NCBI GenBank assembly: GCA_025823825.1
Contig: GCA_025823825.1_4720.1
Length of the DNA: 64,000 nt
Origin: a phage
Direction: 5' to 3' (one strand)
The notes under the pieces are model-generated. The model saw only the letters and a list, made by a program, of their open reading frames with translations. It was not told the origin of the DNA and made no database searches. Below, piece by piece: positions 1 through 64,000 of this stretch. How positions within the stretch are numbered: the first letter of the stretch is position 1; each line of letters opens with the position of its first letter. A program made the translations under genes and the position numbers.

Positions 1-598
1 TTACGTATGGTTTTTCATTGTTTGCGATGAGTTCCGTGTTCAGAAGTTCGAATGCTTTGTGTGGCATCAACACTTCACCGCGGACTTCGATTTTCTGCGG
101 CATTAATGTTCCCATCTTCGATTGCGGTAAAACACCCATTACCGTACGAATATTCGATGTGACATCTTCGCCTTGAACACCATCGCCGCGGGTTACTGCA
201 CGTTGCAACAGGCCATTCTCGTAATGAATCGCAATTGCTAATCCGTCGTATTTAGGTTCGACCAGATATTCAAGAGTGTCTTCTGCTACCCCTAAGGTTT
301 TTGCGATGGACTCCGTCCAATTCCGCAACTCTTCTTCACTGAACAGGTTATCCAAAGACATCATCGGAGACGGATGCTTCACCGTCTCAAAACCATCGAC
401 CGGTGTACCTACACGACGGGTTGGGCTGTTAGGTGAAACCAGGCAGGGATGTTTTGCTTCATATTCCCGTATCGTTTTCACCATGTTGTCGTATTCTTCG
501 TCGGTGTATTTCGGTTCCGCTTTAACATGGTAATAGTAATCAGCTTCAAGGATCGTATCGATGAGTTTAAGATAGTCTAATACGGCAGTGATTTTCAT
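1..598 (-). CDS. ligA: NAD+-dependent DNA ligase, N-terminal adenylation region (partial; gene runs off the window start)
   Basis: Minus-strand translation from ATG at 598-596 gives MKITAVLDYL...SPTRRVG...MMSLDNLF...EYLVEPKYDGLAIAIHYENG; KxDG adenylation motif. Absent from ORF track because no stop inside window. Confidence 0.75.
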   Translation of the reverse strand, partial: MKITAVLDYLKLIDTILEADYYYHVKAEPKYTDEEYDNMVKTIREYEAKHPCLVSPNSPTRRVGTPVDGFETVKHPSPMMSLDNLFSEEELRNWTESIAKTLGVAEDTLEYLVEPKYDGLAIAIHYENGLLQRAVTRGDGVQGEDVTSNIRTVMGVLPQSKMGTLMPQKIEVRGEVLMPHKAFELLNTELIANNEKPYV

Positions 599-906
599 TT
601 ACGTTTACCTTTGTTTCTCTGGCGTTCTTCTCGGCGAGCGAGTGCGTCACGACGACGTTTCTGTCGAACTTCTTCGGGCAACCGACGTTCGAACCAAAAC
701 AGCGGCCAGAAAATCGACCCGAGGGCGATAAAAGGGAATGCTCCCATCATCGCAAAGCAATGTGCTGGAAGCGTGTAGGTTGGGGATTTAATACCGTGCT
801 TATGTAACCCGATGGTCACTGTAACTATTTCAATTAGCCAGCCGGATAAATACAGGCAGCCGAGCATCTGTAGAATCATGTTGTCGTTTCCTCCATACGA
901 AACCAA
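595..906 (-). CDS. small membrane protein with basic C-terminal tail
   Basis: 103 aa ORF, hydrophobic core then R/K-rich tail; ATGA overlap with ligase start. Confidence 0.45.
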   Translation of the reverse strand: MVSYGGNDNMILQMLGCLYLSGWLIEIVTVTIGLHKHGIKSPTYTLPAHCFAMMGAFPFIALGSIFWPLFWFERRLPEEVRQKRRRDALARREERQRNKGKRK

Positions 907-986
907 AAAATTGTCAAAATGTACATCGGCATAACGCCCGTGCCCGCCCGTGATGGGAGGGACACAGGCAATACGCTTTTATTTCA

Positions 987-1619
987 TCAAGACTTCACAA
1001 CGCATTCGACTTCGTCGTTCATATAGGCTTCGTATAAAGACAGTACTTCCTTCATTTTAATTTCAGGTAACGCAACAGAACGAATCGCTTTCAGGATATT
1101 CCGTGTCTGATGATGTTTAACCTTCGCTTCACGTAGTTTACAGAATTGACGGATGCAGGTATTAACTTTACCACCTTCCGCACGTTCGAGGGCGACGTGC
1201 AGTTTCAGATCCAGTAATACTTCCGTGAGTTCCTGGGTGGCAGGATCGTTACGAATAAGTCGCACCGTCCGTTCATCCGGATTCAACATCGTGAGGAACT
1301 GAAGCTTGATCTGTTCAGGTACGGGTTTCGTGTTCATCATGATGGCGTCAAACTGTTCCTTAACATCCAACTCATTGAACACATAACGTTCGATGTGTAC
1401 GACGTGTGCTTTTCCCGACTCACCGTAAATCGCCATCGCACGATAGTCATCGAACAACACAGCATACAACAAATCCTGTTCCGGTCCGATGGTACCATCG
1501 ATGAGCTTCGGGGCGTGTTTCCTAAAGAAGCCGTAGCGAACCGCTTCATCCGGCATGAGCGTCCACGCATTAACGGGCTGTTTTACGAGTTCCATGTAAC
1601 ACCTCATCAAGATTATCAC
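987..1619 (-). CDS. hypothetical protein
   Basis: 210 aa ORF in the minus-strand gene array; true start may be an internal Met. Confidence 0.5.
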   Translation of the reverse strand: MIILMRCYMELVKQPVNAWTLMPDEAVRYGFFRKHAPKLIDGTIGPEQDLLYAVLFDDYRAMAIYGESGKAHVVHIERYVFNELDVKEQFDAIMMNTKPVPEQIKLQFLTMLNPDERTVRLIRNDPATQELTEVLLDLKLHVALERAEGGKVNTCIRQFCKLREAKVKHHQTRNILKAIRSVALPEIKMKEVLSLYEAYMNDEVECVVKS

Positions 1620-1878
1620 TTACGCCAGGCGGTACCACAATACCGGTACGAATCACAGCAGCAACTTCCTGCATGCCCTTACCCTTCAACGCATAGGTTT
1701 CATGTACCACATTACGTCGAGTCGTTAATCCAACAAATTTACATACAACCATGTTGTTTTCTGAAAGATAAGCGGTGTCGAGTTCACCGTGCAACAATTC
1801 TTTTTCTTTGGTATCAATACCTAATAACGCAATTTGATAAGCAGAAAGTTTCCAATAACGCATAATCGTCCTATTCAT
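1570..1878 (-). CDS. hypothetical protein
   Basis: 102 aa ORF; overlaps neighbour by 50 nt so boundaries uncertain. Confidence 0.3.
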   Translation of the reverse strand: MNRTIMRYWKLSAYQIALLGIDTKEKELLHGELDTAYLSENNMVVCKFVGLTTRRNVVHETYALKGKGMQEVAAVIRTGIVVPPGVSDNLDEVLHGTRKTAR

Positions 1879-2698
1879 AAACTATCAAATATTCTGAAAC
1901 CAAGTTTCTTGTTTCTACTTTTGCCGAAATCGTTCTTCGTACAGTTACAGGGTACAATTTTGTCGCCGAACTATAAATCTCTTCAGTCAACGCACAAGCA
2001 CTGTTGCTAATGATTGTAGGAATTCCCCGCGAGCGCAAGTTGTCAGCCTTTTCTGCAAGATAACGATGATCGTCTAATGTAAACCCCTCTTGAGTATAGC
2101 CCGTAAACGATGCGGTGGGGGAAATGGGAATATAAGGAGGGTCGCAATAAACGACGTCACCCGGAACCACCTTTTCAAGATGCTTCTGGAACCCACCACT
2201 TACAATTTCTACCCCCCCCCCCTCGACGAAGGCAGCCTGAAGATGGTTCGCTGCCAGACGCAATTCCTGTTTCGGGAAATAGACGGTCTTATACCGCCCA
2301 TGCGCAACATTAAATAAACCATCACGATTATAACGACATAAGCCATTGAAACCGTAACGGTTTAAATACATGAAGCAAACTGCGCGTTCCCACGGATCTT
2401 CAGCGCGGTTAAAACGTTCACGTATCTCGTAGTAGCTTCTGACGTCGGTAGGATCCGTTTGAAAAAGACGTTCCACTTCTTCGATGAAAGATTCTGGACG
2501 CGCTAGCAACGCAGACCATACTGAGAGAATATCCTCATTCGCATCACCTATCGAATACGCTGGGTACTTAAGAGCAAGCGTAACAGCGCCGGAACCAACG
2601 AATGGTTCAACAAGACGCTTTCCTTTAGGTAACACTTTTTCAATCTCAGGGATAAGCCTGGTTTTGTTCCCAAGCCATTTAAGAAATGTTCTGCTCAT
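1871..2698 (-). CDS. dam: DNA adenine methyltransferase (Dam family)
   Basis: 275 aa; N-terminal WLGNKTRL and FVGSGAV SAM-binding region, catalytic DPPY motif. Confidence 0.85.
   Translation of the reverse strand: MSRTFLKWLGNKTRLIPEIEKVLPKGKRLVEPFVGSGAVTLALKYPAYSIGDANEDILSVWSALLARPESFIEEVERLFQTDPTDVRSYYEIRERFNRAEDPWERAVCFMYLNRYGFNGLCRYNRDGLFNVAHGRYKTVYFPKQELRLAANHLQAAFVEGGGVEIVSGGFQKHLEKVVPGDVVYCDPPYIPISPTASFTGYTQEGFTLDDHRYLAEKADNLRSRGIPTIISNSACALTEEIYSSATKLYPVTVRRTISAKVETRNLVSEYLIVYE
2212..2222. repeat. C11 (G11 on coding strand) homopolymer inside dam CDS
   Basis: Eleven consecutive C on plus strand; encodes E-G-G-G-V in frame of dam. Confidence 0.9.
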
Positions 2699-3113
2699 CG
2701 ATTGGCGTTCCGATAATGTTGATGACTATTTCCGTTCGAACCGGATTGGTCAGTACGGCCTGCATGCGTTCAAGCATTGTTGGGTTATCCGTAACCACCA
2801 CATCGGCGTAACACAACGGATGACTTTCGAATGCTTCGGTGTCACTTACTAACAGAACACCCATCACATTTACGTATTGCGGTATGCGTCCACGGATGCG
2901 TTGCCACATGTCTTGAGTAAGGTCTTCGTTTTCTAATGCCACCACGATGACAGGGCTGATATTTACCGGGAAACGCGGATGCACCGTGCGGCGAAAGGTC
3001 ACCCAGCTTTCGACGTGGGATAATGCAAGTTCGAGAGAACAGCACTTTGGAGAAATCTGTATGTTTATTTGCTGAATCAATGAAAGGGGGTTTTGTACAG
3101 TCGCTTCAGCCAT
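2679..3113 (-). CDS. hypothetical protein
   Basis: 144 aa ORF contiguous with neighbours. Confidence 0.4.
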   Translation of the reverse strand: MAEATVQNPLSLIQQINIQISPKCCSLELALSHVESWVTFRRTVHPRFPVNISPVIVVALENEDLTQDMWQRIRGRIPQYVNVMGVLLVSDTEAFESHPLCYADVVVTDNPTMLERMQAVLTNPVRTEIVINIIGTPIDEQNIS

Positions 3114-4091
3114 TTACTTTTTCCTGAAAATTAATGTTGGTAAGCCGTTTCTTACAGCATAATACAACACTAAGAGGTTAATCTTACCTGCGGATACCGT
3201 AAGCATTTTACGACGACGTGGTAAACTAACCGGTACGGTAGACGCCATCGTTGCGCTGTTCTTGAACGTTTGGGAATAACGTCGCAGCGATGCTTCACCT
3301 AACAATGGAAGGAACAGATCCTCGGTAAGAATATCATCGCAGATATACGTAATCGCAAGTAACGGCGGATTCCACTCGTTCAGGAACTCGAAAATCTCGT
3401 TTGTGATACCCAACGCATTATTAGGAAGCGGAACCTCACGAACGTATTTCTGATTGCCTTTATCCAGCAGGATTCTTGACATACAGTAATCGTGGATTAT
3501 ACCCGCAACATCATCCGCTGTTTCTGCGTTCTGCATCAACGCCTGTGCTTCTTCCCAGGTCAGCTGACGTTTTGTTTCGTAGTAGGTTGGTTTCAAAACC
3601 GCGTAAAAATCGTGGATTAAGCGACCAACATCCCCACGGGTTTTTGTTGCTAACGCGATCGCGTACGCTTTCTTCTCCGCATCCGTTAAGATCTGATTAC
3701 GCCACAGTTCGTATTCGTCTAACAGCTCGGTGTATTTGGCTGTCCATTCAGAGGAAAGATAATAACCAATACTATCAATCATTGCACGTGTTAAAACACC
3801 CAGACGTTCGCGTCTTGGATCGACCGACGGCTCATAAACGAAAGGTAGCTTCGGTTTTTCAAAACCACCGGCTACGACGGTATCTGAAAAAGCGTTAGCA
3901 AAAACACCCATTGGTTTCCATGACGTAAGAAGATCCTGATATAGCATTGGATGAATGTTATTAATCGCAGTGAGTTTGTCATCGAAAAGACTAATGCTTG
4001 GATGTTCAGCATTCGCAAGCTCAAAATAAATTCTTTCGAGCAACGCCTTTACGACATCGCGTGTCTTATCAATTGGGCCAACAGAAGCCAT
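3114..4091 (-). CDS. hypothetical protein
   Basis: 325 aa ORF, no motif recognised. Confidence 0.55.
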   Translation of the reverse strand: MASVGPIDKTRDVVKALLERIYFELANAEHPSISLFDDKLTAINNIHPMLYQDLLTSWKPMGVFANAFSDTVVAGGFEKPKLPFVYEPSVDPRRERLGVLTRAMIDSIGYYLSSEWTAKYTELLDEYELWRNQILTDAEKKAYAIALATKTRGDVGRLIHDFYAVLKPTYYETKRQLTWEEAQALMQNAETADDVAGIIHDYCMSRILLDKGNQKYVREVPLPNNALGITNEIFEFLNEWNPPLLAITYICDDILTEDLFLPLLGEASLRRYSQTFKNSATMASTVPVSLPRRRKMLTVSAGKINLLVLYYAVRNGLPTLIFRKK

Positions 4092-4105
4092 GTAGATTAT
4101 CCTCG

Positions 4106-4372
4106 TTAAAAAGTACCCATGATAGATAGGGCGATATGGTCTTTGTTCGCACGCGCTTGTAACGACATATCGAGACCGCTTTTCTTAATATGCCAACGCG
4201 CCACCAGTTCTGGTTGGTCAACGGAATACAGCCCTTCTCGATGTTGATTCAACCATTTAGCAATCGGATGCAATTTATCAGGATTGACCACACCCAATTC
4301 CAAGCCGCCGGATGTTAGTGGTTTAGAATAAAAGTCAAGTGCGTTCCGTAAAAAGTCATCCTCGATACTCAT
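4106..4372 (-). CDS. hypothetical protein
   Basis: 88 aa ORF. Confidence 0.4.
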   Translation of the reverse strand: MSIEDDFLRNALDFYSKPLTSGGLELGVVNPDKLHPIAKWLNQHREGLYSVDQPELVARWHIKKSGLDMSLQARANKDHIALSIMGTF

Positions 4373-4561
4373 CGCAGCATACCAGCCATGCCAATTACGG
4401 CAAACAGTATACCAACAGCGCTATATGCGAGCAACGCCTTAGCAACCCAAGATTTTATTTCCGTATACTCTTCATTATTCACCACGTTTCACCTCGTTCG
4501 GTTGTTGTCCGATCTCATACCTTTACCTAAGCGTATCCCCGTCGTTAAGACGGGGTGCTTA

Positions 4562-4936
4562 TCACCAGAGACGATTACCTTCCTCGTCCCACCACGCAAT
4601 CGCTTGTGTCGACTCAAATGAGTTAGGACGTAATACCATGCCCTTGCGATCAACGATTAATCGCAATTCCGTACCGAACCATTCAATCGAGATAAACAAA
4701 CCCTTCCGAATGATTGCTTGATAACCTGATAGCCGCTCAAAGAGTCGTTGAAAGATCTCATCATGCGAGCATGATGTTAACGCTTCTGAATAACGCTGCA
4801 TCGATCTTGTATCAACGGGTAAACGTGTTTTACAGTTCCACCACAACACAGCGTACATCAGTGCAGCACTACGCAATCGTAACGATTGAACAGGCGTTAG
4901 TTGTCGTCCTTCAACATCATCGATAATAACATACAT
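4562..4936 (-). CDS. hypothetical protein
   Basis: 124 aa ORF. Confidence 0.4.
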   Translation of the reverse strand: MYVIIDDVEGRQLTPVQSLRLRSAALMYAVLWWNCKTRLPVDTRSMQRYSEALTSCSHDEIFQRLFERLSGYQAIIRKGLFISIEWFGTELRLIVDRKGMVLRPNSFESTQAIAWWDEEGNRLW

Positions 4937-4942
4937 TGCGTC

Positions 4943-5149
4943 TTATTCCGCGTCTGTTTTCTTAACATGGACACATTCCGCATCGATAGTCACGCCAGTA
5001 GAACGATTGGTCTCGTTGGTAGAATCAAATCCGCTGTTGAACAACATTGCGAACGTATTATTATCCATACGAGCAAAGGTCTCCGCAATACGATCGGGAT
5101 GAAAATCGGTGCGGTTGATGGTCGATTTCACAAAAACTCCTATAAACAA
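4943..5149 (-). CDS. hypothetical protein
   Basis: 68 aa ORF. Confidence 0.3.
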   Translation of the reverse strand: MFIGVFVKSTINRTDFHPDRIAETFARMDNNTFAMLFNSGFDSTNETNRSTGVTIDAECVHVKKTDAE

Positions 5150-5171
5150 AAATTAATTATTGATGTTAAAA

Positions 5172-5651
5172 TTAAAGCAGAATCTGCGGACAGCAGCACG
5201 ATTCGTATCCACCTTCGTGCGGTAGTGTATTGCTGGTGTCAGGCCAGACAAGCTGGATACCAGCGACATTACCATATCGAATAACGGCCAACGTCGCGTA
5301 TTCTTTATTAAAGGCTTCGATATCTTCGATTTCGCGCACATCGAGTCGCAAGGTTTCGCCTGTACCTTTCAGGATCATGTTACCATCGAATGCGCCCAAT
5401 GGGATGGTCTTTGTTTTCACCATGAAGTTACCCAGTTTGTTGATTGCTGAACCGAGCGCCGGACAGCAACCAGATACAAAGATTTCCGGCATTCCATGGG
5501 CGGTTAGGCCAACAGTATACATAAAGCCGGGCTCGTCGCTTCCCTCATCAGGAGCGACACTGATAATAGCCCATTGCTTTTTCTCGATATAATCTTCAAC
5601 AAAATCGTCCAGTTTTGAAAAATTGTTATTAAGTTTAACCACGTTACTCAT
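5172..5651 (-). CDS. hypothetical protein, possibly DUF4262-like
   Basis: 159 aa; ISVAPDEG...FMYTVGL...GMPEIFVSG pattern recalls DUF4262 from memory only. Confidence 0.45.
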   Translation of the reverse strand: MSNVVKLNNNFSKLDDFVEDYIEKKQWAIISVAPDEGSDEPGFMYTVGLTAHGMPEIFVSGCCPALGSAINKLGNFMVKTKTIPLGAFDGNMILKGTGETLRLDVREIEDIEAFNKEYATLAVIRYGNVAGIQLVWPDTSNTLPHEGGYESCCCPQILL

Positions 5652-5937
5652 GTTCTTTATCCTTTAATGCGTTTTCTAACCAATGGACATAACTTTCGCG
5701 ATAGACATGTATATGTCCTTTGCCGTCGCGGGAATTAGGGTCGATAAGATGAACTGCAACACACGTTGATGCTGCTGCATGTTGCAGGTGTTTCTGCGTT
5801 AGCCGTCCGAGTTTTGCCCAACGTTTGATAAAGCGCGCATCAGCCGCTAGACACGTTCTATCGTCAACAAAGGGTACCAGCACCTGAACGATACTACCGT
5901 AATACACCATCGAACTGTTGAACATCTGCGTCTCCAT
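5644..5937 (-). CDS. hypothetical protein
   Basis: 97 aa ORF. Confidence 0.4.
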   Translation of the reverse strand: METQMFNSSMVYYGSIVQVLVPFVDDRTCLAADARFIKRWAKLGRLTQKHLQHAAASTCVAVHLIDPNSRDGKGHIHVYRESYVHWLENALKDKEHE

Positions 5938-5955
5938 GCAAATGGATGGGGCGGA

Positions 5956-6264
5956 TTAGTGAAGAATTACCGTTTGCGATCCGTTCTCGTATTCGGTAAG
6001 TAACTCGTCATACCGACGATCGACTACCTTGATTGCATTATCGATCTCTGTCGTGTCTGATACAACAGATCGTTTCGCTTCCAGTCGATATACTAACGCA
6101 TCACGCATACCCTCGGCTGCAGCGAGTTCACAGGTTGCTTGATGTTTATTATCCGAAAAGACGAAGAATGGTTTGTTCTCTTCATCGGCCAGGAAGTAGT
6201 TACGAATCTCAACCAACCTTTCATCTGGAACCAGTTCACATTTGTTTTCGTTCATTTTCATCAT
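5956..6264 (-). CDS. hypothetical protein
   Basis: 102 aa ORF. Confidence 0.4.
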   Translation of the reverse strand: MMKMNENKCELVPDERLVEIRNYFLADEENKPFFVFSDNKHQATCELAAAEGMRDALVYRLEAKRSVVSDTTEIDNAIKVVDRRYDELLTEYENGSQTVILH

Positions 6265-6269
6265 CTCTC

Positions 6270-6602
6270 TTAAAGTTTTAACGTATTGACGCCGCTTATA
6301 AAGGCGTTGATTTCATTGTCAATATTACCAGTTTGCTCGATAATCTTCTCCACGGTCAATCTTGGTTTGTTGTAAGCGATACATACAGCATCGGGACCAT
6401 TTCCATACATGCTCGCGACGTAAATTCGAAGTTCTTTTAAACGATCAAGTAACAACTGTGTGATATCCAGAACTTCTTCTGTGGCGGTCTGTGTGTTGCA
6501 TTCGCGTAACTTGTGTTCTAACAGCGAAGTCGCAGCATCGAGCATGGATGTGTATTTACGGTAGTTATAAATATCAATTATAGCTGTCTGATTCATATAC
6601 AC
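6270..6602 (-). CDS. hypothetical protein
   Basis: 110 aa ORF. Confidence 0.4.
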   Translation of the reverse strand: MYMNQTAIIDIYNYRKYTSMLDAATSLLEHKLRECNTQTATEEVLDITQLLLDRLKELRIYVASMYGNGPDAVCIAYNKPRLTVEKIIEQTGNIDNEINAFISGVNTLKL

Positions 6603-6607
6603 GTTAT

Positions 6608-6976
6608 TTATTTATCGGGGTCTGGAAAATAGTAAAATCGCCAATACAACATAGAAATCGCATTTCTTATTCGATTCGCACGAACACGGCGTCCGAGAAA
6701 GGACTTGTAGCAAGAATCGCAATCCATAAACAACTCATGGCTCGATTTCATCAGAACCACGATATCTCTTATATACGAATTGCAGTACTCGATAAACGGG
6801 TCTGTATCGTACGTATATTTCCTCGCACTACCTATCCCCAACTCTCTATTTAACTCACGACAATTTATCATGAGCTTCACATAACGGATAAGCCGAACGA
6901 AGTCACGTAAATTACGATTAAACCAATATCGATACCAAAATGACTGTATACTCCGAACAGTTCTATTTAACTTCAT
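6608..6976 (-). CDS. hypothetical basic protein
   Basis: 122 aa, R/K/W-rich. Confidence 0.4.
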   Translation of the reverse strand: MKLNRTVRSIQSFWYRYWFNRNLRDFVRLIRYVKLMINCRELNRELGIGSARKYTYDTDPFIEYCNSYIRDIVVLMKSSHELFMDCDSCYKSFLGRRVRANRIRNAISMLYWRFYYFPDPDK

Positions 6977-7604
6977 TGATACCTTCTATTAGTTGTACAG
7001 CAACTTCTTTTTCGGTGCTATAAAAGAACTTGCGGTGGAACTGAACAAGAAGCTTTTCGAATTTACATTGAACGATCTTTTTGCGTTCGATATGACCCAG
7101 GGAGAGCAAAGCACCCATGCAACGTACCGCTTGTTCGAGAACTTGTTTCGCGGTATCGTGATCGTCCGGTAACGGTAAATCTTCCTCATCGTCTTTAGCG
7201 ATAAGGCGTCTGATGATGTTATCGATACGTATCTCATCACCGTTAATAAAAGCCCCCTTCTCCCAGTCATCGAATCGTTGATGGATTCGACGTTGTAAGT
7301 TGGCTCTGTCTTCCATTAACTCTTTCAACTGGCTTTCTAAGTGGGATACGGTACGGCGGTCGGTTTCAGTGAAGTTTTCCGATTCTTTGTACCACCAATC
7401 ATTACGCGATAGTAAATCGTTAACGCGCGAAATCGTCCGACGACACTCACTAACAAGCCCATCACCATTCGGTAGCTCCGTGCCGAAATAGCATTTGTAT
7501 TTATAACGCATAACACGGATTAAACGTTTCGCTAGAAAACCTTGCCTTTCCAGTTTCTTCTTCAGTTGTGTGTATTTCTCTTCTTTTGTTTCCATTAATT
7601 CCAT
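6963..7604 (-). CDS. hypothetical protein
   Basis: 213 aa ORF. Confidence 0.45.
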   Translation of the reverse strand: MELMETKEEKYTQLKKKLERQGFLAKRLIRVMRYKYKCYFGTELPNGDGLVSECRRTISRVNDLLSRNDWWYKESENFTETDRRTVSHLESQLKELMEDRANLQRRIHQRFDDWEKGAFINGDEIRIDNIIRRLIAKDDEEDLPLPDDHDTAKQVLEQAVRCMGALLSLGHIERKKIVQCKFEKLLVQFHRKFFYSTEKEVAVQLIEGINEVK

Positions 7605-7993
7605 GATGTTGTACCTCGTTCAGCAATCAGGAGAGTCGTGGTTGTGCTTTTCACTAATCTATTAAAGTCTTGATATATCCGCCTGAGGGATGGTTTCAAA
7701 TCACAATAACGGCTGAAATAAACCTTCAAGTCATCTTTTGTCACAGTCTCCGTATTTATTTTCGTAGAAACACCGAGATCGATAAACTCTTTTCTTAATT
7801 GGGATAATTCATCAAGAAGTCGATGGTGGCTTAGATAAATAACAGATTTATCGGATAACAACTCGCCGGTTATCCGGCTCTGGCGTTCATCGAAATATTG
7901 GAGCCGCCATTCAATTCGCTTACGTAATTTATCAAGTAAATCAACAAAAGCGGTATAGCTGTTAACGGCTAGGTTAACTTGACTCGTTATCAT
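7595..7993 (-). CDS. hypothetical protein
   Basis: 132 aa ORF. Confidence 0.4.
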   Translation of the reverse strand: MITSQVNLAVNSYTAFVDLLDKLRKRIEWRLQYFDERQSRITGELLSDKSVIYLSHHRLLDELSQLRKEFIDLGVSTKINTETVTKDDLKVYFSRYCDLKPSLRRIYQDFNRLVKSTTTTLLIAERGTTSWN

Positions 7994-8340
7994 TCCACTT
8001 TCTCCGTTATATGCTTTAAACTGTTACGTATACTTTTCAATCGATGGTTAAATCCGGAACGATAACATTTCCGTACATCCCGTGCTGCTCGCGCTTTATT
8101 CGCCTGATGAAGCTGCTCATTCACCTGCGACGCTATACGTAAACGCTCTAATAAAGACCTCAACCGAACGACAACCAACGGCTGTTCTTTTACCTTCTCT
8201 AGTTTGAGTAAAGAGTCAATATGAAACTTTATTTCGATAATCTGATTCCTGTTTTTGCGGTACTGATGAATATACCAACATCGACGAAAATAGGCGATGT
8301 TTAGCATCGGGTAGATCCTTTTCAACGCTACCTCCAACAA
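7990..8340 (-). CDS. hypothetical basic protein
   Basis: 116 aa ORF, ATGA-type overlap with upstream gene. Confidence 0.4.
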   Translation of the reverse strand: MLEVALKRIYPMLNIAYFRRCWYIHQYRKNRNQIIEIKFHIDSLLKLEKVKEQPLVVVRLRSLLERLRIASQVNEQLHQANKARAARDVRKCYRSGFNHRLKSIRNSLKHITEKVE

Positions 8341-8525
8341 TACATCGGATTAGGCGCTTTATGGTATTTATAGATACCTACTTTCTTCTGTCTGCCTTTA
8401 CCCGGGCCTCGTTTAATACGTTTGTTATAAACACGATCCAAATATCGAGTGGTGATACATCGGGATAAATACACCGGATCGATATATTCTAGCGTACCTG
8501 CTTCTGTCACTTCGAGGCATTGCAT
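8328..8525 (-). CDS. hypothetical small basic protein
   Basis: 65 aa ORF. Confidence 0.3.
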   Translation of the reverse strand: MQCLEVTEAGTLEYIDPVYLSRCITTRYLDRVYNKRIKRGPGKGRQKKVGIYKYHKAPNPMYCWR

Positions 8526-8551
8526 GCGTAACCTCTCTTTTCTCTAAAAAG

Positions 8552-8755
8552 TCAGTCCAACATAAGCCACGGCATCGCTTTCGCGATAGAATCCACCGCA
8601 GCATTTGCGATCCTTCGTTCAGTCGTCGGTACCACATGTGCAACGAACCGTTTCCCTTTATTGCAACCTTTCTTGTGTTTTCCTTTGACTAAACGAACAC
8701 CGATCATGTCATTGATAACATGATTTAGTATGTAGCGCTGTAGAGAATTAATCAT
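8552..8755 (-). CDS. hypothetical small basic protein
   Basis: 67 aa ORF. Confidence 0.3.
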   Translation of the reverse strand: MINSLQRYILNHVINDMIGVRLVKGKHKKGCNKGKRFVAHVVPTTERRIANAAVDSIAKAMPWLMLD

Positions 8756-8924
8756 CGCTTTTACTCCAGGCAGAGAAGATTCTCGGTTTTAGTTCTATCT
8801 GTCCGCATATCCAGGTGTATCTCCATTTACCTTTACGAGGACCTTTCTTATTTTTAACACCTATCAGAATACGATAGGGGTATGACCAAGCCATTCTAAA
8901 CTCCTAAAATAAATCTCAATGTTC

Positions 8925-9185
8925 TTAATGCAACCGCTTCTCGAAGTCGGTTTTAAGAAGCATCATTCTTTCATCGATAGTATCCAACGCTTTCAGTAAT
9001 GATTTACGTTGTTCTTTCGTAAGCATTTCAGCTCGAAGACGTTCGTTAATTCCCGCTTTAAGCTGTATAGGAAGGGCTTGTGTAAGCACGCTATCAGCTT
9101 CTATCTCGTAACTATTTTTCGGTGGGGGTAATGCTGCAATAACACCAACGAGATAACAACCGACAATAGTTATCCGTTTATCCAT
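8925..9185 (-). CDS. hypothetical protein
   Basis: ORF-track start at 9251 is a GTG inside a hairpin; first ATG at 9185-9183 (MDKRITIVG) used instead. Confidence 0.35.
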   Translation of the reverse strand: MDKRITIVGCYLVGVIAALPPPKNSYEIEADSVLTQALPIQLKAGINERLRAEMLTKEQRKSLLKALDTIDERMMLLKTDFEKRLH

Positions 9186-9265
9186 TGCTTCTAACAGTTC
9201 AGAACTTACTTCATCCACGATAGTCCTCCGTATTAGGGTGGGCGTACCCACCCTCAGTTGTTACT

Positions 9266-10285
9266 TTACACCGCCACCTTGGCCTTGATAGCGGGGTGTG
9301 ATTGATATCCGACGAACACAAAGTCTTCGTAACGGTAATCCGTAATACTTTCTGGTTTACGTACGATTGTTAGCTTCGGTAATGGATACGGCTCACGACT
9401 AAGTTGTTCTTTAACCTGTTCGAAATGGTTGTGATAGATATGACAATCTCCACCTGTCCACACGAACTCACCAACGTCCATATTCAACTGCTGGGCAAGC
9501 ATGTGTGTTAACAACGAATATGAGGCGATGTTGAATGGTGTTCCAAGCAGTACGTCCTGCGATCTTGCTAGCAGCATACACGACAAGGCACGTGTTGGTA
9601 CGTTATGCGCATTCAACCAAAGTTCCGTTTCACTGTGTCGTACATCATCCGTAACCCACTGGGTTCTTAATACGTCGTTGCGTTGAACATAATCAACACG
9701 TTCATCGATCGTGAGCTCGTGGGTATAGAACTGATAGAAACTGTGGCATGCGGGAAGCGCCATATCGTCTAAATCACCTACGTTCCATGCGCTAACGATG
9801 ATTCGTCGAGAATCAGGATCTTCTTTAAGCTGGCGCATCACGTTTGCAATCTGATCGTGATGTTTAACATACACGAGGTGTTTTAGCGTACCGTCATTAA
9901 GAATGCCGCAATACTCGTAACCACGCTGCATCAACTCACGAGTACGCTCTGTATCGTGCGGAACAACCACTTTGTAGTCTATCCATTCCCGCCACTGTCT
10001 ACCGTAAATCGGTCCTAGATTCCCTTCTTCGTCAGCCCACTCATTCCAGATACGAACACCGTTATCTTGAAGATACGCAACATTTGTGTCGCCGTTAAGA
10101 AACCAGAGCAGTTCGTGGATAACGCTCTTAAGGTGAATCTTCTTGGTGGTTACCAGAGGGAATCCTTTCTTCAGGTCAAAACGCATTTGACGTCCAAATA
10201 CGGAACGGGTACCGGTACCTGTACGATCGGCTTTATCGCGACCGTTATCCATGATGTCTTGCAAAAGGTCCAAATACTGTTTCAT
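9266..10285 (-). CDS. thyA: thymidylate synthase family enzyme (ThyA-like; dUMP-specific, possibly a hydroxymethylase)
   Basis: 339 aa; [19 protein letters not shown] (catalytic Cys), [15 protein letters not shown] (Asn, uracil-type), GGDCHIY; longer than typical ThyA. Confidence 0.8.
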
Positions 10286-10485
10286 TTTAATCCTCTAAGT
10301 GTTTCAAGTAGTTCCTGAAATTTGTAACGATATTTAGGATCGCTTAACGTGCAGCAGCAACCATGTAACACGTTATACGCGTAATCGGCTTGTAAACCAC
10401 GAACCTTAGGATCCAATGATAGATTCAATGACGCGCCATCAAAAATCCACGCTTCAATGTTCTTCTTGGATTCCTTCGTTAACAT
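10282..10485 (-). CDS. hypothetical protein
   Basis: 67 aa ORF overlapping thyA start. Confidence 0.35.
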
Positions 10486-10558
10486 CGTTTCTCACCTCGT
10501 CGTAAAAGTAAATAGAGTTTTGTCGAGACGCCCTAATTACATACAACGTCGGTTATCC

Positions 10559-11440
10559 TCAGTAACAGTTATAATGGGTTCCAAGCCGCTCCGGTTTTCT
10601 CAGAAGACTATCTTTAAGCGGTACGACGTCGATATCAACGTTTTCTGAATAATAACCATTAGAACTACCATACCAACGAATAACAACACATCCTTTTGCT
10701 GTACGAATATGGTAAAATGTCCATCGCGTACGTTTGCAAAAGTCGTCATCCTCGTCTCTTTCCTCGGTTCTTTCTTCAGCGCTAAGTATCTTCTCACCAA
10801 TAATGTCGTTAAGATCGCCATCGATGTCTTCAAGGTACACTTTTTCACAGCAATCTTGCTTATGGCAGAATTCAACAACGTTCCCATCGCCCCGATAGAA
10901 AAGAAGGGCAATGCTGTATTGTAGCTGTTCGGCCGTTAAGTCTGTCGCGCAATACAAACTTTGATCTTCGGTTATCACCAAGACATTGTTGATTACGTGT
11001 CCGGCAAGCGCTCCGATCTTATTTACCGTGATAATCGGACGAACGGGTTCAGGTTGAACGATCGGAATACGAACACAACCAATTAAGGCCATCCGTCCTT
11101 TCTTTGGTCTAACCGCAAGGTAAGGTGATTTTCTTGGGTGGTTATGCAGACGTATTTCTAATTCGTCAAATTTAATCCCGTATATACCTAAGAAACGATC
11201 GAACAACCGATGAAACTCATCTGTTGCTTCTTTCAACGTTATGGTGTCTACCGTGAGTTTATGTCCCCTGAACACCCGGGTTATATCGATAACGTCGAGT
11301 GTTTTAAAATGTATTTCCGTAAGGGGGTGATTTGTATTTTCCAGGTATGTAATGGTTCTTTGAACCGCGATTTTAGGTGACGCACCTTTAAAACGTTTCA
11401 GGTATTTAACACGATAGCGTGTATGATCTGATGTTAACAT
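10559..11440 (-). CDS. hypothetical protein
   Basis: ORF-track N-terminus reads through the upstream hairpin; start set at ATG 11440 (MLTSDHTRY) preceded by GGAGAGGAG. Confidence 0.5.
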   Translation of the reverse strand: MLTSDHTRYRVKYLKRFKGASPKIAVQRTITYLENTNHPLTEIHFKTLDVIDITRVFRGHKLTVDTITLKEATDEFHRLFDRFLGIYGIKFDELEIRLHNHPRKSPYLAVRPKKGRMALIGCVRIPIVQPEPVRPIITVNKIGALAGHVINNVLVITEDQSLYCATDLTAEQLQYSIALLFYRGDGNVVEFCHKQDCCEKVYLEDIDGDLNDIIGEKILSAEERTEERDEDDDFCKRTRWTFYHIRTAKGCVVIRWYGSSNGYYSENVDIDVVPLKDSLLRKPERLGTHYNCY

Positions 11441-11507
11441 TTTAATCTCCTCTCCCGACTTCAGAGAATTCTTAAAATCCGTTAGTTTTGATAGATGAGG
11501 TAAGACG

Positions 11508-11534
11508 GCATAAAAGCCTCCCGTAATGGGAGGC
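11508..11534 (-). terminator. hairpin GCCTCCC-GTAA-GGGAGGC followed on minus strand by TTTTATGCCG
   Basis: Inverted repeat seen directly; sits just downstream of the 11548 stop. Confidence 0.55.
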
Positions 11535-11547
11535 TTCATTAATCAGC

Positions 11548-12096
11548 TTATTTCACAAGAACAGCGAATTCGAGAACATGAATAGCTTCATCGTCCATCG
11601 GATTTGTCGTGGTATAACCAACGAAGCAATAGCCCATATCCGCGATAAACTCGCTAAGTTTATCGATGACTGATGCCCCGATACGATCGTTAACAGACAG
11701 GCGACATTTACGGGTTATGTTTTGCCCGCGAGGAACGCCAGCTAACACGGATAGGAAATGTACGATCCGGTTATTGGTTGCGAACTGCTTGAAATCATCG
11801 TAGTGCTTAAGGTCTTTCATCGCAGACTCTACCGTCATACGACGACCAGGCGACACATACTCAGAATAAGAATAAGCTGCAATCGTGCGGCGGTCTTCAG
11901 TGAGGTAAGTATTCCCTTCGGGATGATAACTCTCGACTGTTCCGTCTTCATAGGTGACGGTCACAACAGGTGCACCGTACTCGTCGCGACCGAAATCAAT
12001 TTTACATTTATCCGAAAGCGGTAGAACCGTGCAAGGTTTTGCGTTGTTCTCATCAGGGAGATCGTAACCACTCATCATTTTCAAGAACATAGACAT
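11548..12096 (-). CDS. hypothetical protein, tandem paralog family member A
   Basis: 182 aa; N-terminal ~80 aa similar to 12183-12716, C-terminal ~90 aa similar to 12793-13092. Confidence 0.55.
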   Translation of the reverse strand: MSMFLKMMSGYDLPDENNAKPCTVLPLSDKCKIDFGRDEYGAPVVTVTYEDGTVESYHPEGNTYLTEDRRTIAAYSYSEYVSPGRRMTVESAMKDLKHYDDFKQFATNNRIVHFLSVLAGVPRGQNITRKCRLSVNDRIGASVIDKLSEFIADMGYCFVGYTTTNPMDDEAIHVLEFAVLVK

Positions 12097-12182
12097 AATA
12101 GAACCTCATGATAATAGATAATAGAAATGATAGATAGTACAACAAATTGAGGGGGTATTATCCCACCCCCTCGCAGGGATTA

Positions 12183-12716
12183 CTACTTAACGACCACGAT
12201 GATTTTGCCACCCGCACCGGCGTAATATGCCGTTAATTCACCAGTAAACAACTCTTGTAAAAGACGATTTACGTTACTAACAAAGTTAGGATTGTCTGAT
12301 TTTACAAACTCGATATTGCGCGTTTGTTTTATATCACGATCGATTAAGCGTATTTCCAACAACGCACAAATAAGGCGATCGTCAAGTTTACCACTTGCAT
12401 CCAGCACTTCTCCATACTTCGTAGCACGGACGTCTGCATACATACGGTCAACATCATCCTTCCCAAAACCACAGGAATAGGCGTACGTTGCGATGGTATT
12501 ACCATTGTCCATCACATAAACGTTACCGCCTGGGTAATCGATGAATCGTTGATCCTTATCACCATGAGCGACGAACTCCAGTGTCGGTCTACCTAGTGAA
12601 TCGCGATTGAATTCGATTGTGGTCAAACGGTCAGGCACCACATGCAATGTAAACGGTTTCGCATTGTTACGATCGCTAGTATCGCAGTTAGCCATTACTT
12701 TTACAATAACACTCAT
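12183..12716 (-). CDS. hypothetical protein, tandem paralog family member B
   Basis: 177 aa; shares MS..K.M...D.NNAKP...IA.YAYS N-terminal block with member A. Confidence 0.55.
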   Translation of the reverse strand: MSVIVKVMANCDTSDRNNAKPFTLHVVPDRLTTIEFNRDSLGRPTLEFVAHGDKDQRFIDYPGGNVYVMDNGNTIATYAYSCGFGKDDVDRMYADVRATKYGEVLDASGKLDDRLICALLEIRLIDRDIKQTRNIEFVKSDNPNFVSNVNRLLQELFTGELTAYYAGAGGKIIVVVK

Positions 12717-12792
12717 GTTTATTCCTTAGTAGTCCTAGTAGTAGTAGTATTGAGGAATTTCACCTCATTAGATAATCAACTTTGGTAATGTT

Positions 12793-13092
12793 TTACTGAA
12801 ACAAGACATTAAATTCGACGAGATACCCATCGGATCTATCACCACGATATCTGTTGCAGAAAACACCGAATTTCATCAAGAACTCACATAACTCTTCGGC
12901 TTTGTATAGCGGAATACGATTTTCGTCGAGCAGGGGGCACTTATGGCTAACCCGCTCCGACGAATCAACGCAACACAAATAAAGAAGGAATCGAACAATA
13001 GCTCGGTTCTTAGTGAAGCTCTCGAATTCACCTGCAGTTCTGAACTCATCGAGGAGCTTTGTCGTTTTCTTCAATCGTTCACGATCGAGCAT
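12793..13092 (-). CDS. hypothetical protein, tandem paralog family member C (C-domain only)
   Basis: NRAIVRFLLYL...HKCPLLDENRI aligns to NNRIVHFLSVL...RKCRLSVNDRI of member A; start set at internal Met (MLDRERL). Confidence 0.45.
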   Translation of the reverse strand: MLDRERLKKTTKLLDEFRTAGEFESFTKNRAIVRFLLYLCCVDSSERVSHKCPLLDENRIPLYKAEELCEFLMKFGVFCNRYRGDRSDGYLVEFNVLFQ

Positions 13093-13155
13093 GTTAACCC
13101 CAATACGAGCATAACCCTCCTCCAACCCATCAGGGAAGGAGGAGGGAATATGCTG

Positions 13156-13470
13156 TTATTCTGTTTTCGGTGTTGAACCGTTCTTCTTGAAGTCGGATTC
13201 GTATTTCACGTTAGAATCGAGAACCTCACGAACGGTTTTATCCGTACAACCACGAGCGATGTATGCATTAAGATCATCACGTAATTTACGCATCGTTGTT
13301 TTATCCGCATCAGAAACATCTGACTTGGTAAGACGGAATGCGATTGCATCGCGAATTTTATTCAACGTTGCTGGGTTATTACGCTGTTCTGCAAATACCG
13401 CTTTGATGAATGTACCGCTATCTTTCGAAGCGACAGCTGCATCAAGAATCTCAATATGCTTTTCAGACAT
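13156..13470 (-). CDS. hypothetical protein
   Basis: 104 aa ORF. Confidence 0.4.
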   Translation of the reverse strand: MSEKHIEILDAAVASKDSGTFIKAVFAEQRNNPATLNKIRDAIAFRLTKSDVSDADKTTMRKLRDDLNAYIARGCTDKTVREVLDSNVKYESDFKKNGSTPKTE

Positions 13471-13521
13471 CTTCTTTCCTTTAATAAACGATCATCGTCA
13501 TATTCATTGCGCAGGATGCTA

Positions 13522-14751
13522 TCACTTCAGAAGCTTAGACACCGCCATGCTTCGCGCCATCGCAACGTCATACGCATCCATGATCGCGTCACCGATAGCG
13601 GTATGACGGATCAACGGAATACCCATGTCTGGATACTCTTTGGTGCCTAAGATGGATACCGGTTTGTCTTGATACGCGGCAATCATCGAACGAATATCCT
13701 GAATCTGGTTATAACGGCAGATTGGTTTGAAGCCTGCCTTACGGAACCAATGTTCTAATTGAGGCCAATCTGTTTCACCACGAGCAAGATAATAGAAGGT
13801 ATCCTTACCGTAGTATTCGGTCATCTCATCACGGATATTGTTAACAAATGCATTTACTGTAGCAATGGCTTCTTTATAGTCCATCACTCCGTCATGCTGA
13901 AAACAATAGTCACGCGCTTCCTTCGGTGCTTTGGTTTGCCACCATTCTACCGTGGACTTACTAATATCACCGCCATCAGCGATTTGACCATAAACGTCGG
14001 GGAAGATATCAATACGTGGGCCGTTAATAACAGATTCTGGATTGACTAGATCGAAGAACAAGATACCGATTTCCAGCAGTACCCCGTTCTTTTCCAGACT
14101 GAGATTCTCCACATCCAGGCAAAACGCAGGTTTCTCTACCGTTGAAAAATCAAAATATTCTTCGAGACGCGGCGTTGGTTCAGCAGCGAGAAACGTCTCA
14201 TGAATGAACTGGGCGAATGTCTTATTCATTGCTACTAAGTCAATACCCAATTTACTTAGCAGAGGTATAATTGCGGGGTCATTCTGCTGTATTACCACAC
14301 ACTCTTGGTTTTTGATACAACGACCAAGTGAGTAAAAAAGATGAACGATGTCTAACGGTTTGTACGGGGCCTCAAATGTTGTTCCCTGGAACGACTGAGC
14401 TAGCACTTTATGTGTTTCTTCACGATGATCTATCAGTTGGAAAATAGCACAGCGCAGATAATGCCGTAATGTTATCTCGTGAAGGTGTGATGTATCTTCC
14501 TGAAATAACGTCATGAAACCGTGATACGTATAATACGCACCTCTTCGAATTTCTTCGAGGAGTTCTTTGTCCCCATTTGTTTCCTCCGATGTTATCGGTT
14601 CCATTTGATCGAGGATAGTGCTGAGAAGGTCACTGCCGTGTACCTTAAACAGTTTTTCAACGTCAAGATTAGGTAATGTCGCGATTGCTGCGTACATTAA
14701 TGTTTCTGCGGGATTAAGTTCTTTATTGTCAATTGTGATGGTTAAAGCCAT
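13522..14751 (-). CDS. DEDDh-type 3'-5' exonuclease domain protein with N-terminal domain of unknown function
   Basis: FCLDVENLS (D-x-E) and HTAIGDAIMDAY (H-x-A-x-x-D-A) in C-terminal half; start at ATG 14751 with GAGG upstream. Confidence 0.6.
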   Translation of the reverse strand: MALTITIDNKELNPAETLMYAAIATLPNLDVEKLFKVHGSDLLSTILDQMEPITSEETNGDKELLEEIRRGAYYTYHGFMTLFQEDTSHLHEITLRHYLRCAIFQLIDHREETHKVLAQSFQGTTFEAPYKPLDIVHLFYSLGRCIKNQECVVIQQNDPAIIPLLSKLGIDLVAMNKTFAQFIHETFLAAEPTPRLEEYFDFSTVEKPAFCLDVENLSLEKNGVLLEIGILFFDLVNPESVINGPRIDIFPDVYGQIADGGDISKSTVEWWQTKAPKEARDYCFQHDGVMDYKEAIATVNAFVNNIRDEMTEYYGKDTFYYLARGETDWPQLEHWFRKAGFKPICRYNQIQDIRSMIAAYQDKPVSILGTKEYPDMGIPLIRHTAIGDAIMDAYDVAMARSMAVSKLLK

Positions 14752-14776
14752 TTTATTATACCTCATCGAAATCAAA

Positions 14777-15118
14777 TTAGTTCAGTTCTGGTTTATCAGC
14801 AACCAGACCAAGTCCAGTCAATATCACGTAGTCGTACCAAGCTTTTACTTTTGCTTTCGCTTCACCTAAACTATCTGCGTTGATGTGCGAAAACTCATCG
14901 TTGACTGGGAAAGGTAAATCGCAGTCATAGCTGGTATAATCCTTCCAACCTTTCCATTCGATAGTTAGAGAACCAAAAACGGTCTCAGCGACAACATGGT
15001 TATAGCGACAGTTTTCACATGGCGCGCGCTCTTCCGACCAAACAAGCTCGTGTTGCGCTAAAAGTTGTTGTACGACCGATAACGGCTGCTCTTCATTAAG
15101 TTCGATACTGTCTATCAT
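14777..15118 (-). CDS. hypothetical protein
   Basis: 113 aa ORF. Confidence 0.4.
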   Translation of the reverse strand: MIDSIELNEEQPLSVVQQLLAQHELVWSEERAPCENCRYNHVVAETVFGSLTIEWKGWKDYTSYDCDLPFPVNDEFSHINADSLGEAKAKVKAWYDYVILTGLGLVADKPELN

Positions 15119-15711
15119 CGAATACTCTCCTTTTCCTTATCGTAATCGCTGCAAATATTGACAAACGCCGTATTATCAGACAGCCTGCTGACCATCTGAC
15201 GGATTGCGTCCAACGGTTCAAGTTTAGGATTGATTGATTCACCGGTCAACGCGCTTATTGCTCGTGTGATCTCAACCAAATCAACGTTCGGGTCGTTGTC
15301 ATCAATAATGAGCAGACTCTTCGCCGGTTTCTGACGACGTTTGATAATTAACAAATACGTGATGAGGTTCTCACGCCAAGCATCAGAATCCAGATTGCGT
15401 ATCAGGGTTAACGCACGACGCTCTTCCGCCCATGATGGTTTCTCACGGATAACAGGCATGTAAGATAATTGCTCAGCAAGCCCTTTCAAGCTGACACGGT
15501 TGGTGCCGCCAGGATGCTCGCTAATCCGCAACATCTCGGTTAACAGACGGACATAGGCGGCTGTTGTAGAAACACCCCTCAGCGGCAGGAACACATTATG
15601 TCCTGGAACCCCATCGTGACTCAGCGGTGCGATATACGCCATGAATTGCCGAATATCATCGTCGCTCTGTTCTCCAGCAACGAACTTAAACGCTTCACGT
15701 AAAACGCTCAC
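15115..15711 (-). CDS. hypothetical protein
   Basis: 198 aa ORF. Confidence 0.45.
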   Translation of the reverse strand: MSVLREAFKFVAGEQSDDDIRQFMAYIAPLSHDGVPGHNVFLPLRGVSTTAAYVRLLTEMLRISEHPGGTNRVSLKGLAEQLSYMPVIREKPSWAEERRALTLIRNLDSDAWRENLITYLLIIKRRQKPAKSLLIIDDNDPNVDLVEITRAISALTGESINPKLEPLDAIRQMVSRLSDNTAFVNICSDYDKEKESIR

Positions 15712-15997
15712 TATGACGTCTCCTTAATGTTTCTTGCATACGTAGTCTCTCCGGCAGGTACAGACGTTTGTATAGATCAATTAACAGATAACGCATAACG
15801 GAAGCAACCACCAGGTATTCACCTTCAGCTTCCGAATAACGTATCATGTTAATTGGGTAGTTCAAATAAGAATAAGAAAAGAGATCATCGTTGGTAAGGT
15901 GATGATCTTCAAGATACTGACGAAACAATTTTGCTAAGGCATCGTACTCCATTCCGTAGTAACACAACGACACCTGTCTTGCAGATAGTCGTTTCAT
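15695..15997 (-). CDS. hypothetical protein
   Basis: 100 aa ORF. Confidence 0.35.
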   Translation of the reverse strand: MKRLSARQVSLCYYGMEYDALAKLFRQYLEDHHLTNDDLFSYSYLNYPINMIRYSEAEGEYLVVASVMRYLLIDLYKRLYLPERLRMQETLRRRHSERFT

Positions 15998-16836
15998 GCT
16001 GGGTTACCTTTTAGTTTTCCACGTATCATGTCGACAACGCGTGAGGGATCAGAAATAACATTGGCGATAAGATGATCGATAGGTAGGTCGAGAATGATAT
16101 TCTTCAGCTGGAAAGCCGTATCTTTACGACGCACGCCGTAGAACACGCCATCTTTAAACACAACCTCGTACGAAATGGGGAGCTGGCTAATAACCGTGTT
16201 AGCGTAATCACCCAACCACATCGACCCCGCCATCAGATGCGCACAAACCGCATGACTAATACGCACATCTTTGTTCTTCCGGCTAACGTCTTTGGTTTTC
16301 GACATGGTAACCAGAAGCTCACCGATCTTACTCAGCATATCGTCGTATACCCCAAAGAACTTAATCAGTTGTCGGGCACCTAACGATATATATGTTTCTC
16401 GTGGTAAGACACAACACACCTGCGGTAACGTTCCAACCCCATAGACACAACTGTGTGGTGATAATGGAAGCAAATCAGCAACCGCGTTCTTGATGTTGTT
16501 ATACTCAACGATATCGTTGAACGGTGAAAGACCTTTCGTAATCGGTTTATCAATCGCCACATCGAACTCCGCGAACGTCCATGCTGCTTTACGTGGTTCC
16601 CCTTTCTGGTACGGTGGAGCCAGTACCGCGACAACACGAAGTCGATGTTCATGGGTATCACGTAGCTTAAGTTGGATACCCTCACCATCACCCTCACGCA
16701 CAAGTGAGTAGCGGCTTGCGCAGTCATCACATACCACCGTTGGTTCGTGTTGACCGTATGCTGCAAGCATCGGTTTACTAAGATCTTTATCACAGTGTTT
16801 ACAGCGATGATCCTGTTCCTGATAACTGATTTTCAC
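15994..16836 (-). CDS. hypothetical protein with N-terminal Cys4 zinc-ribbon
   Basis: 280 aa; CKHCDK...CDDC near N-terminus. Confidence 0.5.
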   Translation of the reverse strand: MKISYQEQDHRCKHCDKDLSKPMLAAYGQHEPTVVCDDCASRYSLVREGDGEGIQLKLRDTHEHRLRVVAVLAPPYQKGEPRKAAWTFAEFDVAIDKPITKGLSPFNDIVEYNNIKNAVADLLPLSPHSCVYGVGTLPQVCCVLPRETYISLGARQLIKFFGVYDDMLSKIGELLVTMSKTKDVSRKNKDVRISHAVCAHLMAGSMWLGDYANTVISQLPISYEVVFKDGVFYGVRRKDTAFQLKNIILDLPIDHLIANVISDPSRVVDMIRGKLKGNPA

Positions 16837-16851
16837 ACCGAGACCCCTTTG

Positions 16852-17808
16852 TTAATGCAAGACACGATCTGCTGGAATTATCGAGGCATTGCTGTCGGAC
16901 AGATCCGTCGCTTTACGATCAGGACTGAATCGACGCGCGTTCTCTTCATGGTGGTTGACGGGATTATCCTGTTTTAGCAGTTCCATTGCCTCATCAAACG
17001 TTAGTTCCCGAAATCCTCTTGGGTAGAGGAACAAGGGTTCATCAACATCCAACCCTTTAACAAACCCGTGCGACAACCAGACGCTGCCATCAGCACTGTA
17101 AAGAACCGGCTCAACGTCATAATCCAAGACGTATTGATACCAATAATTAAACAGTTGAGCAATCCACCGATTACGTAATAAGTAATCGATCATAACCGCA
17201 CTACGCACGCTGTGGCACCAGCCGATCTTACCATCAACTTTCTGCAACAACGTACCCTCATTTGCTTGATGAATAACCGCATTAAATAACCACGCAAGAT
17301 CGGTTGCGAAAAGTGCTGCTTCTTGAATATCGCTAATGTAACGCACGGGTATCGTCAGATGCGTGCGGTAATGCGACATCGCCTCTTCGTAGTTGTCTCC
17401 TTCGATACAGAGAGTCCCGTTTGGTGACAGATGCCCCTGATTCAACGACTGACCAATATAAAGATCAGCGATCGCGTTAATATGTTCGACGGTACCCAAG
17501 GTTAACTCAGACATAAAACAATCGACATCAACAGCCATCGATGTACTGGAAACAAACGGATTGGCTGGGCGAGTTGTATTAGAGAAAATAATCGACCAAA
17601 TCGCTTCGTGTTTTTCATCCGATGGCAAAAACGAAATATGGCGTTCTGCGCTATTATCGACAACAAATACCTTTACGGTTTTCAAACAGCTAGTACAAAC
17701 ATAGCAGGTGTTCGGCAGCGGCATATCCGAAAACATATCGTAACGAATCGATGCCAGCGAAATGTCATGTCCGCAATGAGGGCATGTCGTATCAATAAGC
17801 GTTTTCAT
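16852..17808 (-). CDS. hypothetical protein with N-terminal Cys4 zinc-ribbon
   Basis: 318 aa; CPHCGH...CYVCTSC near N-terminus. Confidence 0.5.
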   Translation of the reverse strand: MKTLIDTTCPHCGHDISLASIRYDMFSDMPLPNTCYVCTSCLKTVKVFVVDNSAERHISFLPSDEKHEAIWSIIFSNTTRPANPFVSSTSMAVDVDCFMSELTLGTVEHINAIADLYIGQSLNQGHLSPNGTLCIEGDNYEEAMSHYRTHLTIPVRYISDIQEAALFATDLAWLFNAVIHQANEGTLLQKVDGKIGWCHSVRSAVMIDYLLRNRWIAQLFNYWYQYVLDYDVEPVLYSADGSVWLSHGFVKGLDVDEPLFLYPRGFRELTFDEAMELLKQDNPVNHHEENARRFSPDRKATDLSDSNASIIPADRVLH

Positions 17809-18071
17809 TATTGAATTCCTTTTGATAAGAATAACTGAATATCGGTAAACTGTTCTTCAGGAACATCGTCAGCGGCCGTTAGAACCTTAGGACCGTGTTC
17901 ATTGAGGTAAGCTTCCCGTAGACAATGATGACGTCGATTGGCTTCCTGGAACTCAGTGTCCGTCATGTAAACCAGCGTAAACTTCGAACGTTTATTCGGA
18001 TTATATCTCTTATTACGTTTCTTTGGTTTCTTCGCCATAATAGCCTCGTGAAGGTGGATGGATACACCCAT
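17808..18071 (-). CDS. hypothetical protein
   Basis: 87 aa ORF. Confidence 0.35.
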   Translation of the reverse strand: MGVSIHLHEAIMAKKPKKRNKRYNPNKRSKFTLVYMTDTEFQEANRRHHCLREAYLNEHGPKVLTAADDVPEEQFTDIQLFLSKGIQ

Positions 18072-18086
18072 CCACCTTCCTCCATG

Positions 18087-18608
18087 TTAAAGTGTGTTCA
18101 ATTCTTCAGGCGTACGTACAGTACGCGTGTTGGGATCAACCATTGCTGGCACGCCCGCTGGGCATTTACGGACATCAATCCGCATCTCCGGTTCGATCGG
18201 ACGAACGCGATACGTTTTGCCATCGTCGGTTAACACCGAAATGGTCAACGCCTGATTCAATTCACTAACGAAGTTCACCAAACGCTGTTGTCCACCCTTC
18301 GACCAGAAGTTAAGATCGGTTTCTCCATTGAAATAACTGATTCCATCAGCGGTTCCAATCGTGATTTTAACGATACCCGGATAGTCACGAAGAAGAGGTG
18401 CCTGATAACCTTCATCTTCCGTATCCAGTTTTACCCACGCGCCTCCCGTAGACAAACAGTTAACTTCCAAGGCGGTTGGTGCGCTGACTTCCGCCGATGA
18501 CCAGGTATACATCGTGCCTAGTTTAGCGTGTCCGGTTTCCAGCTCGCTGTAATCCCAAGCATGTGCTGATGCCGTAATAAATAAAGCCGCAAGAAACAAC
18601 TTTTTCAT
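18087..18608 (-). CDS. predicted secreted/periplasmic protein
   Basis: 173 aa; N-terminal MKKLFLAALFITASAHA looks like a Sec signal peptide. Confidence 0.55.
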   Translation of the reverse strand: MKKLFLAALFITASAHAWDYSELETGHAKLGTMYTWSSAEVSAPTALEVNCLSTGGAWVKLDTEDEGYQAPLLRDYPGIVKITIGTADGISYFNGETDLNFWSKGGQQRLVNFVSELNQALTISVLTDDGKTYRVRPIEPEMRIDVRKCPAGVPAMVDPNTRTVRTPEELNTL

Positions 18609-18663
18609 TCTTTTCGATTCCTATTAAAAGTGACCGATTTCTGTGGTCGAGATTGCTAATAAA

Positions 18664-19125
18664 TTAATTCCGGTTTTGTTTCCGTATTGCACGGTTACGT
18701 TTACGTTCTTGGTCTTTGACTGCACCAAGAAACTTCTTTAATTCCGACGGTTCGAGCGTACCCTCACGTACCACACCGTTTTGTTCGATATGGTACGACC
18801 AATAACCAACTTCAGCCGTTAAGGATAACGTTGTCGGTTGCTCATCAGGTAACGATCGGGGTGAGAAAATAAAGAGTAATTCAAAAGGCGTTTCTCGGCT
18901 GATGGTGGGACGGATACTCACGTCAAGCCCCTCCCATCGCTGAGGTTTAAATATTCCTCCAGCGGCGACGATTGTCTCCGAGCGCTGGTCTACAAGCTCG
19001 GCTAATTCACGATCGTCATTGAAATAAATATCGTGAAGGATATCCGTATCGATAAAAAACCCGCGATCCGAATCGTGACGAACAATGGAATTCTTCATTC
19101 TAACGCCTTTGTTGTTTGTTTTCAT
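18664..19125 (-). CDS. hypothetical protein
   Basis: 153 aa ORF. Confidence 0.4.
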   Translation of the reverse strand: MKTNNKGVRMKNSIVRHDSDRGFFIDTDILHDIYFNDDRELAELVDQRSETIVAAGGIFKPQRWEGLDVSIRPTISRETPFELLFIFSPRSLPDEQPTTLSLTAEVGYWSYHIEQNGVVREGTLEPSELKKFLGAVKDQERKRNRAIRKQNRN

Positions 19126-19174
19126 GTCCTATACGAACATGAAAAACCGTTAATTTTTACCATAGCCGCGTGCG

Positions 19175-19450
19175 TTAAAATTCCACACCGCGACCTGTCA
19201 TCGACGAAGGAACCGCGCGATAATAGAAGTAGATGTAATGGTCACGATGGCTAAAATAGTTTTTGCAAGCATAGAACTCTCCAGATCCAATGAATGATTT
19301 AATACGTGTAACTTGAGGGTGTCGTGCGATTAACGCCTGTATAACGATTTCCATTTGGTGTGCGCTCAAGCCTGGTCGAGCTGCAACATGATAATGAAGC
19401 TCCTTAAGAAATCGTTTCCAGGGGTCGTGGTGTGTCGATGATCGAGACAT
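19175..19450 (-). CDS. hypothetical protein
   Basis: 91 aa ORF with AAGGAG upstream of ATG 19450. Confidence 0.35.
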   Translation of the reverse strand: MSRSSTHHDPWKRFLKELHYHVAARPGLSAHQMEIVIQALIARHPQVTRIKSFIGSGEFYACKNYFSHRDHYIYFYYRAVPSSMTGRGVEF

Positions 19451-19482
19451 CTTTATCTCCTTAACGGGTGCTGGTAACGCAG

Positions 19483-19506
19483 CATAAACCCTCCCCGAAG
19501 GGAGGG
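19483..19506 (-). terminator. hairpin CCCTCC-CCGAAG-GGAGGG followed on minus strand by TTTATGCTG
   Basis: Inverted repeat seen directly, downstream of the 19517 stop. Confidence 0.55.
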
Positions 19507-19516
19507 CGGTTAACGT

Positions 19517-20074
19517 TCACTCCATCCATACTTCTTCGTCGTAATGATTTTCTATCGCATTACGCCAAAAACGTACGGTGTCCAAACTAATCGGTGCATA
19601 AAAATGCTGATCAACGCCTACATTAAGTCCGTTGGCTTTCGCTAACATACAGCGATGAATATGACCGAATAAATTAAAGTAGCCTGGGTTTCTTTCGCTG
19701 GGCTTATGGCATAGCCAGTAGGATTCGTCATTGCTAATCGGCAACACCAACGGATGTTCATAAACCGCAGCAAACCCCATACCGAGCAATTTATCACGCC
19801 ACGCTTCAAAGCTTAATCCTGTCGCTTTGTATGCGTCCTCGTCCCAATTCCCCAATACCAATTGAACCTGGATATCAGAACGAATGGCTTCCACGAACTC
19901 GAACTTACCCCAATCACCTAAATGCCACAACACACTGTTCTTTGGAAGCTTGTTGATGGCTTTCAGCATATGCTGGTTCATATCGGCGACGCTTGCGAAC
20001 GGACGGCGTGAATACGTCCACGTACGCTCGCTATCAAAATGGGTATCCGACATAAAGAAGATGGGTGGGGTCAT
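19517..20074 (-). CDS. calcineurin-like metallophosphoesterase (Ser/Thr phosphatase-like)
   Basis: 185 aa; FMSDTHF, GDWG, GNWD, GHIH motifs in canonical order. Confidence 0.8.
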   Translation of the reverse strand: MTPPIFFMSDTHFDSERTWTYSRRPFASVADMNQHMLKAINKLPKNSVLWHLGDWGKFEFVEAIRSDIQVQLVLGNWDEDAYKATGLSFEAWRDKLLGMGFAAVYEHPLVLPISNDESYWLCHKPSERNPGYFNLFGHIHRCMLAKANGLNVGVDQHFYAPISLDTVRFWRNAIENHYDEEVWME

Positions 20075-20553
20075 TGATTTAATTGCTCCAGAAATGCACG
20101 ACCTGATTTACTTGCTTTTAAATGCTGTTCTGCGGAAGTAAGCAGAAGATCGGTTGGTGTGAACGCAGCGCTACCTTTCCACTCTGTTTTCAGTTTACCC
20201 TCTTCGATACTGAACTGAATCAGTTGTTGGGTGCCGAAGTTAAGCGTGTTCGTCGCGGCGCTAAATACACCACCCATCATGCTGTAACCAAAGACTTTCA
20301 CGTTTTCCGTGTAGAAGTCATTGTCGATCAATTTGTTCTGGAGCTCGAGTTGGTCGGACGGTAGCAATCCCCCATCAAAGACGCTTAAAATACCAGCCAG
20401 GCGATACATACTCACCTTTCCTGAAACACCCACCACGTAATTGCCGTACAGGGTTTCTTCCAGTTTAGCAACAACGGTGCGATCGTCGGAGGTTTTCATC
20501 GAAACCTCAATACCATCACCAATTTCTGTTAACGTTAAATCAACGATGCTCAT
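20071..20553 (-). CDS. hypothetical protein
   Basis: 160 aa ORF, ATGA overlap with phosphatase. Confidence 0.45.
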   Translation of the reverse strand: MSIVDLTLTEIGDGIEVSMKTSDDRTVVAKLEETLYGNYVVGVSGKVSMYRLAGILSVFDGGLLPSDQLELQNKLIDNDFYTENVKVFGYSMMGGVFSAATNTLNFGTQQLIQFSIEEGKLKTEWKGSAAFTPTDLLLTSAEQHLKASKSGRAFLEQLNQ

Positions 20554-20575
20554 TCATTATTCTCCGCTTTCATGT

Positions 20576-21262
20576 TTAACACATGATTTCACCATGTTTC
20601 TTTTCGACATACGTATAAACATCATCCAAATAAGCAATGAGTTTATCACGATCCGCACAAAGCGATTTAATCGCCGCAATCTCTTTCATATAAAGCTGCT
20701 GACCTAACGCTGGATACGTAATCCAAGCGTAGCCGTCAGGCGCAAATTTAGAAATAAGATAATCGGCGGTTTCCTGTAATGCGAACTCTTTGCTCATCTG
20801 ACCGTAACGATGTTCGATTGCGCGGATACCAAAACGTTCGCTATCAAGACGACCCATATCCGCCAAACGAAGCACCTGAGAAGCAACCGAACTACGTGGA
20901 CCAGAGTACGAGGCACGATGTTCGGCAATAAGTACGCGTATCTCTTCGATGTCTTCCGGTGTGAAAATATGCTGCTCGTTACGAAGCAGGATAACCGACG
21001 CACGAATACCCCCGATAAGGTGGTGGTAGGTTCTGTTTTCATGGCAAGCGATATCATGCATAAAAGCAGCTGTTAATAGACGGCGGCGTTCGGTAGGTCT
21101 AATAATCCCGACCACATCAGCAAGTTCATTTGCCAGTTCAACAACAGCAAGCACATGTTCTTCTTGATGTGCAAGATCGTTCTTCCGAATATTTTCAATT
21201 ACTTCAGCGCGTGTTTCCTGAGATAAGAAATTTAAACAATCCAACGAATATAAAGATTTCAT
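20576..21262 (-). CDS. HD-domain phosphohydrolase
   Basis: 228 aa; H...HD signature (EEHVLAVVE...FMHDIACHE); AAAGAGG before ATG. Confidence 0.7.
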   Translation of the reverse strand: MKSLYSLDCLNFLSQETRAEVIENIRKNDLAHQEEHVLAVVELANELADVVGIIRPTERRRLLTAAFMHDIACHENRTYHHLIGGIRASVILLRNEQHIFTPEDIEEIRVLIAEHRASYSGPRSSVASQVLRLADMGRLDSERFGIRAIEHRYGQMSKEFALQETADYLISKFAPDGYAWITYPALGQQLYMKEIAAIKSLCADRDKLIAYLDDVYTYVEKKHGEIMC

Positions 21263-21303
21263 CGCACGTACCTCTTTGAATCTATTAATAAATTTTCTTT
21301 ACT

Positions 21304-21327
21304 CACGTAAGTAATATAGCCGTGAAA
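21304..21327 (-). promoter_or_regulatory. conserved promoter-like motif, copy 1 (minus strand TTTCACGGCTATATTACTTACGTG)
   Basis: One of 4 near-identical copies, all 50-70 nt upstream of minus-strand gene starts; core TATATTAC. Confidence 0.5.
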
Positions 21328-21399
21328 GGATTTGTGTTGGCCCGTTTCGATGCCCATCGTATTTTATGGATTGTCGAATGACGTCATTTTAAGGGACAT

Positions 21400-21440
21400 C
21401 CCCGGCCTCCTCCCCAGGAAAGGTGTGGGGAGGAGTTTTT
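21400..21440 (+). promoter_or_regulatory. hairpin CCTCCTCCCC...GGGGAGGAG plus TTTTTAT at the start of the plus-strand unit
   Basis: Same hairpin family as the terminators but here no plus-strand gene lies upstream. Confidence 0.4.
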
Positions 21441-21470
21441 ATCATACATTCTATTAAATCGAGCGCGATT

Positions 21471-23552
21471 ATGTTGGATAGAATCAATCGTCTAATGAAC
21501 CGAATAACGGTTAAAAATCAGAGTAACAATACCGTGCATATCGGGGGTATCGATGCCTGGCGTCTTTCAGATGACATTCAGCGAATATGGGGTACCTCCC
21601 GATTTATGAAACATATGTTTCGTAATTTCTCTTCTAGTGGACTCAGCCTCCACAACTTTTACCTCCCCGATTTCGTTTATATTCTCGAGACGATCATCGA
21701 AGCAAAGAATACCCGCAGTAACAAACGCATGCTGAAACACCTTATTGAGGTACTGCTACAGGAAACCTGGTTGCAAAATACCACAATCGAGCAACCTGCA
21801 ATCCTCGATAAAGCACGCATGAACAAAATGCTAACGCTCTCTTTGTTCGATTATCAAGATGAGTTTATCGACATCTATAACCGTAACGTACCTAAATACC
21901 GACTGAAAGGATACGTGTGTGCGATGGGTGCTGGTGCGGGTAAAACAATCACCGCACTGGCATTAAGCTCCGCAATGAACGTCGATGTATTTGTGGTCTG
22001 CTGTCCTAAGAACACCATGCGTTCAGCATGGCAATCCGATGTAAACAAAGCCATCGTTGACCCTGCAACAGAAACCGCGTTCTGGTCAGATACGATGCCA
22101 CCATCACAGCTGCAGAAAAGCGATAAGTACTATTTTCTGCATTATGAATCGATGGGTTTATTAAACGATGTAATGATCAAGCATAAACGCACAGCGAAGC
22201 GCGTGTTGATCGTGGTTGATGAAAGCCATAACTTCAACGACAAGAACAGTCAACGTTCCCAACGACTGGTTGATCTCGTACAGACGATGCGTCAGACCAT
22301 GAATGCGGATGTGCACGTCTTGTTTATGTCAGGTACACCTGTTAAACAAATGGGTTCTGAGATGATCCCATGTTTAGGTTGTATCGACCCGATGTTCCAA
22401 GGACAGGTGGTCGATAGCTTCAAAGCGATTTACGGTTTAACCAGCAGTCGCGCTAACGATATCCTCAGACATCGTCTTGGGTTCATGATGCATGTCGTAC
22501 CTAAAGAGGCTTACCGTAAAACCCGTCCGGAAGTTCAGGATGTTTACGTGAAGCTCCCTAACGGTAGCGATTATACCATCTCAAGTATCCGCGACGACAT
22601 GGCGATATTTGTACGCGATCGGGCGAAGTATTACAAGGATAACTGGGGACACTACAGAAAGATTTTTGATGACGCCTTGGACTACTATCGTAAGACTATT
22701 CGTACCGACGGAGAACGTAAAGAGCTATCTCGATACGAATCGATTGTTGCTCGTTTCCAGAAAGGTTACGACCCCGTCAGAGACAAAGAAGATGCGATGT
22801 TCTGCAACGCGTTTGAAAAACGTTCCATCATGCCGGTTCTTCCTTCTGATTTAAGGATTGCTTTCAAAGACGCTAAGAGTGTCATCAAGTACGTTGGGTT
22901 GAAAATTCAGGGTGAGGCGTTGGCCCGTGTTCTCGGTGCAGCCCGCATTCGGTGTCATGTCGATATGGTGGAGTACATCGACTTCGAAGGGTATATCAAC
23001 AACGCTGAAGCCAAGGTGTTGATCTTCACGTCGTACGTTCAGGTGGTTGAGCGTGTCGACAACATGCTTCGTGATGCGGGTTTCTTACCGGAACCCATTT
23101 ACGGGAAGACCAACAAAAACATCAACCAAATACTTGCTCGTTTACGCGACGATCCCGACAGCGGCCCCGCTATCGCAACATTTGATAGCTTAGCTGAAGG
23201 GGTTCCGATGTTGATGTGTAACGTGGGTCTCTTCTTGAACAACCCATGGCGTTCATCCGATGAAATCCAAGCCATCAGCCGTCTCGATCGTGTAGGGCAA
23301 ACGCAACCGGTTCGGATTTATCGTTTCATGTTAGATACGGGAAGCGAGGGTAACGTTTCTACACGTAGCCACGAAATCATGGAGTTAAGTCGGCAGCTTG
23401 TTGAAGAAATCACGGGTGTCAAATACGTGGTGAACAAGCAAGACGATGTTAACTTGCAAGAAACGTTGGCGATGGAAGGATACGATCAATACGTTACCGT
23501 AAACACCACGGAATACGATATTAAACCACGACCTGCGTTCTTGGAATGGTGA
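21471..23552 (+). CDS. SNF2/Rad54-family helicase-like ATPase
   Basis: LFDYQ, GAGAGKT (Walker A), VVDESHN (DExH), MSGTP, QAISRLDRVGQ; start at first ATG rather than GTG 21423 inside hairpin. Confidence 0.75.
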   Translation: MLDRINRLMNRITVKNQSNNTVHIGGIDAWRLSDDIQRIWGTSRFMKHMFRNFSSSGLSLHNFYLPDFVYILETIIEAKNTRSNKRMLKHLIEVLLQETWLQNTTIEQPAILDKARMNKMLTLSLFDYQDEFIDIYNRNVPKYRLKGYVCAMGAGAGKTITALALSSAMNVDVFVVCCPKNTMRSAWQSDVNKAIVDPATETAFWSDTMPPSQLQKSDKYYFLHYESMGLLNDVMIKHKRTAKRVLIVVDESHNFNDKNSQRSQRLVDLVQTMRQTMNADVHVLFMSGTPVKQMGSEMIPCLGCIDPMFQGQVVDSFKAIYGLTSSRANDILRHRLGFMMHVVPKEAYRKTRPEVQDVYVKLPNGSDYTISSIRDDMAIFVRDRAKYYKDNWGHYRKIFDDALDYYRKTIRTDGERKELSRYESIVARFQKGYDPVRDKEDAMFCNAFEKRSIMPVLPSDLRIAFKDAKSVIKYVGLKIQGEALARVLGAARIRCHVDMVEYIDFEGYINNAEAKVLIFTSYVQVVERVDNMLRDAGFLPEPIYGKTNKNINQILARLRDDPDSGPAIATFDSLAEGVPMLMCNVGLFLNNPWRSSDEIQAISRLDRVGQTQPVRIYRFMLDTGSEGNVSTRSHEIMELSRQLVEEITGVKYVVNKQDDVNLQETLAMEGYDQYVTVNTTEYDIKPRPAFLEW

Positions 23553-23559
23553 TTAAGAA

Positions 23560-23589
23560 GCCCTGCCGTCAAGCAGGGCTTTATGCTGC
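23560..23589 (+). terminator. hairpin GCCCTGC-CGTCAA-GCAGGGC followed by TTTATGCTGCG
   Basis: Inverted repeat seen directly, just after the SNF2 stop. Confidence 0.5.
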
Positions 23590-23647
23590 GTTTGTTGCAA
23601 GATCGTATGACGTATATGCGTTGTACTTATTTAAAAAGGCAGAATAA

Positions 23648-25102
23648 ATGAAACTCAAACAAAGCTGGAAAGACGAACTTCTCGCGTTAGTAAACAACAA
23701 AAACAGTTTACAGCTGACATTAGACGACGTAAAATTTGAACTAACTGAACCGGTAAGCGAAGTGCCCGGAACAGTCGTCGTTACGATCAAACCGAACGAT
23801 GATAGCCGTTACTTTAACGAGCAGTCTCTGACCTACATCCGTCGAGACATCGCTAAAAACTTCACCGGGATCCCGTTACGTGTTATCGTTAAAAATGATA
23901 CCGTCGTAAGGGATATCATCAATACGATTGCTGAACGTTACGGATTGGTATTTGACACAACCGTTGACTTCCTCGAATCAGAGCTGAATAAGCAGATTAC
24001 GTTCGAAGACACCGGTATTAAAGACATTACGGTTCCGGTTGCAAACACGTCTTATGTTTGGGCTGGTAATCTTCAGTTCAATATCGCTAACGATACGTTA
24101 AGCTTGATTACGATCATCAAGGAAACCAATCTTACGAATCTGGTTTATCTGGATGGCGTTGAAGCTGACACAACCGGATCGTTATTATTAGCAACGGCCT
24201 CGATTATCGACGATAACGGAAATACCGAAACAACTGAAGGTGTCCTTGATGCCGAGTACTTCCAGAATGTCCTGAATGTCATGGTTCGTTATGGTGATAT
24301 TACCAGCGAACAAATGCAACAAGCAATGCAGACAATTAACCAAAACGAAGACGTTCGTGAAGTGGAGGTTAAGTCATACGGCGACTCTGAGCTGTTGGTA
24401 ACCACAAAGAAAGATTGGGCTATCGGTAACCTTAAGGGCGCTATGGCAGTTGTTCGCAACGCTCAACCGAAACCAATTCAGTACATTCTCAAAACGAATG
24501 GCGGCTCCGTTACACTAGCATTGGACGGTTGGACAAATATTTCCATCGATTGGGGTGATGGGAATAAAGCAACATTACCAGGCGGACAAACTCGCGGATT
24601 CCACGAATACAGTGACGGTACAGAACGTACGATTGTAGCTACTGGTGTCCTCTCAAACCCTGAAGCACCAACACAGACACAAACCATCAGCGGCGATAAC
24701 ATCACTGAAATCGTTGACTGGAACAACGGATTACCGCAGGCTGTACAATTAACGGGATTAACCAGTTTGATTAAGGTTCCCGATTATATCCCGTCATACT
24801 GGACAACGTTGGAAAGTTTGTTCGAGAGCTGCTCATCGATAAACGACGTAAACATCACGAAATGGAATACCGGTAACGTCACATCAATGAAGAATTTGTT
24901 CTTTGGCTGTAACGTCTTCAACCAACCGATCATCGTATGGGATGTTACCCATGTAACAAATATCGACAATATGTTCTCGGGATGTTCGGCGTTCAACCAG
25001 GATCTAAGGATGTGGTCATTCCCAGCGGATACTTCCCGCAACAACTACGATAACGGTGCTACAGCCTGGCGGTCAGAGTATCGTCCAAGCTTCGATTTGT
25101 AA
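23648..25102 (+). CDS. DUF285/BspA-like repeat protein
   Basis: 484 aa; C-terminal repeats of F.GC..FNQ.I..WDV..VT...MF; family assignment from memory. Confidence 0.6.
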   Translation: MKLKQSWKDELLALVNNKNSLQLTLDDVKFELTEPVSEVPGTVVVTIKPNDDSRYFNEQSLTYIRRDIAKNFTGIPLRVIVKNDTVVRDIINTIAERYGLVFDTTVDFLESELNKQITFEDTGIKDITVPVANTSYVWAGNLQFNIANDTLSLITIIKETNLTNLVYLDGVEADTTGSLLLATASIIDDNGNTETTEGVLDAEYFQNVLNVMVRYGDITSEQMQQAMQTINQNEDVREVEVKSYGDSELLVTTKKDWAIGNLKGAMAVVRNAQPKPIQYILKTNGGSVTLALDGWTNISIDWGDGNKATLPGGQTRGFHEYSDGTERTIVATGVLSNPEAPTQTQTISGDNITEIVDWNNGLPQAVQLTGLTSLIKVPDYIPSYWTTLESLFESCSSINDVNITKWNTGNVTSMKNLFFGCNVFNQPIIVWDVTHVTNIDNMFSGCSAFNQDLRMWSFPADTSRNNYDNGATAWRSEYRPSFDL

Positions 25103-25117
25103 AAAAAAAAAAAAAAA
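25101..25117. repeat. A17 homopolymer tract overlapping the stop codon of the DUF285 gene
   Basis: Seventeen consecutive A counted on plus strand. Confidence 0.9.
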
Positions 25118-25128
25118 TAGTTAGCATA

Positions 25129-25167
25129 TCTTCCTCCCTACCCATAACGGGCGGGGAGGAAGGTTTT
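25129..25167 (+). terminator. hairpin CTTCCTCCC...GGGAGGAAGG followed by TTTTATGGCG
   Basis: Inverted repeat and T-run seen directly between convergent genes. Confidence 0.55.
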
Positions 25168-25180
25168 ATGGCGTTATAGC

Positions 25181-25519
25181 TTAGAACCAGAGTTCTTTCA
25201 TGAGGTAGGCTTCCATATCGTAGATAAGCCACGCATCGGGGATTTCTAAAGGATCGTCTTCGGTTAAGGTCAGCATGTGCAGGGCGAACGCACGCTTGAT
25301 ATCTTCCAACAGCTTATCATCACCGTAATCCTCGGGTAGTTTACGGTCAACCAGCTGGGTTTGTTTATAGACGTCGCGGAACGCTTCAGGGCTGTGTTTG
25401 TCCATCGGGAATTGTTCAGCAGCCTGAACCATCGTCAACGTCCAGCTTACAACATTGTAACGCTCACCGTTAATTTCACTGAACTGATCATCGATTAAAC
25501 AGATTTGTTGTACGTTCAT
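25181..25519 (-). CDS. hypothetical protein
   Basis: 112 aa ORF. Confidence 0.4.
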   Translation of the reverse strand: MNVQQICLIDDQFSEINGERYNVVSWTLTMVQAAEQFPMDKHSPEAFRDVYKQTQLVDRKLPEDYGDDKLLEDIKRAFALHMLTLTEDDPLEIPDAWLIYDMEAYLMKELWF

Positions 25520-26409
25520 TCATTTTCTCCATTCTTATCTTGGTCGCAATCACACTCTTCGACGTCTTTCTTACTTAAACGTAAGACACCTAGTGCAGCA
25601 TGCTTGAGTTCTTGCAAAGCGCTTTTCAGCTGACCTTCTTCATCGAAATCAAAATACTTCTCGTTGTAGCTTAATGCCGGAATCATATTTACGAGAGGTT
25701 CGATGGCGGGCATCAGCATTTCAATGACGACCTTAGGATCGACAAAACGTTCAAACCCTTCAGGAAGTTTGCTCGCTACAACCTTATCGTTCTTGATGTA
25801 GAATTTGTTCTTGAATAGATCGTCAAGAATAGCATTCTCTTCATCCGTACGTTTTGCGTGAGGACGATCGATCATCTGCACAAACACACCACTCAACGCT
25901 TCAGGCAAAGTCGGATTTTCGCGAAGATAAGTTCCGGCCGGAATTTCAATGTCGATCTTCGTCCACTCAACAACCTGATGGTCTCGCGTATAGATGACGT
26001 CAACTTCCCATGCCAGACCATCAGCGCTTTCTACGGTGTAACGTGTTTTCGCCTGGCCTTCAGGAGCCATACGTTCGATCGCATCAAACATCTCGACTGG
26101 GATTTCGACTTCGCTTTCCGTTGCATCGCCTGGACCGCGATACACCTTCGTGGTCATGATGTATTTCGGTTCTTCGTTATCGATCTGTATAGCTCGTGCT
26201 CGTACTTGACCTTTCACACCACCAACGGCCGTGTTATCAAACAACCATTGATGTTGCACCATATGTTCGATTTTTGATGCGACTTGACGAAGACGTTCAA
26301 CACCGTCTTCGGCCAGTTTACCAAAGAAGACCAGCTCACGTTCCTGCTGTGTCTCACCACTTAACATCATTAAATTGGCGATTTGTTTCACGCCTCTTAC
26401 TTTTGACAT
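25516..26409 (-). CDS. hypothetical protein
   Basis: 297 aa ORF. Confidence 0.5.
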   Translation of the reverse strand: MSKVRGVKQIANLMMLSGETQQERELVFFGKLAEDGVERLRQVASKIEHMVQHQWLFDNTAVGGVKGQVRARAIQIDNEEPKYIMTTKVYRGPGDATESEVEIPVEMFDAIERMAPEGQAKTRYTVESADGLAWEVDVIYTRDHQVVEWTKIDIEIPAGTYLRENPTLPEALSGVFVQMIDRPHAKRTDEENAILDDLFKNKFYIKNDKVVASKLPEGFERFVDPKVVIEMLMPAIEPLVNMIPALSYNEKYFDFDEEGQLKSALQELKHAALGVLRLSKKDVEECDCDQDKNGENE

Positions 26410-26477
26410 ACATGCTCCGGTTATAAGGGCCTGCTTCGAGGCCCTTCATTGATTTTTGATTCCACCAAACGCTATCG

Positions 26478-28052
26478 TTACAATTCAAAATCTTCATCGA
26501 TAACACGCTGGGTAAGCACTTTGTCGCTGAAGAACTCCACCTTGCGCTGATGGTATTTACGGTGCGCTTCGATAGAAGTACATACCAGATACCAGAACGT
26601 TGGCGTCATTCCTTCAAACTTTCCTTTCAGCTGACGCAGTCGTCCCAACACCTGAATGTTACCGGTTCGTGACCCCATCGCTAATGTCATGAACGTCATC
26701 ACCAAGTCAGGAAGGTCGATACCTGTACCTGCCGATTTCACCGTTGTAACGCTAATATCGTTATCCAGCAAGACCATGAAGTCTTCTTCAGCAGTATAAG
26801 GACCGATTTCTAACTCAGGGATACGTTCACTGAGATAATGCGACAACGACTTACACATATCGACGGTTGCACAATACACCAGCATCTTCATACCTTCCTG
26901 ATACTGGTTCATGAAACCCTTGATAATAACGGTATAGATGAAGTTAAAATACGCGAGTTTGAGTTGCTTGTTCTTCATGATAGACTGTTCGAATATCGTG
27001 TGCGAATAAGCTCCACCAAACCCTTTGTATCTGACTTTATCTGTACTGCGTAGTCGGTACGTTACCGCATTTACCGCAATGTATTTCTTGTATTCGCCTT
27101 TCGCATAACGGGCTTCTTTCGGATACATCAAATACAGCATCTGTTCGATAAACGGATCATCGGATACCGCTGTTGCCGACAGATAAATGATTTCCGGAAT
27201 ATTGGCGTAACACTTGACCTTAAACAAGAAATGCAATGCTTCGTGACACTCGTCATGAATCAGCAAACCTATGCCGGTCTTTTCCCAAAACTCAGCGGGA
27301 TGAAAGGCATATGGCGCAACGCAGTTATTCTTCTCGTAGTCCGCAATATAACGTTGGAACATGTTCAAGGAGAACAATGCGATTTTGAAGTCGAGTTCAC
27401 CTTGTTCAACCAAGGTTTGAAACTCCAACATACTGTAACGAGGAATGTCGGGATGCGGTGGATCCTCCTTAGCGTTCCCGCGTATCTCGATAACGTCCCC
27501 TGGTTCCATCCCGAAGAAGTTCAGCAGTGAGCTTCGCCAACCTGGCATGTATCTCGGCGACAGAATGATACCCGTCCGTACACCGCGTCGGAAGGTGATC
27601 TCCTGCGACATGGCCGTTTTTCCTGACCCCGTTTGAGCGGTGTTTAGGCTCATTCTGAAGGGGGTATCCTTACCCCCGTCCATGTACTCCAACCATTCTT
27701 GCTGATCTTGACGCCATGGAAACTTCCATTTCTTTACGAACTCCACTTCTTTACCTGGTACCGGATCGTGATAGACGATTTCCAACCACTCTTTTCGTAT
27801 CCCTCGGGAAAAGATAAAATCCAAAAACGATTTCAACTGTTCACGGAGTAAGTATACCTCGCTATAATCGCTTCTTGCCGCGGCATACGTGTTTATGGTA
27901 TCGGTAACCATTCTCCGTGTACGAGGGTCACGCCGTTTCCTCAGATGCAAACAACGGTCTCGAAGGTAATGGCCGATAAGATGGGCAAATCGAAGTCCGT
28001 ATCCGCTCAGCCTCATGCCGTGCGAGAAGACGTCGATACGAGCTAACTTCAT
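26478..28052 (-). CDS. superfamily 2 DExH-box helicase
   Basis: 524 aa; AQTGSGKT, HDECHEA, SAT, QVLGRLRQ motifs. Confidence 0.75.
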   Translation of the reverse strand: MKLARIDVFSHGMRLSGYGLRFAHLIGHYLRDRCLHLRKRRDPRTRRMVTDTINTYAAARSDYSEVYLLREQLKSFLDFIFSRGIRKEWLEIVYHDPVPGKEVEFVKKWKFPWRQDQQEWLEYMDGGKDTPFRMSLNTAQTGSGKTAMSQEITFRRGVRTGIILSPRYMPGWRSSLLNFFGMEPGDVIEIRGNAKEDPPHPDIPRYSMLEFQTLVEQGELDFKIALFSLNMFQRYIADYEKNNCVAPYAFHPAEFWEKTGIGLLIHDECHEALHFLFKVKCYANIPEIIYLSATAVSDDPFIEQMLYLMYPKEARYAKGEYKKYIAVNAVTYRLRSTDKVRYKGFGGAYSHTIFEQSIMKNKQLKLAYFNFIYTVIIKGFMNQYQEGMKMLVYCATVDMCKSLSHYLSERIPELEIGPYTAEEDFMVLLDNDISVTTVKSAGTGIDLPDLVMTFMTLAMGSRTGNIQVLGRLRQLKGKFEGMTPTFWYLVCTSIEAHRKYHQRKVEFFSDKVLTQRVIDEDFEL

Positions 28053-30055
28053 AACGTGATTACATCCTCCGGTTTAGGTTCTTTACGCGGTAACAGCATG
28101 TAGTCGATCGGATGATCCGGCTTCATGGTTGGGATATAACTGTTCGGGTTTTGGAACGCATCCAGCTGCTCTTGGTGAGCGAACTTCATACTCAAGGAGC
28201 GCATGTTCATGTTCTTCTTGAAGGTACTGAAGTATCGTGTTGTTCCCTGTTTCGGCATGCGATAATCTTTCGTGTGCGGTGAACGAATCATGCTGGCGTA
28301 GAGAATAACATCGAGATGCGAAAGGTTCATTCGCAGACGCTGGGCACACAGACGATGCCAATAGTACAGCACGTTTGCAACTTCTTCCGGTGTTGCTTCG
28401 TCTTCCGAAAGGAATCCGGCACTGAAAGAACCTTTCCCGAATTTGAATTCACGTTCGATTTCTTTTGCGTATTCCATCATGTTTTTGTGGATTAACGGCA
28501 TCTGGAATAACGTACGTGAATTGTCCCAATGTTTCAAGTCGAAAATCACAATCCCGTCAGACGTCACTTCCCAGCTATGGCGTTTAAGATAACGGATAAA
28601 CGCTTTACTCGGTACAACAGGACGTCCACAGAAATCGAAATTGACTTTGAGCTTACGATAGCTTTCATCTTTCCTGTCGTAAATCTCCATATCGCAAAGC
28701 GTCATGTTAAACAAGCGTTGCGGTATCAGCGAACTGATTTCTTCCGCTTCGGCTACGTCGTACAACATGTTCGCAAGACCTAACTTCATCTTAATCAGCA
28801 CGTGTTTACCTTTCAGCTCACGTGCGAGTTTGATGTCGTTCATGTTCTGGCTATAGCGAAGGATATGTTGATATTCCGGTGGGATTGGTGCTGTGGATAC
28901 CGTTGACGAACCATCGTGGTGTTTGGTAGAAAGAATGTTCTGCGTCACCTGTTGCGAACAGGTACGCGCTGCGCCATCGCCGACATTATCAGTCAATGCG
29001 AAGTTATGACTTAATTCACCGTAACACGTTGTACATACCCCAGCAGGATCGGGATGATGACAATAGTTAACGGAGCGCATGCGTACCGTCGTGCCGATCA
29101 ATTCTTTCATGTGTGGTTGTATCGCTACCAACGAACCGTCATCACGAATAATGAATCGACCATGGAAGCCACGCAGGTCGGTCTCGTCGCGGATTGGCAT
29201 CGGGATGGTCTCTTTACTACCACAATCACCAGGATGGAGTCGTTGTACAACCGCTGTCGCTATCTGAAGTTCACGACCGAAATATTCAGACTTTTTAATC
29301 TGCTCTTTGTTGAACAGCAACGATTTTGCCGCAGAACGACTTTCTTTCAAGCTGTCGGGAAGAGAGATCAAACCGGCTGCGTATGACCGCATTACTGGAT
29401 CACGGAATATCTCGGAGTTAATATCGGTCAAGAATCCACGCATCCCAATACACTGCAGCACCTGTCCAATCGAAACGTGTTCGGTTCTTACCGCACGTGC
29501 GATAGGGTTTGCATGTAACGTTTTATCGGTGCTCAGTACCTTTGTCAGTTTCTTGTATGCGCTTTCGATACCTTCACGGGTGGGTTCCGCTTCGGCGATG
29601 ATTTTCTTAACTTCGGGATGTACGGTAATCTGATAAAAATCGTCCGCGCAAATCGTTGTTACGTATTCCTCCAACGCATACGTAAAGAAGTTATATACGT
29701 TGTTGAACATATCGAACAGTGCTTTCCAGAGAACCTCACGATTCTCTTGTGGGTAAGCATACATGCATTGACGATACGCTGCGCTTTGCAACGCAACCGA
29801 CGAACCAGCAGTAAACTTGCGTTTATCGACCAGGTTCTCTTTTGTCAATGGTGTCTCAGGATACATGCGATGCACAGACCAGTGCATGTAACTAAAGAAA
29901 ATGCGTCGCGCACGCAATTCATGAACGCCATCGTCCATCTCGATATATACACGGTCATTAGGCTGTGCCCACTCGAACACCTCATCAACCGGCCAATGCA
30001 TAAGCTCGCGTGCCCTCACACGACGTTTCGTGGTGGTCGTCTGTGTTATAGTCAT
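28049..30055 (-). CDS. RNA polymerase beta'-like subunit, C-terminal portion
   Basis: 668 aa; VLQCIGMRGFL...YAAGL...GDCGS resembles bacterial beta' region F/G (QLAGMRGLM...FREGL...DDCGT); compared from memory. Confidence 0.6.
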   Translation of the reverse strand: MTITQTTTTKRRVRARELMHWPVDEVFEWAQPNDRVYIEMDDGVHELRARRIFFSYMHWSVHRMYPETPLTKENLVDKRKFTAGSSVALQSAAYRQCMYAYPQENREVLWKALFDMFNNVYNFFTYALEEYVTTICADDFYQITVHPEVKKIIAEAEPTREGIESAYKKLTKVLSTDKTLHANPIARAVRTEHVSIGQVLQCIGMRGFLTDINSEIFRDPVMRSYAAGLISLPDSLKESRSAAKSLLFNKEQIKKSEYFGRELQIATAVVQRLHPGDCGSKETIPMPIRDETDLRGFHGRFIIRDDGSLVAIQPHMKELIGTTVRMRSVNYCHHPDPAGVCTTCYGELSHNFALTDNVGDGAARTCSQQVTQNILSTKHHDGSSTVSTAPIPPEYQHILRYSQNMNDIKLARELKGKHVLIKMKLGLANMLYDVAEAEEISSLIPQRLFNMTLCDMEIYDRKDESYRKLKVNFDFCGRPVVPSKAFIRYLKRHSWEVTSDGIVIFDLKHWDNSRTLFQMPLIHKNMMEYAKEIEREFKFGKGSFSAGFLSEDEATPEEVANVLYYWHRLCAQRLRMNLSHLDVILYASMIRSPHTKDYRMPKQGTTRYFSTFKKNMNMRSLSMKFAHQEQLDAFQNPNSYIPTMKPDHPIDYMLLPRKEPKPEDVITL

Positions 30056-30200
30056 TATTGCTTTCCGATTTAAATGGTTTTATCATACGGTTTACCAAAT
30101 CCGTTGGACTTTACTATCGTTGTGATAGCATCGGGAATCCCTTCCCTTAGGTTATGTAGGTGTTAATATATCTCCACTGCTGACCTTTATGTCGGCAGCA

Positions 30201-30686
30201 TTATCCAGCTTTCTGTTGTAAAGCGTATGGATCCATAGCGTCTGACATATCCGCAAAAACGGTGAGAATAAACCCCTTTATCTGTCTCACCTCGGTTACA
30301 CGAAGCCCTTTATCATTGCGATATACGTTTTCTTCACCGACTAACTTTGGTCGAATAACATAAACTCCATCAACAAGCGGGAATGTCGGATACGGATAAA
30401 TACCAATACGAATGATGTTTGGGTGATCGCCTAGAAGGTCACGTCCAAACTTATCGACTCGACCATAAATCGCCCCATCCGCACCTTCCACTTCAATGAG
30501 ATCATTTCGAATATCCTGAAATAGTTGCTCTAACGTGTCGGCGGGATACGCATATGCGACGCCTAACGCCGGATCCTCGACGGTTTTGACACTGAATCCG
30601 TTAAGCCAAACAATCCGTTCATCCGCCCATGTTTCTTCATATACCGTTAATCCATCGCCGTATATGTTGGCGTGTGCTATCTCCAT
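30201..30686 (-). CDS. hypothetical protein
   Basis: 161 aa ORF. Confidence 0.45.
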   Translation of the reverse strand: MEIAHANIYGDGLTVYEETWADERIVWLNGFSVKTVEDPALGVAYAYPADTLEQLFQDIRNDLIEVEGADGAIYGRVDKFGRDLLGDHPNIIRIGIYPYPTFPLVDGVYVIRPKLVGEENVYRNDKGLRVTEVRQIKGFILTVFADMSDAMDPYALQQKAG

Positions 30687-30843
30687 AATCTCATTTCCTC
30701 TTATACGTTAGGATAGATGACATGTTGGATATACGTTGCCTTTGCATATATTGCTTTATTTCCGTCAGAAATAACGGAAAATAAAAACAACGACATAGTT
30801 CCCTCCCACCTCCACATGGGAGAGGGAGGGCTATTCGTGTTTA

Positions 30844-31206
30844 TTACTCTATGCTGTCTTCTTCAGCACAATCCTCTTCTGAACCGTCGAACGTTTTCTG
30901 CACTGCAGTGGTATCCCAGTTGGCAGCGTAATCAGCCATCGCTTCGCGCAGTGCTTCTTCACCAGCATCACCGGCCAGGTCAAGCACAACCAAACCTTGC
31001 GCGACGTTTTGAGCGACAGTATCAATAACGGTCGCATCTTCTTCAAAACTACGTACCGGTTCAATGGTGCCTACATCAACAGCATAGTTCGTGGTCGCTG
31101 TAAGCACGGCGACTTGTAGCGCGTCGCTATCTTCATCATGCAATGCTGCTTCAATACCGATTGGACGGGCCAGTTCTTGCAGTGTTAATTTGCGAATTAA
31201 GTTCAT
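30844..31206 (-). CDS. hypothetical acidic protein, small paralog family
   Basis: 120 aa; VAQGLVVLDLAGDAGEEALREAM resembles TARGLMLLELFGEQGRTELQSEL of 31697-32107. Confidence 0.4.
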   Translation of the reverse strand: MNLIRKLTLQELARPIGIEAALHDEDSDALQVAVLTATTNYAVDVGTIEPVRSFEEDATVIDTVAQNVAQGLVVLDLAGDAGEEALREAMADYAANWDTTAVQKTFDGSEEDCAEEDSIE

Positions 31207-31227
31207 TATATTTTCCTCAGGTGAATG

Positions 31228-31578
31228 TTAGCAATCGTTTAAAACTTTTTCGATACGATGGTTGACGAATTCATTGAACGACTCTTCGGCTTGTTCGATA
31301 ATTTCATCAACGTCGATATCTAATTGTTGGGGTTGGATAACATGCTCTTTCATGGTTTCTAGCCAGTATTCGGCTTTAACCATAACGTTAGCGACATGTT
31401 CGACCTGACTGCGTATGTCGACGATCTGGCAGTCAGGATTGTTAATATCGATGATGTGTCCGTGGTGGTTGATAAAACCTAGCTTATTTGATGCCCTTAC
31501 CGCATCGCGGGTAAGTTCTTGCAAGATTAAATTATTGACGTAGTTCACTGCTACGGAACGATTTTCGTTATCACTCAT
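31228..31578 (-). CDS. hypothetical protein
   Basis: Start set at ATG 31578 (MSDNENRS) with AAAGAGG upstream. Confidence 0.4.
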   Translation of the reverse strand: MSDNENRSVAVNYVNNLILQELTRDAVRASNKLGFINHHGHIIDINNPDCQIVDIRSQVEHVANVMVKAEYWLETMKEHVIQPQQLDIDVDEIIEQAEESFNEFVNHRIEKVLNDC

Positions 31579-31647
31579 ACCAGGGATCCTCTTTAAGTCT
31601 TCACATTCTAGTGTTAAGCAGTTAAAATAAACCGTTCCTTTAATCAG

Positions 31648-31687
31648 CATAAACATCCTCCTCCCACCACATGGGCAGGAGGAGGCG
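31648..31687 (-). terminator. hairpin CCTCCTCCC...GGAGGAGG followed on minus strand by TGTTTATGCTG
   Basis: Inverted repeat seen directly. Confidence 0.5.
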
Positions 31688-31696
31688 TAATATGCA

Positions 31697-32107
31697 TCAG
31701 AAAGGAGGACGATCTTTAAATTCTAACAACGTGTCTTCGAAGCAAGCGATGAGTTCAGACTGCAATTCGGTACGGCCTTGTTCACCGAAGAGTTCCAGCA
31801 ACATTAACCCCCGAGCGGTCTTCGTAGCAACCTCTTCGCAGATGCGGAGATCGTGAACTTCATCATCGTTGACATCTTTACGCAACTGTGCCGCAATGGG
31901 CTTAAGATTGCCGTTTTCATCGTGTTCGTCACGAAATGCATCATAAGCCGCATCGATGTTCGCGATCCGTGTCAATCCTTCAGAATCCCGCCAGTCTCGA
32001 TATAATCCAAGCAGACGGTTATGATTCTTCGTTTTGACGTTCGGTGCTGGAAGGTTGCGCAACAGATGTGGTGTAATCATTGCTATCACGCTATCCGAAT
32101 GATCCAT
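31697..32107 (-). CDS. hypothetical acidic protein, small paralog family
   Basis: 136 aa ORF. Confidence 0.4.
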   Translation of the reverse strand: MDHSDSVIAMITPHLLRNLPAPNVKTKNHNRLLGLYRDWRDSEGLTRIANIDAAYDAFRDEHDENGNLKPIAAQLRKDVNDDEVHDLRICEEVATKTARGLMLLELFGEQGRTELQSELIACFEDTLLEFKDRPPF

Positions 32108-32118
32108 CGTATACCTCG

Positions 32119-34287
32119 TTAGCTTTCGCAGTCATCTGCGTCGATGATTTGTCCGCCAGCAACGTTCAGTTGATGATACAGAATCCTCAACGCACGGTTG
32201 CCGCCAATGGGATATTTCTCGAAGTTGGTTGCAATAGGAATCGCTGACGGTTTATCGGTCGCATAGATGCTTTCGGTGATGCTATCCACCTGTTTTGGAT
32301 TGTTCGCATAATCCATAAAGACGCTTGCGAACCATCCGCCAGCAAAGGCGGTAACCTCACGATGTTCAGATTCGCCACAGTAACGAGTCGGTTGCTCTTT
32401 ACCCGGAGAACTGTATTTATCGCTATTACTGAGTTTCGACGGTAATCCGTGCGCTTGCAATTTAGGGATACCCACCGCTGACCAATCGTTCGCCGTCTTC
32501 TCCAACATCATGATGTACGTGTCACCGATCGCAATATCGTTCTTGGTTGTCCGCCATTGCCCGGAACGCCCACGGTATCGTACAGGACCTTTCTTCAACG
32601 GGAACTCACGAATCAGATTCTCCATACGTTCTGAACCTGCTGCGATACTGTCCGTCGGGATATAAACTTCCGTACCGTGGCGTTGTACGTACCGTAAATG
32701 ATCCCATTTATCCTCATCCGTGATACAGTATTTTTCAACAACCTGTTCCACGAACTCAGGACTGACGATATAGTAGTAGCGCATCAGTGTGTTCCAAGCG
32801 GTCTCCAGATCGCCTGCATCCATCACCGGTTTCAGTTCACGCATGATCTGATCACCAACGCCGTTGATGTAAGGTGCGTTAACACGACTTAAACTCATCC
32901 TTTTGATTACCGTACTATCGTCGAACATGAAGTCCGCAACGTTACCCCATTGGTCGACCGGCATTTCATCGTCTTCCATGATGTCGGTTACGACGAATTT
33001 ATCACCCGCCATACCGGTGAATTTAAACCCGATACCTGGAACAACGTCGTACGTGTACGTGATGGTCACACGCCAATCATCGAGATTCTCTTTACGGTAA
33101 TCGCGGGTTGGTAATACATGACGTAGCTGTCCGTTGGGATTGCGGATATCAATACCATGTTCAGCATCAGCCAGGTTCAACCACCACATCACCGTTTGAT
33201 GATGACGTATCGGCGTACCAACGCGTTCACGTTCGTACTTACGAACAGCATCCTGAATTCGGGTGTAAAGCAAACCAATCGCGTTCTCGTATTTCAGGAA
33301 TTGACGATACGGAGGACGCATCTTCTCTTCCATCATAATCGCACGCTCGCGGGCTTGACGTCCAGAACGACGATGTCGGTCGCTGACAACATCGATATCC
33401 GTTACACGCGCATTCGGTTCCGCGTAAGTGAGATCATCGTAAACATAATCCACACGCTGAAGGTTACACGTCATCATGTCAACAACGCTGAGGATAGGAT
33501 CGATTTCGCGTGTTGCTGCAAGTAACCCATCCTTACGAATACGCTCACCATTCTCGGGTATTGCTTGGTATACCTCGTCATCGCCGTAGAGATTGATTGG
33601 GTATCGTGATTTACCTGATGTGATCGTCCGCTTCTCAATGCCGGTACTGGTGAAATGCTTCAATACACCACGACGGGCAACACCACCATCCTCGATACAC
33701 TGATAGAAGCTACCGAAACACACCTTGCAATCGCGACCGTAACCCCACTCGCGTGTTTCTTGATTGATCGCTGGGCTTTCCATCAAACGAGAATATCGCG
33801 GTACGATCTGGCCTCGACGGAGGGAATGGAACAAGTTGGTTGGTCGAAAACGGAAACCGTACTGCTGATGCATGATGTGATGCTCAGGCACTTCAAGCAA
33901 GCGTAGTTCGTGGCGGTTACCATCCTCTTGGTTTTCGTACAGCACGTAATGCATCGTGTTTGTTTTGATGCTGTTTGCTGTATGCCCCGGTTGGAAACGT
34001 GGGATGATATCTATGATGCGAGATTCAACTGGAAACTCTACTGACCAAGTGTTCTGTCCGTACTGGTATTCGATCCCCGTCGTCAGTCGGGACGGTTTCG
34101 CATCTTTGATAACCAACGCTTGGCTAAGATGTCCGCCAAACATCGCAGCGCGCTGTGCTGAGTTATAATGCAATAGCCCGTTAAGTCCAGTCCCTACGCC
34201 AGTATACTCCTGTTTAATGGGAATGATTTTACCTTCAGCGATTGCCTGCTTCACAGATTCATAAAGAGGTTTTTCTTTATAATGCAT
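32119..34287 (-). CDS. RNA polymerase beta-like subunit, C-terminal portion
   Basis: AGDKFVV..EDDEMPVDQWGNVADFMF..RMSLSRV and GESEHREVTAFAGGW resemble bacterial beta GDKMAGRHGNKG...EDMPYDENG and GEMEVWALEAYGA; start at ATG 34287 with AGGAAG upstream. Confidence 0.65.
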   Translation of the reverse strand: MHYKEKPLYESVKQAIAEGKIIPIKQEYTGVGTGLNGLLHYNSAQRAAMFGGHLSQALVIKDAKPSRLTTGIEYQYGQNTWSVEFPVESRIIDIIPRFQPGHTANSIKTNTMHYVLYENQEDGNRHELRLLEVPEHHIMHQQYGFRFRPTNLFHSLRRGQIVPRYSRLMESPAINQETREWGYGRDCKVCFGSFYQCIEDGGVARRGVLKHFTSTGIEKRTITSGKSRYPINLYGDDEVYQAIPENGERIRKDGLLAATREIDPILSVVDMMTCNLQRVDYVYDDLTYAEPNARVTDIDVVSDRHRRSGRQARERAIMMEEKMRPPYRQFLKYENAIGLLYTRIQDAVRKYERERVGTPIRHHQTVMWWLNLADAEHGIDIRNPNGQLRHVLPTRDYRKENLDDWRVTITYTYDVVPGIGFKFTGMAGDKFVVTDIMEDDEMPVDQWGNVADFMFDDSTVIKRMSLSRVNAPYINGVGDQIMRELKPVMDAGDLETAWNTLMRYYYIVSPEFVEQVVEKYCITDEDKWDHLRYVQRHGTEVYIPTDSIAAGSERMENLIREFPLKKGPVRYRGRSGQWRTTKNDIAIGDTYIMMLEKTANDWSAVGIPKLQAHGLPSKLSNSDKYSSPGKEQPTRYCGESEHREVTAFAGGWFASVFMDYANNPKQVDSITESIYATDKPSAIPIATNFEKYPIGGNRALRILYHQLNVAGGQIIDADDCES

Positions 34288-34318
34288 AGGACTTCCTATT
34301 ATCGAATTGAGGTACGTC

Positions 34319-34672
34319 ATGTCTAACACGCCCCTGAACGACTTTCTTAAGACAAACCCCGATGACCTCATCCACGATCTTGATTTCAGGAACGTTGTTG
34401 AGATGCATCTGGAATATTTCAAAAATGCCGGACTGGTCTCTACGATAGACATACCACCCGAACGTGCCTACGAATTCGATGGTAACTTTTATGGATTGTG
34501 TCGTGTTCTGCTCGGCGAGGGTAGCGAACCAATGCACTGGATAACCATGAGACTCAATGGTTATCGTGACCCTACGGAATACACCGCCGATGTTCTAACC
34601 ATGAAGATTGTCGATACAAGCGCAATCAACACATTAAAACAACAGTACCGCACAATCCACTACAGCGCTTAA
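34319..34672 (+). CDS. hypothetical protein (isolated plus-strand gene)
   Basis: 117 aa from ATG 34319 with GAGG upstream; divergent from beta gene. Confidence 0.5.
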   Translation: MSNTPLNDFLKTNPDDLIHDLDFRNVVEMHLEYFKNAGLVSTIDIPPERAYEFDGNFYGLCRVLLGEGSEPMHWITMRLNGYRDPTEYTADVLTMKIVDTSAINTLKQQYRTIHYSA

Positions 34673-34677
34673 GATAA

Positions 34678-34712
34678 CCCTCCCACAGCGTAAAGCGTAG
34701 GGAGGGCATTTA
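34678..34712 (+). terminator. hairpin CCCTCCC...GGGAGGG followed by CATTTATGCCG
   Basis: Inverted repeat directly after the 34672 stop. Confidence 0.55.
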
Positions 34713-34737
34713 TGCCGTCGTTCGATGACTTAACACA

Positions 34738-36018
34738 TCAGAAACGATTTACAGTACGTCCTGTCCACGCGCTCAGGATGTTGTTACGTTCCATCTCAGC
34801 ACGACGACGTAAACCGTTTGGCGACTGCGGTGCTTGCGGCATCCCCCATCCAGCCGGTTGCATACCCATGCCCGGCCAAGCAGCGTTATTGAACATCGTA
34901 CCGTTACGTTCCGCAACACGGTTCATCAGCGCATCAAACGTGCTATTACCTGCCGGTTGGTTACCACCACTTTCCCATTGATTAGGTTGGACAGGTGCGG
35001 TTTTACCTAACAGGTTATCGATCACACTGCCTGTTGCAGCAGGACGCGGTTGCATACCTTCATGTGCGGCTGCCGATGGATTTGGCTTAACCGTCGGCTG
35101 TGGACGACTGTTCAGCGTTACGCCCATGTTGTATTTCGCTGGCGGAATCTGACCACGATGTTGATTAATCGGTTCAAAATCCTCAACCCAGGTAACATCA
35201 CAATAACCGTTCTCTTTACCGTCGTACTTATCACCAAACAGTTTGATGAGATTGTTCAGCGGTTCCATCAGCTTAGCGAAGCTGTGGATAAGACAATCGA
35301 AATACGGAGCATGGGGATCGCTTGACCCAGCGTTGTACGTTTCGCTTACTTCACCCGCGTGCGGGATAACGTACTCAACCAGGTTTCTCAGCATGTTAAG
35401 ATCTTTCTTGGAAATCTCAACACCACACCAATACGTTTTCTTATCTTTCGTGCTGATGTGTTCTTCTTCCATGAACGGGAAAGTAACGACCGCAACGCGG
35501 GTCATCTTCTTACCCATGTAGGTTGCACCAGTACGACGAAGATAAATTTTGGACAGCGTATACGGCGTATCACGTTTCAGCCAAACGGTGACCAGTTTGC
35601 CCAGGGTCGTTAGTGTTTTATCGCTGGCGTCCGCAAGGATGTTGAAGAACTCTTTTTGCTTCGGCCCGAAACGTTTTGCTTCTTTAGGATTGATTGCGGT
35701 TTCAACCATCCAAATCAGCATGGAGCATAGCGTGGCATTAAAACGAACAACCATCGCGCGGCGCAGGAACTGAAGGACTTCCGATTCGCCGTTCATCACG
35801 TCTTCACTTAGCGGATGGAACAGCACACGTTCAGCCAGCTGATTTCCGGTACGAACTTCAGAAACCGGCATCAGCAACGGCATGCTTTCCACGGTAGCGG
35901 CAACTGCAACAACTTTACCATCCCCATCCGTAAAACGATATTCTAATTCGTGGGCGTCATTCTCAAAATAGTTAACGCTCTGTAGTGCTTTGCGATAAGC
36001 TTCGATAAGCTTCGACAT
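34738..36018 (-). CDS. hypothetical protein with P/Q/G/M-rich C-terminal region
   Basis: 426 aa ORF. Confidence 0.5.
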   Translation of the reverse strand: MSKLIEAYRKALQSVNYFENDAHELEYRFTDGDGKVVAVAATVESMPLLMPVSEVRTGNQLAERVLFHPLSEDVMNGESEVLQFLRRAMVVRFNATLCSMLIWMVETAINPKEAKRFGPKQKEFFNILADASDKTLTTLGKLVTVWLKRDTPYTLSKIYLRRTGATYMGKKMTRVAVVTFPFMEEEHISTKDKKTYWCGVEISKKDLNMLRNLVEYVIPHAGEVSETYNAGSSDPHAPYFDCLIHSFAKLMEPLNNLIKLFGDKYDGKENGYCDVTWVEDFEPINQHRGQIPPAKYNMGVTLNSRPQPTVKPNPSAAAHEGMQPRPAATGSVIDNLLGKTAPVQPNQWESGGNQPAGNSTFDALMNRVAERNGTMFNNAAWPGMGMQPAGWGMPQAPQSPNGLRRRAEMERNNILSAWTGRTVNRF

Positions 36019-36073
36019 ATTGTATTTCCTTTTCTTTACGTCAACGGTCCCCCTACAACAGGGGACCTATGGA

Positions 36074-37660
36074 TTAGAAGTTGCCTTTGGTAGTTACCGC
36101 ATCCACCAGGTTAAACAAATCAACACTCAGCTTATACACCTCCTGCTGGCTACGGTTGAGCAGCGGGCTGTATGCGGATGGGTTGATGTTCGGCATGGTG
36201 TACGGAATCGGTGCAGAGCCGTCAACGCTGATCTTGAACTGGCTGTCCAGGAACAGGTTAATCGCGCCGCTCACCATAACCGCATTCGGGTTGTTACCCA
36301 ACATGGAGGGTAGGATATTGGTAATCATGTCAGAACGCATTTGTTCAGCAGCACGGTTACAATCGTATCCTTTAATGAAAGGTACAGCGTCGGTAACCGC
36401 AACCGCCCACTGACCAGGCATGATACCGAGTTCTGGGTGACCATGGTTGTCAGCAATAAAACGGAACGACTCCAACATGCGGTACGTCATCGCAGCAGGC
36501 ATCATTGCAGCAAGCGATGAGCAATACAGCGTTGGATAATCGATCACGTCCCAGCTCTGGCTGTCGGTCGGCATCCAACCAAACTCGGTGGTTGCTGATG
36601 TACCGCGACGAGCTTCCACATACGGGAATAACGTTAAGACGTCACGGATATGTTCACCGAACATCCGTTTCATGTCAGCCCAACTCAGGCTACCGCTGAA
36701 AGCGAATCCTTCATCACGCATAATCGCACCGAATACCGGATGCGCGACCAGCGGTTCTTCACGAACAGCTTGAGCGGCTTCTACGTAAATATCCTCGTTC
36801 TCTGCGCTACCTGGATGAGACCCGCTTTCGTACGTCTGACGAATAGCCCCAACATTATCGAAGGCTTTTCTCAGATAGATGGTTGGGATGTTCGTATCGG
36901 CACTAGCTGGTTTGATTTTCTCTGTTGCGAAACACATTGCTGCTTCCACACCACGGAAAACCGGTTCCGGTTGCGGTGGGTAGGATGTACGATGAACCAC
37001 GTCAGCGTAGGCGGGATCGAACTGCTGCATTACGTTCTGCATGGCTGGGTCCATGAACTGGTTATCAAAACCACCATTGCCCACCCAACGTGCTGTCGAT
37101 GCATAAGTCAGTGTATCCTGAACACGAGTACTGAACTGAACATCGCGATTAACAGGGTCGTATGCACCGGTCAACAGGTTCGTTGCGTCCATCGGGGTTG
37201 CACGAACAATTTGCTTACCGAACATATCTGTCGTGGTTGTTTCGGTTACCTGGATTACGTTCGTGAAGAAGAACACCAGTTCATTCGGCAGATCGATAGC
37301 ACGCGTTGTAAACGCATCGAGGCTTACAGAATGGTCGGTGTATCCAGAAATGTAATGGACACGCTTGGTTCCTGGTGCAAGGGCCAAGGATTCTTCTACA
37401 GCCATCATGAAATGGAAACGACGTGTGCCCCAACCATTCGCAATCTCCGAAACCCCCTCAGGTTCTGCAGACTGCTGCAACAAACCGGTTGCAAGCTTGT
37501 TGATTGCTGATGGTGTTGTTGCCGTACCGAACCGCGTCGTGTTAATAAAGTCTTCGATGCTACGCATGCTATCTGCGTGGAATCGTAGTGGACGACGTTG
37601 TACGTTGTTGTACGGTGCGGTTTCAACCATCAGTATTTCACGAACATTCATCGGGATCAT
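36074..37660 (-). CDS. hypothetical protein
   Basis: 528 aa ORF, 1 nt after upstream stop. Confidence 0.55.
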   Translation of the reverse strand: MIPMNVREILMVETAPYNNVQRRPLRFHADSMRSIEDFINTTRFGTATTPSAINKLATGLLQQSAEPEGVSEIANGWGTRRFHFMMAVEESLALAPGTKRVHYISGYTDHSVSLDAFTTRAIDLPNELVFFFTNVIQVTETTTTDMFGKQIVRATPMDATNLLTGAYDPVNRDVQFSTRVQDTLTYASTARWVGNGGFDNQFMDPAMQNVMQQFDPAYADVVHRTSYPPQPEPVFRGVEAAMCFATEKIKPASADTNIPTIYLRKAFDNVGAIRQTYESGSHPGSAENEDIYVEAAQAVREEPLVAHPVFGAIMRDEGFAFSGSLSWADMKRMFGEHIRDVLTLFPYVEARRGTSATTEFGWMPTDSQSWDVIDYPTLYCSSLAAMMPAAMTYRMLESFRFIADNHGHPELGIMPGQWAVAVTDAVPFIKGYDCNRAAEQMRSDMITNILPSMLGNNPNAVMVSGAINLFLDSQFKISVDGSAPIPYTMPNINPSAYSPLLNRSQQEVYKLSVDLFNLVDAVTTKGNF

Positions 37661-37661
37661 T

Positions 37662-39248
37662 TTATTTTTTTCCTCTTAAATTTACTACGTGTTCATTTAA
37701 TCGAACAACTAATTGCACAAGTTGCTGACGGATATCTGCTGGACAAAGCATCAATCCTTTACGATCAGCTGGGACTTTCTCAAGGATTTCCGGGCCTGCT
37801 GCTGAAACATCCCAGTCCCATTCACAAAACGCATCGGCCACCATGTTAATACCGACAACCGGTAAAGTTGTACGTTCATCTTCATACATGGCGTGTGGAT
37901 ACAATTTATTGACAGTAATGATCTCCTGTGGTTTTAATTGGTGGATAATCTGATAAACATCGTCGCGTTTAACCTGGATACCTACGGTCAGCGCTGCCAG
38001 TTGAGGAAAACCCCAATGGTCTAATAAGCAAGCTGCAATCGCTAACGCTTTTGCTTGATGCACGGCTTCAATCGGTGCCAGACTTCTCGCCGGAAGATGG
38101 CTATCAAGCAACCATTGTGCCAGTGCTCGGCATCCACGGTTGATTGGTTTTAACTCAACGCTGTCATCGTGCTTAGCGTACGTGTATCCGTCGTAACGTT
38201 TTGCGATACGCGCATACATGTCTTCAACTTTACCGTAAGGTGCCGTTTCGTCGACGTCGTGTAACACACGTTCCATCTGGGTAAGATACGCGATGTCAAG
38301 AATGAGTACACGCGGTGAACGTTTATCTTTCACCATCAACGCATCAATCACGCCTTGACTGTCTTCATCTTGCGCGTTCCCTCGTGGGGTTTTCTCACGA
38401 ATCGGTCCGCTGAAACGTCGTTCCGTACAAAGGTTATTCACATAGCTAAAGATCAGTGTTACCAGATGCGTACAACTCACCAACACCCCATCTTTAACGA
38501 CAGGCTGTACGGCTTGGTCCAAGTCGCGTACGGCGAGACGGCGGACGATGGCTTGTGAACGCAACCAGCCGGGCACTTTCTCCGTCGACATGTAATCCAC
38601 GGTCATCGACAGCGTGATCTTTTTATCACCCGTCTGTGCGCGGATATAGTCTTCCAGTCGGTCGTAAGCGGCGATATCATGAATGCGTGTTTTATACATC
38701 AACGACATAGCCACTTCTTCTTTACGGACTGTCCCGTACGTTTTCCCTGCGTCAATCAGAAACTCTGCCCAAATCGGCACCATCAGACGGACATAGATCG
38801 CTAACGCTGTTAACTCAACGTAATCATTTCGTAAATAGGTTTTCTCGGGTATATCGTCCTCACCTAATGTTGTTTTCATGTCCGGTGGTAATTTTACCCA
38901 ACCTGGGGTATTACACAACGCCAGAATCTCTTCATACACAACCGGTTTGTAAATCTCACCAACAGCGCGACTCAACTCCTCCATTTGTTGTTGTGGAGCA
39001 ATGTAGTTATCCATCGCTTCACGTGCTTTAACGAACCCTTCGAAGATGTCGTCAATTCGACGTGGGTTCTTTTGTTCTATCCAGGCGAGATACTTGTTAA
39101 TCTCCCGCATCTGATTGCTAGCCATATCCCCATCAATCTTGATGTAACCCTGGCCTGAAAATTCCACAGTACGTCCATCACGATGTTTGATGAGATAGTG
39201 ATCCAGCTTTTCTTTTCCTTGCGTCGTAATGACGGGCACTATGTGCAT
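37662..39248 (-). CDS. hypothetical protein
   Basis: Start set at ATG 39248 (MHIVPV) with AAGAGG upstream; ORF-track N-terminus is leader. Confidence 0.55.
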   Translation of the reverse strand: MHIVPVITTQGKEKLDHYLIKHRDGRTVEFSGQGYIKIDGDMASNQMREINKYLAWIEQKNPRRIDDIFEGFVKAREAMDNYIAPQQQMEELSRAVGEIYKPVVYEEILALCNTPGWVKLPPDMKTTLGEDDIPEKTYLRNDYVELTALAIYVRLMVPIWAEFLIDAGKTYGTVRKEEVAMSLMYKTRIHDIAAYDRLEDYIRAQTGDKKITLSMTVDYMSTEKVPGWLRSQAIVRRLAVRDLDQAVQPVVKDGVLVSCTHLVTLIFSYVNNLCTERRFSGPIREKTPRGNAQDEDSQGVIDALMVKDKRSPRVLILDIAYLTQMERVLHDVDETAPYGKVEDMYARIAKRYDGYTYAKHDDSVELKPINRGCRALAQWLLDSHLPARSLAPIEAVHQAKALAIAACLLDHWGFPQLAALTVGIQVKRDDVYQIIHQLKPQEIITVNKLYPHAMYEDERTTLPVVGINMVADAFCEWDWDVSAAGPEILEKVPADRKGLMLCPADIRQQLVQLVVRLNEHVVNLRGKK

Positions 39249-39300
39249 AACAACCTCTTTTCGCGGTTCCCTGTTAAAACGTCTTCTGTGACGTCTACCA

Positions 39301-39324
39301 CAAAGGTAATATAAGCGTGAATAA
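39301..39324 (-). promoter_or_regulatory. conserved promoter-like motif, copy 2 (minus strand TTATTCACGCTTATATTACCTTTG)
   Basis: TATATTAC core about 55 nt upstream of ATG 39248. Confidence 0.45.
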
Positions 39325-39452
39325 TTTTGGATTCCGGCTGAGTTATCGCTCAGCATGCAAGGCATCCCGCCGAAGCGAGACACCTTGCACTAACGGAAAA
39401 TATTCGCGTTACCTTCTGAATCGAAGACTCAGAATGCGATGCTAAAGCATTA

Positions 39453-40241
39453 TTAGAACGCTAAGCCATCAAAGGCTACGGACGGATCATCATCGTCATT
39501 TGCGCTTGGCGCATCCCAACGGGTATCAGGGGCCGCTGAAGCCGAACTTGATGCGTTAGAGTTACCGTTGTACTGGCCGTTACCAGCATTACGGTTACCG
39601 CCGCCGTTGTTATTGTTACGGTTATAGCTATTGTTGCCATTACTTACGCTACGGCTTTCACCGTCGAAATTGGTTGCGAGGATGCTCGGCAACACCGCAC
39701 GATGAATACGTACAAATTCCAACGCACAAAGCGGAGAAACAACCCCGATCTGTAAAGGTTGCCCAGACTCATCAACCAGAGCGTGGAAGCGCGGTGGCTT
39801 GAATACGAATTGGATGTTCGGTTTTTGGTACGCTGTTACGGCGATATATACCGAACCATCATCATTCTTACCAACCCATGTTGTACTTTCGGTAATCTGT
39901 TTCTTCTTACCTGGGTTATTGCGATCGTCAATAACCTTTTCGTTCTTCATCGCAAAGCGCTGACCTGGTTTACCCTTAGCAACCTGCTCGAGGATCGCAA
40001 GCAGGTTATAGAACGCGTATGAGCTCATGCGTGCCCAAATGCTTTCAGCGCGACCCTGCTGGTCTTTACGACCGGTGTAAACCGTGATACGCGGTTGATT
40101 CTTAGCAACGCTAATTTTCAATGAGGGGATTGAATTACCGCCCTCAACCTTTTCGTCCGCCCACAGTTTCCAGTTGTTGTCGTCATACGCTGTAGGAATA
40201 ATGTTTCCTTGTGGTTTACTGCCCGAATTCCAATTGCTCAT
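39453..40241 (-). CDS. single-stranded DNA-binding protein-like
   Basis: 262 aa; structured N-terminal part, N/G-rich linker, acidic tip ...ANDDDDPSVAFDGLAF. Confidence 0.5.
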   Translation of the reverse strand: MSNWNSGSKPQGNIIPTAYDDNNWKLWADEKVEGGNSIPSLKISVAKNQPRITVYTGRKDQQGRAESIWARMSSYAFYNLLAILEQVAKGKPGQRFAMKNEKVIDDRNNPGKKKQITESTTWVGKNDDGSVYIAVTAYQKPNIQFVFKPPRFHALVDESGQPLQIGVVSPLCALEFVRIHRAVLPSILATNFDGESRSVSNGNNSYNRNNNNGGGNRNAGNGQYNGNSNASSSASAAPDTRWDAPSANDDDDPSVAFDGLAF

Positions 40242-40314
40242 TTTCAGCCTCGTTACGTAGTGTGAATCAATTTCTGGTTCAGATGATAGTTAATATTAGT
40301 TAAAAATTACAGCC

Positions 40315-41112
40315 TCAGCGGAACATGTCCAACAGAAAACGTTTTGCGAAGGGGTCACGTAACTGGTTGACGCCAAAGCGCGTACGGTCTTCCGTTGTTA
40401 ATGGATTCCACTGACTCTGTTTCGCAAGATCTAACAGCATCCTTTTTATTTTCACCGGCCCACTGTTAAACTGTACGGCTTGGTCACCGAACGTTCCCAA
40501 TGTCATCTTTGTAAATGGAAGATTCGCAACCTCTGGACGATCCCCACCAGTAAGTTTAGTCGACCACTGATGTTTTCGTTTCAAGGTTCCGGTATGGCTC
40601 TCCACCAAAATAAGTTCACCAAAACCGGTTCTTGCCAACAAGTCAGAAACATAGTGCGTGGTGATATACGATGTCTTGGTTATCGTGGGTAATTTACAAT
40701 CCATCGATTCGATATTAGGGAGTCGATCTACAGACGCCATCAACCCACGATAAAGTGTAGCGAGTCCTTTTTGTTTTTCGGTGTGTGGCTCCTTATGTAT
40801 AGCGTGCGGATAAACACGCTTTATTGACGCATAGGTTGGCGCATATATCCGCAAACGAATATGGGGAACGAGTTCATTCACCAGCTGCCTTAGCTGCAGT
40901 AACTCGTTTTGAAAATCCCCTGTTATCATCGATAACGGTAATTTATGTTGTTCAACGTCTTCAAAGCTTTCAACGAAATTGCGTGCTAAAGTACGCAGGT
41001 TGAACAACCAATCCATCGGTGTTTCTGGCTGTTGCTGCACGGCTGATAATGTTGCTGACGTCCCTACCGATAAAGGATAATCACCTAACGTGCGGGCGTA
41101 CATATTGCTCAT
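40315..41112 (-). CDS. hypothetical protein
   Basis: Start set at ATG 41112 (MSNMYAR) with AAGGAG upstream. Confidence 0.45.
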   Translation of the reverse strand: MSNMYARTLGDYPLSVGTSATLSAVQQQPETPMDWLFNLRTLARNFVESFEDVEQHKLPLSMITGDFQNELLQLRQLVNELVPHIRLRIYAPTYASIKRVYPHAIHKEPHTEKQKGLATLYRGLMASVDRLPNIESMDCKLPTITKTSYITTHYVSDLLARTGFGELILVESHTGTLKRKHQWSTKLTGGDRPEVANLPFTKMTLGTFGDQAVQFNSGPVKIKRMLLDLAKQSQWNPLTTEDRTRFGVNQLRDPFAKRFLLDMFR

Positions 41113-41131
41113 ACCCCACAACTCCTTCTTA

Positions 41132-42274
41132 TCATGGCAACGTATCAAGCCAAGCAGAAACCTTTAAGGCATCAACGTTCGGGTATTTATTACGAATGCG
41201 TTCGACCAACAAACGCTTAACGTTGTCCTTTGTCAAGTCTCCACCTTTCTCGATAACGTTATTGACAAAACTGTTCTTTAATAGCGACTGGTTGTTCTTG
41301 GCATCCGTTTTAATTGACCAGACAAAACCTGGATACAAAGAAGGGATAGAACGAAACGTTTTCGCCGCATCGTCTTCCTTATCGCAGCGTATTCGAATAT
41401 GATCGCCCTTCTTCAATGGAGCCAATTCCCGTTCCAACACACGGACAATTTCATCTCCAACAAGACCATGCAGTTTTATCGTCTTATAGACATCTGCTTT
41501 CTTGTTCTCAACAAATTCCCACTGGTCGTTAAACGATTCTGTTAACGTATAACGGAGATACCCCTTTGGACCTTCTTCGCCGTGCGCCAAGCGACCGAAC
41601 GAACCGCCAACCATGATACGTCCTTTCTGGGATTGTAAGTGAATATGTCCGCTCACGATCCATCCCTGGGTCTTCTCCACCATTGCGTTATACGCATCGC
41701 TGCTATGAACACATGTCGCTTTTAACGCTTCTGGTGGAAGCTGATATTCGAACGCACCGTGCATCAGAATGAAGTCCGGCGATCCCTTCTCATCAATAAG
41801 TCGGTTCACGGCCGACAACGTCACATCCGGATCGTGGCTGTAGTTATCTGGAAGATAAAGCACTTTTAAACCAAAGTCTTCATCAACCATGCAGAGGTCA
41901 TCGTAATAACGAACTTTCGCTCCTATCTCCATGACCTCGTTCTGTTCAACGAACCACTGACTTTGCTTCTGGTCGTGTAAATTGGTACCCTCAAGAAAGA
42001 TCAACGTAATATCATGTTTTCTCGCATACCGTAACAACCAGGTACCCCAGGCACGAACAGCAACCACATCACTCGTCACAAATGTCGTAATGCGATCGAA
42101 GACATCGCCACTGAACGTAATCACATCAAGCAGCGCAGGATCTTCTTTTGTAATGTAATAACGCAGTTGGCTAATCAGGTTTACTGTCGGTGTTTGACGA
42201 TGGATAAAGTGAATATCCGACAAATTGATTCCACGTAATACCCCAGGCGTTTTATTTCGACTGAAGTCTCGCAT
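41132..42274 (-). CDS. Mre11/SbcD-like metallophosphoesterase nuclease
   Basis: 380 aa; LSDIHF, SGDVFD, GTNLHD, MHGAFE, SGHIH in order. Confidence 0.7.
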   Translation of the reverse strand: MRDFSRNKTPGVLRGINLSDIHFIHRQTPTVNLISQLRYYITKEDPALLDVITFSGDVFDRITTFVTSDVVAVRAWGTWLLRYARKHDITLIFLEGTNLHDQKQSQWFVEQNEVMEIGAKVRYYDDLCMVDEDFGLKVLYLPDNYSHDPDVTLSAVNRLIDEKGSPDFILMHGAFEYQLPPEALKATCVHSSDAYNAMVEKTQGWIVSGHIHLQSQKGRIMVGGSFGRLAHGEEGPKGYLRYTLTESFNDQWEFVENKKADVYKTIKLHGLVGDEIVRVLERELAPLKKGDHIRIRCDKEDDAAKTFRSIPSLYPGFVWSIKTDAKNNQSLLKNSFVNNVIEKGGDLTKDNVKRLLVERIRNKYPNVDALKVSAWLDTLP

Positions 42275-43056
42275 CAGAATTCCTCTAGGTTGCTGCTGCT
42301 AATAGTCCCCGTCGTAGACGGCATGTTTCTACTGCTCGCCGACGCTGTTGTTGAAGAAGTTCTGGCTAGATTCAATCCGTTTAATAACCCACGCTCTTTT
42401 ACCGTACGACGTGAACCATCACGAACGTCGTAAAGGGGTACGTTATAATGGTCAAAAATCCGAAGCCATTGCACGTAATCAGCAACAACATGGTCTTTGC
42501 TTTCATTCGGGGCAAAGCGATCAAGCTGATGGTCGACGTAAGCTTTAGCGCTTTCAGGATTGAAGTTATACTGTCGACGTGCTTTGTCCACCATCGCGAG
42601 GAAACATGTGTTGGGGTCACGATTGATGTATGAACGTGTCCGGATAAAGATAGCCGGTACCGTAAACAGAACCTTGTTGTTATTCCCATCAGCAACGATG
42701 TTAACCGCACGATGTGGTTGGCCTGCTATCTTGCACCAATCGTGAACAATGGTGCTATTACTCAGCATCTCCGCGTATTCAGGATCCTGCGAAAACATTC
42801 CTGCGAACGGATACAAGAAATGTTTAACAAACAGCGACTCAGGCAGGATGTTGGGACGCGTCATCTCCTGTAAACCTTTTCGTAGAAGCTCGCTGTTGTC
42901 TACCAGCTCCTGCCACATGTCCGGTCGTGTTTTCGGGATGGACGGATCCTGAGCGCGGCGAATGCGCTCTTCCTCATTTACAACCACTACCCCAGCCGGA
43001 TACCCCAATAAATCCGTTCCTTCGCTAACGTTGCTGTTAGTTTGGCGCGCCTTCAT
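42274..43056 (-). CDS. hypothetical protein
   Basis: 260 aa, no Walker A. Confidence 0.45.
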   Translation of the reverse strand: MKARQTNSNVSEGTDLLGYPAGVVVVNEEERIRRAQDPSIPKTRPDMWQELVDNSELLRKGLQEMTRPNILPESLFVKHFLYPFAGMFSQDPEYAEMLSNSTIVHDWCKIAGQPHRAVNIVADGNNNKVLFTVPAIFIRTRSYINRDPNTCFLAMVDKARRQYNFNPESAKAYVDHQLDRFAPNESKDHVVADYVQWLRIFDHYNVPLYDVRDGSRRTVKERGLLNGLNLARTSSTTASASSRNMPSTTGTISSSNLEEF

Positions 43057-43444
43057 TTACTTCCTCCTGCCACTTGATAAAATTACCACGCTCGGATCGC
43101 AGAACACCGCCCAAATCGTACGATATACCTTTCTCTGTGACAATCCCACCAATCTGGAGATCAACACGTTCCGTCGTCGGATCGATATACTTGACACGGA
43201 CTTTCAATTCCACGCGATCGTAATAACGCATTAAATAATCATACAACATCCGGTATGTCGCATCTTCCAATTTGGGTGCGCTATACTGCGATGTTGCAAT
43301 GAGGTACGGTAGTGAAACGATGGAACCTTGATAGCAATACGACTGGGAATAATTCGATATTGCAAAATTGGTCATTAACCCATCCAGCTTTTTTCCCGAC
43401 GCGGTTAAAAAGCTCGACAGTCCCGGTAACGGATTCGATGCCAT
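43037..43444 (-). CDS. hypothetical protein
   Basis: 135 aa ORF. Confidence 0.4.
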   Translation of the reverse strand: MASNPLPGLSSFLTASGKKLDGLMTNFAISNYSQSYCYQGSIVSLPYLIATSQYSAPKLEDATYRMLYDYLMRYYDRVELKVRVKYIDPTTERVDLQIGGIVTEKGISYDLGGVLRSERGNFIKWQEEVNEGAPN

Positions 43445-43457
43445 GAGGAACTCCTCT

Positions 43458-43907
43458 TTAAGCGTAATTCATTCCAACCAATCTATCGTAGTTAGGCATA
43501 TGCCCTAACTCCAGTTCGACAGGCATGGATACATTGGTGCGCGGCGCGTAAAATGTTCGCGTATGCATATCGATATACCCGCAGTCCAAATAAACAATAT
43601 CGGACAACTCCACCGGATGTTTAGGTGCGGGAATCTTTAGTCGGTTATAACACTCAAGCTGCCACCAGGCATGAAAAAAGTTATTGTAAGCGTACGATTT
43701 ACTGTTAGCAATTTTAAGACCGTAGATCACCCATAACGCCGCCATGAAGTTGGTCGCGTTAATTCGCATCGGTTGTTCATTATTGAGCATGTACGTGTAG
43801 GTAAACAACGGTGTGTTACCATCACCGAAACGTCCAACCAAGGTATTGTTTGTGCGTTCGACCTCAAAGGAAAAATGCTGGCTGCTATTGCCATCAAAAT
43901 GGATCAT
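43458..43907 (-). CDS. hypothetical protein
   Basis: Start set at ATG 43907 (MIHFDG) with GAGGAG upstream. Confidence 0.4.
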   Translation of the reverse strand: MIHFDGNSSQHFSFEVERTNNTLVGRFGDGNTPLFTYTYMLNNEQPMRINATNFMAALWVIYGLKIANSKSYAYNNFFHAWWQLECYNRLKIPAPKHPVELSDIVYLDCGYIDMHTRTFYAPRTNVSMPVELELGHMPNYDRLVGMNYA

Positions 43908-44026
43908 TCCGTTCTCCTCAAGCTTTTTCATTTCATAGAGTGGTGGAAATTCGTAGAAAGTTACAAAAATAAAAAAGAATGGGCAGCCCCTCCCCACCCG
44001 AAGGTAGGGAGAGACCGCAAATATAC

Positions 44027-44512
44027 TTAAACCAATGCTGCGATAACGTCGTTAACATTACGGCCTCGCAACTCTGCCGCTAAACGAATAACTTCATCCA
44101 GGGAACGGGTTGTACGAATCTTGGCCACTTTCCAATTTTCAGGATACTGTTCGAAGTTAAGCAACCAAGTCATTACCTTTGCTTGTTCCATACCGTTGAG
44201 TTTGATTGTCGTGCGCGGATTGGCTTTGAACCACTTCTTGCTCAGCTGCGCCATACGGCGAACAGGGTAAGCGTAAGCGCGAGTCCAGTCTTTGGACAGA
44301 TTGTCGAGTAATTCACAGTAGCTGTTGTCGTAGTCTTTGTTGATACGACGTAATAACCAGTTGGCGGTCATCTGATAAAGTTTATCATCTTCACGTAACC
44401 GCATACCCGCTACTGCTAAATAAATGATAAGACCTGCGCCCAGGATGAGAGACAGGATAAACAGGATTTGGGTTTCTTGTGCTAAAGTCATTTTACTATC
44501 CTCGGATTTCAT
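44027..44512 (-). CDS. membrane-anchored protein (single N-terminal TM helix)
   Basis: 161 aa; ILFILSLILGAGLIIYLAVAG helix then soluble domain. Confidence 0.5.
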   Translation of the reverse strand: MKSEDSKMTLAQETQILFILSLILGAGLIIYLAVAGMRLREDDKLYQMTANWLLRRINKDYDNSYCELLDNLSKDWTRAYAYPVRRMAQLSKKWFKANPRTTIKLNGMEQAKVMTWLLNFEQYPENWKVAKIRTTRSLDEVIRLAAELRGRNVNDVIAALV

Positions 44513-44577
44513 TAGGATTTAATTTCCAATATAAGGGCAATGTGATATGCCTTATACAGTCGATTGATGTTGTACAT

Positions 44578-44601
44578 CACCTAAGTAATATAGCCGTGAA
44601 A
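44578..44601 (-). promoter_or_regulatory. conserved promoter-like motif, copy 3 (minus strand TTTCACGGCTATATTACTTAGGTG)
   Basis: About 65 nt upstream of ATG 44512. Confidence 0.5.
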
Positions 44602-44610
44602 AATGTTGGA

Positions 44611-45408
44611 TTAACGTGTTCTCCTATCACGATGCGTATACGACTGAAGACCGATGTCCATATGCGGTAACGTCAGCGTCTGCCAGATCTGTCGTGCATA
44701 GCGATCGAGCGTATGATCGTCAGTAACACAATCGACGGGTTCGATGAGGTGAGTCGTATACTGGCTTTTCTCAGAGAAAGGTTCGATGTTAGCTGTATCT
44801 CCTAATCCGCTTTTCACCGTGAAGACAAGACGTGTGACTATCATCGCCTTATGTTGCTGTTCGTTATAACGAAGGCTGCGGTATACGGCATAGCTTCCTC
44901 CTTTTAGGCTTCGGGTATAACGAAGGTCGGAGGTCGTCTCGGAAATCTGATACAGCATCCAGTCCAACGTATCGCGCCAGTACGCATCATCCACATCAGG
45001 AACTGTAATACCATATCGCGTAGGCAGCAGTTCTAAAAGCAATTTATAAAGTCCGCGACGCAAGCCATGCTCTTCTGTTTCCGATAAACCGTTTCCAACA
45101 TAACGTGAAATACGCGTACGTAAATACGTACGGATGAACATATTCGCCATCAGTGTTTTCACTCTGCTACTTGTATCCTCAAAGCGATCAACGCTGAAAC
45201 TCGTTTCAATCAGCCGTCCATTAAAATACAATGCGGCAACATACATCGCATTACTGCTATCACGTTCAATGTTTAAACGACCGCAGATATTGGCTGCGTC
45301 GTTCATGGTAAATTCTAATTTATCGTGTTCGATACGATAGATAATATCCTCTTGGGTTGCTAGGCTCGCAATACGACGATAGCCCGGAGAAGTACGTTTT
45401 ACACTCAT
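44611..45408 (-). CDS. hypothetical protein
   Basis: Start likely ATG 45408 (MSVKRT, GAGGA upstream) or 45447. Confidence 0.5.
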   Translation of the reverse strand: MSVKRTSPGYRRIASLATQEDIIYRIEHDKLEFTMNDAANICGRLNIERDSSNAMYVAALYFNGRLIETSFSVDRFEDTSSRVKTLMANMFIRTYLRTRISRYVGNGLSETEEHGLRRGLYKLLLELLPTRYGITVPDVDDAYWRDTLDWMLYQISETTSDLRYTRSLKGGSYAVYRSLRYNEQQHKAMIVTRLVFTVKSGLGDTANIEPFSEKSQYTTHLIEPVDCVTDDHTLDRYARQIWQTLTLPHMDIGLQSYTHRDRRTR

Positions 45409-45444
45409 GATTGTCCTCGTTTTCAATTTTAAGATTGCATGCGG

Positions 45445-45475
45445 CATAAACCCTCCCCGCCTTGTGCAGGGAGGG
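45445..45475 (-). terminator. hairpin CCCTCCC...GGGAGGG followed on minus strand by TTTATGCCG
   Basis: Inverted repeat downstream of the 45491 stop. Confidence 0.55.
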
Positions 45476-45490
45476 TAGCCATTAAATGGA

Positions 45491-46129
45491 TTAACCTAAT
45501 TTACCACCGGCGATGTTGGTGAAGTCTTCGCCGTCAGGAACTTGCAGTAGGATACGTGCCATGTCCCAGTTAGTTAATGTGATTGCTTTATCATCGATAC
45601 TCAGTTCTGGTAGGTCGAGTTCATGATCATCAAACTCGTAGGAAATACTCCACGTTTCGTCTGTTTTAGGATCGGTTATCAACACACCGTCTGTTACACG
45701 CATGTAGTCCGGATGCAGTTCATTACTGAATGTGCTGAACGGATCGGTGTAACATTCAGCATACCCCTCGATCTGCTGACGCTGTGCCTTCGTACGTAAA
45801 TCAGGGCACGCCATGATCAGTTGTCGAGATATGCCGTTTGCAGCTCGGAAATCCTCCACGGTGTTACATGGCATAACCACATCGTCGTGGAAGATGTTCT
45901 CCGATTGTCTCAACAGCGTCTTACGGAGTTCAGCATAGTTTATCTGATTGAATGCATCAAACGTTGCTAACGATTCAGCGTAAAAATGCTTTACGTGTTC
46001 GCTTGCGCCGCCGAGACTATTCATCAACTTGTGCCCGTACTCCATGAAACTTTTATCGAGACCGGAGGACATTTCTCCGAACCTCAGTGCACGATAACTG
46101 TCTCGTCCACCTGTAAATATTTGCGCCAT
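45491..46129 (-). CDS. hypothetical protein
   Basis: 212 aa ORF. Confidence 0.5.
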   Translation of the reverse strand: MAQIFTGGRDSYRALRFGEMSSGLDKSFMEYGHKLMNSLGGASEHVKHFYAESLATFDAFNQINYAELRKTLLRQSENIFHDDVVMPCNTVEDFRAANGISRQLIMACPDLRTKAQRQQIEGYAECYTDPFSTFSNELHPDYMRVTDGVLITDPKTDETWSISYEFDDHELDLPELSIDDKAITLTNWDMARILLQVPDGEDFTNIAGGKLG

Positions 46130-46144
46130 TACAGGCGTCCTCCT

Positions 46145-46378
46145 TTAGCAATGGTTGTTAGTTGCTTCTATTTCGTCAAGATAAGGTTCTACGTCATCGC
46201 CCTCCACGAATTCGTTGAACCAGCAGTCAATGGTAGAAATAACCGGTGACTGGTGTTCACATTTCTTAGATACCTTAAAAGGTACGTTATTATCCATCAT
46301 ACCGAGTTCGGGTCGAAAACGCCCGAAATGTTTCGCAGTCCAAATGTCTGGGACGATATGGTTGTTCATCGTAGCGTT
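46145..46378 (-). CDS. RNA polymerase beta' N-terminal subunit, proposed exon 4
   Basis: NATMNNHIVPD...PELGMMDNNVPF aligns to bacterial beta' QMAVHVPL...ALMMSTNNILSP just after DFDGD. Confidence 0.55.
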   Translation of the reverse strand, partial: NATMNNHIVPDIWTAKHFGRFRPELGMMDNNVPFKVSKKCEHQSPVISTIDCWFNEFVEGDDVEPYLDEIEATNNHC

Positions 46379-46727
46379 CAGCATGAGTCGCTACCTCATG
46401 CCCGCAGCTTTACCTGCAGCTTCCGGTGTTACCGGAATGTCCAGAATACATCTTATCCATATTCCAAATGGAACGTAGGACTTCCGCGCTGGATCTCGCT
46501 TGAGACCACGTATTCGTTGAACGTTCTCCTGAACGGAGCTTCGCTGCTGATCGAACATTGTCATGTACGGTAGGCGTCCCCGAAGGGATTGTCATTGAAG
46601 CCGCGTACATCCGCTACCTTGTTTCTACCTTATCGGTTCCTCTTACGAGGCGTAGCGGCCTTAGCCCTTCCCAGCAATTCACGGAATCCAAGCTCTTCCT
46701 TTCGGAAGGCAGGGCCTATGATTAAGC
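46379..46727 (-). ncRNA. group I intron C (ORF-less), boundaries approximate
   Basis: Minus-strand P/Q/R/S-like elements AATTGCTGGGAAG, GATCAGCAGC, GTTCAACGAATA, AAGATGTATTCT; ends in G before exon 4. Confidence 0.5.
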
Positions 46728-46737
46728 ATCCCCGTCG
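46728..46737 (-). CDS. proposed 10-nt micro-exon 3 (C GAC GGG GAT, completes F and encodes DGD)
   Basis: Inferred from frame restoration, not observed. Confidence 0.4.
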
Positions 46738-47113
46738 CTGTTATCGACTATATCTTCATCCTCGTTGCGAGGAGTCTCCCGTTTTGGTCTGTGTTTAACA
46801 GAGCCTACTCTACTCGACATCGCGTCTTTCGATAGTCTGTGAGCACACATCTTAACGAACATTCGTGGATTCCTAAACAGGTGAACGTTCTTGTTGAGAT
46901 GCTTCGCTGCGGATTATTCCCGTCCTACCTCTTTTACCCTACCCAGTTCATTACGCTGGCCCTCATCTGTGTCACCACGATGAGTTGGTGTGTAGTCCGA
47001 TTACAGAAACTTCCCGTCAATTAGAGAGTTTTAACTACGTTCCTGTTACCAGAAACCAGATCCCGACGGTATCAATAAATCAACGTAAGTTATTGATTTA
47101 ATTGAAAAAACTG
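46738..47113 (-). ncRNA. group I intron B (ORF-less), boundaries approximate
   Basis: Minus-strand AATTGACGGGAAG (P), AATCCGCAGC (Q), GCTCACAGACTATCG (R), AAGATATAGTCG (S) in canonical order; GGTAGGGTAAAAG P5-like. Confidence 0.6.
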
Positions 47114-47126
47114 AAATCTGCATTAT
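47114..47126 (-). CDS. proposed 13-nt micro-exon 2 (AT AAT GCA GAT TT, completes Y and encodes NAD)
   Basis: Joining exon 1 ...AAA GGG T to this gives MILKG-YNADF; preceded by G, ends in U. Confidence 0.4.
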
Positions 47127-47492
47127 CTTAATCTTCAGTATGGTTCGCTACTCCATACCCGTACGTCATGTACTGCTTACGTCTTTCACGTAAGAAGAGA
47201 CTATATCTTTCACCCTCAGCATTATCTGGTCGGGGCTCCCATTTCGGCGGTCAGATGACCGGTGGTTTCCCACGCCGCTTGGCCCTAACGCCCGTAAGCG
47301 ATAGTCGTTGAGCGCATCTCCGTTCTGGAGACTTCGCTGCGGATTCCCCAATCCTTGCCGCTTTTACCATACCTGAATGATTAGTTCAGCCCCACGCTCT
47401 GTTCCCAGGCGTGGTTGGTGGACAAGGCTCTAAGTAGGTTCCCGCATTAGAGAGTTCTGCGTGACAACATTTCTGCGTTACTGGGCCTAACG
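47127..47492 (-). ncRNA. group I intron A (ORF-less), boundaries approximate
   Basis: Minus-strand TAATGCGGGAACC (P), AATCCGCAGC (Q), GCTCAACGACTATCG (R), AAGATATAGTC (S); GGTATGGTAAAAGCG P5-like; GCCC near 5' end can pair with exon GGGU. Confidence 0.6.
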
Positions 47493-48735
47493 ACCCTTTC
47501 AAGATCATCACGCTTAACCCGATGGTGTTATCCTGCGGATCGCGTTTAACCTTGGTGATTTCAAGACATTGGTTACTGCTTCGGTCAAGTGATGGGTTTC
47601 GAACAAAGCCACACACAATCCCATCGAACGGTGTATCAGCAATAAGCTCATCGTGCAGCTCGCTCATCATTGGATGATAATTACGGACATGTTCCGCAAC
47701 GAACGCACGTGCTGCTCTCGGTGAATAACCACGATGGAATAACTTGGATTGGATATGTTCTTTATTGGTTAAAGTAAATGGTGCGTATGGGAAATGCAGA
47801 TGATAATAACGATGGTTCGCTGTTATCGAACTGATTACGGTACGCGTGGTGAATGGATGTAATGTACCTAATATGTTTTTACGTGTGATACCTTTCTTCT
47901 TACCAATGAACTCATCGAAAATTGCTGCGTGGTATTGCAGTAGCTTCAATTGCACTTTCGCCATCCAGTTTTCTTTCTTTCTGGCGCTCAAAGGTGTTGT
48001 TGGGTGATAGATACTGTTCAACGTACCAATAGCATCGATCGCACCTTCCATTTTGCTATCTGCATAACGACCGGTTGGCGTATTCTCGATAACGAACATC
48101 ATGGCCGCAGGAAAGCTGATATACTGGCTGAAGAACTTATCACGATGGATACGGATGAATTCTCGTAGCGTGTCAACTTTCTCCGTGTTCTTCGGTCCAC
48201 GTAACGTAGGTCCTTTATACAAGATCTCCATTATGCGATCGAAGTTCTGTATAAAGCTATTTACGCCGCGACGTATCCCGAATACATCGAATTGCTGCTC
48301 CAGATAGTTCTTGAGTTCGATGGGTCGTTTTACATTTGGACGGTAACTGGCATCAATGAGCCACGTCATCGTTTCAAAGCTTTTGATATTCAACTCGCTT
48401 GCCAGCACGAGATGGACCAACGGGTTAATGAACGCATCAATTCCTTCAGGAACACGCGCCCAAACCGTCGAACGAATCTCCTGTTCTGCCGGGTAGGTCA
48501 CGACCGTTTTACAGTTTGGACACACCGTGCCGAGTAGCTCACCACGATTGTAGAAACCACAACCACATTGTGGTGTGATATCCAACGTATCGCTGGAGTA
48601 AACACGGGTGATAAAACTGTTTAATTTCTTCTTCTCTTCGACGACTTTTGTATCGTAATCATTCAACAAAATCGGCGTAAAAGGAAGTTCTGCGAGCTGT
48701 CTATCGAAACTCACGATATCGAGCATGATGGCCAT
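47493..48735 (-). CDS. RNA polymerase beta' N-terminal subunit, exon 1
   Basis: Zinc ribbon CGCG...CPNC, GRYADS, KNILGTLHPFTTRTVIS, RNPSLDRSSNQ in beta' order; ORF ends just before DFDGD would be expected; 35-aa ORF tail is intron read-through. Confidence 0.65.
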
Positions 48736-48777
48736 GGGGTATCTCCTACAAATGAAAAAGAACGTTAGGACGTATAA

Positions 48778-48802
48778 GGGAGGGAGGTTGCCCTCCCTCC
48801 CG
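48778..48802 (-). terminator. hairpin GGGAGGGAGG-TTG-CCTCCCTCCC downstream of the 631-aa gene
   Basis: Perfect 10-bp inverted repeat; arm order reversed versus the others; weak U-tract. Confidence 0.45.
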
Positions 48803-48827
48803 TCAGATTACATCGAACGTTCTTCCA

Positions 48828-50723
48828 TTAGAACAGGTTGAATGCCCCACCCATGTTGTTAACGCCAACATTCGGACGATCGCTACGTGCGTAGATGTTA
48901 CCGGAGATGTTACCCAGACCACGAGCACGTGCTGCCATGTTACCACGAACAGCGGTACCTGCCAGATGCTGGATGTTCTCAGGACGGATGGTGAAGCCAG
49001 CATCAGCAGCAGCTTCGATCAGCGCCTGCAGTGCTAACGGATCGAAGTCGTAACGCATTGCCCAGCCGGTTTGTTCCCAGCTACCAGACAGAACACGATC
49101 GATGATTTCGTGACGAGCGACAACACGCTGAGACATCGTCATATCGGTACGGTCGAAGCTGTCTTCCCAAGCTTCTACGGTATCCGGGTTAGTGATGTTC
49201 ATCATGTACAGATCGTCCATATCACGAATATCGTGACGGTGACCATCCTGGTGGTTGTAGTGACCCAGCGGGATACGGTTACCGGTAGCGTAGACCAGCG
49301 GTAAGCCGTATTGATATTTCTTGCTGAAGCAACCCAGGGTAACATCATCGAAGGCACGGTAGAGTGCTTTGTAACCTTCAGAGACTTCCCGAACATCAGC
49401 CTCAACATTACCCGTATAGATCTTCTCAGCCGCCGGGATCATACGCAGCAGCCAGCTGTATTCGCCTTCTTCCGGTACGTCGATAGAAATCAGCAGGGAC
49501 GGATACAGTACCTGTTGCAGGAACTTGTAAATCTGCTCATTGGTTTGAGTAGACAGATCCAGCGGTGCGGTAACTTCCGGATCCAGCACCATCGCCAGAG
49601 CACCCGGGTTATGCGGACCGATACCACGAGCAGCGTTGCTGATTAAAGACTGCGCCCATGCCATGCCGCTGTTCAGCGTAGCGATGGTGCCAATCAGACC
49701 CAACACGAAAGTGTTCGGTGTGAACGCATCCAGCTCCAGCGGGTAAGCGCTGGTCATCACGTAACGCGGCTGGTATTGTACAGTCGGCGGTACCGGATAA
49801 CCGTTAACCAGAACAGGGCCTTGGTTGAAGGTCGGGTTCTGCGGGCTGTAAGTCAGGTCAATGTAACCGGTGGTGGCGACCAGACGCTGTTGACTATCGT
49901 AATCGCTCATCGCTTGACGGATGCGGTTAGAGATAGTTACAGTGATGTCAGAACGCACAGGGTTACCAACAATATCGCTGTCCTGCATACCGCTGGTGTT
50001 GTACTGAACGCTGCTGATTGGCTGATCGCTTGCCATCATGCCCAGGTTGAACTGCGGCAGACCCAGTTTATCACCGAGACGGATTTCGATTGCGGTCTGG
50101 ATTGCGTTATCTGCAGCAGACAGCAGGGTGGTCGCCAGATGCGCAGATTCAGCGGTGATTTCATTGGTCACCACAGCCAGACCAGCGATACGAGCAGTAC
50201 CATTAGACTTACCGCCAATAGCTGCATACATTGCCGCCATGACTTCGTTGATGAACGTACCGTTCAGGTTATCAACCCAGGTACGCGGTACCAGAATGTT
50301 ACCATGCGGACCTTGTTCTTCACGACGCGGCAGCGGAGCCAAACCGGCAACCAGCGGAAGCACATAACCGAAGAAGTGGTTATGATCACCAACTTTTGCA
50401 CCACTCATAACGACCAGGGTCGGATACGGTACGCTGTACTGGTTCGGGTCAACCGCAACAAAGATGAAGTCGTCTTTGAACTGGGTATCTTCCAGATATT
50501 TCTCCATCAGACGACGGAGATTCAGTACCTGCTCGGAGCCGGTATTACGGCTGATACGACGGCTCAGTGTACGGTTGATCGTACGCATCGTATGAGTTAC
50601 TTTAGGACGGTCGGCAAAATCTGCAGCGGTTTCCAGCGCCTCATCAGCACGTTGTGCGGTGCGGGTTTCAGCTGCACGAATTTCTACATTATCGTTACCG
50701 TTATTACGTACGTCTAAGCCCAT
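48828..50723 (-). CDS. abundant early protein, candidate phage-nucleus shell protein (chimallin-like); alternative structural protein not excluded
   Basis: 631 aa, strong AGAGGA RBS, promoter motif copy 4 upstream, hairpin downstream; product is inference from context and length. Confidence 0.4.
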   Translation of the reverse strand: MGLDVRNNGNDNVEIRAAETRTAQRADEALETAADFADRPKVTHTMRTINRTLSRRISRNTGSEQVLNLRRLMEKYLEDTQFKDDFIFVAVDPNQYSVPYPTLVVMSGAKVGDHNHFFGYVLPLVAGLAPLPRREEQGPHGNILVPRTWVDNLNGTFINEVMAAMYAAIGGKSNGTARIAGLAVVTNEITAESAHLATTLLSAADNAIQTAIEIRLGDKLGLPQFNLGMMASDQPISSVQYNTSGMQDSDIVGNPVRSDITVTISNRIRQAMSDYDSQQRLVATTGYIDLTYSPQNPTFNQGPVLVNGYPVPPTVQYQPRYVMTSAYPLELDAFTPNTFVLGLIGTIATLNSGMAWAQSLISNAARGIGPHNPGALAMVLDPEVTAPLDLSTQTNEQIYKFLQQVLYPSLLISIDVPEEGEYSWLLRMIPAAEKIYTGNVEADVREVSEGYKALYRAFDDVTLGCFSKKYQYGLPLVYATGNRIPLGHYNHQDGHRHDIRDMDDLYMMNITNPDTVEAWEDSFDRTDMTMSQRVVARHEIIDRVLSGSWEQTGWAMRYDFDPLALQALIEAAADAGFTIRPENIQHLAGTAVRGNMAARARGLGNISGNIYARSDRPNVGVNNMGGAFNLF

Positions 50724-50788
50724 TTGGGATTCCTCTTTTCTTAAACTTTATTAAATGACGTCATTGAATCAGCTTCTACTCGCTCATT

Positions 50789-50812
50789 CACCTAGGTAAT
50801 ATAACCCTGAAA
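50789..50812 (-). promoter_or_regulatory. conserved promoter-like motif, copy 4 (minus strand TTTCAGGGTTATATTACCTAGGTG)
   Basis: About 70 nt upstream of ATG 50723. Confidence 0.5.
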
Positions 50813-50977
50813 TTTTTTTCAATATTGGTGTAACCACATTGAACGATATAAACCCCTAGGCGAACGCTGCCGAGAAGCAACATTCTTTCTACATATAATC
50901 AGGATATGTCTGTAAACTTTTACTTCTCTTATTGAGAGTAATGTCATATCCGTTTACTACCTTCTTACGGAGTTCGT

Positions 50978-52072
50978 ATGTTTCGTGTTTTAAATAACCT
51001 CCCGCGAACATCATCGGGTGTGCAACCCGTCCCTCAGAAAGACTATCTAATACGCGAAGTTCAAAGAAACCTACAGACAATCCAGAACCACTATCAAGGT
51101 TTTACCTTCGCGGTTCAGAGCGATCACATCCTTGCGTTGCTGCTCGCACAGCTCCCTATGAGATACGACATCTCAGTACAAACTTACTACGACATGATTC
51201 TCGATCTTACGCCAGAATTGGGTAATCGTGTTAAGTTGACAACATCAAGATACGCGGGTAAGTTATTCGACGGTGCTTTCTATCCGGGATTGCACGAAGC
51301 TATTATCGCAACCGGTGAAAGTCGTCTTATTTCACGTGACGTTCTTGACAACTGGCGTAATTGGTCGCCGGTTAGAATCGTGACGCACCCATACGCAAAT
51401 CTTCGTTACATTCCTCTTCACCAAAAGCAGGTTGAAGAAGGACGAGGTTTTGCGGTCATTATGGTTGATGTACCTTTATTAGCATTACAGTATCGAATGT
51501 GGTCTTTGGTCATGGGTCATAACGTCGACGGTAAATGGGTGGTTAAAGAACCGGTTACAAGCTTCCTTGCGAGTTTTCCGTTGGTTAACGCATTATACTC
51601 ACACAACGATGTTGTTATACGCAATCGTTGTTTGTGGGTATCTCCGGCTAAGAATCCACTCAAATCACCCATTTACGTTAACGACCTTGATAACGTATTC
51701 AGCCAAGTCGTTCTGTCCGTACAGCATCATTTATTACGAAGAAGACGAAGCTACACCGACATGCTTAAACAGATACCGAGTTTATACGGAGATCAGTACC
51801 AAGCAACCCGAATGGGTTACACCGTCGATCTTCGACAAACCCGATGGGCAAGGGATCTGGGCTGTCTGTCGTTATGGCAACAACTCGTCACACTACAAAA
51901 CGTATCTGAAAGCGTCGGGTTCAGCAGCCAAATCGATAACGACCTGTATCGTGCCGCCGACCGTAGTCTAAAAGAAGGTAACTGGGAGTCCTCTCCATTA
52001 CCTGGCGATTTAAGACGTGAAGTTATTGCACAGGTTGCCGACCTCTTAAAAATTCTTCCCGCCGGTGCATAA
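50978..52072 (+). CDS. hypothetical protein (plus-strand gene)
   Basis: 364 aa from ATG 50978 with GGAG upstream; TATAAT-like hexamer at 50893-50898. Confidence 0.6.
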   Translation: MFRVLNNLPRTSSGVQPVPQKDYLIREVQRNLQTIQNHYQGFTFAVQSDHILALLLAQLPMRYDISVQTYYDMILDLTPELGNRVKLTTSRYAGKLFDGAFYPGLHEAIIATGESRLISRDVLDNWRNWSPVRIVTHPYANLRYIPLHQKQVEEGRGFAVIMVDVPLLALQYRMWSLVMGHNVDGKWVVKEPVTSFLASFPLVNALYSHNDVVIRNRCLWVSPAKNPLKSPIYVNDLDNVFSQVVLSVQHHLLRRRRSYTDMLKQIPSLYGDQYQATRMGYTVDLRQTRWARDLGCLSLWQQLVTLQNVSESVGFSSQIDNDLYRAADRSLKEGNWESSPLPGDLRREVIAQVADLLKILPAGA

Positions 52073-52073
52073 T

Positions 52074-52130
52074 CACCTCCCTCTTCCCTTGCATCCTCCC
52101 AACCCGTAAGGGAAGGGAGGATGGGGTGGC
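52074..52130. terminator. compound C-rich/G-rich hairpin between convergent genes (likely bidirectional)
   Basis: CCTCCCTCTTCCCTT ... AAGGGAAGGGAGG imperfect inverted repeat followed by GGTTATGTT. Confidence 0.45.
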
Positions 52131-52138
52131 GGGTTATG

Positions 52139-54292
52139 TTATTCTGCGGTTTCTTGCTTCGGTAAATAACTTGCTGCAATGTCTTGGGCTAACAATGTAT
52201 TGTTTTTATTCGAGATGAAAATACCGTAACTTTCCATTAACGCGTAATACGAACGAACGAGCGTAGAGATCAATCGACGAATATCCATACCTTGAATAAA
52301 GATATCAGGAAGCCCGGAGGCTTCGATCACCGGTAATGGTATCGTTAAGTTGCTTATCGTTTTCTTATCGTTACGTACAATCCAATCACGGAAACGTTGT
52401 TGTAACCCTTTATCCTCCCATGAATCAATCCAATCGTTAAGAAGCGTTTTGTTCTTCGTCGCCAACGGCACACGCACCCCAACATAGGGCGGTTCGGGGC
52501 AATGACCGTACGATTGAGCAAACACCTCTTCCCACATATCGTAAGACTGTTTCGTTACTGCAACATGCGGCTTCACTTTAACACGCGTTAAGAAATCGGG
52601 ATCACCACGTTTCATTGACTCAACGATTTCGTTTTCTAACGAGATAATATCATCAAGAACCAATCGAATGCTGATCTTCTCATTACGTAACAGCTTATCC
52701 ATGATACCACACATCATGCGTTCAACACGTTTGACGATCATTTTTGGTGCTGACGCGTCACGCATAACCGGACCTTTCAATTCCAGCTTCGGTGGATTGA
52801 TAGGAACCCCTTCACGCATGGTCATGTACCCGTAATAGTTTTTACCCATCGAGGTTAACGACAGAATCAAGAACATATATTCGTTCTTCATTTCCATTAC
52901 GTACATATGCTCTTTCGCTACACCGATATTACCAGAACACATCGCCATCAGATGAACCGTAATCTGCGTAACCAGATAGATAAGCGTATTTGCTAAGCGC
53001 GTCGAAATTGGATTGATCTCCATATTTCCAAATCGCCACTGAACCCACTCCTGGCAGGTAAACACCGTCGAGTCGGTATCAGACAACACACCCACTTCAC
53101 GGATTGCTGATGGGAAAGCATAAACGCCAGCCGGTTGGTTCTCGGTACGCCAGAACGCCATAATCAAATCTGCGTAGCTTTGAATACGCTGTAACATCAA
53201 TTTTGTCGTTGCTGCAGTAAGACGATAACCAAGTTCATTTCCTTTTTCTAGCGCTACGTAAATCGCTTCCCCGTTCAAGAACTCCGTGCATTGTGCTGTA
53301 ATCCAAGCGACCGTGTTGTTATCCATGGAAGCAATAATGGCTTTAGCCTCTTCCATCGTTTCAACAGGTTCGGCTGCCAGTTCACATAACGAGTCAAGAA
53401 AATCTCGAACAAATTCAGGATTAAGCTCACGTAACGAGTACAGGTTATTGCTGTACATGTAGCAGGCGCGTTCCAGTGGGGTTAAACCGGTAATTAACTC
53501 CCGGATAGTCAGTTCTTTCTCCGGGTCGAAAGTATATCGATGCAAACATTTCGATACGTTAGCCCAAACCTCTTCCGGCGTAGGGTAATGCAGTTTGTAT
53601 TTTACCATTACCTGTTCAATGGCGTTACGATCGCTGTTGCGGACAATACTTACGATGTTTTCAATTGCAATATCACAATCGTAATAATGGAAATTGCCCG
53701 CAAGGAAACGTTCGTTGTTCGCATTGGCTGAACCTGAGGCACAGCGACACGTTGTCGTTAAACTTGGATGCGCGATCGGATTATAAAAAGGGTTAAACTT
53801 GGACGCCTGGGTTCCTGACAAACTGTTATTATCTAACTTGGTGTTGGTCTGTCGTTTATCGTGTAACTCAGCTTCATCTTTACGTCCGTGTGCTTGTGCT
53901 ATCGACATTTGTTTCTTTTGTTTCTTACGCAACTTACCGTTTTCAACCGCAAAGTCGCTTAGCACACTGGAACGTGTTTCACGTGGATAACAGTTAGCCC
54001 ATACCGGCGTGATAATTAAATTATTTTCTTTAATATCATTGAAGTATTGGCTGAACTTGATGACTTCTTTTTCTCGATTTCCTTCGGTACGCTGTGTTAA
54101 TACAAGACAGTCGGGATCAACCATCCCGTATTTTCCACCGGGACGAACCGTATCAAGGACAAACTGCAACGCTTCCTGCTGTGATATCCCACGCATGCGC
54201 ATTAAGAACAGGGTATAATCCTGTACCGCTTCTTTGGTCATATCCAACGTACGACCATATCCGTTTTCATCGTAAAAGAACGGATTTTCCAT
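52139..54292 (-). CDS. large hypothetical protein with SDTDS and KNYYGY motifs
   Basis: 717 aa; GGAGG before ATG; motifs loosely recall polymerase motif C / KxY but no convincing motif A. Confidence 0.55.
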   Translation of the reverse strand: MENPFFYDENGYGRTLDMTKEAVQDYTLFLMRMRGISQQEALQFVLDTVRPGGKYGMVDPDCLVLTQRTEGNREKEVIKFSQYFNDIKENNLIITPVWANCYPRETRSSVLSDFAVENGKLRKKQKKQMSIAQAHGRKDEAELHDKRQTNTKLDNNSLSGTQASKFNPFYNPIAHPSLTTTCRCASGSANANNERFLAGNFHYYDCDIAIENIVSIVRNSDRNAIEQVMVKYKLHYPTPEEVWANVSKCLHRYTFDPEKELTIRELITGLTPLERACYMYSNNLYSLRELNPEFVRDFLDSLCELAAEPVETMEEAKAIIASMDNNTVAWITAQCTEFLNGEAIYVALEKGNELGYRLTAATTKLMLQRIQSYADLIMAFWRTENQPAGVYAFPSAIREVGVLSDTDSTVFTCQEWVQWRFGNMEINPISTRLANTLIYLVTQITVHLMAMCSGNIGVAKEHMYVMEMKNEYMFLILSLTSMGKNYYGYMTMREGVPINPPKLELKGPVMRDASAPKMIVKRVERMMCGIMDKLLRNEKISIRLVLDDIISLENEIVESMKRGDPDFLTRVKVKPHVAVTKQSYDMWEEVFAQSYGHCPEPPYVGVRVPLATKNKTLLNDWIDSWEDKGLQQRFRDWIVRNDKKTISNLTIPLPVIEASGLPDIFIQGMDIRRLISTLVRSYYALMESYGIFISNKNNTLLAQDIAASYLPKQETAE

Positions 54293-54354
54293 AAATCCTC
54301 CAAAAGTTATTTAGTCTGTCTACATCATCTCGTATATCTGTTAAAAAAGAAGGA

Positions 54355-54395
54355 CGGCATAAAAAAGAACCGATCCAGCCGAAGCCAGATCGGTT
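54355..54395 (-). terminator. hairpin AACCGATC...GATCGGTT followed on minus strand by CTTTTTTATGCCG
   Basis: 8-bp stem and T-run seen directly. Confidence 0.55.
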
Positions 54396-54590
54396 AAAAA
54401 GGATAATAACTGACAGAAAGATATCGATGATGTTCGTGAAACAAGATCTTCTCTCGTGTACAATGATGCTAGATCAGAGGGAGGTTGTAACACGAGAGGT
54501 GGTCCGCCAAAGAAGGAATAAAAACACGAACCTATCTTATTTCACTGATGGCACTAACCACTCAAAATATATAGTACTGTATGTAAAAGT

Positions 54591-55004
54591 TTACTGATTA
54601 ATCAAGTCGTTAGCAACAATCTTGGTGTAGCCTGCCTGATTAAGAATTTGATTAATTTTCGTCACGTCGGTCGCATCCTCAATAACGATGCTGGGTTTAT
54701 AGATCAGCGTCTTGGTAACGACGATTGTACTCTCCTTAATCCAAGGAATCCCTAGAATCACATACTCACCATCGGCTGTAATGACCTCGACGTAATTGTA
54801 TTTCGTCGGATCGTTCGGTACACTAGACGGGAGCCGGGAATAAATCTGTTGGTGAATGGCGTCTACATCACGACCGTTACGTACAGCTGTGCGATAATTG
54901 TACACAGCGCTAATTTCTACTCCGTTGAAGTTAACCCCAAGTTCTGGGGCGTACACATCAAAACTCACAACAGAGCCAATCTTTTCTAAATCAGAAGCTG
55001 GCAT
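54591..55004 (-). CDS. hypothetical protein
   Basis: 137 aa ORF. Confidence 0.45.
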   Translation of the reverse strand: MPASDLEKIGSVVSFDVYAPELGVNFNGVEISAVYNYRTAVRNGRDVDAIHQQIYSRLPSSVPNDPTKYNYVEVITADGEYVILGIPWIKESTIVVTKTLIYKPSIVIEDATDVTKINQILNQAGYTKIVANDLINQ

Positions 55005-55015
55005 AATAGCATCCT

Positions 55016-55414
55016 TTATTTAAAAATGTATTCATATCCGAAAGTCGTCGCTGACCAGACCCGGATAGATGATAGTGTTCCGCCACGATAAAACGTTTTT
55101 GTAAACTCCATATCCTGGACAACACGATAATAAACACGTCCGATAATACGCACGATAAGGTTTCGTGATAACGATCTCTCCTCGCAGTATTCATCGATAA
55201 AGTCATCGTCGATATCCGATAAGACAACATCCGCAATTTCTTGCAGTAGATTCCTCATCAGCATCTGCCTTCCTTCGGTACCCCACCCAGACAAACAGTA
55301 ATCGTCTTCTGCCTGACTATAGATGTCGTTAACCGCCTGTTCGAGCAGTTGCTCAAGATAGTAGTCATCGCGTTTTATAACGTGGCGACGGCGCTCAGTG
55401 GCGTATTTTTCCAT
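55016..55414 (-). CDS. hypothetical protein
   Basis: Start moved to internal Met (MEKYATERR) to reduce overlap. Confidence 0.4.
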   Translation of the reverse strand: MEKYATERRRHVIKRDDYYLEQLLEQAVNDIYSQAEDDYCLSGWGTEGRQMLMRNLLQEIADVVLSDIDDDFIDEYCEERSLSRNLIVRIIGRVYYRVVQDMEFTKTFYRGGTLSSIRVWSATTFGYEYIFK

Positions 55415-55863
55415 CCTGTGTTTCTCTTGTTCGGCGTATGTATTAACGACGCCACAGTCTTTTCTGGATCGTCCCACAATGCGCGACGAAAACTGGATAC
55501 TACCATAACGGTAGGATAGATTTGTACAACCTCCCATCCGTAACGATGTGCGTTAGTCGTACGTCCGACATTGAACAGACATAACTGATTTAAGAAACAG
55601 AGCTGCATCTTCGTAAACAACACCATGTCTTCACGTTTAACGTATCCGAGGATATACGCATTCTCGAACGCCTCGCGTGACAAGACGGGACGATTAAGAT
55701 ACCGCAACGACAGTACCAACAACGTTGTTATGCGCAACGGATCTTCTGGGTCATTCATGGTGCTCAGCTCTGCTTGTAACCAGTCAGGGATAGTAACCGT
55801 CAGACGATAGGTATCTGTTCCACGATCAACCACATTCAATGTTGAAAAAGGCAACATATCCAT
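55375..55863 (-). CDS. hypothetical protein
   Basis: 162 aa ORF. Confidence 0.4.
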   Translation of the reverse strand: MDMLPFSTLNVVDRGTDTYRLTVTIPDWLQAELSTMNDPEDPLRITTLLVLSLRYLNRPVLSREAFENAYILGYVKREDMVLFTKMQLCFLNQLCLFNVGRTTNAHRYGWEVVQIYPTVMVVSSFRRALWDDPEKTVASLIHTPNKRNTGWKNTPLSAVATL

Positions 55864-56320
55864 GAATTCCTTCTAGCTCGAGGTTGTTCTCGCCGGTCTT
55901 CGGTAATAACCCACTGGCCGTTAACATCTGTGTCATCGAGTAGTCAAAGCACGGAAATATCAGGTTAACGGTTTCCTGGATCGCGTCAACATAACTATAA
56001 ATGGCTTCATAATACTCACCGTCATGATCCACGCTAACCAGTTCCTGACACAGTTCTTCGCTTATCATTTCATATACCGGCGGATACCACGATTGAAATG
56101 GTCGCTGCATACGTAACGACCAGTACTCGTACGTCGTATACTGAAGCACGTCATAAGCCGATACATTAATGCGGTCGAAGAAAGCATACTTGTCCATATG
56201 CTGATACAACATCGCCAGTACGGTTTCCAAGCACACCGATATCCGCACGCCATCATCTTTCCCGTTAAGAAAATTAGGTTTCTGCCGATAACGCACAAAT
56301 GCCGACGGCTTTGATTGCAT
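55826..56320 (-). CDS. hypothetical protein
   Basis: Start set at ATG 56320 (MQSKPSAF), TAATG overlap with upstream stop. Confidence 0.4.
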   Translation of the reverse strand: MQSKPSAFVRYRQKPNFLNGKDDGVRISVCLETVLAMLYQHMDKYAFFDRINVSAYDVLQYTTYEYWSLRMQRPFQSWYPPVYEMISEELCQELVSVDHDGEYYEAIYSYVDAIQETVNLIFPCFDYSMTQMLTASGLLPKTGENNLELEGIHGYVAFFNIECG

Positions 56321-57003
56321 TATTCCACCACCAACCATAACGTCATACTCGTATCTAACGTAAAATTGAAATGCCACCAATCTTCTACACGTGGAATCCA
56401 CGTACGAAGGATTTGGTTAACTTCGCTTCGCATCACCGATAAACGACAACGAAAGTCGAACTTCTCATCATGGCCATAGTCTTCATGCATGAAAACTTCA
56501 TCCAAAACGAACTCAAGTTGCATGTCGACATCACGGCCAGAGATATTCCGTTTGTACAAATACAACTCAATCGTGTCGTAAAGCAACGTGTGAATATCAT
56601 AATTTCCGTTCGGTGAGAAATAAGGTAATCGCTCATCGAGCATCGTAAACAGATATTCGCTGTAGTTTAATAACGGGATGATGTACCGACGCCCTGTCTG
56701 TGGTGTGCGAATATGTATCGAAACCTGACTTGGGCGCGGAATAACCGACGGCTTAGAATCGTCTCTCTGAAATTGCTCTAAAGATCGCAACAAAGGTGGC
56801 CGCATTGTAACTCTCCAACGCCCAATTGTAAGGCCCTTCCAACATGTGTTCCCATACGTGAATAAACTCACTACCGAAGACAGGCTCCAGCGCCATGGTG
56901 AGATTCGTAAGTTCTGACGCAGCCGCATGGTAAGCATCAACATGTCTTTCCATTGACGGATCGTCTTCATTGAAAATACGTTCTGTGTCGCCAGCCCGTT
57001 CAA
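56320..57003 (-). CDS. hypothetical protein
   Basis: 227 aa ORF, ATGA overlap with 57000-57977. Confidence 0.45.
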   Translation of the reverse strand: MNGLATQNVFSMKTIRQWKDMLMLTMRLRQNLRISPWRWSLSSVVSLFTYGNTCWKGLTIGRWRVTMRPPLLRSLEQFQRDDSKPSVIPRPSQVSIHIRTPQTGRRYIIPLLNYSEYLFTMLDERLPYFSPNGNYDIHTLLYDTIELYLYKRNISGRDVDMQLEFVLDEVFMHEDYGHDEKFDFRCRLSVMRSEVNQILRTWIPRVEDWWHFNFTLDTSMTLWLVVE

Positions 57004-57977
57004 TAAGTTCGGTAATGAGATCTGTCCATGTCTCGTGACACGTCATCATTTCCTGTTCTCGACTTAGTATGCCGATGTCTGCGTGGACGCTGGACTCGAA
57101 CCGGTCTAAAAGGACCCGAAGAACGTGCACCTTGTCGATGTATTTCACCGTTATCCAAGAAAGCGGTTGCCATCGACTCAGCATCCATCCGGTACTCGGG
57201 AACCCCAAACTCATATAGTACGGGTTGCACGGGACCGAAGACGGAGCGGCGTTGTTTAAATCGTTCCTTAAGGGCAAGGCCTTGTTTAATGTAAATGGGT
57301 TCATTGGCGAGTTGTTTCGCTTTTCGTTTCGCGTGAGCCAATCGAAGTTCTTCCAATTGCCCAAGCCATTCAAATTGTTCATCTGTTAGCTCCTGGGGAC
57401 GTTCAACAATCGCGCCAGATGGGCAGACATTGATCGTGATGTTAATTGATGGCATCGCCATCACTTGAGGGTTACTATTACGTACGCGGACAACATGTTC
57501 GGTTGCTGACTTACGATCAACGCAATACTCTGTTTCTTGGAACTCAAATGCTTTTAACGGCGTTGGTTTTGTTTGACGTTTAGGAACGCGGCCAAGATCA
57601 ACAATATAGGCATAATCGCACACACGTTCTATTCCGTAAATACGGTTATCCGACCAGTTCTTACCAAACAGCTTGTTGTGATGATAAGACAGATATTCGG
57701 TTACCATACCCTGGACAACATCGAAGTCTTCTCGAAATTCAGGTTGGTACCAAATCGGGCCGAGAATATCTGCGAACGATTCATGGCGATATCGAGGATC
57801 ATGTCGAGTCCATGTCATTCTCTGATTAAGATCGAAATCCACCAACAACTCGGTTAATTGCAATTTTTCCTTCGGAGAAAGCTGGCGTTGATGATGCAAA
57901 CTCAGACAATCGATAAGCGGTAATGAAACCCACGATGCTAATGTGTACAAATCGATCCTGGCTAATCTCTTGGTCAT
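57000..57977 (-). CDS. hypothetical protein
   Basis: 325 aa ORF. Confidence 0.5.
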   Translation of the reverse strand: MTKRLARIDLYTLASWVSLPLIDCLSLHHQRQLSPKEKLQLTELLVDFDLNQRMTWTRHDPRYRHESFADILGPIWYQPEFREDFDVVQGMVTEYLSYHHNKLFGKNWSDNRIYGIERVCDYAYIVDLGRVPKRQTKPTPLKAFEFQETEYCVDRKSATEHVVRVRNSNPQVMAMPSINITINVCPSGAIVERPQELTDEQFEWLGQLEELRLAHAKRKAKQLANEPIYIKQGLALKERFKQRRSVFGPVQPVLYEFGVPEYRMDAESMATAFLDNGEIHRQGARSSGPFRPVRVQRPRRHRHTKSRTGNDDVSRDMDRSHYRTY

Positions 57978-58068
57978 ACTCTTTTCCTAAGTCCCCATTG
58001 TTTATACACACGATATCTGGGAATAGTTAAAATATACGGCGTAAAACGAAGCAGGAGAGTTTCTGACG

Positions 58069-58389
58069 TCATTTTCTCCCTCTTCGAATACCACCGATAC
58101 CTCTTTCGTCTAAGACGTCCCAAGCACGCTTTATTTCATCCTCCGTTGCTCTGGTATCTGAAGGGACAACCATAACACAGTCGTGGAATGGCCAATGTGT
58201 AGGTCTGGGGTCAGCGAACAAATCATCCCATTCAAATGTCCATTCTTTCTTTGAGCGGTTGTAGTAGAGCGTAAGATACGTATTGGTGTATGCTGGATAA
58301 CCGTGCATAACCTCAATATTCTTACGATCCAGCCGTTCCTGATTCCAATCGTTAAACCGCTTTCTTATTTTCTCCCACCATTTTCCCAT
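58069..58389 (-). CDS. hypothetical protein
   Basis: 106 aa; AGGAGAAAGC before ATG. Confidence 0.45.
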   Translation of the reverse strand: MGKWWEKIRKRFNDWNQERLDRKNIEVMHGYPAYTNTYLTLYYNRSKKEWTFEWDDLFADPRPTHWPFHDCVMVVPSDTRATEDEIKRAWDVLDERGIGGIRRGRK

Positions 58390-58405
58390 GCTTTCTCCTA
58401 CGCGG

Positions 58406-58433
58406 CATAAAAGCCTGCCCCGAAGGACAGGCT
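58406..58433 (-). terminator. hairpin AGCCTG...CAGGCT followed on minus strand by TTTTATGCCG
   Basis: Inverted repeat seen directly. Confidence 0.5.
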
Positions 58434-58442
58434 CGATAGAAC

Positions 58443-58643
58443 TTAATAACCATCCAATTTCAATGAAGGATGGTTGACGATATGTGCGTGTTTTGCTGGG
58501 TCATATAGCTGATATGGAAAATAGCCATGCCATTGACGACCTTGGCATTTCGTACACAAGAACTGACCAACACCTTGTCGATTCTCGTAAGCGAGTTCGG
58601 TACTATCAACATGACCGCAACGTTCGCAAATAAACAGCGACAT
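58443..58643 (-). CDS. small zinc-ribbon protein
   Basis: 66 aa; CERCGH...CTKCQG. Confidence 0.4.
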   Translation of the reverse strand: MSLFICERCGHVDSTELAYENRQGVGQFLCTKCQGRQWHGYFPYQLYDPAKHAHIVNHPSLKLDGY

Positions 58644-58681
58644 AGCGCATCCCCATTCACTTGAACTTTTTTGGTTCGGTG

Positions 58682-59662
58682 TTAGAAAAGCAAGAAACCG
58701 CTGTTCTTCGCTTCTGCTACAGTTTCATCACCAACTTTCGGTGCTTGTTGACGTGCGTTACGATGTTCGATGTAACGTTTCGCTTCGTCAGCGATTTGTT
58801 TGATAATACCCCCTAAACGATCGGTACTTAAAACAAACGACGTCGCTTCACGAATCGGACTGCTTTCAGGCACAAAACCATCACAGCTGTAAATAGCGCT
58901 AACACCCATGACTTTTGTCGCGTCTTTCGGATAAAGCGTACAGAAAGCAATCGGGCTATCGTTCTCTTTCGTCCAATCGTATCCCATGAACGTATTCAGT
59001 TCGGTAATCGTTGGTTCCAAACCGGTAACACGTGGATGGTTTAAGAAGTTTTCCAGGTCGGCGCTGTCAAGACGGCGGTTCTCGCCAGAAAACAGAACAC
59101 AAAGCTGGCTAATAACAACCTGGACGTCCAGGTTGACATCCTGCTCCGATTTCCCATTTTCGCCATTCATGTGATAGCTAACAATCACCGGACGTTTCAA
59201 TCCTTCTGCAGCTGCCATCAGTCCTTTAAAGGTACGATCGGCGTTGATCGTTTGACGCTCATCATCGAACGAGGCAACGATGCAACATACCACACGTTCA
59301 CCACGTTCCAGCAGGTTAGCAACCAACGCAGGACCGGCAACAGAACCTGAACCACCGCTCAAACTAAAGACCACGATATTAAATTTACCTGGCGTATGCT
59401 TATTGAGAATACCTGGGATTTGCGAGCAGATCAGTTCAGCGTTCTCGTCGCGCTTCTTACCAGAACCGTCTAACTCACGACCGGCCGCATCTTTAAAGAT
59501 GTAAATATGATCGTCGTCCAGTGTGCTATCGCGTAGGTTAGCGCGGCTGGTATCAACATACGTCATGCTGTGTAATCCTTTCGCGACTTCGCCTTCAAAT
59601 GCTGAGCCGATTTCGCCACCACAACCACCGACAGCCCAAATATGTACTTGGTTCTCTTGCAT
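58682..59662 (-). CDS. phuZ: tubulin/FtsZ-like GTPase (PhuZ-like phage tubulin)
   Basis: 326 aa; VGGCGGEIG and SLSGGSGSVAGPA glycine-rich GTP-binding loops. Confidence 0.7.
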   Translation of the reverse strand: MQENQVHIWAVGGCGGEIGSAFEGEVAKGLHSMTYVDTSRANLRDSTLDDDHIYIFKDAAGRELDGSGKKRDENAELICSQIPGILNKHTPGKFNIVVFSLSGGSGSVAGPALVANLLERGERVVCCIVASFDDERQTINADRTFKGLMAAAEGLKRPVIVSYHMNGENGKSEQDVNLDVQVVISQLCVLFSGENRRLDSADLENFLNHPRVTGLEPTITELNTFMGYDWTKENDSPIAFCTLYPKDATKVMGVSAIYSCDGFVPESSPIREATSFVLSTDRLGGIIKQIADEAKRYIEHRNARQQAPKVGDETVAEAKNSGFLLF

Positions 59663-59726
59663 GTGAACTCCTAACTTAATATGTATTTAACGCACAATGA
59701 ATCTTTCTTTGCTAAAGGGGTGACCC

Positions 59727-60569
59727 ATGGGTGCTATTGACTACAGTGTAGATCGTATCTGTCGTACAATACCGGCAGATATCCTACAGTATTGCTATAT
59801 CGATCGTTACGACTGGCGTAATCGCTATCCTCGTTCCGTAGAAGACATCATTACCGATTGGGTAATCCGTAAACGGGTTATCGGTGACATCGATATCTAC
59901 GGGGGACTACAAACCGTTATTCCCCTTGACGATGCAGGTGTCACTATCGAAGAAGTCACCATTAACTGTTATGTTTTCCATATTCCGTTGGAAGCCACGC
60001 AGGGACGTTACATCACGTCCGCATTATCCATTATCTCAGGAAGCGTGAACAACTACGGAATAAACTATAACGGTCAATGGGGCGCTTTCAACCAAACCCA
60101 GTTTCAACGTCAGCTTTGTGGGTGGAACCCTGCAAGCAACACGTTACAGCAAGGGATGAACGCGTTCGGTCCCATGAACGTTCTTAGTACAGCCAACGTC
60201 GACATCATCGCCCCTAACACCATCATGGTGAACAACGTCACGCCTGTACAATTTCCCCTGAGCCTACGCTGTTTCCTTGCCCACGATCCAGAACTCACCA
60301 ACCTCAGCATGGAGGTTTGGAACGACTTCTACAAACTCTGTTTATACGCCACACAAAGTGACATCTACAACAGAACCGTTATCCGTCTCGATAGAGGTGT
60401 TACAGCACAAGGACAAGAAGTCGGTGCATTCAAGGAATACATCGATCGCTTTGCTGATGCTGAAAACACGTACCAAGAATTCCTGAACGAAACGTGGGCG
60501 GGCGTTGCTGCCTGGAACGATCCACAAACTAAACGTCGTGCTATTCGACTACAAACCGGTTACTTCTGA
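59727..60569 (+). CDS. hypothetical protein (plus-strand gene)
   Basis: 280 aa from ATG 59727. Confidence 0.55.
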   Translation: MGAIDYSVDRICRTIPADILQYCYIDRYDWRNRYPRSVEDIITDWVIRKRVIGDIDIYGGLQTVIPLDDAGVTIEEVTINCYVFHIPLEATQGRYITSALSIISGSVNNYGINYNGQWGAFNQTQFQRQLCGWNPASNTLQQGMNAFGPMNVLSTANVDIIAPNTIMVNNVTPVQFPLSLRCFLAHDPELTNLSMEVWNDFYKLCLYATQSDIYNRTVIRLDRGVTAQGQEVGAFKEYIDRFADAENTYQEFLNETWAGVAAWNDPQTKRRAIRLQTGYF

Positions 60570-61096
60570 TTAACGACAGCTTCCTCCCTCGGTGTTTTCG
60601 AGGGAGGTATTTGCCGTTTGAAGACTTTCAGTACGTTCGCAAATTCAGCAGCAATAATACAGGCCGAGGTTGATAGCTTATTACTGAAAATGAGATCGTC
60701 CGGTAAACAATCGAACTGAATACCGTATTGCGTCTTTGTCTCATCAACGATCAATGACGGTGTCGATCTTGTCTTCGCGATGTCGGTGATATACAAACGT
60801 AAAAATAATTCACCGTCTTCGCTATCCATAAAACGATAGGCGTTACCAGAAAACGCAACACATGGCGTAACGATAAATTGAACACGATCGTCGGTCGGAT
60901 GGATATTTAACCAACGTTCGATATCACTGCTACTCACATTTTGCATATTTACTACGGTAAAAGCAAATAGCGTATCATGATGTTTGGAATAATGCAGCAC
61001 ATACGCCGCACCTTTCTTTTTGTGAATCCCTTCAATGTATTCTATTGTCGTATAGCCGGATTTATATAGCTTTGCTTTCGGTTTCTCACTCATCAT
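60560..61096 (-). CDS. hypothetical protein
   Basis: Start moved to ATG 61096 (ATGA overlap); C-terminal residues encoded through the hairpin. Confidence 0.45.
   Translation of the reverse strand: MMSEKPKAKLYKSGYTTIEYIEGIHKKKGAAYVLHYSKHHDTLFAFTVVNMQNVSSSDIERWLNIHPTDDRVQFIVTPCVAFSGNAYRFMDSEDGELFLRLYITDIAKTRSTPSLIVDETKTQYGIQFDCLPDDLIFSNKLSTSACIIAAEFANVLKVFKRQIPPSKTPREEAVVNQK
60583..60613 (+). terminator. hairpin CCTCCCTCG...GAGGGAGG followed by TATTTGCCG
   Basis: Inverted repeat after the plus-gene stop; overlaps the 3' end of the convergent minus gene. Confidence 0.5.
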
Positions 61097-61392
61097 AACA
61101 ACCCTTCCCGTTTCATCGCAGCACGCATACTTGCGTAAAGCGCATTCTTCATTGCACCTGGACGCAACGGATAACAAATCTCATATCGACGTCCTTGTTT
61201 TACAGCAATTTTCCTTCCGTTCAGAAACAACGTGCCATTATCTAGCAACAACTCACCTTGTAGTACCATGAGTCCTGCTTTAACATGACGTCCTTCTTCT
61301 TTCGTTAAGACCTTATAGCCGTGTTTATCCAATAACCACAATTCGTAGATACCACGCGCAGCCTTCGGCATTACTTTCTTCTTCGTCGTCAT
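61093..61392 (-). CDS. hypothetical basic protein
   Basis: 99 aa ORF. Confidence 0.4.
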   Translation of the reverse strand: MTTKKKVMPKAARGIYELWLLDKHGYKVLTKEEGRHVKAGLMVLQGELLLDNGTLFLNGRKIAVKQGRRYEICYPLRPGAMKNALYASMRAAMKREGLL

Positions 61393-61404
61393 GGAAGATC
61401 CTCC

Positions 61405-61779
61405 TTAAACTCCTTGTCGGATCATCACCAACCGGAGCATGTTGTATTCCAATGTAGCGCTTTCTAATTCGAATTCATATCGATACCAGAAATTCGGCTC
61501 TAATTGACCTACAACACATTTACGAACATCTGTCTGCACCTTCCTCGACAGCACCTGTAACAGTTGTGTTATCTCCGGCTTGAAGTAATGCGCCAAACCT
61601 AACTGATCAGAATAAAACAGGCCACAATCAAAGATGGCCTGTAAAATAACATATTCAACCATCAGGTGACGCGCATCGGGGTCAGGGAATGGCGAACGTA
61701 AAGCGAGGTCTAACACATCGACAATTGGGCCGACATAAATGGCGGCACGGTACTCACGAATAACGCTGATGTTATCCAT
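61405..61779 (-). CDS. hypothetical protein
   Basis: 124 aa ORF. Confidence 0.4.
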   Translation of the reverse strand: MDNISVIREYRAAIYVGPIVDVLDLALRSPFPDPDARHLMVEYVILQAIFDCGLFYSDQLGLAHYFKPEITQLLQVLSRKVQTDVRKCVVGQLEPNFWYRYEFELESATLEYNMLRLVMIRQGV

Positions 61780-61792
61780 GATAACCTATTCG

Positions 61793-62617
61793 TTAACTAT
61801 CGCTTTCTGATGTATCGACGTAGTTGAAAATACGATCCCGTAAGCACTCGTAACGAGGCAATGCGCTAAGAATGATCATCTTCAACTGCATCGCGATCGA
61901 TACGCGTTCTTCATCCGATGCATCGTCTCCCCATTTACCAGGCTTAACCTGAATGGGTTCGTGCGGATCCTGCGGGAATATAAAACTTAACAACAGATAA
62001 TCCGTACGGAACTCCCATACTTCTCGACCGTCGTTATCGGTTTCTTTACGCAACGTGAAGAGTTGACGTTCGGTGGTTGGATCCAGCATCAGCGGTCGAC
62101 CACGAACAATCTCCAGTTTACGTGGACTGACGAACGTCGTACGTTCAGGAAGGTATTTTTCAACATCATCCGTATCCAACAAGAACAAAATGATGTCGTC
62201 GAAATACTTCGGTGCGTACGTGTGTATCGGTTCACCGTCGCTATACGAAGAGATCTCTTGAAGTATTGGTGTCTTACACGAAAAGTTCTGGCACGAACCA
62301 CGGGTGATCGGTAAGGTGGTCCATTGATGTTCTGTAGACAATTCAACAGGCACCAACGGATAATCATCGATGAAGACCACACACGTTGTACTAATGGGTA
62401 TTCTTCCATCATTACCTGGCTCAAAAACCAAACGTATCTTACCAGTAATCAACGCCATCTCATCTGGCATTAAATGGCTTGCTGAACGAGCAAGTCTGAA
62501 ACCGCTCGCCTGTTTATAAGGTTCGGGTTTATAGCCACGGACAATAAGAGAGACATCCGCAAGTTCAACGCTCACAAATACATCTTTGGTGTCTTCATTG
62601 TTCGTCGTTAACGTCAT
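61793..62617 (-). CDS. hypothetical protein
   Basis: 274 aa ORF. Confidence 0.5.
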   Translation of the reverse strand: MTLTTNNEDTKDVFVSVELADVSLIVRGYKPEPYKQASGFRLARSASHLMPDEMALITGKIRLVFEPGNDGRIPISTTCVVFIDDYPLVPVELSTEHQWTTLPITRGSCQNFSCKTPILQEISSYSDGEPIHTYAPKYFDDIILFLLDTDDVEKYLPERTTFVSPRKLEIVRGRPLMLDPTTERQLFTLRKETDNDGREVWEFRTDYLLLSFIFPQDPHEPIQVKPGKWGDDASDEERVSIAMQLKMIILSALPRYECLRDRIFNYVDTSESDS

Positions 62618-63632
62618 TGTTCATTTTCTCCATTGCAACAAATCGTTCAAGCTCGCGTAATAAACGCTCTTTTAACGCAGGATCAACTTCCGGAGCATGT
62701 TTATCACGATACCACTCTGTCCCGTTGTATTGCAGGCTAACGTGCCATGTTCCTAAAGGGCTTTCCTCTGCAGCAGCAATGAAATTCTTAACGCCGGTTT
62801 TGGTAGGATACTCCATGATAGGAACAGCCTGCTTCAGATCCATCACGGTAAGATCCTGGAAGTTATAATCCAGGAGCGTTAACGCACGTTTGTCACGTAG
62901 CAGTAACCCGCAATCCAAAATGGTGAAATCGATACCCCAAAATTGTAGCTTACCGCCCGTACTGATAGGAATATGACCGCGATAGACCGCGAGATAGATC
63001 TCCCCCTTATCGGTTTCTTTATTGTATCCTGCGATGAATGCTGCGGTAATTAACGGCTGATCACCTTTCGCAAAGAAAACAGGATGCGTACGATAAAGCC
63101 AATCATTACGGATTAAATCTGATACCTGGCCTAAACGTGCCGTGGGCACCATTGTCGAGCCTAAGTCACTATTACTAACTTCGAATTGGTAATATTCAAA
63201 CAGAACACCGTCGACTTCTTCTTTAGCGTATGGCTCACGAGCCGGATTAGCGAGTAGGTAACGTAACTTGTTATCGATTTCGGCTACGCGTTCCTCATGG
63301 GTATCCATACGACTAGCGATGACGAAAGCAGCCAGATTACGTACGCTAAGGAACACGTCATCTTTCTCTTGGTCACTTAGTCCTTCTTCATCTGCTAGCG
63401 TTGTCCAATGCAGTGGCCCCTCCACCATCTTTAACCATTTGTCTTCACGCTCTGGGTAAACAAAGGGTTTATGCACAGGAACATTGGTATGCTGAACGCG
63501 CAATAGTAACGAACAAGGGGATTGCATTATCGACTCCCATGGCACTATACCACTCGTGACAGCGATGACGTGACGATTAAGAACAAGAGAAGCTGAATAG
63601 GTGATGTTATCTAATCCTGGTAATTGATCCAT
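62595..63632 (-). CDS. hypothetical protein
   Basis: 345 aa ORF followed upstream by AT-rich region. Confidence 0.5.
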   Translation of the reverse strand: MDQLPGLDNITYSASLVLNRHVIAVTSGIVPWESIMQSPCSLLLRVQHTNVPVHKPFVYPEREDKWLKMVEGPLHWTTLADEEGLSDQEKDDVFLSVRNLAAFVIASRMDTHEERVAEIDNKLRYLLANPAREPYAKEEVDGVLFEYYQFEVSNSDLGSTMVPTARLGQVSDLIRNDWLYRTHPVFFAKGDQPLITAAFIAGYNKETDKGEIYLAVYRGHIPISTGGKLQFWGIDFTILDCGLLLRDKRALTLLDYNFQDLTVMDLKQAVPIMEYPTKTGVKNFIAAAEESPLGTWHVSLQYNGTEWYRDKHAPEVDPALKERLLRELERFVAMEKMNNDVNDEQ

Positions 63633-64000
63633 GATAGGAATCCTTAGTATGTTTGATATGTTGTTTAATTGACATATTAAGTTTAAAAGAGGTTATGTTT
63701 TACGTAATGTTAATAACGTATTCTTATCTCTATTAAGTTATGTTCTATCTAAAGATAGTAAACAGATATAATGCTCCCCACCTCCCCATTCTCCCAAGTA
63801 ATACTGGCCTACCGGCCCTCTCCTTTTTAAGGGAGAGAGTAAGCATTCAGTATTGCTCAAATGAATAAGCAAAACAGTATAAACTTACCGTCTCGAGACA
63901 ACTCGAGACGGCGTAGTAGTATCTGTTTATCTCTTTTATGTTAACAGCCTATTTCTGCATGAACCTTTAACGATTCGAATACATCTTCCTTCTTTATCAT

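Follow-up and report, generated by a model that had tools for sequence, protein, structure and literature searches.

A guanine tract as a probable contingency locus in the accessory orphan Dam methyltransferase gene of Goslar-like jumbo phages

Repeats within methyltransferase reading frames switch DNA methylation by frameshift in bacterial phasevarions, such as those based on the mod genes of Haemophilus, Neisseria and Helicobacter, or the type IIG enzyme of Campylobacter (PMC4889913). Contingency loci of phages have been recognised only recently, in Campylobacter phages in 2021, and in T2 and T4 in a 2025 preprint. In T2, a run of nine adenines (A9) in the glucosyltransferase gene agt toggles DNA glucosylation against TgvAB and McrBC: slippage by one base gives null alleles, which revert ~1000-fold more often than a point mutant, such that the population is mixed for its modification state, with the trade-off between TgvAB and McrA/BC having been measured directly (Gomez, Barrick & Waters, bioRxiv 10.1101/2025.10.21.683753). 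The Fletchervirus phages of Campylobacter are reported to carry polyG tracts of 7-11 bases in several open reading frames (ORFs) per genome, those of receptor-binding proteins, which give rise to ON and OFF subpopulations (Sorensen et al. 2021, Cell Rep 35:109214). In Bordetella phage BPP-1 and its relatives, which are temperate podophages, a methylase gene is reported to contain a polyG tract (Liu et al. 2004, J Bacteriol 186:1503) that, as the preprint citing it puts it, was not studied further.

The locus described here, a run of eleven guanines (G11) within the Dam methylase gene of a nucleus-forming jumbo phage, resembles each of these systems in part. As with agt, a homopolymer is found in a DNA-modification gene of a virulent coliphage, although the present case is known from natural polymorphism alone. 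As in the Fletchervirus phages, the tract is composed of guanines within an ORF, but there is only one in 64 kb, and it lies in a methylase gene rather than one for a receptor-binding protein; moreover, Campylobacter is not known to possess mismatch repair, in contrast to the enterobacterial hosts of the present phages, which are proficient in it. The likeness to BPP-1 is a polyG tract in a phage methylase gene, albeit with a methylase of a different kind, and that to the phasevarions is a repeat whose length sets the frame of a methyltransferase, although phasevarion genes are chromosomal restriction-modification genes that rewire host expression, and the present gene encodes an orphan Dam in the genome of a virulent phage. 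The type of system is therefore already known, and no report of the Goslar-like dam case was found in the literature. It is probable that the G11 tract is a simple-sequence contingency locus in an accessory orphan Dam gene of Goslar-like nucleus-forming jumbo phages.

The DNA analysed (the window) is a stretch of 64,000 nucleotides, 93.7% identical to Escherichia phage vB_EcoM_Goslar, a nucleus-forming jumbo phage. The dam gene occupies a cassette of ~850 bp (1866..2714, minus strand) that is missing from Goslar, and is positioned between the orthologues of Goslar_00125 and Goslar_00124. A search for close DNA relatives of dam among collections of phages, plasmids and complete E. coli genomes matched Goslar alone, from which the gene is missing, and the best matches to Dam among phage proteins did not exceed 44.5% identity. 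The Goslar junction bears a weak resemblance to the 5' end of dam, which might be a remnant and a hint of deletion in Goslar, but the similarity is too weak to accept loss by deletion as proven. Immediately upstream is a putative gene of 144 aa (2679..3113, minus strand), the end of which overlaps the start of dam by 20 nt, which has the same length in all loci and for which family searches gave no match. Downstream, a putative gene of 97 aa (1570..1863, minus strand) begins 8 nt past the dam stop codon. In all the relatives fetched, dam was flanked by these same genes. Goslar-like phages are common as ~240-kb contigs in isolate assemblies of E. coli, Salmonella and Shigella, apparently reflecting persistent or carrier-state infections (PMC12768965, with 237 Goslarvirus contigs; bioRxiv 10.1101/2024.12.31.630880); a text search of these two sources found no mention of the methylase or the homopolymer. 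The window has fewer GATC sites than expected (282 against 423, a ratio of 0.67), a deficit that is compatible with a history of selection at this sequence.

With the tract at G11, the dam ORF (1871..2698, minus strand) is in the ON frame, and its 275-aa product is identified by profile and structure matches as a Dam-family N6-adenine DNA methyltransferase. The product aligned with the whole of the Pfam D12 profile PF02086 (positions 1-253 of 253; E 2.3e-60, 204.9 bits against a cutoff of 22), and scored 256.8 bits against TIGR00571 'dam' (cutoff 114.85), without reaching the threshold of the E. coli Dam equivalog NF008152 (272.7 vs 441 bits). Structure matches were to E. coli Dam (2g1p/4gol, E 1e-68), DpnM (2dpm, 9e-42) and T4 Dam (1yfj, 1e-14), with which the phage enzyme has a common fold and motifs. 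The AdoMet-binding motif I (EPFVGSG, aa 31-37, 2588..2608, minus strand) and the catalytic motif IV (DPPY, aa 186-189, 2132..2143, minus strand), both assigned from the sequence, are invariant in a 40-sequence alignment and flank the target-recognition region in the order typical of the alpha class. Full-length matching above the curated family thresholds, combined with this motif order, places the product in the D12/Dam class. Its specificity is probably for GATC, to judge from homology, given that every one of the best solved relatives is a GATC enzyme, and that the base-contact residues of E. coli Dam are for the most part identical. Equivalents of K9, N120, L122, R124 and Y138, residues with roles in the E. 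coli Dam-DNA structure, are conserved in the alignment, whereas Y119 is replaced by Phe, and P134 by Ala, in the phage enzyme. Identity to these known Dams is ~44-48% at best. The dN/dS ratio is ~0.1-0.15 upstream and downstream of the tract alike; hence the whole enzyme, including its C-terminal half, is under long-term purifying selection.

The tract itself extends over 2212-2222 on the minus strand, and spans dam codons 159-163 (GAG GGG GGG GGG GTA; E159 G160 G161 G162 V163). The letters, and the reading frame of the ORF, thereby confirm what was claimed in the sequence-only reading, that a G11 run encoding EGGGV is found inside the Dam coding sequence; its attribution to the coding strand stands, although on the plus strand, as the DNA was given, the letters are C (C11) and not G. 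By chance, only ~0.002-0.01 G/C runs of 11 would be expected in 64 kb, and a G/C run of at least 10 was generated in none of 100 first-order Markov simulations of the window. Furthermore, the G11 tract is the sole G/C run of at least 6 in the 64-kb window, where ~8 would be expected. GGG is the rarest glycine codon in the window's ORFs (15%), and therefore three in a row (0.149^3 = 0.003) do not reflect codon preference. Both a chance run and codon preference were rejected as the origin of G11 on the basis of this run expectation, the simulations and the rarity of GGG. The tract is a real, slippage-prone site.

The position of the tract within the protein, between the target-recognition region and DPPY, coincides with a clade-specific insertion of 6-7 residues, (A)FVEGGG (aa 156-162, 2213..2233, minus strand), which was recognised from alignment and an AlphaFold2 model (mean pLDDT 88.9, pTM 0.88). 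In this model, the insertion closes helix 143-158 and forms the turn that leads to strand 162-166. The alignment of E. coli Dam with the phage enzyme has a 7-residue gap at this point, and the (F)VEGGG segment is missing from all 34 of the more distant Dam homologues aligned, the extra loop being confined to this phage clade. The loop tolerates substitution, as natural variants include E/K and G/R/E/K changes.

The suggestion that a change of a single base in the tract would frameshift the methylase proved correct, since G10 yields a product of 162 aa, and G12 one of 174 aa, both lacking DPPY. Two stop codons account for these lengths. The -1 and +2 alleles use a TAG directly after the run (2209..2211, minus strand), giving 162 aa for G10 and 163 aa for G13, and the +1 and -2 alleles use a TGA 12 codons on (2175..2177, minus strand), giving 174 aa for G12 and 173 aa for G9, with the tail ...GRNCKWWVPEAS. 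The G8 and G14 alleles are predicted to be in frame, with the normal stop. Every frameshifted product keeps motif I and the target-recognition region, and loses DPPY and everything beyond it; hence the truncated proteins should be inactive, as far as their sequences allow this to be predicted. In the manner of a contingency locus, the tract lies inside an ORF, its length sets the frame, and a change of one or two bases truncates the product at 162-174 aa.

These alleles occur naturally. When the exact predicted products of the window allele were looked up in a collection of 15 billion proteins, each length from G9 to G13 was represented: the 173-aa G9 product in 1 contig, the 162-aa G10 product in 7, the 275-aa G11 product in 5 contigs listed (and at least 10 contigs examined), the 174-aa G12 product in 7, including three NCBI E. 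coli O157 proteins and a 239,671-bp contig, and the 163-aa G13 product in 4, with G9 and G13 seen as exact protein matches only. Among these exact-product records, P0121 and P0123 match the alleles that end at TAG, and P0122 and P0124 match those that end at TGA. The predicted G7, G8, G14, G15 and G16 products of the window allele were absent from the same collection. The resulting stepwise, unimodal spread of lengths centred on 11 would be the pattern expected from slippage. A homology search with Dam further identified five full-length relatives (77-93% identity) and one truncated relative of 174 aa, and other sublineages have 162-, 163- and 174-aa forms of their own; the predicted OFF products of four lineages (P0141, P0145, P0132 and L020) were not on record, with an uninterrupted tract being known for L020 only. 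Among the cluster members listed, ~47 contig instances were broken at the tract, 1 was broken elsewhere and 81 were full length, the corresponding counts being 12 against 13 for the members listed of a sister clade. One Salmonella assembly annotates both halves of Dam as adjacent proteins, and there are sets of three NCBI isolate assemblies with one and the same OFF allele.

A look-up by the dam protein returns ON alleles only, and therefore the DNA was sampled through the exact 97-aa protein of the downstream neighbour, using contigs from three assembly sources (NCBI, ENA and Logan). Ten distinct places were recovered in this way, with the tract being G10 in two, G11 in three, G12 in three, and interrupted in the remaining two (G5AG5 and G4AAG5); the exact 202-aa neighbour protein returned no contigs when used as a handle for OFF-allele DNA. 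The G10 DNA (L029 and L031) and G12 DNA (L024, L028, L030 and L034) each occurred in at least two flanking backgrounds, differing by 1-5%. The contig L034 (SRR15970248), the only one to encode the window's exact 325-aa neighbour, differs from the window in a single additional G over 4,978 bp, making the tract G12. Among other sequence sets, SRR15841266 and ERZ27264763 have G10, ERR11836920 has G12 and ERR13071153 has G11. An OFF allele, G6AG5, was present in two runs, and corresponds to the near-identical G5AG5 genome with one G added to a run of five and the ORF otherwise intact. Across the OFF alleles, the frameshift is the only lesion, and its repair in L002 restores the full ORF. Pattern scans for the tract flanks had no matches in GTDB genomes or IMG/VR, and a metagenome scan found three loci. 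Hence tract length differs while the flanks are unchanged, with ON and OFF lengths both present, as is characteristic of a contingency locus. The earlier proposal of a phase-variable switch is therefore backed by the natural G9-G13 products, the G10, G11 and G12 DNA, and L034, from which we infer switching itself. For frequent, reversible switching there are indirect hints, namely contigs that break at the tract (P0128-P0131) and equal tract lengths that come up again in different backgrounds. The other explanation offered earlier, an assembly error in this window, is not supported, as the frame is intact at G11 and at least 10 independent contigs have this allele.

Comparisons between lineages differ in how informative they are about the history of the run. 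An uninterrupted G11 is present in at least three sublineages (the window, L006 and L020) with pairwise dS ~0.3, but this conservation is not significant alone as evidence of retention (a chance of roughly 0.4 per pair). Of the comparisons of G-run conservation, the one that counts is with the sister clade. Its members, found on ~248-kb contigs, have ~77% amino acid identity to the present clade, with dS saturated, and the one DNA read from this clade (L010) contains a G9 run. The sister-clade proteins listed comprise ON forms, as well as OFF forms with lengths and tails fitting shifts of -1, +1 and +2, with three E. coli O157 assemblies having one split allele in common. The survival of a run of at least G9 across saturated dS, together with the three GGG codons, has a chance of roughly 0.003-0.02. 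The run has also been interrupted by at least five independent G-to-A changes that keep the frame, namely GGA GGA GGG, GGG GGA GGG, GGG GAG GGG (Glu), GGG AAG GGG (Lys) and AGG (Arg). These interruptions stabilise the ON frame, and suggest that the instability of the tract is often selected against rather than for.

If the tract is a contingency locus, slipped-strand mispairing during phage DNA replication would add or remove guanines, with G11 specifying the full 275-aa enzyme, G10 and G13 terminating at the TAG, and G9 and G12 terminating 12 codons later. Further slippage could then restore the frame. A phage population would be expected to consist of a mixture of Dam-ON and Dam-OFF genomes, and its virion DNA to be methylated or unmethylated. 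The phage nucleus presumably keeps host Dam out, as would be general for chimalliviruses, and hence the phage enzyme alone would set the GATC mark. Any benefit may lie in bet hedging between hosts, or defences, that favour methylated GATC and those that favour unmethylated GATC, as demonstrated for DNA modification state with the A9 run of T2 agt.

The same polymorphism might instead reflect a mutational hotspot without adaptive value in an accessory gene that the phage can do without, which we regard as possible but rather unlikely. The OFF alleles would then represent recurrent losses of function, tolerated when, for instance, the phage grows in the carrier state within one host culture, and the tract would be a liability that G-to-A changes remove. 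Several observations that count against a contingency switch lend themselves to this explanation. Goslar has no dam, and thus manages without it under laboratory conditions at least; E. coli, Salmonella and Shigella, as the known hosts, are all Dam+, such that the OFF state would have no obvious benefit in them; about a third of uninterrupted tracts are in frame, which is the fraction that unselected drift in length would give; and the at least five G-to-A interruptions include several independent, stable ON alleles. However, a gene that was merely tolerated would not readily account for dN/dS being ~0.1 downstream of the tract as it is upstream, nor for OFF alleles being free of secondary lesions. 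It is also at odds with the rarest glycine codon being kept three times, with the run having survived the split from the sister clade, and with the tract being situated in an insertion unique to the clade.

Two further alternatives dispute whether the lengths, or their consequences, are as they appear. Long G/C homopolymers raise the frequency of indel errors, and if the true tract were G11 everywhere, the G9, G10, G12 and G13 calls would be errors of Illumina sequencing or of assemblers. Contigs do break at the tract, where the NCBI partial proteins P0128-P0131 end or start, and the odd tails EGRGWGG*, EGVGG* and EGKGGG* (P0147, P0148 and P0152) resemble noisy reads; hence technical noise could contribute to some length calls in other assemblies, and part of the length variation between assemblies could be homopolymer calling error, which also counts against a switch. 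Yet consensus error should not make OFF alleles at least as frequent as ON among uninterrupted tracts, nor have them recur in NCBI isolate sets of three assemblies, nor place G10 and G12 in all three assembly sources. Moreover, G6AG5, which was present in two runs, arises by an addition to a stretch of five guanines, too few for homopolymer error, while the synonymous GGA codons and the Glu, Lys and Arg replacements are true evolutionary variants at the site. Artefact as a general explanation is therefore very unlikely. Programmed recoding, whereby the phage RNA polymerase or the ribosome slips at the G-run, such that one allele produces both full-length Dam and a truncated N-terminal protein with the AdoMet-binding and DNA-recognition parts, or such that OFF alleles are rescued, is more improbable still, as is the variant in which the split halves (162 aa, and a C-terminal ORF of 99-113 aa) reassemble into an active enzyme. 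A C-terminal ORF is indeed predicted by gene callers in OFF alleles (of 99 aa in L029 and L031, and of 113 aa in the sister clade), and chimalliviruses transcribe with RNA polymerases of their own, which might slip. However, the well-documented cases of bacterial transcriptional slippage concern A/T rather than G runs, and the genomic length polymorphism suffices to explain the data.

A more specific role, in which Dam ON and OFF would constitute an epigenetic switch of lifestyle or host range peculiar to nucleus-forming, persistently infecting phages, is a speculative extension of the contingency locus that we consider improbable. The GATC mark on progeny DNA, or its absence, would decide the outcome of the next infection, possibly by allowing DNA that is still outside the nucleus to evade GATC-directed or methyl-directed nucleases. 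Alternatively, the mark might affect whether infection leads to productive lysis or to the carrier state, the condition in which these phages occur in hundreds of bacterial isolate assemblies. Goslar is the only plaque-isolated member, and is without dam, which would fit a link with persistence.

To the systems already described, this locus adds a long tract in a window otherwise free of G/C runs of at least 6, the involvement of a Dam methylase gene, and a setting in nucleus-forming persistent phages. Dozens of natural ON and OFF alleles are already public, and the sister clade has a G run with the same kinds of allele. One consequence is for annotation, in which dam frequently appears as a pair of fragments or under the label 'partial'. 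Sequence archives already contain read-level data for testing switching. Since these phages persist in clinical isolates of E. coli, Salmonella and Shigella, methylation state may differ between stocks, and such a difference would matter for tests of host range and for therapeutic use.

Homopolymers are generally avoided throughout the window. Not one G/C run of length 6-10 occurs anywhere in it, although about 8 are expected; the count of A/T runs of at least 6 is 13, compared with an expectation of about 54. The tetranucleotide GATC is also depleted across the window (282 observed against 423 expected, a ratio of 0.67), ranking second after CTAG among the 16 palindromic tetranucleotides. Besides the G11 tract in dam (2212-2222, minus strand), the sole long homopolymer in the window is an A17 run at 25101-25117, which begins within the TAA stop codon of a 484-aa gene (23648..25102, plus strand), in a convergent intergenic region, and is adjoined by a GC-rich hairpin at about 25131-25164. 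The same site in Goslar carries A11 (385-395 of locus L021), hence the length of this A-run, too, differs among relatives.

Several Dam proteins labelled 'partial' by NCBI (P0128-P0131) either stop about 5 codons ahead of the tract or start just past it, meaning contigs break at the G homopolymer, and these breaks are a source of fragmentary dam annotation. They hint at mixed tract lengths, or at poor coverage there. In the sister clade (P0156 and P0158; 897-908 of locus L010), the tract is followed by a GTG codon instead of GTA, and gene callers predict a 113-aa C-terminal open reading frame (MEIVRGGF...DPPY...) in OFF alleles; the start of this predicted frame coincides with the end of the G-run. 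Lesions elsewhere in dam are rare by comparison with the 47 tract-broken contig instances among the matches listed, and are carried by two alleles, P0153 and P0150: one of these is 230 aa, with a frameshift directly after DPPYIPI, and the other is 257 aa, having lost 18 residues through an in-frame deletion.

This virulent jumbo phage occurs as 134-248-kb contigs in NCBI isolate assemblies of E. coli (O157 included), Salmonella and Shigella, as judged from five loci (L011, L012, L024, L030 and L033) and the NCBI accessions of the listed Dam proteins; earlier papers (PMC12768965; bioRxiv 10.1101/2024.12.31.630880) already describe these as lytic phages that are persistent or assembly-associated. 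The dam gene is present in the assembly-derived relatives that were fetched, but absent from Goslar, the sole plaque-isolated representative of its genus (window segment 1866-2714 against 4381-4400 of Goslar locus L001). The Goslar junction, ATGCTTCTTAACAGTTTGGGTGATAAC (L001 4381-4400), loosely resembles the 5' end of dam, ATG...TTTCTTAAATGGCTTGGGAAC, which suggests that the gene may have been deleted in Goslar, rather than inserted in the other phages. Among loci L024-L033, the relatedness implied by the left flank of the tract conflicts with that implied by the right: between L025 and L031, for instance, there is 1 difference in 1141 positions of the left flank, but 43 in 2142 of the right. 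Such conflicts indicate that co-circulating Goslar-like phages recombine frequently.

Follow-up and report, generated by a model that had tools for sequence, protein, structure and literature searches.

The nearest solved relatives of the protein described here, found by a phmmer search of the PDB, are the chains of E. coli thymidylate synthase (ThyA; PDB 2TSC, 1TYS), with E about 1e-112. A phage member of the same family, the td thymidylate synthase of T4 (286 aa), owes its greater length relative to E. coli ThyA to surface insertions, which lie after helix C, near E. coli position 85, and near the C-terminus. These insertions were reportedly proposed by Finer-Moore et al. in 1994 as contact sites for the dNTP-synthetase complex. 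The human and other eukaryotic thymidylate synthases have the same catalytic core, an N-terminal extension, and, in an alignment with the human sequence, a 12-aa insert at the loop that corresponds to E. coli 101-107.

The family also includes enzymes with a different chemistry. For example, SPO1 gp29 (383 aa) and M6 gp58 (351 aa) are validated dUMP hydroxymethylases, and T4 gp42 is a dCMP hydroxymethylase. Jumbo phages carry ThyA homologs as well, including Goslar gp141, 201phi2-1 gp350, the phiKZ gp235-like proteins, and the SPN3US protein (ACQ60_gp037, named gp100 in PMC5694885), all annotated as thymidylate synthases. The literature searched holds no biochemical or structural characterization of the jumbo-phage ThyAs that share the two insertions discussed below. 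As judged from its sequence, the gene described here very probably encodes a thymidylate synthase of the conventional, folate-dependent kind (ThyA, EC 2.1.1.45) and not a hydroxymethylase; the phage is a Goslar-like jumbo phage of the nucleus-forming type.

The gene and its surroundings

The window, meaning the whole 64-kb stretch of DNA that was analyzed, belongs to a phage closely related to Escherichia phage Goslar. The enlarged ThyA-family protein of the preliminary description is indeed encoded at 9266-10285, as an uninterrupted ORF of 339 aa in the ORF list; the strand, which had not been given, is minus. The N-terminus, MKQYLDLL, aligns to residue 1 of E. coli ThyA. The features of the locus are these:

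9266..10285, minus strand: thyA coding sequence, 339 codons plus a TAA stop at 9266-9268 (ORF list, profile matches, Goslar gp141)
10291..10295, minus strand: Shine-Dalgarno GAGGA, 5 nt before the thyA ATG, read from the sequence
10282..10485, minus strand: 67-aa ORF, hypothetical, homolog of Goslar gp142, upstream of thyA and transcribed in the same direction
9983..10285, minus strand: core block 1, residues 1-101, with R21, K48, H51, E58, I79, W80, W83, and Y94 (phmmer alignment)
9866..9982, minus strand: insertion 1, residues 102-140, 39 aa where E. coli ThyA has residues 102-106
9722..9865, minus strand: core block 2, residues 141-188, with R160/R161 (= R126'/R127'), L177 (= L143), C180, and H181 (= H147)
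9746-9748, minus strand: codon of the catalytic C180, within core block 2
9590..9721, minus strand: insertion 2, residues 189-232, 44 aa where E. coli ThyA has the tight hairpin turn A155-D156-G157
9269..9589, minus strand: core block 3, residues 233-339, with R241 (R166), S242, D244 (D169), L247, G248, F251 (F176), N252 (N177), H282 (H207), Y284 (Y209), and the lid
9530-9532, minus strand: codon of N252 (= N177), within core block 3
13522-14775: 3'-5' exoribonuclease-like protein, within about 11 kb of thyA
19517-20074: metallophosphoesterase, within about 11 kb of thyA
20576-21262: HD-domain protein, within about 11 kb of thyA

The thyA ATG and the TGA stop of the upstream 67-aa ORF share 4 nt (ATGA), and this overlap suggests that translation of thyA may be coupled to that of the upstream ORF. 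The latter is 95.5% identical to Goslar gp142 (tblastn), and a Pfam search with it gave no match.

The three listed neighbors bear out, loosely, the earlier remark that nucleotide-metabolism genes lie nearby. No thymine-modification kinase or transferase turned up when the window and the genome of Goslar, the sister phage, were searched with tblastn. The Dam methylase said to be close by is a D12-class N6-adenine methyltransferase, encoded at 1871-2698 on the minus strand (E=2e-60). Dam methylates adenine, and its gene has no bearing on thymine chemistry. The Dam gene is a strain-specific insertion and is missing in Goslar.

Along its length, the protein follows the 264-aa E. coli ThyA in three collinear blocks, with residues 1-101 matching E. 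coli 1-101, residues 141-188 matching 107-154, and residues 233-339 matching 158-264, so that the two N-termini and the two C-termini coincide. Two insertions that the E. coli enzyme lacks stand between the blocks, 39 aa in place of 5 and 44 aa in place of a 3-residue hairpin turn. The net gain of 75 residues agrees with the earlier estimate of an excess of 50-75 aa, brought about by insertions between conserved blocks.

Thymidylate synthase or hydroxymethylase

The protein matches the thymidylate synthase family PF00303 over profile positions 1-266 of 266 (E=6.9e-114, 379.9 bits, where the cut-off is 24.3 bits). Four NCBIfam equivalog models for thymidylate synthase also score it above their curated cut-offs: NF002497 (415.8, cut-off 327), NF002499 (415.6, cut-off 405), TIGR03284 (357, cut-off 108.35), and NF002496 (340.3, cut-off 325). 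Its core is 69% identical to that of E. coli ThyA over 256 columns. An AlphaFold model has a mean pLDDT of 94.9 and a pTM of 0.92, and Foldseek aligns the predicted core to the E. coli enzyme with E=4e-42 and a TM score of 0.96 normalised to the target. In a neighbor-joining tree of the core columns, the protein falls next to E. coli ThyA and the hydroxymethylases form a long separate branch; the tree is star-like, and the clade with two insertions has no resolved monophyly in it. Compared with Goslar gp141, to which the whole protein is 96.8% identical, the core differs at 41 codons synonymously and at 3 non-synonymously, which indicates that it is under strong purifying selection.

The residues needed for the reaction can be followed one by one. 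Both motifs pointed out earlier are found, namely, the catalytic Cys in L-P-A-C180-H-S-F-Y-Q-F-Y and the uracil-specifying Asn in P-F-N252-I-A-S-Y. The P-C-H-type Cys, the phosphate-binding Arg quartet, and S167 are kept (C180-H181, R21, R241, R160, R161, S242), as are the equivalents of N177, D169, H207, and Y209 (N252, D244, H282, Y284) and the folate cage and hydride-transfer set (I79, W80, W83, L177, L247, G248, F251, Y94, E58). The C-terminal lid ends in K-V-A-V339, where the ThyA lid reads ...V-A-[IV]-COOH. The residues checked at the dUMP, folate, and lid sites all match E. coli ThyA or differ from it conservatively, and among 27 substrate, cofactor, and lid positions, only the naturally variable Q165 and N76 depart from the thymidylate synthase residue. 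When the comparison is widened to the 62 columns that are at least 90% conserved across 45 other ThyAs, the protein keeps 61, and the sole exception is P145A within "LPACH."

Q165, like P145, is replaced by Ala; in the SPN3US-like proteins the residue is Met. In canonical enzymes, as the L. casei literature describes, Q165 hydrogen-bonds to N177. A role for Q165A as a specificity switch was considered and rejected, because 13 of the 50 ThyAs compared, insert-free ones among them, have M, A, or I at that position, and the change is therefore not special.

The preliminary description had asked whether the enzyme is a thymidylate synthase or a dUMP hydroxymethylase that feeds thymine hypermodification. 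The ThyA-family assignment stands, and the hydroxymethylase reading was rejected: identity, signature residues, position in the tree, and the sites of the added residues speak against it, as do the equivalog scores and the failure of tblastn to detect pathway genes in the window or the Goslar genome. SPO1 gp29, M6 gp58, and T4 gp42, taken from their genome records, served as comparators. The protein shares with them the superfamily fold, the Cys nucleophile, R166/S167/D169, H207/Y209, Y94, and E58, and the dUMP hydroxymethylases keep Asn177 as it does (N252). However, its identity to SPO1 gp29 and M6 gp58 is only 23-24%, and to T4 gp42 25%, and each of the three keeps 28 of the 62 ThyA-conserved columns. 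The hydroxymethylases have lost W80 and carry W83F/Y, L143D, H147N (T in T4), L172W, and F176A, whereas the protein has the thymidylate synthase state at each of these positions. The extra length also differs in kind: in the hydroxymethylases it lies C-terminal of the H-x-Y motif, and a long helical extension takes the place of the lid, while here the lid is kept and the added residues make up insertions 1 and 2. Against a dCMP hydroxymethylase of the T4 gp42 type stand the 25% identity and position 177, which is Asp (D179) for cytosine specificity in T4 gp42 and N252 here.

For genes of a 5-hydroxymethyluracil (hmU) pathway, the window and the complete Goslar genome were searched by tblastn, and the Goslar annotation was used as well; the queries were M6 gp51, gp52, gp53, gp54, and gp65, SPO1 gp21.8 and gp22.1, and T4 gp56. 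With this small set, which distant analogs may escape, nothing was found at E<0.1 for the M6 5-HMUDK, AADT, PLP decarboxylase, and radical-SAM enzyme, the M6 and SPO1 dCMP deaminases, or the T4 dCTPase; in these two sequences, tblastn likewise detected no dUTPase/dTTPase or DHFR homologs. Outside the window, Goslar gp215 weakly resembles (E=1.6e-4) M6 gp55, the helical-domain partner of the 5-hmdU DNA kinase. This candidate resolved to a best match with DUF488, a widespread domain that the title of a 2025 preprint ties to the ParB-CTPase fold. SPN3US gp36, encoded directly downstream of the SPN3US thyA, was considered as a DHFR and had no match in a Pfam search.

The two insertions

According to the AlphaFold model, the extra 75 residues form two independently folded surface insertions placed at length-tolerant loops, E. 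coli 101-107 and the hairpin turn 155-157. Insertion 1 is predicted to consist of a strand (101-107), a helix (112-120), and two strands (124-130 and 135-143), with mean pLDDT per 10-residue block of 93-96 over residues 101-140. Insertion 2 is predicted to be a three-helix unit (193-202, 204-212, 217-226), with block means of 93-97 over residues 191-230. No solved thymidylate synthase structure has the two insertions. The eukaryotic loop insert is much shorter than insertion 1, and nothing is inserted at the 155-157 hairpin in those enzymes; the T4 td insertions, being at other sites, are not a precedent for either.

The same two sites are occupied in the enzymes of Goslar, SPN3US (about 60% identical to the protein), 201phi2-1, and the phiKZ type, and the architecture recurs in Erwinia, Cronobacter, and PA1C jumbo phages and in many metagenomic clusters. 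It is kept across hundreds of phage genomes and has been passed down within a large group of jumbo-phage ThyAs, so diverse that core identity falls to about 50%. In a structural comparison, 201phi2-1 gp350 matches with a TM score of 0.92 normalised to the query, the inserts superposing too. Lengths vary. Insertion 1 ranges from 19 to 57 aa and insertion 2 from 27 to 54 aa, and in PA1C insertion 2 is 73 aa. Enzymes of the phiKZ type reach 457-476 aa, an N-terminal extension of about 136 aa is present in P0121, a metagenomic relative, and some ThyAs carry insertion 2 alone.

Mean pairwise identity is 13% in insertion 1 and 21% in insertion 2, compared to 52% in the core. Insertion 1 is the fastest-evolving part of the protein; relative to Goslar it has 8 synonymous and 7 non-synonymous changes, and insertion 2 has 3 and 1. 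Insertion 2 is bounded by conserved motifs, QFYt-E-[LM]-[TS]-x-x-E-R at its start and [VI]-P-x-[RYH]-x-L-S at its end. When searched in isolation, the inserts matched no Pfam family, even at E<=10. An origin as foreign or mobile DNA, or as remnants of introns or inteins, was rejected, as the ORF is unbroken and inserts and core have the same GC content (0.46); neither insert comes near the length of an intein, and an Rfam search of the window gave no matches. The inserts differ in length and are far more divergent than the core, which makes it most likely that they are appendages serving structure or interaction and leave the chemistry unaffected; we infer a non-catalytic role for them.

Proposed reaction and competing explanations

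As a conventional thymidylate synthase, the enzyme would act as follows. C180 would attack C6 of dUMP, and the methylene group of 5,10-methylene-THF would be passed to C5. Y94, E58, and H181 would aid proton abstraction, and the exocyclic methylene would become the methyl group by hydride transfer from C6 of tetrahydrofolate under the closed C-terminal lid and the folate cage of W80, W83, L177, and F251. The products would be dTMP and dihydrofolate. Because R160/R161 are kept, an obligate dimer is expected, in which this Arg pair would reach into the partner's active site. The dTMP would be phosphorylated by a phage thymidylate kinase such as the one encoded by Goslar (Pfam, 97.6 bits), and the dihydrofolate would presumably be recycled by the host FolA, because no phage DHFR was detected. 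These steps, the dimeric state, and the use of FolA are read from conserved residues and gene content.

In a dUMP hydroxymethylase, the exocyclic methylene would instead be hydrated to give 5-hmdUMP, which would enter DNA and be hypermodified there. One could consider this reading because the validated dUMP hydroxymethylases are likewise enlarged ThyA homologs with the Cys and the Asn, because hmdUMP might in principle be a substrate of a phage "thymidylate kinase," and because of the weak resemblance of Goslar gp215 to the M6 HMUDK helical-domain protein. It is nevertheless extremely improbable, given the low identity to those enzymes, the missing signature substitutions and C-terminal extension, the different place of the extra length, the equivalog scores, and the kinase domain, AADT, dCMP deaminase, and dUTPase/dTTPase that tblastn with a few queries did not detect. 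An indirect argument against it comes from the DNA itself: several restriction enzymes hydrolyze Goslar DNA (PMC6563267), and the virion DNA of phiKZ, a distant relative, is cut in vitro by HindIII, EcoRI, KpnI, NcoI, and Cas9 (bioRxiv 10.1101/370791). A degenerate, inactive ThyA whose fold is disrupted by the insertions is just as hard to credit. Insertion 2 does break into the beta-hairpin of the central sheet, a region that forms the dimer interface in canonical ThyA structures. However, the catalytic and binding residues are all intact, the core evolves under strong constraint, the predicted structure retains a full ThyA core from which the insertion projects at the hairpin turn, and the architecture persists in hundreds of phage genomes.

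A further proposal is compatible with the preferred reading of an active thymidylate synthase and adds to it a role borne by the inserts, such as docking into a dNTP complex (e.g., with the phage Tmk), tethering to the nucleus shell, or a regulatory or RNA-binding function. Confident folding over most of both inserts, their retention and superposition in a very diverse clade, the conserved boundaries and the 3 to 1 ratio of insertion 2, and the reported proposal for the T4 insertions, though at different sites, speak for such a role. Against it stand the poor conservation and variable length of the insert sequences, the relaxed constraint on insertion 1, the forms with insertion 2 only, the lack of a Pfam family, and the absence of a known partner. 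On balance, the added role is unlikely, but more probable than either of the two readings above.

For phage biology, the result is mostly a negative one: an oversized ThyA is no ground for listing this lineage among candidate thymine-hypermodifying phages. Thymidylate synthases cannot be told from hydroxymethylases by length alone; W80, W83, L143, H147, L172, F176, and the C-terminal lid separate them cleanly here. What the jumbo-phage ThyAs do have in common is a pair of folded insertions, each about 40 aa long, which are missing from every solved thymidylate synthase. If these are interaction surfaces, they would bear on how nucleotide supply is organized outside the phage nucleus in nucleus-forming phages. 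A more specific and slightly more doubtful idea is that they are a docking module of the jumbo-phage lineage, which would assemble a cytoplasmic dTTP-synthesis complex (ThyA and the phage Tmk) or anchor such a complex at the phage-nucleus shell; if so, nucleotide supply would be coupled to the enclosed replication compartment. In PhiPA3, a thymidylate synthase-GFP fusion was kept out of the phage nucleus (PMC9067925).

The thyA gene and its phage

The enlarged ThyA-family protein of 339 residues very probably carries out conventional ThyA chemistry, in which dUMP and CH2-THF are converted to dTMP and dihydrofolate. The preliminary description had placed a ThyA-family gene at 9266-10285 without giving a strand, and an uninterrupted reading frame lies there on the minus strand. 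PF00303 covers the protein over the whole profile (E=6.9e-114), and it scores above the curated thresholds of four NCBIfam equivalog models for thymidylate synthase. Also, the catalytic-cysteine and uracil-specifying asparagine motifs quoted earlier are both found, as LPAC180HSFYQFY and PFN252IASY. A GAGGA Shine-Dalgarno sequence, read directly, lies 5 bases 5' of the ATG, which shares an ATGA with the stop codon ending an upstream 67-aa ORF, so that the two genes are probably translationally coupled.

Features of the window
9266-10285, minus: thyA, 339 codons (ORF list)
about 48830-50720 and about 58680-59660: chimallin and PhuZ tubulin genes, projected from Goslar sequence L005 via a blastn map
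1871-2698, minus: D12-class N6-adenine DNA methyltransferase (Dam-like), PF02086 E=2e-60
7595-7993, minus: 132-aa ORF, no Goslar counterpart

At the DNA level, the thyA region shares 93% identity with Escherichia phage vB_EcoM_Goslar, and its protein product shares 96.8% with Goslar gp141, an annotated thymidylate synthase; by this comparison, thyA is nearly identical to a previously annotated phage gene. The remaining window is collinear with Goslar across the genes for chimallin (the nuclear shell), PhuZ tubulin, the multi-subunit RNA polymerase, and DNA polymerase, which indicates as the source a nucleus-forming jumbo phage of the Chimalliviridae type, a close relative of Goslar.

An 8-bp GC-rich hairpin (9235-9254, minus; arms AGGGTGGG and CCCACCCT, loop TACG) begins 12 nt past the thyA stop codon and overlaps the GTG called mechanically as the start codon of the following ORF (8925-9251). 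It was rejected as a classical intrinsic terminator because no T-run follows it.

Synthase or hydroxymethylase

The size of the protein had raised the question of dUMP hydroxymethylation, and the validated dUMP hydroxymethylases SPO1 gp29 and M6 gp58 are likewise long (383 and 351 aa). However, their added length sits on the C-terminal side of the H-x-Y motif, where it replaces the C-terminal lid, and nothing is found at either site where the phage protein is expanded. The sequences of these two enzymes and of the dCMP hydroxymethylase T4 gp42, taken from genome records and aligned with the query, are only 23-25% identical to it, whereas core identity between the query and E. coli ThyA is 69%. 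In a neighbour-joining tree of core columns, the query sits beside E. coli ThyA and far from the hydroxymethylase branch. These comparisons make a dUMP hydroxymethylase very improbable.

Residue states (E. coli position; query; SPO1 gp29 and M6 gp58)
R21, E58, I79, Y94; kept; R21, E58, Y94 kept, I79 to Met
W80; W80; absent (gap)
W83; W83; F in SPO1, Y in M6
R126', R127'; R160, R161; SPO1 R139, Q140, M6 R130, R131
L143; L177; D
C146; C180; kept
H147; H181; N
R166, S167, D169; R241, S242, D244; kept
L172; L247; W
F176; F251; A
N177; N252; kept
H207, Y209; H282, Y284; kept
C-terminal lid V-A-I; V-A-V, protein end; no lid, C-terminal extension

T4 gp42 differs in having T at 147 and D at 177. Conservation in 45 other ThyAs reaches 90% or more at 62 alignment columns; the query retains 61 of these and the three hydroxymethylases 28 each, and the sole deviation of the query is P145A (LPACH versus LAPCH). 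Position 165, Q in E. coli, is Ala in the query. In the L. casei enzyme, Q165 serves to orient N177; since 13 of the 50 ThyAs compared have M, A, or I here, Q165A is not diagnostic. Core codons differ from Goslar at 41 synonymous and 3 non-synonymous sites, pointing to an enzyme under strong purifying selection.

Two insertions in the ThyA fold

Aligned by HMMER with E. coli ThyA (264 aa), the query falls into three collinear blocks, so its 75 extra residues form two discrete insertions.

Core blocks (query; E. coli)
Block 1: 1-101; 1-101
Block 2: 141-188; 107-154
Block 3: 233-339; 158-264

Insertion 1 (residues 102-140) puts 39 aa in place of the 5-residue loop 102-106 of the E. coli enzyme, and insertion 2 (residues 189-232) puts 44 aa in place of a 3-residue turn (155-157) in the hairpin after the catalytic-Cys strand. 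Both have the GC content of the core (0.46), and neither matched a Pfam family when searched in isolation. In an AlphaFold2 model built from a 26-sequence alignment (mean pLDDT 94.9, pTM 0.92; 10-residue block means of 93-97 across most of both insertions), insertion 1 is a strand, a helix, and two strands (E101-107, H112-120, E124-130, E135-143), and insertion 2 is three helices (H193-202, H204-212, H217-226). On E. coli thymidylate synthase, the modelled core superposes with a TM score of 0.96 when the target is used for normalisation and of only 0.75 when the query is, and no entry in a PDB structure search covers either insertion. The 201phi2-1 thymidylate synthase in a viral predicted-structure library reaches 0.92 normalised to the query, so this match extends over the inserts too.

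A tblastn search with residues 96-240 (both insertions and the core block between) matched 2,543 phage records, only 141 of them with at least 80% query coverage. Among the matches listed, those at this coverage are jumbo phages of 237-316 kb, namely Goslar, Erwinia phage Asesino, and Pseudomonas phages 201phi2-1, PA1C, and RVTF4; in T4-like and other phages, the alignment is limited to the core block. With the full-length protein as query, SPN3US-like, Erwinia, and Cronobacter CR5 phages are found as well (56-62% identity, 100% query coverage). Many more two-insert ThyAs of metagenomic origin (308-367 aa), several of them encoded on contigs of 60-370 kb, came from an exhaustive HMMER search over 50%-identity cluster representatives. 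ThyAs with insertion 2 only also exist, one being a RefSeq protein on a 295-kb contig of an Ectothiorhodospira assembly. The phiKZ-type relatives are longer (457-476 aa; 201phi2-1 gp350 at L010:2359-3732, and PA1C ThyA at L011:2395-3825, with a 73-aa insertion 2), and the metagenomic P0121 has an N-terminal extension of ~136 aa besides both insertions. T4 td differs, having its insertions at other sites. Insertion 1 occupies what we take, from aligning the human sequence, to be the loop with a 12-aa insert in human thymidylate synthase.

Among ThyAs with both insertions, core sequences share on average 52% pairwise identity, insertion 1 (19-57 aa) 13%, and insertion 2 (27-54 aa) 21%. Insertion 2 retains a start motif, QFYt-E-[LM]-[TS]-x-x-E-R, and an end motif, [VI]-P-x-[RYH]-x-L-S. 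Constraint is weakest in insertion 1, where 8 synonymous and 7 non-synonymous differences separate the query from Goslar. Poor sequence conservation and differing lengths speak against a part in catalysis, but the insertions have persisted, fold confidently in the model, and keep conserved ends, which would allow for a putative structural or protein-docking function. We interpret the insertions as lineage-specific folded surface elaborations at two length-tolerant loops. What is under-described is jumbo-phage ThyAs with two insertions, predicted to be structured, that are absent from all solved structures; no mention of such insertions was found in the literature searched.

Nucleotide metabolism, DNA modification, and differences from Goslar

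The window and the complete Goslar genome were searched by tblastn at a threshold of E=0.1, and neither matched the M6 5-hmdU DNA kinase, amino-acid:DNA transferase, PLP decarboxylase, or radical-SAM enzyme, the M6 and SPO1 dCMP deaminases, SPO1 gp22.1, T4 dCTPase, or E. coli FolA. Goslar encodes a thymidylate kinase (gp008); DHFR and ribonucleotide reductase are neither annotated nor detected in the window or Goslar. The lack of a DHFR would leave dihydrofolate from ThyA to be recycled by the host. Several restriction enzymes hydrolyse Goslar DNA (PMC6563267), and phiKZ virion DNA is cut in vitro by HindIII, EcoRI, KpnI, NcoI, and Cas9 (10.1101/370791). The PhiPA3 phage nucleus excludes a thymidylate synthase-GFP fusion (PMC9067925).

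One weak signal lies outside the window. M6 gp55, itself a match to the 5-hmdU DNA kinase helical-domain family, hits Goslar gp215 (tblastn E=1.6e-4), a 137-aa hypothetical protein (Goslar sequence L008:10817-11230) whose best Pfam match is DUF488-N3a (E=3e-9). DUF488 is a widespread domain, linked to the ParB-CTPase fold in the title of a 2025 preprint. No kinase-domain homologue of the 5-hmdU DNA kinase was found in the window or the complete Goslar genome.

The Dam methylase noted nearby in the preliminary description is indeed encoded, and its product methylates adenine. The ~850-bp segment holding it (about 1864-2713) has no Goslar counterpart, and its flanks, 92% identical, abut in Goslar; the gene looks like a strain-specific gain. 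The flanks of a ~400-bp window-specific segment (7594-7989), with the 132-aa ORF, abut there as well. A further inserted ORF of 326 aa (10559-11539, minus), with a C-terminal DUF7448 domain (E=2e-24), separates the thyA operon from the gp143 homologue; Goslar has only the first 30 codons of this ORF. At 46739-47495, adjoining the RNA polymerase beta' gene, the window is without a ~1-kb Goslar segment holding the HNH endonuclease gene gp186, and 368 bp at 47127-47494 are absent in Goslar. At the gathering threshold, Rfam reported no family across the whole window, 46741-47126 included; this last stretch is 98% identical to one annotated as a group I intron in the Goslar record.

Follow-up and report, generated by a model that had tools for sequence, protein, structure and literature searches.

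Genomic context of the hairpins

The window analyzed in this study, a stretch of 64,000 nucleotides of phage DNA, carried nearly all of its genes on the minus strand, and approximately 25 compact GC-rich hairpins were detected by an energy scan in or at the edges of its intergenic gaps. Escherichia phage vB_EcoM_Goslar was identified as a relative at 94% identity over positions 10000-16000, and the whole window, a few insertions/deletions aside, aligned to 123.6-186.2 kb of Goslar at 92-98% nucleotide identity. Goslar is a jumbo phage and a nucleus-forming chimallivirus that encodes its own RNA polymerases, and its annotation includes fragments of phiKZ-like multisubunit RNA polymerases. Counterparts of these polymerase beta/beta' fragments, that is, genes of the virion and non-virion RNA polymerases of chimalliviruses, were found in the window. 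In particular, the ORF at 28052-30055 was 100% identical to a beta'-like fragment of Goslar and shared 24-32% identity with its counterparts in phiKZ, PhiPA3, Erwinia RAY, Klebsiella Eowyn, and Ralstonia RP12.

Six of the hairpins, including the one ahead of the helicase gene, were already recorded as "putative transcriptional terminator" in the Goslar record. A search of the whole window with the Rfam covariance models at gathering thresholds gave no match, and a tRNA scan of the window found nothing. A sigma-70 promoter scan of the window showed no enrichment; sigma-70-like sites were depleted instead, as expected of a phage whose genes are not transcribed by the host polymerase. In a limited literature search, we found no transcript map for Goslar or for the phage analyzed here; the word "terminator" denotes a tail terminator protein in a 2026 preprint on the Goslar virion structure and a cloning cassette in a phiKZ transposon-mutagenesis preprint that mentions Goslar.

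Structure of the hairpins and their tails

An earlier note on this DNA had described a dispersed family of hairpins, and the family proved to be real, with strong compact hairpins at 16 of the 16 coordinates listed there. Window hairpins were scored by energy-based scans, and a perfect-stem hairpin finder, which misses stems with G.U pairs or bulges, was kept for the cross-phage comparison only. Stems of the CCYCCC/GGGRGG type with loops of 3-8 nt were found, approximately 17 of the 25 hairpins had polypyrimidine/polypurine arms, and the loops TTCG and ATTAC/GTAAT were the same as those of phiKZ. The arms had been described as C-rich first on whichever strand is coding. This statement is uninformative, because the reverse complement of such a hairpin keeps the same polarity, and the arms were mixed or G-first at 12149-12172, 48778-48801, 54368-54395, and 58411-58434.

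Typical tails in the window read UUUAUGCC. The exact motif TTTATGCYG occurred in 8 copies against 1.13 expected, a number reached in 0 of 100 shuffles, and the shorter TATGCYG occurred in 33 copies in the window against 13.5 expected. A copy was counted as hairpin-coupled if TATGCYG began 0-6 nt after the end of a hairpin with a folding energy of -12 kcal/mol or lower; 10 of the 33 were coupled, compared with 2.7% of random positions (binomial P=1e-8). When near variants were counted, 13 loci had a TATG-type tail 0-6 nt after the stem. Approximately 12 hairpins, about half of those in the intergenic gaps of the window, had no TATG tail and ended in TTATAC, TATTTGCCG, TTTTTATCATAC, a T-run, or nothing recognizable; the tail is thus not obligatory. 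The earlier statement that most copies are tailed is fair for its own 16 sites (nine with TATGC and two to three with near variants), the tailed share of the intergenic hairpins as a whole being about half. Its remark that a plain U-tract is missing agrees with a generic terminator scan (at least 5 T in 8), which found 22/14/25 sites against 17.6/19.4/17.7 expected and thus no enrichment of hairpins directly followed by a bacterial-type U run.

Most of the tailed copies were read on the minus strand. The hairpin GCCTGTGTCCCTCCC..GGGCGGGCACGGGC at 927-974 (-23 to -25 kcal/mol) is followed by GTTATGCCG and is kept in Goslar, where the tail reads TATGCTG. The copy that had been flagged, at 11506-11537, reads GAAGCCTCCC-ATTAC-GGGAGGCTT-TTATGCCG on the minus (coding) strand, and its loop (11513) is ATTAC in the window and the reverse complement, GTAAT, in Goslar. 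Further minus-strand copies are GCCCTCCC-TTCG-GGGAGGGT followed by TTATGCTG (19480-19507), CCCTCCCTCTCCC..GGAGGTGGGAGGG followed by AACTATGTCG (30791-30834, a near variant, with ACTATGTCG at 30791), CCTCCTCCTGCCC..GGTGGGAGGAGG followed by ATGTTTATGCTG (31645-31688, with a sense fold of -23.9 and an antisense fold of -17.6 kcal/mol), and ACCCTCCCTGC..GCGGGGAGGGT followed by TTATGCCG (45442-45476, where the sense strand gains stability from a U.G pair). The hairpins AACCGATCTGGC-TTCG-GCTGGATCGGTT, followed by CTTTTTTATGCCG at 54355-54395, and GAGCCTGTCC-TTCG-GGGCAGGCTT, followed by TTATGCCG at 58403-58434, are also on the minus strand and are terminators in the Goslar annotation.

On the plus strand, GAAGCCCTGC-CGTCAA-GCAGGGCTT followed by TATGCTG (23557-23588) lies after the helicase gene and shows a compensatory change from C-G to T-A relative to Goslar, and CCCTCCC..GGGAGGG followed by CATTTATGCCG (34677-34717) lies after a small plus-strand gene (34307-34672) and faces a convergent gene. 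Near-variant tails on both strands were found at three loci. The palindromic two-way copy CCCTCCTCC..GGAGGAGGG at 13106-13155 has the tails TTATGCTCG on the minus strand and AATATGCTG on the plus strand (-25.9 and -23.4 kcal/mol). The putative two-way terminator at 25121-25174, between convergent genes, has GGTTTTATGGCG on the plus strand and ATATGCTAA on the minus strand (-25.5 and -23.5 kcal/mol), the near variants listed for it being TTTTATGGCG and ATATGCTAA. A long two-way hairpin at 52064-52141, also between convergent genes, has GTTATGTTA on the plus strand and TGATTATGCAC on the minus strand.

A related G-first hairpin at 12139-12172 on the minus strand, a terminator in the Goslar annotation, has the tail AATTTGTTGT with no TATG. 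Additional minus-strand hairpins are AAGGGCCT..AGGCCCTT followed by ATAACCGG (26415-26446) and GCCGTCTCGAG..CTCGAGACGGT followed by AAGTTTATACTG (63875-63912), both from the energy scan, a 16-pair hairpin followed by CCATTCTTTTTTAT (43969-44018, with a sense fold of -30.4 and an antisense fold of -14.3 kcal/mol; at 43983, a U.G pair is changed to C-G in Goslar), and GGGAGGGAGG-GCAA-CCTCCCTCCC followed by TTATACGTCC (48768-48805), which lies after a 631-aa gene, the counterpart of Goslar_00189. Two others are on the plus strand: CTCCTCCCC..GGGGAGGAG followed by TTTTTATCATAC (21407-21446), in a divergent gap approximately 37 nt ahead of the helicase start codon, and CCTCCCTCG..CGAGGGAGG followed by TATTTGCCG (60583-60616), between convergent genes.

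Placement, strand, and conservation

At the sites where the distance was read, the hairpins started 4-25 nt after a stop codon, with the exception of 54368-54395, which lies approximately 195 nt past the nearest called gene. All nine tailed copies with same-direction genes on either side had the tail on the coding strand. Three to four copies lie between convergent genes, and tails on both strands were found at 13106-13155, 25121-25174, and 52064-52141. Because of G.U pairs, the sense RNA was more stable than the antisense RNA at 19 of the 21 sites with same-direction flanking genes (binomial P=1e-4), and this bias argues for a function at the RNA level in the direction of transcription.

All 25 hairpins were present in Goslar. 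Substitutions between the two phages amounted to 1.6% in stems, 9.5% in loops, and approximately 3% in flanks. Among the 289 base pairs compared, 281 were unchanged, one had changed in a compensatory manner, five had changed on one side and still paired, and two weak pairs were broken.

Match to mapped terminators of phiKZ and 201phi2-1

In phiKZ, 61 intrinsic terminators share the motif 5'-BCCYCCCCHWWDGGGRRGGBYTTATKYYGT-3', in which a stem-loop precedes TTAT (Putzeys et al. 2024, PMC10914365). The supplementary table of that study contains the sites GCCTCCCTAGGGGAGGCTTTTATGCTG and CCCCTCTCCATGCGGAGAGGGGTTTATGCCG, with mapped 3' ends, and GCCCTCCCTTCGGGGAGGGCTTTATGTTGT; these are practically the elements of the window. 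The phiKZ terminator and start-site tables used here are those of the bioRxiv supplement. A similar terminator motif was described in 201phi2-1 (motif A, n=59), and eight terminators of that phage stopped expression in a reporter trap (PMC11512511).

A covariance model (R1) was built from eight mapped phiKZ terminators of the same geometry. It matched the window at 19476-19517 (E=2.4e-7), 11505-11547 (4.7e-5), 34665-34718 (5.4e-5), 30790-30843 (2.5e-3), and 23548-23589 (5e-3), and more weakly at 13104, 58400, 45438, and 25121. Additionally, a sequence-only HMM of 41 phiKZ terminators was searched with nhmmer, and its top eight matches all came from the elements of the earlier note, two of them at E<0.01: the copy at 19480-19507 (E=7e-4), which is nearly identical to the phiKZ terminators T057, T067, and T119, and the flagged copy (E=0.0027). 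The alignment behind the HMM was built by hand; MAFFT alignments of 37 and 17 phiKZ terminators were dropped because their stem registers were inconsistent. The phiKZ motif comes close to a palindrome, with an upstream ACRRCATAA mirroring the downstream TTATGYYGT, and this makes the strand of the matches to both models unreliable; for instance, the R1 match of the flagged copy has E=4.7e-5 on the plus strand and 0.015 on the minus strand. Orientation was therefore taken from the tails and flanking genes.

The elements of the window resemble the terminators of phiKZ and 201phi2-1 in the CCYCCC/GGGRGG stem, the short loop (often TTCG or GTAAT), and the (T)TTATG-Y-Y-G sequence directly after the stem. 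In both groups, the elements follow stop codons, two-way copies separate convergent genes, and the phages have the same two-polymerase transcription system. A tail of the form YTTATKYYGT was found directly 3' of the stem in the window, and many phiKZ terminators also have no tail. However, the phage of the window is an E. coli phage of the Goslar type whose polymerase subunit is approximately 30% identical to that of phiKZ. Its tail is more uniform (GCYG as opposed to KYYG), and most copies lack the upstream mirror flank ACRRCATAA that is frequent in phiKZ. When the phiKZ 3' ends were placed on the genome, they fell from -2 to +3 nt of the last T of TAT, mostly at ...UUAUGYY|G, 7-10 nt after the stem. 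These ends come from long-read cDNA with a resolution of approximately 2 nt and fit termination as well as trimming to a protective hairpin.

Conservation of the tail in other chimalliviruses

The tail was also compared with phiKZ and five other relatives, for which approximately 41 kb around the polymerase genes were used, by counting how often TATG began no more than 6 nt from a perfect GC-rich hairpin. TATG was present in 45 of 126 hairpin tails in phiKZ (background 3.2%, P=1e-34), 11 of 26 in Klebsiella Eowyn (2.0%, P=2e-12), 7 of 20 in Erwinia RAY (2.1%, P=1e-7), and 11 of 44 in Ralstonia RP12 (1.4%, P=2e-11). The same count gave no significant enrichment in Vibrio XC32 (2 of 18, background 2.2%) or SPN3US (1 of 28, background 1.6%), and SPN3US-like phages without the tail provide a natural comparison. 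The bases after TATG were mostly C-C-G-T in Eowyn, RAY, and RP12 and Y-Y-G-T in phiKZ.

The tail TTATGCCG stood behind unrelated stems in the Klebsiella, Erwinia, and Ralstonia chimalliviruses. An orthologous site, located after a small conserved gene antisense to the polymerase block, illustrates this pattern, with unrelated stems and the same tail: CCCTCCC..GGGAGGG-CA-TTTATGCCG in the window, ..GCCTCTCCC-TTTATGCCG in Eowyn, and ..GCCTCTCC-TTATGCCG in RAY. Many stems of Eowyn and RAY have the G-rich arm first, the opposite order, which indicates that the conserved part is the tail and not the stem sequence. We found no paper on this family-wide pattern in a limited literature search. The sequence TTATGCCG has thus been kept across chimallivirus genera whose polymerase subunits are only approximately 25-32% identical and whose hosts are very different, while the stems were free to change, and this conservation points to a termination signal specified by the phage polymerases.

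Probable identity of the elements and proposed mechanism of termination

Judging from sequence, it is highly probable that these elements are phiKZ-type intrinsic terminators of a Goslar-like chimallivirus, read by the multisubunit RNA polymerases of the phage itself. They are the Goslar-lineage version of a terminator class that has already been described for phiKZ and 201phi2-1. The earlier note had suggested terminators coupled to promoters, and its terminator half is borne out by the placement after stop codons, the sense bias, the conservation, and the match to the mapped phiKZ terminators, all of which agree. From the likeness to phiKZ, we infer that RNA would end at these elements in the present phage. 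For annotation, the elements supply the boundaries of operons in a Goslar-like phage; for the engineering of chimalliviruses, portable terminators that are active within the phage nucleus would be helpful.

In the proposed mechanism, the polymerase would transcribe a GC-rich inverted repeat, typically CCCTCCC-loop-GGGAGGG, shortly past the stop codon, and the nascent RNA would fold into a hairpin of -15 to -30 kcal/mol. The RNA would then be released 7-10 nt further on, within the (T)TTATGCYG tail, where a short and weak U/A hybrid (UUUAU) is followed by a GC-rich step. The conserved ATGCYG may make the phage polymerases pause or halt in a sequence-specific manner and thereby replace the long bacterial U-tract. 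Copies between convergent genes with a tail on both strands would stop transcription from both directions.

These features recall canonical Rho-independent terminators, in which a GC-rich hairpin and a U-rich stretch lead to release 7-10 nt after the stem. In contrast to these, the U-tract in the window has only three to four U, is interrupted by A, and is followed by a conserved GCYG, and the tail sequence of chimalliviruses is conserved across phage genera regardless of the host. The tail also has some likeness to the elemental pause, for which Larson and Vvedenskaya, both in 2014, reportedly gave the consensus G-10/Y-1/G+1. Release at ...GGGAGGGYUUUAUGYY|G would place a pyrimidine at -1, a G at +1, and a G at approximately -10/-11; this is a resemblance only, with a register that depends on 3'-end maps of approximately 2 nt resolution. 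An elemental pause of multisubunit RNA polymerases exists and is multipartite (PMC6336406).

The tail contains the promoter core TATG, which hints that a single protein pocket may recognize TATG in initiation as well as in termination. In a more specific form of this idea, which we regard as speculative and rather improbable, TATG(Y)YG may be read during elongation by the pocket of the non-virion RNA polymerase (nvRNAP; in the beta-like subunit, gp123 in phiKZ) that recognizes the TATG promoter core. If true, a naked TATG would be read as "start", and a TATG with a nascent hairpin 3-6 nt upstream would be read as "halt and release". Such a double reading would account for the use of a sequence-specific tail in place of the U-tract, for the retention of this tail behind unrelated stems in chimalliviruses of Pseudomonas, E. 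coli, Klebsiella, Erwinia, and Ralstonia, and for its absence from the SPN3US lineage.

Termination, RNA processing, and promoter activity

The elements might instead be stabilizers or processing sites of RNA 3' ends: the polymerase would continue past them, host or phage nucleases would trim to or cut at the hairpin, which would then shield the mRNA, and the tail would serve as a cleavage or binding site. Selection on the structure of the sense-strand RNA would be compatible with such a role, the 3'-end maps of phiKZ fit termination and processing alike, and the export of mRNA from a nucleus-like compartment makes signals at the RNA level plausible (PMC11077065). The ChmC eCLIP paper reported neither a hairpin nor a binding motif. 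This explanation is nevertheless unlikely, given that eight terminators of 201phi2-1 cut downstream reporter expression in vivo (PMC11512511). Moreover, the tail is common to phages of Pseudomonas, Ralstonia, and enterobacteria and absent in the Salmonella phage SPN3US, and this distribution across distant hosts points to a phage factor and not to a host nuclease. Termination and stabilization or processing of the 3' end are not mutually exclusive.

Another possibility is that the hairpin ends the upstream transcript and the TATG of the tail is a core promoter of the nvRNAP, with G as +1, that launches the downstream gene. The earlier note had proposed a second promoter class of this kind. In phiKZ, the core of the nvRNAP late promoter is 5'-TATG-3', with G as the start (PMC4666361; PMC12809450), and this consensus shares the four bases of the tail. 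In the nine same-direction copies, the next start codon lies approximately 15-65 nt downstream where the distance was read. In addition, terminators are followed by promoters in tandem at P049, P054, and P075 of phiKZ, and early promoters follow T088 and T110.

The distribution of TATGCYG in the window speaks against such a promoter. Outside coding sequence, 10 of the 10 copies were hairpin-coupled, and no free-standing intergenic copy was found in the window; eight of these ten were scored as intergenic, and those at 11512 and 31651 were scored as genic because a rough ORF map started the genes too far upstream. The 23 copies without a hairpin were all inside genes, 11 in sense and 12 in antisense orientation, with no strand bias. 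Furthermore, the tailed copies at 34677-34717, 25121-25174, and 52064-52141 have no downstream gene on the same strand, and convergent tailed copies are also present in phiKZ (T059/T060, T070/T071, and T092/T093), Eowyn, RAY, and RP12.

The start-site map of phiKZ leads in the same direction, as none of the 119 mapped sites that were read (P008-P126) falls on the TTATG of a terminator itself. Where a hairpin lies within 50 nt upstream of a phiKZ start, the start uses a second TATG 4-40 nt further on (P016, P049, P054, and P075) or an early promoter (P017 and P099). At the nvRNAP promoter of phiKZ, G is the first transcribed base and no hairpin stands before it, whereas TATG in the window follows a hairpin; at the TATG of phiKZ terminators, mapped RNA 3' ends are found and mapped starts are not. 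Terminator-then-promoter tandems are common in chimalliviruses, yet the tail itself is not a start in phiKZ. The absence of free-standing copies, the convergent copies, and the phiKZ start sites thus leave the proposed second promoter class unsupported, and we consider a restart at the tail slightly less probable still than the processing role.

The copy at 21407-21435 had been put forward as a promoter or leader because nothing lies upstream of it to be terminated. It does lie in the divergent gap ahead of the helicase gene; the TATGC tail is absent, TTTTTATCATAC taking its place, and a promoter is not favored. The copy is identical in Goslar and is annotated there as a terminator. The sequence TTTTATGG is located approximately 40 nt upstream on the same strand, and if it is a start site, the hairpin would be a leader element. 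The copy is better read as a 5' leader hairpin or an insulator than as a promoter, and it could block antisense read-in. Terminators just downstream of promoters are also present in 201phi2-1, where antitermination has been suggested (PMC11512511).

DNA-level and translational readings

A function as DNA is very improbable. The palindrome CRGCATAA-hairpin-TTATGYYG might bind a dimeric protein in replication, packaging, or nucleoid organization, and copies in phiKZ often have both flanks as an extended palindrome, as do those at 13106-13155, 25121-25174, and 52064-52141 in the window. Most copies in the window, however, are tailed on one side only, which is always the sense side. The stability of the sense RNA through G.U pairs at 19 of 21 sites would be meaningless for double-stranded DNA, and the stem sequence is free to change while its pairing is kept.

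The least credible reading, also raised in the earlier note, is that the G-rich arm is a Shine-Dalgarno sequence and the ATG of the tail starts a short regulatory reading frame: GGGAGGG-TTT-ATG resembles such an arrangement and the Goslar annotation starts gene 00183 at a tail ATG, but the frames opened there comprise just 9, 10, 11, 18, 18, 22, and 89 codons or, in two other cases, run into the next gene, and the Shine-Dalgarno-like arm is locked within a stem of -15 to -25 kcal/mol. The "MP.." at the start of some peptides is ATGCCG translated. No coding signs were found in the reading frames from the tail ATG, and two positions of the tail, the Y and the base following G, differ between the window and Goslar in ways that alter the peptide. 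RNA ends of phiKZ fall within the tail ATG or directly behind it. These frames look accidental. At 31650, a later start is chosen in the Goslar annotation; the frame at 45447 has a better Shine-Dalgarno sequence (GAGGA) with an in-frame ATG 13 codons downstream, at approximately 45408. Some annotated start codons, such as that of the Goslar_00183 counterpart at 45447, thus probably begin at a terminator ATG by accident.

Candidate early promoters

Four exact copies of TATATTAC were identified on the minus strand of the window (21311-21318, 39306-39313, 44585-44592, and 50796-50803), all enclosed in a longer motif, approximately TTTCACGGCTATATTACYTAGGTGA. Each copy lies in a gap with minus-strand genes downstream, the copy at 39306 falling in a gap only under the Goslar-annotated gene start. 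Because the same 8-mer is the core of the early promoters in the published table of phiKZ transcription starts, these four sites are probably early promoters, read by the virion polymerase. When one mismatch was permitted, the 8-mer showed no overall enrichment. One of the genes downstream of a copy encodes the 631-aa counterpart of Goslar_00189, which, judging from synteny, is probably the nuclear-shell protein.

Additionally, TTTTTTAACAGATATACGAG was found on the minus strand directly after the terminator at 54355-54395 (window 54300-54355). Since it is similar to the phiKZ early-promoter variants TTTAAACAGTATATTAC, this terminator and motif may constitute a terminator-promoter tandem.

Start codons at hairpins and terminator tails

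The ATG of the terminator tail is the start codon of the longest ORF at 45408-45447 and 31645-31656, and the annotation of Goslar_00183 begins at a tail ATG. For the 45408-45447 locus, such a gene start is probably mis-annotated, because a better Shine-Dalgarno sequence and ATG occur in-frame downstream, at 45408.

Three strong, conserved minus-strand hairpins (9235-9254, 18048-18080, and 39350-39393) have no T-rich tail. Start codons follow the first two directly (e.g., ..CCACCTTC-ACGAGGCTATTATG), and the third is located in a long gap upstream of a gene with an annotated start near 39248. In appearance, these three hairpins are closer to leader elements or RNA-processing structures than to terminators.

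Terminators in related phages

The hairpin tails are TTATGCCG in the regions from phages Eowyn (Klebsiella), RAY (Erwinia), and RP12 (Ralstonia) and TTATTTATT-like in Vibrio phage XC32, whereas the hairpins of SPN3US end in plain T-runs without a TATG tail. In many stems of Eowyn and RAY, the G-rich arm comes first, so that the arm order is reversed relative to phiKZ and Goslar.

Differences from Goslar

Four stretches of the window are absent from Goslar (1864-2713, 7594-7989, 10559-11450, and 47127-47494). A gene for a D12-class N6-adenine DNA methyltransferase (Pfam, E=2e-60) lies in the first, and one for a DUF7448 protein in the third, which is inserted directly after the terminator at 11506-11537; the other two had no match in Pfam. 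The stretch at 47127-47494 is a 368-nt insert that follows the counterpart of a group I intron and adjoins the polymerase beta' gene. Conversely, the window lacks the Goslar gene for a NUMOD1/HNH endonuclease, which is about 1065 nt long (46739-47126 versus Goslar 168217-169667), and the stretch beside that gene, annotated in Goslar as the group I intron, is kept with 98% identity, its window counterpart having no match in Rfam at the gathering threshold.

A run of 17 A residues at 25103-25120, between the stop codon of a plus-strand gene and a two-way terminator, is also kept in Goslar; read on the minus strand, it is a T17 run approximately 12 nt after the hairpin tail. The terminator loop at 11520-11530 is ATTAC in the window and GTAAT, the exact reverse complement, in Goslar (about 132990), with an identical surrounding stem, as if the tip of the hairpin had been flipped between the two phages.

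Follow-up and report, generated by a model that had tools for sequence, protein, structure and literature searches.

The two plus-strand genes described here, gene A and gene B, very probably encode conserved virion proteins of a Goslar-like, nucleus-forming jumbo phage and end at separate terminators; their presence in the virion is carried over from Goslar. Judged by its sequence, the source phage is a Goslar-like chimallivirus, i.e., a nucleus-forming jumbo phage (Chimalliviridae) with 92-96% nucleotide identity to E. coli phage Goslar; the locus itself matches Goslar at 92.3% identity by megablast and at 96% across 35 kb.

Organization of the locus

In the window (the whole stretch of 64,000 nucleotides that was analyzed), the ORF listing contains exactly two long plus-strand ORFs, 21423/21471-23552 (709/693 aa) and 23648-25102 (484 aa), confirming the original prediction of two plus-strand genes within a long minus-strand array. 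They lie between two minus-strand genes, one ending at 21262 and one beginning at 25181; elsewhere the window is coded almost wholly on the minus strand. The GC skew changes sign across 22-25 kb, as expected from the strand flip. Gene order, orientation, and all three hairpins are as in the Goslar gp160/gp161 locus, which likewise has an HD hydrolase on its left and gp162/gp163 on its right. The plus-strand orientation of genes A and B is an old, inherited trait of the genome layout. The features of the locus are as follows.

20576-21262, minus strand: HD-hydrolase gene, first gene of the leftward array and left neighbour of gene A
21303-21327, minus strand: early (virion-RNAP-type) promoter consensus TTTCACGGCTATATTACTTACGTGA, predicted from motif counts and published promoters to drive the leftward array from the HD-hydrolase gene
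21361-21382, plus strand: conserved box ATTTTATGGATTGTCGAATGAC with TATG (21365-21368), recognized by conservation
21377-21389, no strand assigned: palindrome AATGACGTCATT(T), 2 in the window against 0.14 expected
21405-21442, plus strand: strong hairpin and T tract, downstream of the TATG box and ahead of the gene A start codon, resembling a promoter-proximal terminator/attenuator
21471-23552, plus strand: gene A, SNF2-family ATPase/predicted dsDNA translocase of 693 aa, orthologue of Goslar gp160, phiKZ gp203, and RAY gp131
23560-23588, plus strand: hairpin and TTTATGCTG, intrinsic-terminator element between genes A and B (z = -3.2)
23648-25102, plus strand: gene B, DUF7941-LRR putative virion fibre protein of 484 aa, orthologue of Goslar gp161
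23657-24193, plus strand: DUF7941 module (aa 4-182, Pfam), the conserved, putative anchoring/oligomerisation part of gene B
24353-25099, plus strand: distal cassette (aa 236-484), swapped by recombination and built of a beta-sandwich and an LRR solenoid
25101-25117, plus strand: A17 tract, its first two A's within the TAA stop codon of gene B; right boundary of the diverged cassette
25130-25171, plus strand: hairpin and TTTTATGG, terminator common to the convergent gene B (plus) and gp162-like gene (minus)
25181-25519, minus strand: gp162-like gene, convergent with gene B

The 208-bp spacer upstream of gene A (21263-21470) contains the leftward early promoter, which bears out the promoter that the original prediction had placed in this divergent region. 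The 19-mer of the early promoter (consensus, 19-25 nt) occurs four times in the window against 0.05 expected, always on the minus strand and upstream of genes, and agrees with the promoters predicted for phiKZ and 201phi2-1 (PMC7058600, Table 2). The copy in the spacer is kept in Goslar, in the relative L008, and in the sister clade represented by L015. The TATG box is also kept in L008 and the sister clade, despite diverged intergenic surroundings, and may represent a promoter of the non-virion-RNAP type or the start of the gene A leader. The experimentally defined core of the phiKZ late promoter is TATG with G at +1, but TATG motifs are frequent and insufficient for promoter activity (PMC4666361). 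Any promoter assignment for gene A or gene B, and with it the timing of their expression, is thus a prediction from motifs. The palindrome that overlaps the end of the TATG box recurs at 50753-50765, in the chimallin 5' untranslated region, and was not conserved when the spacer was compared with that of L015.

The hairpin ahead of gene A is annotated as a terminator in Goslar, carries a compensatory A-T to G-C change in its stem in L008, and is replaced by a different hairpin in L015; phiKZ and Noxifer, too, have a plus-strand hairpin upstream of their helicase genes. The combination of a conserved TATG box and what looks like a promoter-proximal hairpin ahead of the helicase gene is newly described here. 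For the hairpin between genes A and B, the Goslar counterpart has a longer stem in which compensatory changes have occurred. The sequence TTTATGCYG, found 8 times in the window (1.1 expected), lies each time directly 3' of a hairpin and in the sense of the gene. These two hairpin/T-tract elements, 21405-21442 and 23560-23588, imply that genes A and B do not form an uninterrupted operon; they had been missed or not separated before. At the right edge, the hairpin and A17 tract noted originally are indeed present: the tract varies in length (window, 17 nt; Goslar, 11; L008, 10), and the 60 nt that follow it are almost the same in each. The terminator has a 14-bp stem at 25130-25162, followed by TTTTAT (z = -4.4 on the plus and -3.5 on the minus strand), and this hairpin is 100% identical in Goslar and differs by 2 nt, in the stem, in L008. 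Given the intergenic hairpin with its compensatory changes and the tenfold difference in virion copy number between the two Goslar proteins, genes A and B are very probably separately terminated transcription units.

Gene A and the virion-packaged helicases

Gene A carries every pattern required of an SNF2 ATPase (two RecA-like lobes, GxGKT, DExH, SGTP, and QxxxRxxRxGQ), with motif I as GAGAGKT (K158), motif II as DESH (250-253), motif III as SGTP (287-290), and motif VI as QAISRLDRVGQ (600-610). Its Pfam matches all exceed their cut-offs: SNF2 (PF00176) with 31.7 bits (cut-off 24.9), ResIII with 46.6 (22.5), and Helicase_C with 30.1 (23.5); SWR1, ISWI, and Snf2 are found as PDB sequence matches, and the fold is of the SNF2 type, nearest to remodeller ATPase cores. 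Gene A is 98.8% identical in amino acid sequence to Goslar gp160, which is annotated as a DEAD/DEAH box / SNF2 helicase, with a dN/dS of 0.03, and its catalytic and other key residues are unchanged across 39 orthologues. The product is accordingly predicted from its intact catalytic motifs to be a dsDNA translocase.

Homologues were found by tblastn in 205 phage records, which are phiKZ-like, and 202 of these match at 94-100% coverage (E 1e-115 to 0); gene A also matches phrog_62 (5e-89). In each of the seven further loci compared (phiKZ, RAY, Noxifer, EL, Miami, FLC9, and the uncultured relative L016), the helicase gene runs opposite to the gene upstream of it. Full-length homology and this conserved inverted placement argue that gene A belongs to the chimallivirus orthogroup of virion-packaged helicases, for which presence in the virion is known from orthologues. 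Thus, phiKZ gp203 is processed, packaged in the head, co-pellets with DNA, and is non-essential in the laboratory, and RAY gp131 shows capsid-like localisation. Goslar gp160 was detected at about 7-17 copies per virion (~11) by virion mass spectrometry in a 2026 preprint, but that preparation also held non-virion assemblies (chimallin and PhuZ), so that low-copy gp160 could be a contaminant there; the phiKZ and RAY data nonetheless agree with packaging.

Both phiKZ gp203 and RAY gp131 are full-length homologues of gene A (33-35% identity across 94-97%, E ~1e-115 to 1e-125) that share the SNF2 motifs, the inverted gene, and an early promoter and hairpin in the divergent spacer. They differ in their downstream co-oriented genes, which are unrelated: gp202 and gp201 of phiKZ are virion structural proteins, and gp130 of RAY is glycine-rich. 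Several orthologues in this group have LAGLIDADG intein-like inserts, whereas gene A has none. Some homologue records bear the name RapA, but the similarity to RapA does not extend beyond the generic SNF2 core in sequence or structure. Other records use the label "DarB-like antirestriction". The defence-associated SNF2 helicases (DISARM DrmD, Zorya ZorD, BREX BrxH, and Dpd DpdE) gave no full-length match at family cut-off. Among the NCBIfam defence models the best was DrmD, with 37.7 bits against a cut-off of 610, and the PADLOC models scored at most 40 bits and covered only one helicase lobe; the neighbours of gene A are phage genes.

Gene B as a mosaic DUF7941-LRR protein

Gene B is 78.6% identical in amino acid sequence to Goslar gp161. 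It matches DUF7941 (PF25613) at aa 4-182 with 84 bits against a threshold of 27 and DUF285 at aa 386-467 (24803-25048) with 75 bits; the combination of profile match and LRR solenoid fold identifies the latter as a DUF285/BspA-like LRR domain. Its two PHROG matches, phrog_1037 and phrog_2935, are both annotated "virion structural protein". The name that RefSeq gives Goslar gp161, a bacterial BspA-family cell-surface protein, does not fit, because the N terminus is a phage DUF7941 domain and the Goslar product is virion associated. When the N-terminal sequence (MKLKQSWKDELLALVNNKNS...) was read for a hydrophobic signal peptide, a lipoprotein-like segment, or a lipobox, none was seen.

Across 28 alleles, the N-terminal module is ~96% conserved and the distal half is variable. 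Compared with Goslar, the DUF7941 module has a dS of 0.28 and a dN/dS of 0.06, and the proximal half as a whole a dS of 0.24, similar to the flanks (~0.2), against 1.09 in the distal half (aa 236-484), where amino acid identity is 64% and synonymous divergence is saturated. The distal half is therefore a cassette swapped by recombination between lineages, which had not been described before.

A Foldseek search with the DUF7941 module returned a single significant PDB match, 9xqd (9xqd_0; E 7.5e-4, probability 1.00), with a low TM-score and an N-terminal model of modest confidence; this entry represents the phiKZ baseplate in its outer peripheral region. The module is shared with the chimallivirus-specific DUF7941 family, which includes the Goslar filament proteins gp22/gp23 and phiKZ gp126/gp127 of that region; gene B differs from these in adding a helical linker, the beta-sandwich, and the LRR solenoid. 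Its LRR domain is akin to those of BspA-like/DUF285 ("PARCEL repeat") surface proteins of Bacteroides, Mycoplasma, and Listeria (e.g., PDB 4fs7) but, unlike in these bacterial proteins, is joined to a phage virion module. The nearest paralogue of gene B sits in the tail-fibre gene cluster, while gene B itself is encoded apart from the main DUF7941/tail-fibre cluster. Head-to-tail filaments and baseplate anchoring have been proposed for Goslar gp22/gp23 from AlphaFold models and negative-stain EM. Virion mass spectrometry (2026 preprint) found ~111 copies of gp161 per Goslar virion. The same preprint proposes gp161 as one of 10 DUF7941 proteins in a baseplate-anchored host-recognition "fibre cloud", a model that the Goslar authors term speculative, having no DUF7941 density in their own baseplate map.

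Alternative explanations

From the pairing of a remodeller-like ATPase with a surface-type repeat protein, unusual for a replication region, the original prediction had suggested an acquired accessory module, e.g., for defence or counter-defence, inserted in the replication-gene array. Its description of the locus holds for gene content, opposite strand, and regulatory bounds, and its domain calls were right (SNF2/ResIII/Helicase_C for gene A and DUF285 for gene B), although the N-terminal DUF7941 domain was missed; the notion of an unusual pairing and an acquired module does not hold. Composition does not set the pair apart: GC is 0.462 in gene A and 0.445 in gene B, compared with 0.460 +/- 0.021 in the window (0.43-0.47 for the locus against a window mean of ~0.46), and the codon usage of both genes lies within the window's range. 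Flanking repeats around the pair are at chance level, mobility genes are absent, and defence-system models gave generic helicase-domain matches only. Nor is presence patchy, since all Goslar-like loci examined have the pair, those of diverged phages included, and so does the sister clade, where the helicase is 58% identical and two tandem DUF7941-DUF285 genes follow it in the same slot. Conservation in place across the family, named originally as evidence that would count against an island, is largely what the 205 records and seven inverted loci display. In favour of acquisition one might cite the divergence of the distal half of gene B, far older than that of its surroundings, the antirestriction labels, the SNF2 helicases of defence systems with ZorD among the top structural neighbours of gene A, and the fact that the gene after the helicase varies between genera. 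Set against family-wide placement, native composition, defence scores far below cut-off, and the virion association of both Goslar proteins, these leave acquisition highly improbable and, by synteny, largely refuted already. What remains of the accessory idea is limited to the genus-variable gene after the helicase and the recombined distal half of gene B. A comparison of loci newly shows that the cargo of this slot behind the helicase varies across genera.

The kept adjacency in Goslar-like phages and the sister clade, the common orientation, and the virion association of both Goslar proteins might also suggest a functional pair, e.g., a complex injected into the host. This is quite improbable considering the conserved terminator between the genes, the unequal Goslar stoichiometry, and their discordant evolutionary histories; moreover, in phiKZ the helicase is associated with head and DNA and DUF7941 proteins with the peripheral baseplate, and other genera have the helicase by itself or with unrelated partners. 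Gene B alone could instead encode an LRR effector, injected or intracellular, whose binding target is a host protein, DUF7941 then being only a packaging tag. We consider this unlikely, given the phiKZ DUF7941 protein modelled in the outer peripheral baseplate, the paralogue among tail-fibre genes, and the recurrence of DUF285 domains in other jumbo phages (up to 16 places in one genome), while a conserved N terminus with a swapped distal domain is the classic signature of a phage receptor-binding protein. A further possibility is that the TATG box and hairpin upstream of gene A form a regulatory RNA device (a small RNA or attenuator) that limits the dose of packaged helicase. Compensatory or replacement changes accompany the conservation of both elements across clades, the spacer is 99% identical to Goslar compared with 96% for neighbouring genes, and for 201phi2-1, phiKZ, and PhiPA3 there are reports of small RNAs and of promoter-proximal terminators ahead of a late virion gene. 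On the other hand, the whole-leader fold has a z-score of only -1.5, the leader has no Rfam match, and TATG is a common motif, so that we hold such a device to be possible but doubtful; it could exist alongside two separately terminated virion-protein genes.

Implications for the virion

For these two virion-protein genes, we propose that the gene A ATPase is packaged in few copies, together with the genome, in the head and may be co-injected to act on the incoming DNA. Its likeliest task, by analogy, would be to aid the packaged virion RNA polymerase or to strip DNA-bound internal proteins. Poxviruses package the SNF2-like NPH-I together with their virion RNA polymerase; NPH-I (D11) and the VETF small subunit are SF2/SNF2-like ATPases that accompany a multisubunit enzyme, but both are far weaker neighbours of gene A than are the chromatin-remodeller ATPases, and the likeness is a functional speculation and not family membership. 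The N-terminal module of gene B (aa 1-180) might plug into head-to-tail DUF7941 filaments at the peripheral baseplate, with the distal beta-sandwich and BspA-like LRR solenoid as a ligand-binding tip for host-surface recognition. It is this distal half that recombination has swapped between lineages.

Results

Layout of the locus and identity of the phage

The two long plus-strand open reading frames of the original prediction, set amid minus-strand genes that end at 21262 and resume at 25181, were confirmed, as were the A17 run and the hairpin at their right edge. Two further hairpin/T-tract elements, one between the genes and one before the first, had not been separated in that prediction. 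The elements of the locus are as follows.

21361-21382, plus strand, promoter-like box ATTTTATGG...TGTCGAATGAC
21405-21442, hairpin and T tract before gene A
21471-23552, plus strand, gene A, SNF2-family ATPase/helicase of 693 aa
23560-23588, hairpin and T tract between genes A and B
23648-25102, plus strand, gene B, DUF7941-leucine-rich repeat (LRR) protein of 484 aa
25101-25117, A17 run, its first bases within the TAA stop codon of gene B
25130-25162, hairpin with a 14-bp stem, after the A17 run

Apart from these two genes, the minus strand carries nearly all of the window. GC skew changes sign across them, as a strand switch predicts, GC content stays steady, and no paralogue of either gene was found elsewhere within the window.

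A megablast search with 20500-26500 matched Escherichia phage vB_EcoM_Goslar and no other organism, the identity being 92.3% over the full query; a wider comparison gave 96% identity across 35 kb, the Goslar counterpart of the window being gp~120 to gp~228. Chimallin, PhuZ, non-virion RNA polymerase (RNAP) subunits, and DNA polymerase are encoded in the window. Since these are hallmarks of the nucleus-forming jumbo phages (Chimalliviridae), the locus belongs to a Goslar-like chimallivirus.

Several segments elsewhere distinguish the window from Goslar. A D12-class N6-adenine DNA methyltransferase gene (1871-2698, minus strand; Pfam PF02086, 2e-60) lies within a segment of about 850 bp that is absent from Goslar (window 1863-2714 versus Goslar 125430-125464) and is a genuine strain-specific accessory gene. 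Two other insertions encode a 326-aa protein with a DUF7448 domain (10559-11539, minus strand) and a 132-aa protein that matched no family (7595-7993, minus strand). The region of the non-virion RNAP beta' gene holds two group I intron-like elements, both below the Rfam gathering score of 50: one at 46738-47104 (minus strand; 46.9 bits, E 2e-10), corresponding to Goslar's annotated intron, and one at 47177-47513 (minus strand; 32 bits, E 5.7e-6), within about 370 bp absent from Goslar. The HNH endonuclease gene gp186, next to Goslar's intron, is missing from the window.

Gene A encodes a conserved SNF2 helicase with orthologues found in virions

The gene A product exceeds the Pfam thresholds for ResIII, SNF2-rel_dom, and Helicase_C, matches phrog_62 of PHROGs at 5e-89, and finds the SWR1, ISWI, Snf2, and Sulfolobus Rad54-like ATPases among PDB sequences. 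Aligning 39 diverse orthologues shows no variation at the Walker A lysine, the DExH box, the SGT motif, or the Q/R/R of motif VI. The protein is 98.8% identical to Goslar gp160 with a dN/dS of 0.03. An upstream GTG start at 21423 was dropped, as it falls inside a hairpin and the ATG at 21471 is used by Goslar and all orthologues. Full-length homologues occur in 205 phage records, every one phiKZ-like; a tblastn search with chimallin yielded 101 records, a number that cannot serve as a denominator because chimallin diverges too fast.

The phiKZ orthologue, gp203, undergoes proteolytic processing, travels in the head, co-pellets with the genome, and scored as non-essential in transposon mutagenesis (PMC12676376). 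RAY gp131 shows a capsid-like localisation (10.1101/2023.02.24.529968), and purified Goslar virions contain roughly 7 to 17 copies of gp160 (10.64898/2026.04.21.720040, Table S4). The neighbouring Rad25-type helicase of Goslar, gp164, is present at about 0.4 copies per virion and is therefore not packaged. Models of defence systems and of RapA did not claim gene A, giving generic helicase-lobe matches far below their cut-offs. The enzyme might assist the injected virion RNAP in the manner of poxvirus NPH-I, a weaker structural neighbour of gene A; alternatively, it might remodel DNA-bound internal proteins or serve in protection as DarB does.

Six helicase homologues (P0132, P0147, P0160, P0194, P0206, and P0220) are about 1000 aa long with LAGLIDADG (PF14528) inserts or are recovered as two tblastn pieces, and the same was noted for phages EL, PA1C, and Vibrio VP4B. 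These inserts and split matches suggest that inteins or homing-endonuclease insertions may reside in the virion helicase gene of several phages. A link to internal proteins of the head, via a PF12699 label (inner-body domain) on the long homologue P0172, was discarded when a Pfam scan did not reproduce this precomputed label.

Gene B encodes a modular DUF7941-LRR protein with a diverged distal half

Gene B carries the Pfam domains DUF7941 (aa 4-182, 84 bits) and DUF285 (aa 386-467, 75 bits), and PHROGs assigns its N-terminal part to a virion structural protein. Its AlphaFold model, confident from residue 180 on, has a helical linker and a small beta-sandwich, followed by a solenoid at the C terminus. 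Searches of PDB by sequence, with the single sequence and with a profile, returned nothing significant; by structure, the sole significant Foldseek match in PDB was 9xqd, the outer peripheral region of the phiKZ baseplate (E 7.5e-4, with a low TM-score). An April 2026 cryo-EM and mass-spectrometry preprint lists ten Goslar DUF7941 proteins, among them the gene B orthologue gp161, and reports that in gp86, gp92, and gp161 the DUF7941 module is followed by carbohydrate-binding, glycoside-hydrolase, or LRR domains, that gp22 forms filaments, and that phiKZ gp126-gp127 could be fitted into peripheral-baseplate density; its authors propose a baseplate-anchored "fibre cloud" for host recognition (10.64898/2026.04.21.720040). 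Each virion holds about 111 copies of gp161 (10.64898/2026.04.21.720040, Table S4). Within Goslar-like phages, the nearest paralogue of gene B is a 584-aa protein with 47% identity, encoded amid tail-fibre and other DUF7941 genes.

Across 28 alleles, the N-terminal 180 residues of gene B are about 96% conserved and the remainder is variable. The most diverged part of the 35-kb alignment with Goslar is 24351-25250 (71-76% nucleotide identity). Relative to Goslar, codons 236-484 have a dS of 1.09; for codons 1-235 the value is 0.24, and the helicase gives 0.19. With a dN/dS of 0.24, the distal half therefore combines a much older divergence with purifying selection, which indicates that it has been exchanged by recombination with another lineage rather than altered in place by rapid positive selection. 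The A tract forms the right edge of the diverged block and measures 17, 11, and 10 nt in three phages; the 60 nt past it, terminator included, are nearly identical in the three. At least eight Goslar-like contigs carry the gene in two pieces, broken at residue 152/153 into one ORF for the N-terminal domain and another for the linker and LRR, and a deletion of 61 residues takes out the beta-sandwich (aa 268-328); in L013/L014 (3543-4816), for instance, a 153-aa DUF7941 ORF and a 271-aa linker-LRR ORF overlap by 4 nt. Such split orthologues underline the modular build of the protein. Taken with the family context, this mosaic pattern leads us to suppose that the LRR tip would bind the host surface.

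Further divergence peaks relative to Goslar (79-88% nucleotide identity), at 13851-14750 and 27051-27650, fall in the orthologues of the 3'-5' exoribonuclease gp147 and of gp164. The gp164-like ORF is longer in L008, L013, and L014 (753-876 aa), with a weak LAGLIDADG match in L014.

Transcription signals

The promoter and leader assignments that follow are predictions from the sequence. On the minus strand, the divergent spacer holds a 25-nt motif, TTTCACGGCTATATTACTTACGTGA, that agrees with the early promoters predicted for phiKZ and 201phi2-1; four copies occur in the window, versus 0.05 expected, each upstream of minus-strand genes.

Copies of the early-promoter-like consensus of about 25 nt, TTTCACGGCTATATTACYT.GGTG
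21303-21327, minus strand
39304-39322, minus strand
44583-44601, minus strand
50794-50812, minus strand

From the copy at 39304, we predict that the ORF 37662-39383 in reality starts at a downstream ATG and not at the GTG at 39383. One copy sits upstream of chimallin. The 13-nt palindrome AATGACGTCATT occurs twice in the window (0.14 expected), at 21377-21389 in the helicase leader and at 50753-50765 in the chimallin 5' UTR, each with a putative promoter a short way upstream; the sister clade does not retain it.

The plus-strand box before gene A is conserved as far as the sister clade and contains TATG, the core of the late promoter of the phiKZ non-virion RNAP (PMC4666361). Between this box and the helicase start codon lies a strong hairpin with a T tract; one relative carries a compensatory change in it, and the sister clade has a different hairpin in its place. 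Related phages are reported to have promoter-proximal terminators ahead of a late virion gene, as well as small RNAs in spacers of this kind, which makes an attenuator or small RNA before the helicase gene plausible. The spacers before the helicase genes of phiKZ (gp203; L003 5700-6000) and Noxifer (231; L010 3176-3389) open with GGCATAA followed by a GC-rich hairpin; these upstream regions gave no convincing alignment past the hairpin, and neither spacer has an Rfam match. In phiKZ, about 240 nt of GC-rich, possibly structured sequence precede the helicase start codon.

The motif TTTATGCYG occurs eight times in the window (1.1 expected), each time directly after a GC-rich hairpin and in the sense of the local genes.

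Sites of TTTATGCYG, in gene sense
11506
19480
23580
31645
34709
45442
54355
58403

A terminator followed by a late promoter, as the embedded TATG could imply, was rejected as the general reading because the motif also follows gp172 (34709) and gene B, where no co-oriented gene lies downstream; hairpin and motif together read better as a terminator consensus of extended form in this group of phages. The hairpin between genes A and B shows compensatory changes in Goslar and, together with the tenfold difference in virion copy number, argues that the two genes are separate units. A scan for sigma-70 promoters revealed no enrichment (20 found, 27 expected), a result that fits the host-RNAP-independent transcription known for phiKZ. 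Rfam turned up no family in or near the gene A/B locus when the region, the window as a whole, and six related loci were scanned.

Discussion

The original prediction regarded 21263-25170 as a possible acquired module in a replication region. Conserved synteny, native composition, and the absence of flanking repeats or mobility genes around the pair largely refute this. The helicase opposes its upstream neighbour, in a similar inverted placement, in phiKZ, RAY, Noxifer, EL, Miami, FLC9, and a distant metagenomic relative, so that the arrangement is largely conserved across the family; in phiKZ even the spacer is arranged as in the window, with an opposite-strand early promoter and a plus-strand hairpin. 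The order HD-hydrolase, helicase, DUF7941-DUF285, gp162-gp163 is kept in a Goslar-lineage phage whose gene B is 60% identical, and two tandem DUF7941-DUF285 genes occupy the place in the sister clade (helicase 58% identical). A check of base composition put the GC, GC3, and codon usage of both genes within the range of other genes. Nor does the repeat type set this phage apart, for DUF285 domains are frequent among jumbo phages and can recur at up to 16 places within a single genome. The other sizeable plus-strand genes in the matching Goslar region also encode virion proteins, namely gp172 (inner baseplate), gp233 (neck adaptor), and gp245 (about 16 copies). Orientation is no strict rule for virion genes, however, because several minus-strand genes encode virion proteins as well.

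What follows the helicase is unrelated from genus to genus. Gene B has no homology to the post-helicase genes of phiKZ, RAY, Noxifer, EL, or FLC9, and the sole match among the genes compared links phiKZ gp201/gp202 with Noxifer 229/230.

Helicase genes and the genes that follow them
phiKZ, gp203, followed by virion proteins gp202 and gp201
RAY, gp131, followed by gp130
Noxifer, 231, followed by 230 and 229
EL, 166, followed by 165
Miami, 214, alone

A bolder reading, which we think improbable, would make this helicase-headed place an ancient chimallivirus "landing pad" for lineage-specific virion or host-recognition genes. The Goslar-like clades would have filled it with one or two DUF7941-LRR genes, the phiKZ and Noxifer group with gp201/gp202, and RAY with a glycine-rich protein; the TATG box and terminator-hairpin leader would gate it, as an attenuator or small RNA dosing the packaged helicase, and the helicase would act with the injected virion RNAP, much as NPH-I works together with the virion RNA polymerase of poxviruses.

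The locus itself very probably consists of two conserved virion-protein genes, for a chimallivirus head-packaged SNF2 translocase and for a fibre subunit anchored by DUF7941 and tipped with LRRs, whose distal cassette is exchangeable. Both genes, their association with the virion, and the proposed role of the DUF7941 family in host recognition have already been published for Goslar and its relatives, and genes A and B are thus a new allele of known kinds. The additions made here are modest: the signs of recombination in the distal cassette, the conserved place with helicase plus variable virion cargo, and the conserved helicase leader.

As a discovery the locus is of little importance, and three points may be of use to specialists. 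The LRR-tipped distal half is swapped among Goslar-like phages while the DUF7941 anchor is kept, the pattern expected of a host-range determinant, and the exchanged cassette, at 24353-25099, is a concrete unit for experimental swapping. The head-packaged SNF2 ATPase keeps its inverted placement across genera as the virion cargo behind it varies. Finally, the leader with its terminator-like hairpin before the helicase gene may offer a testable handle on the dosing of low-copy packaged enzymes.
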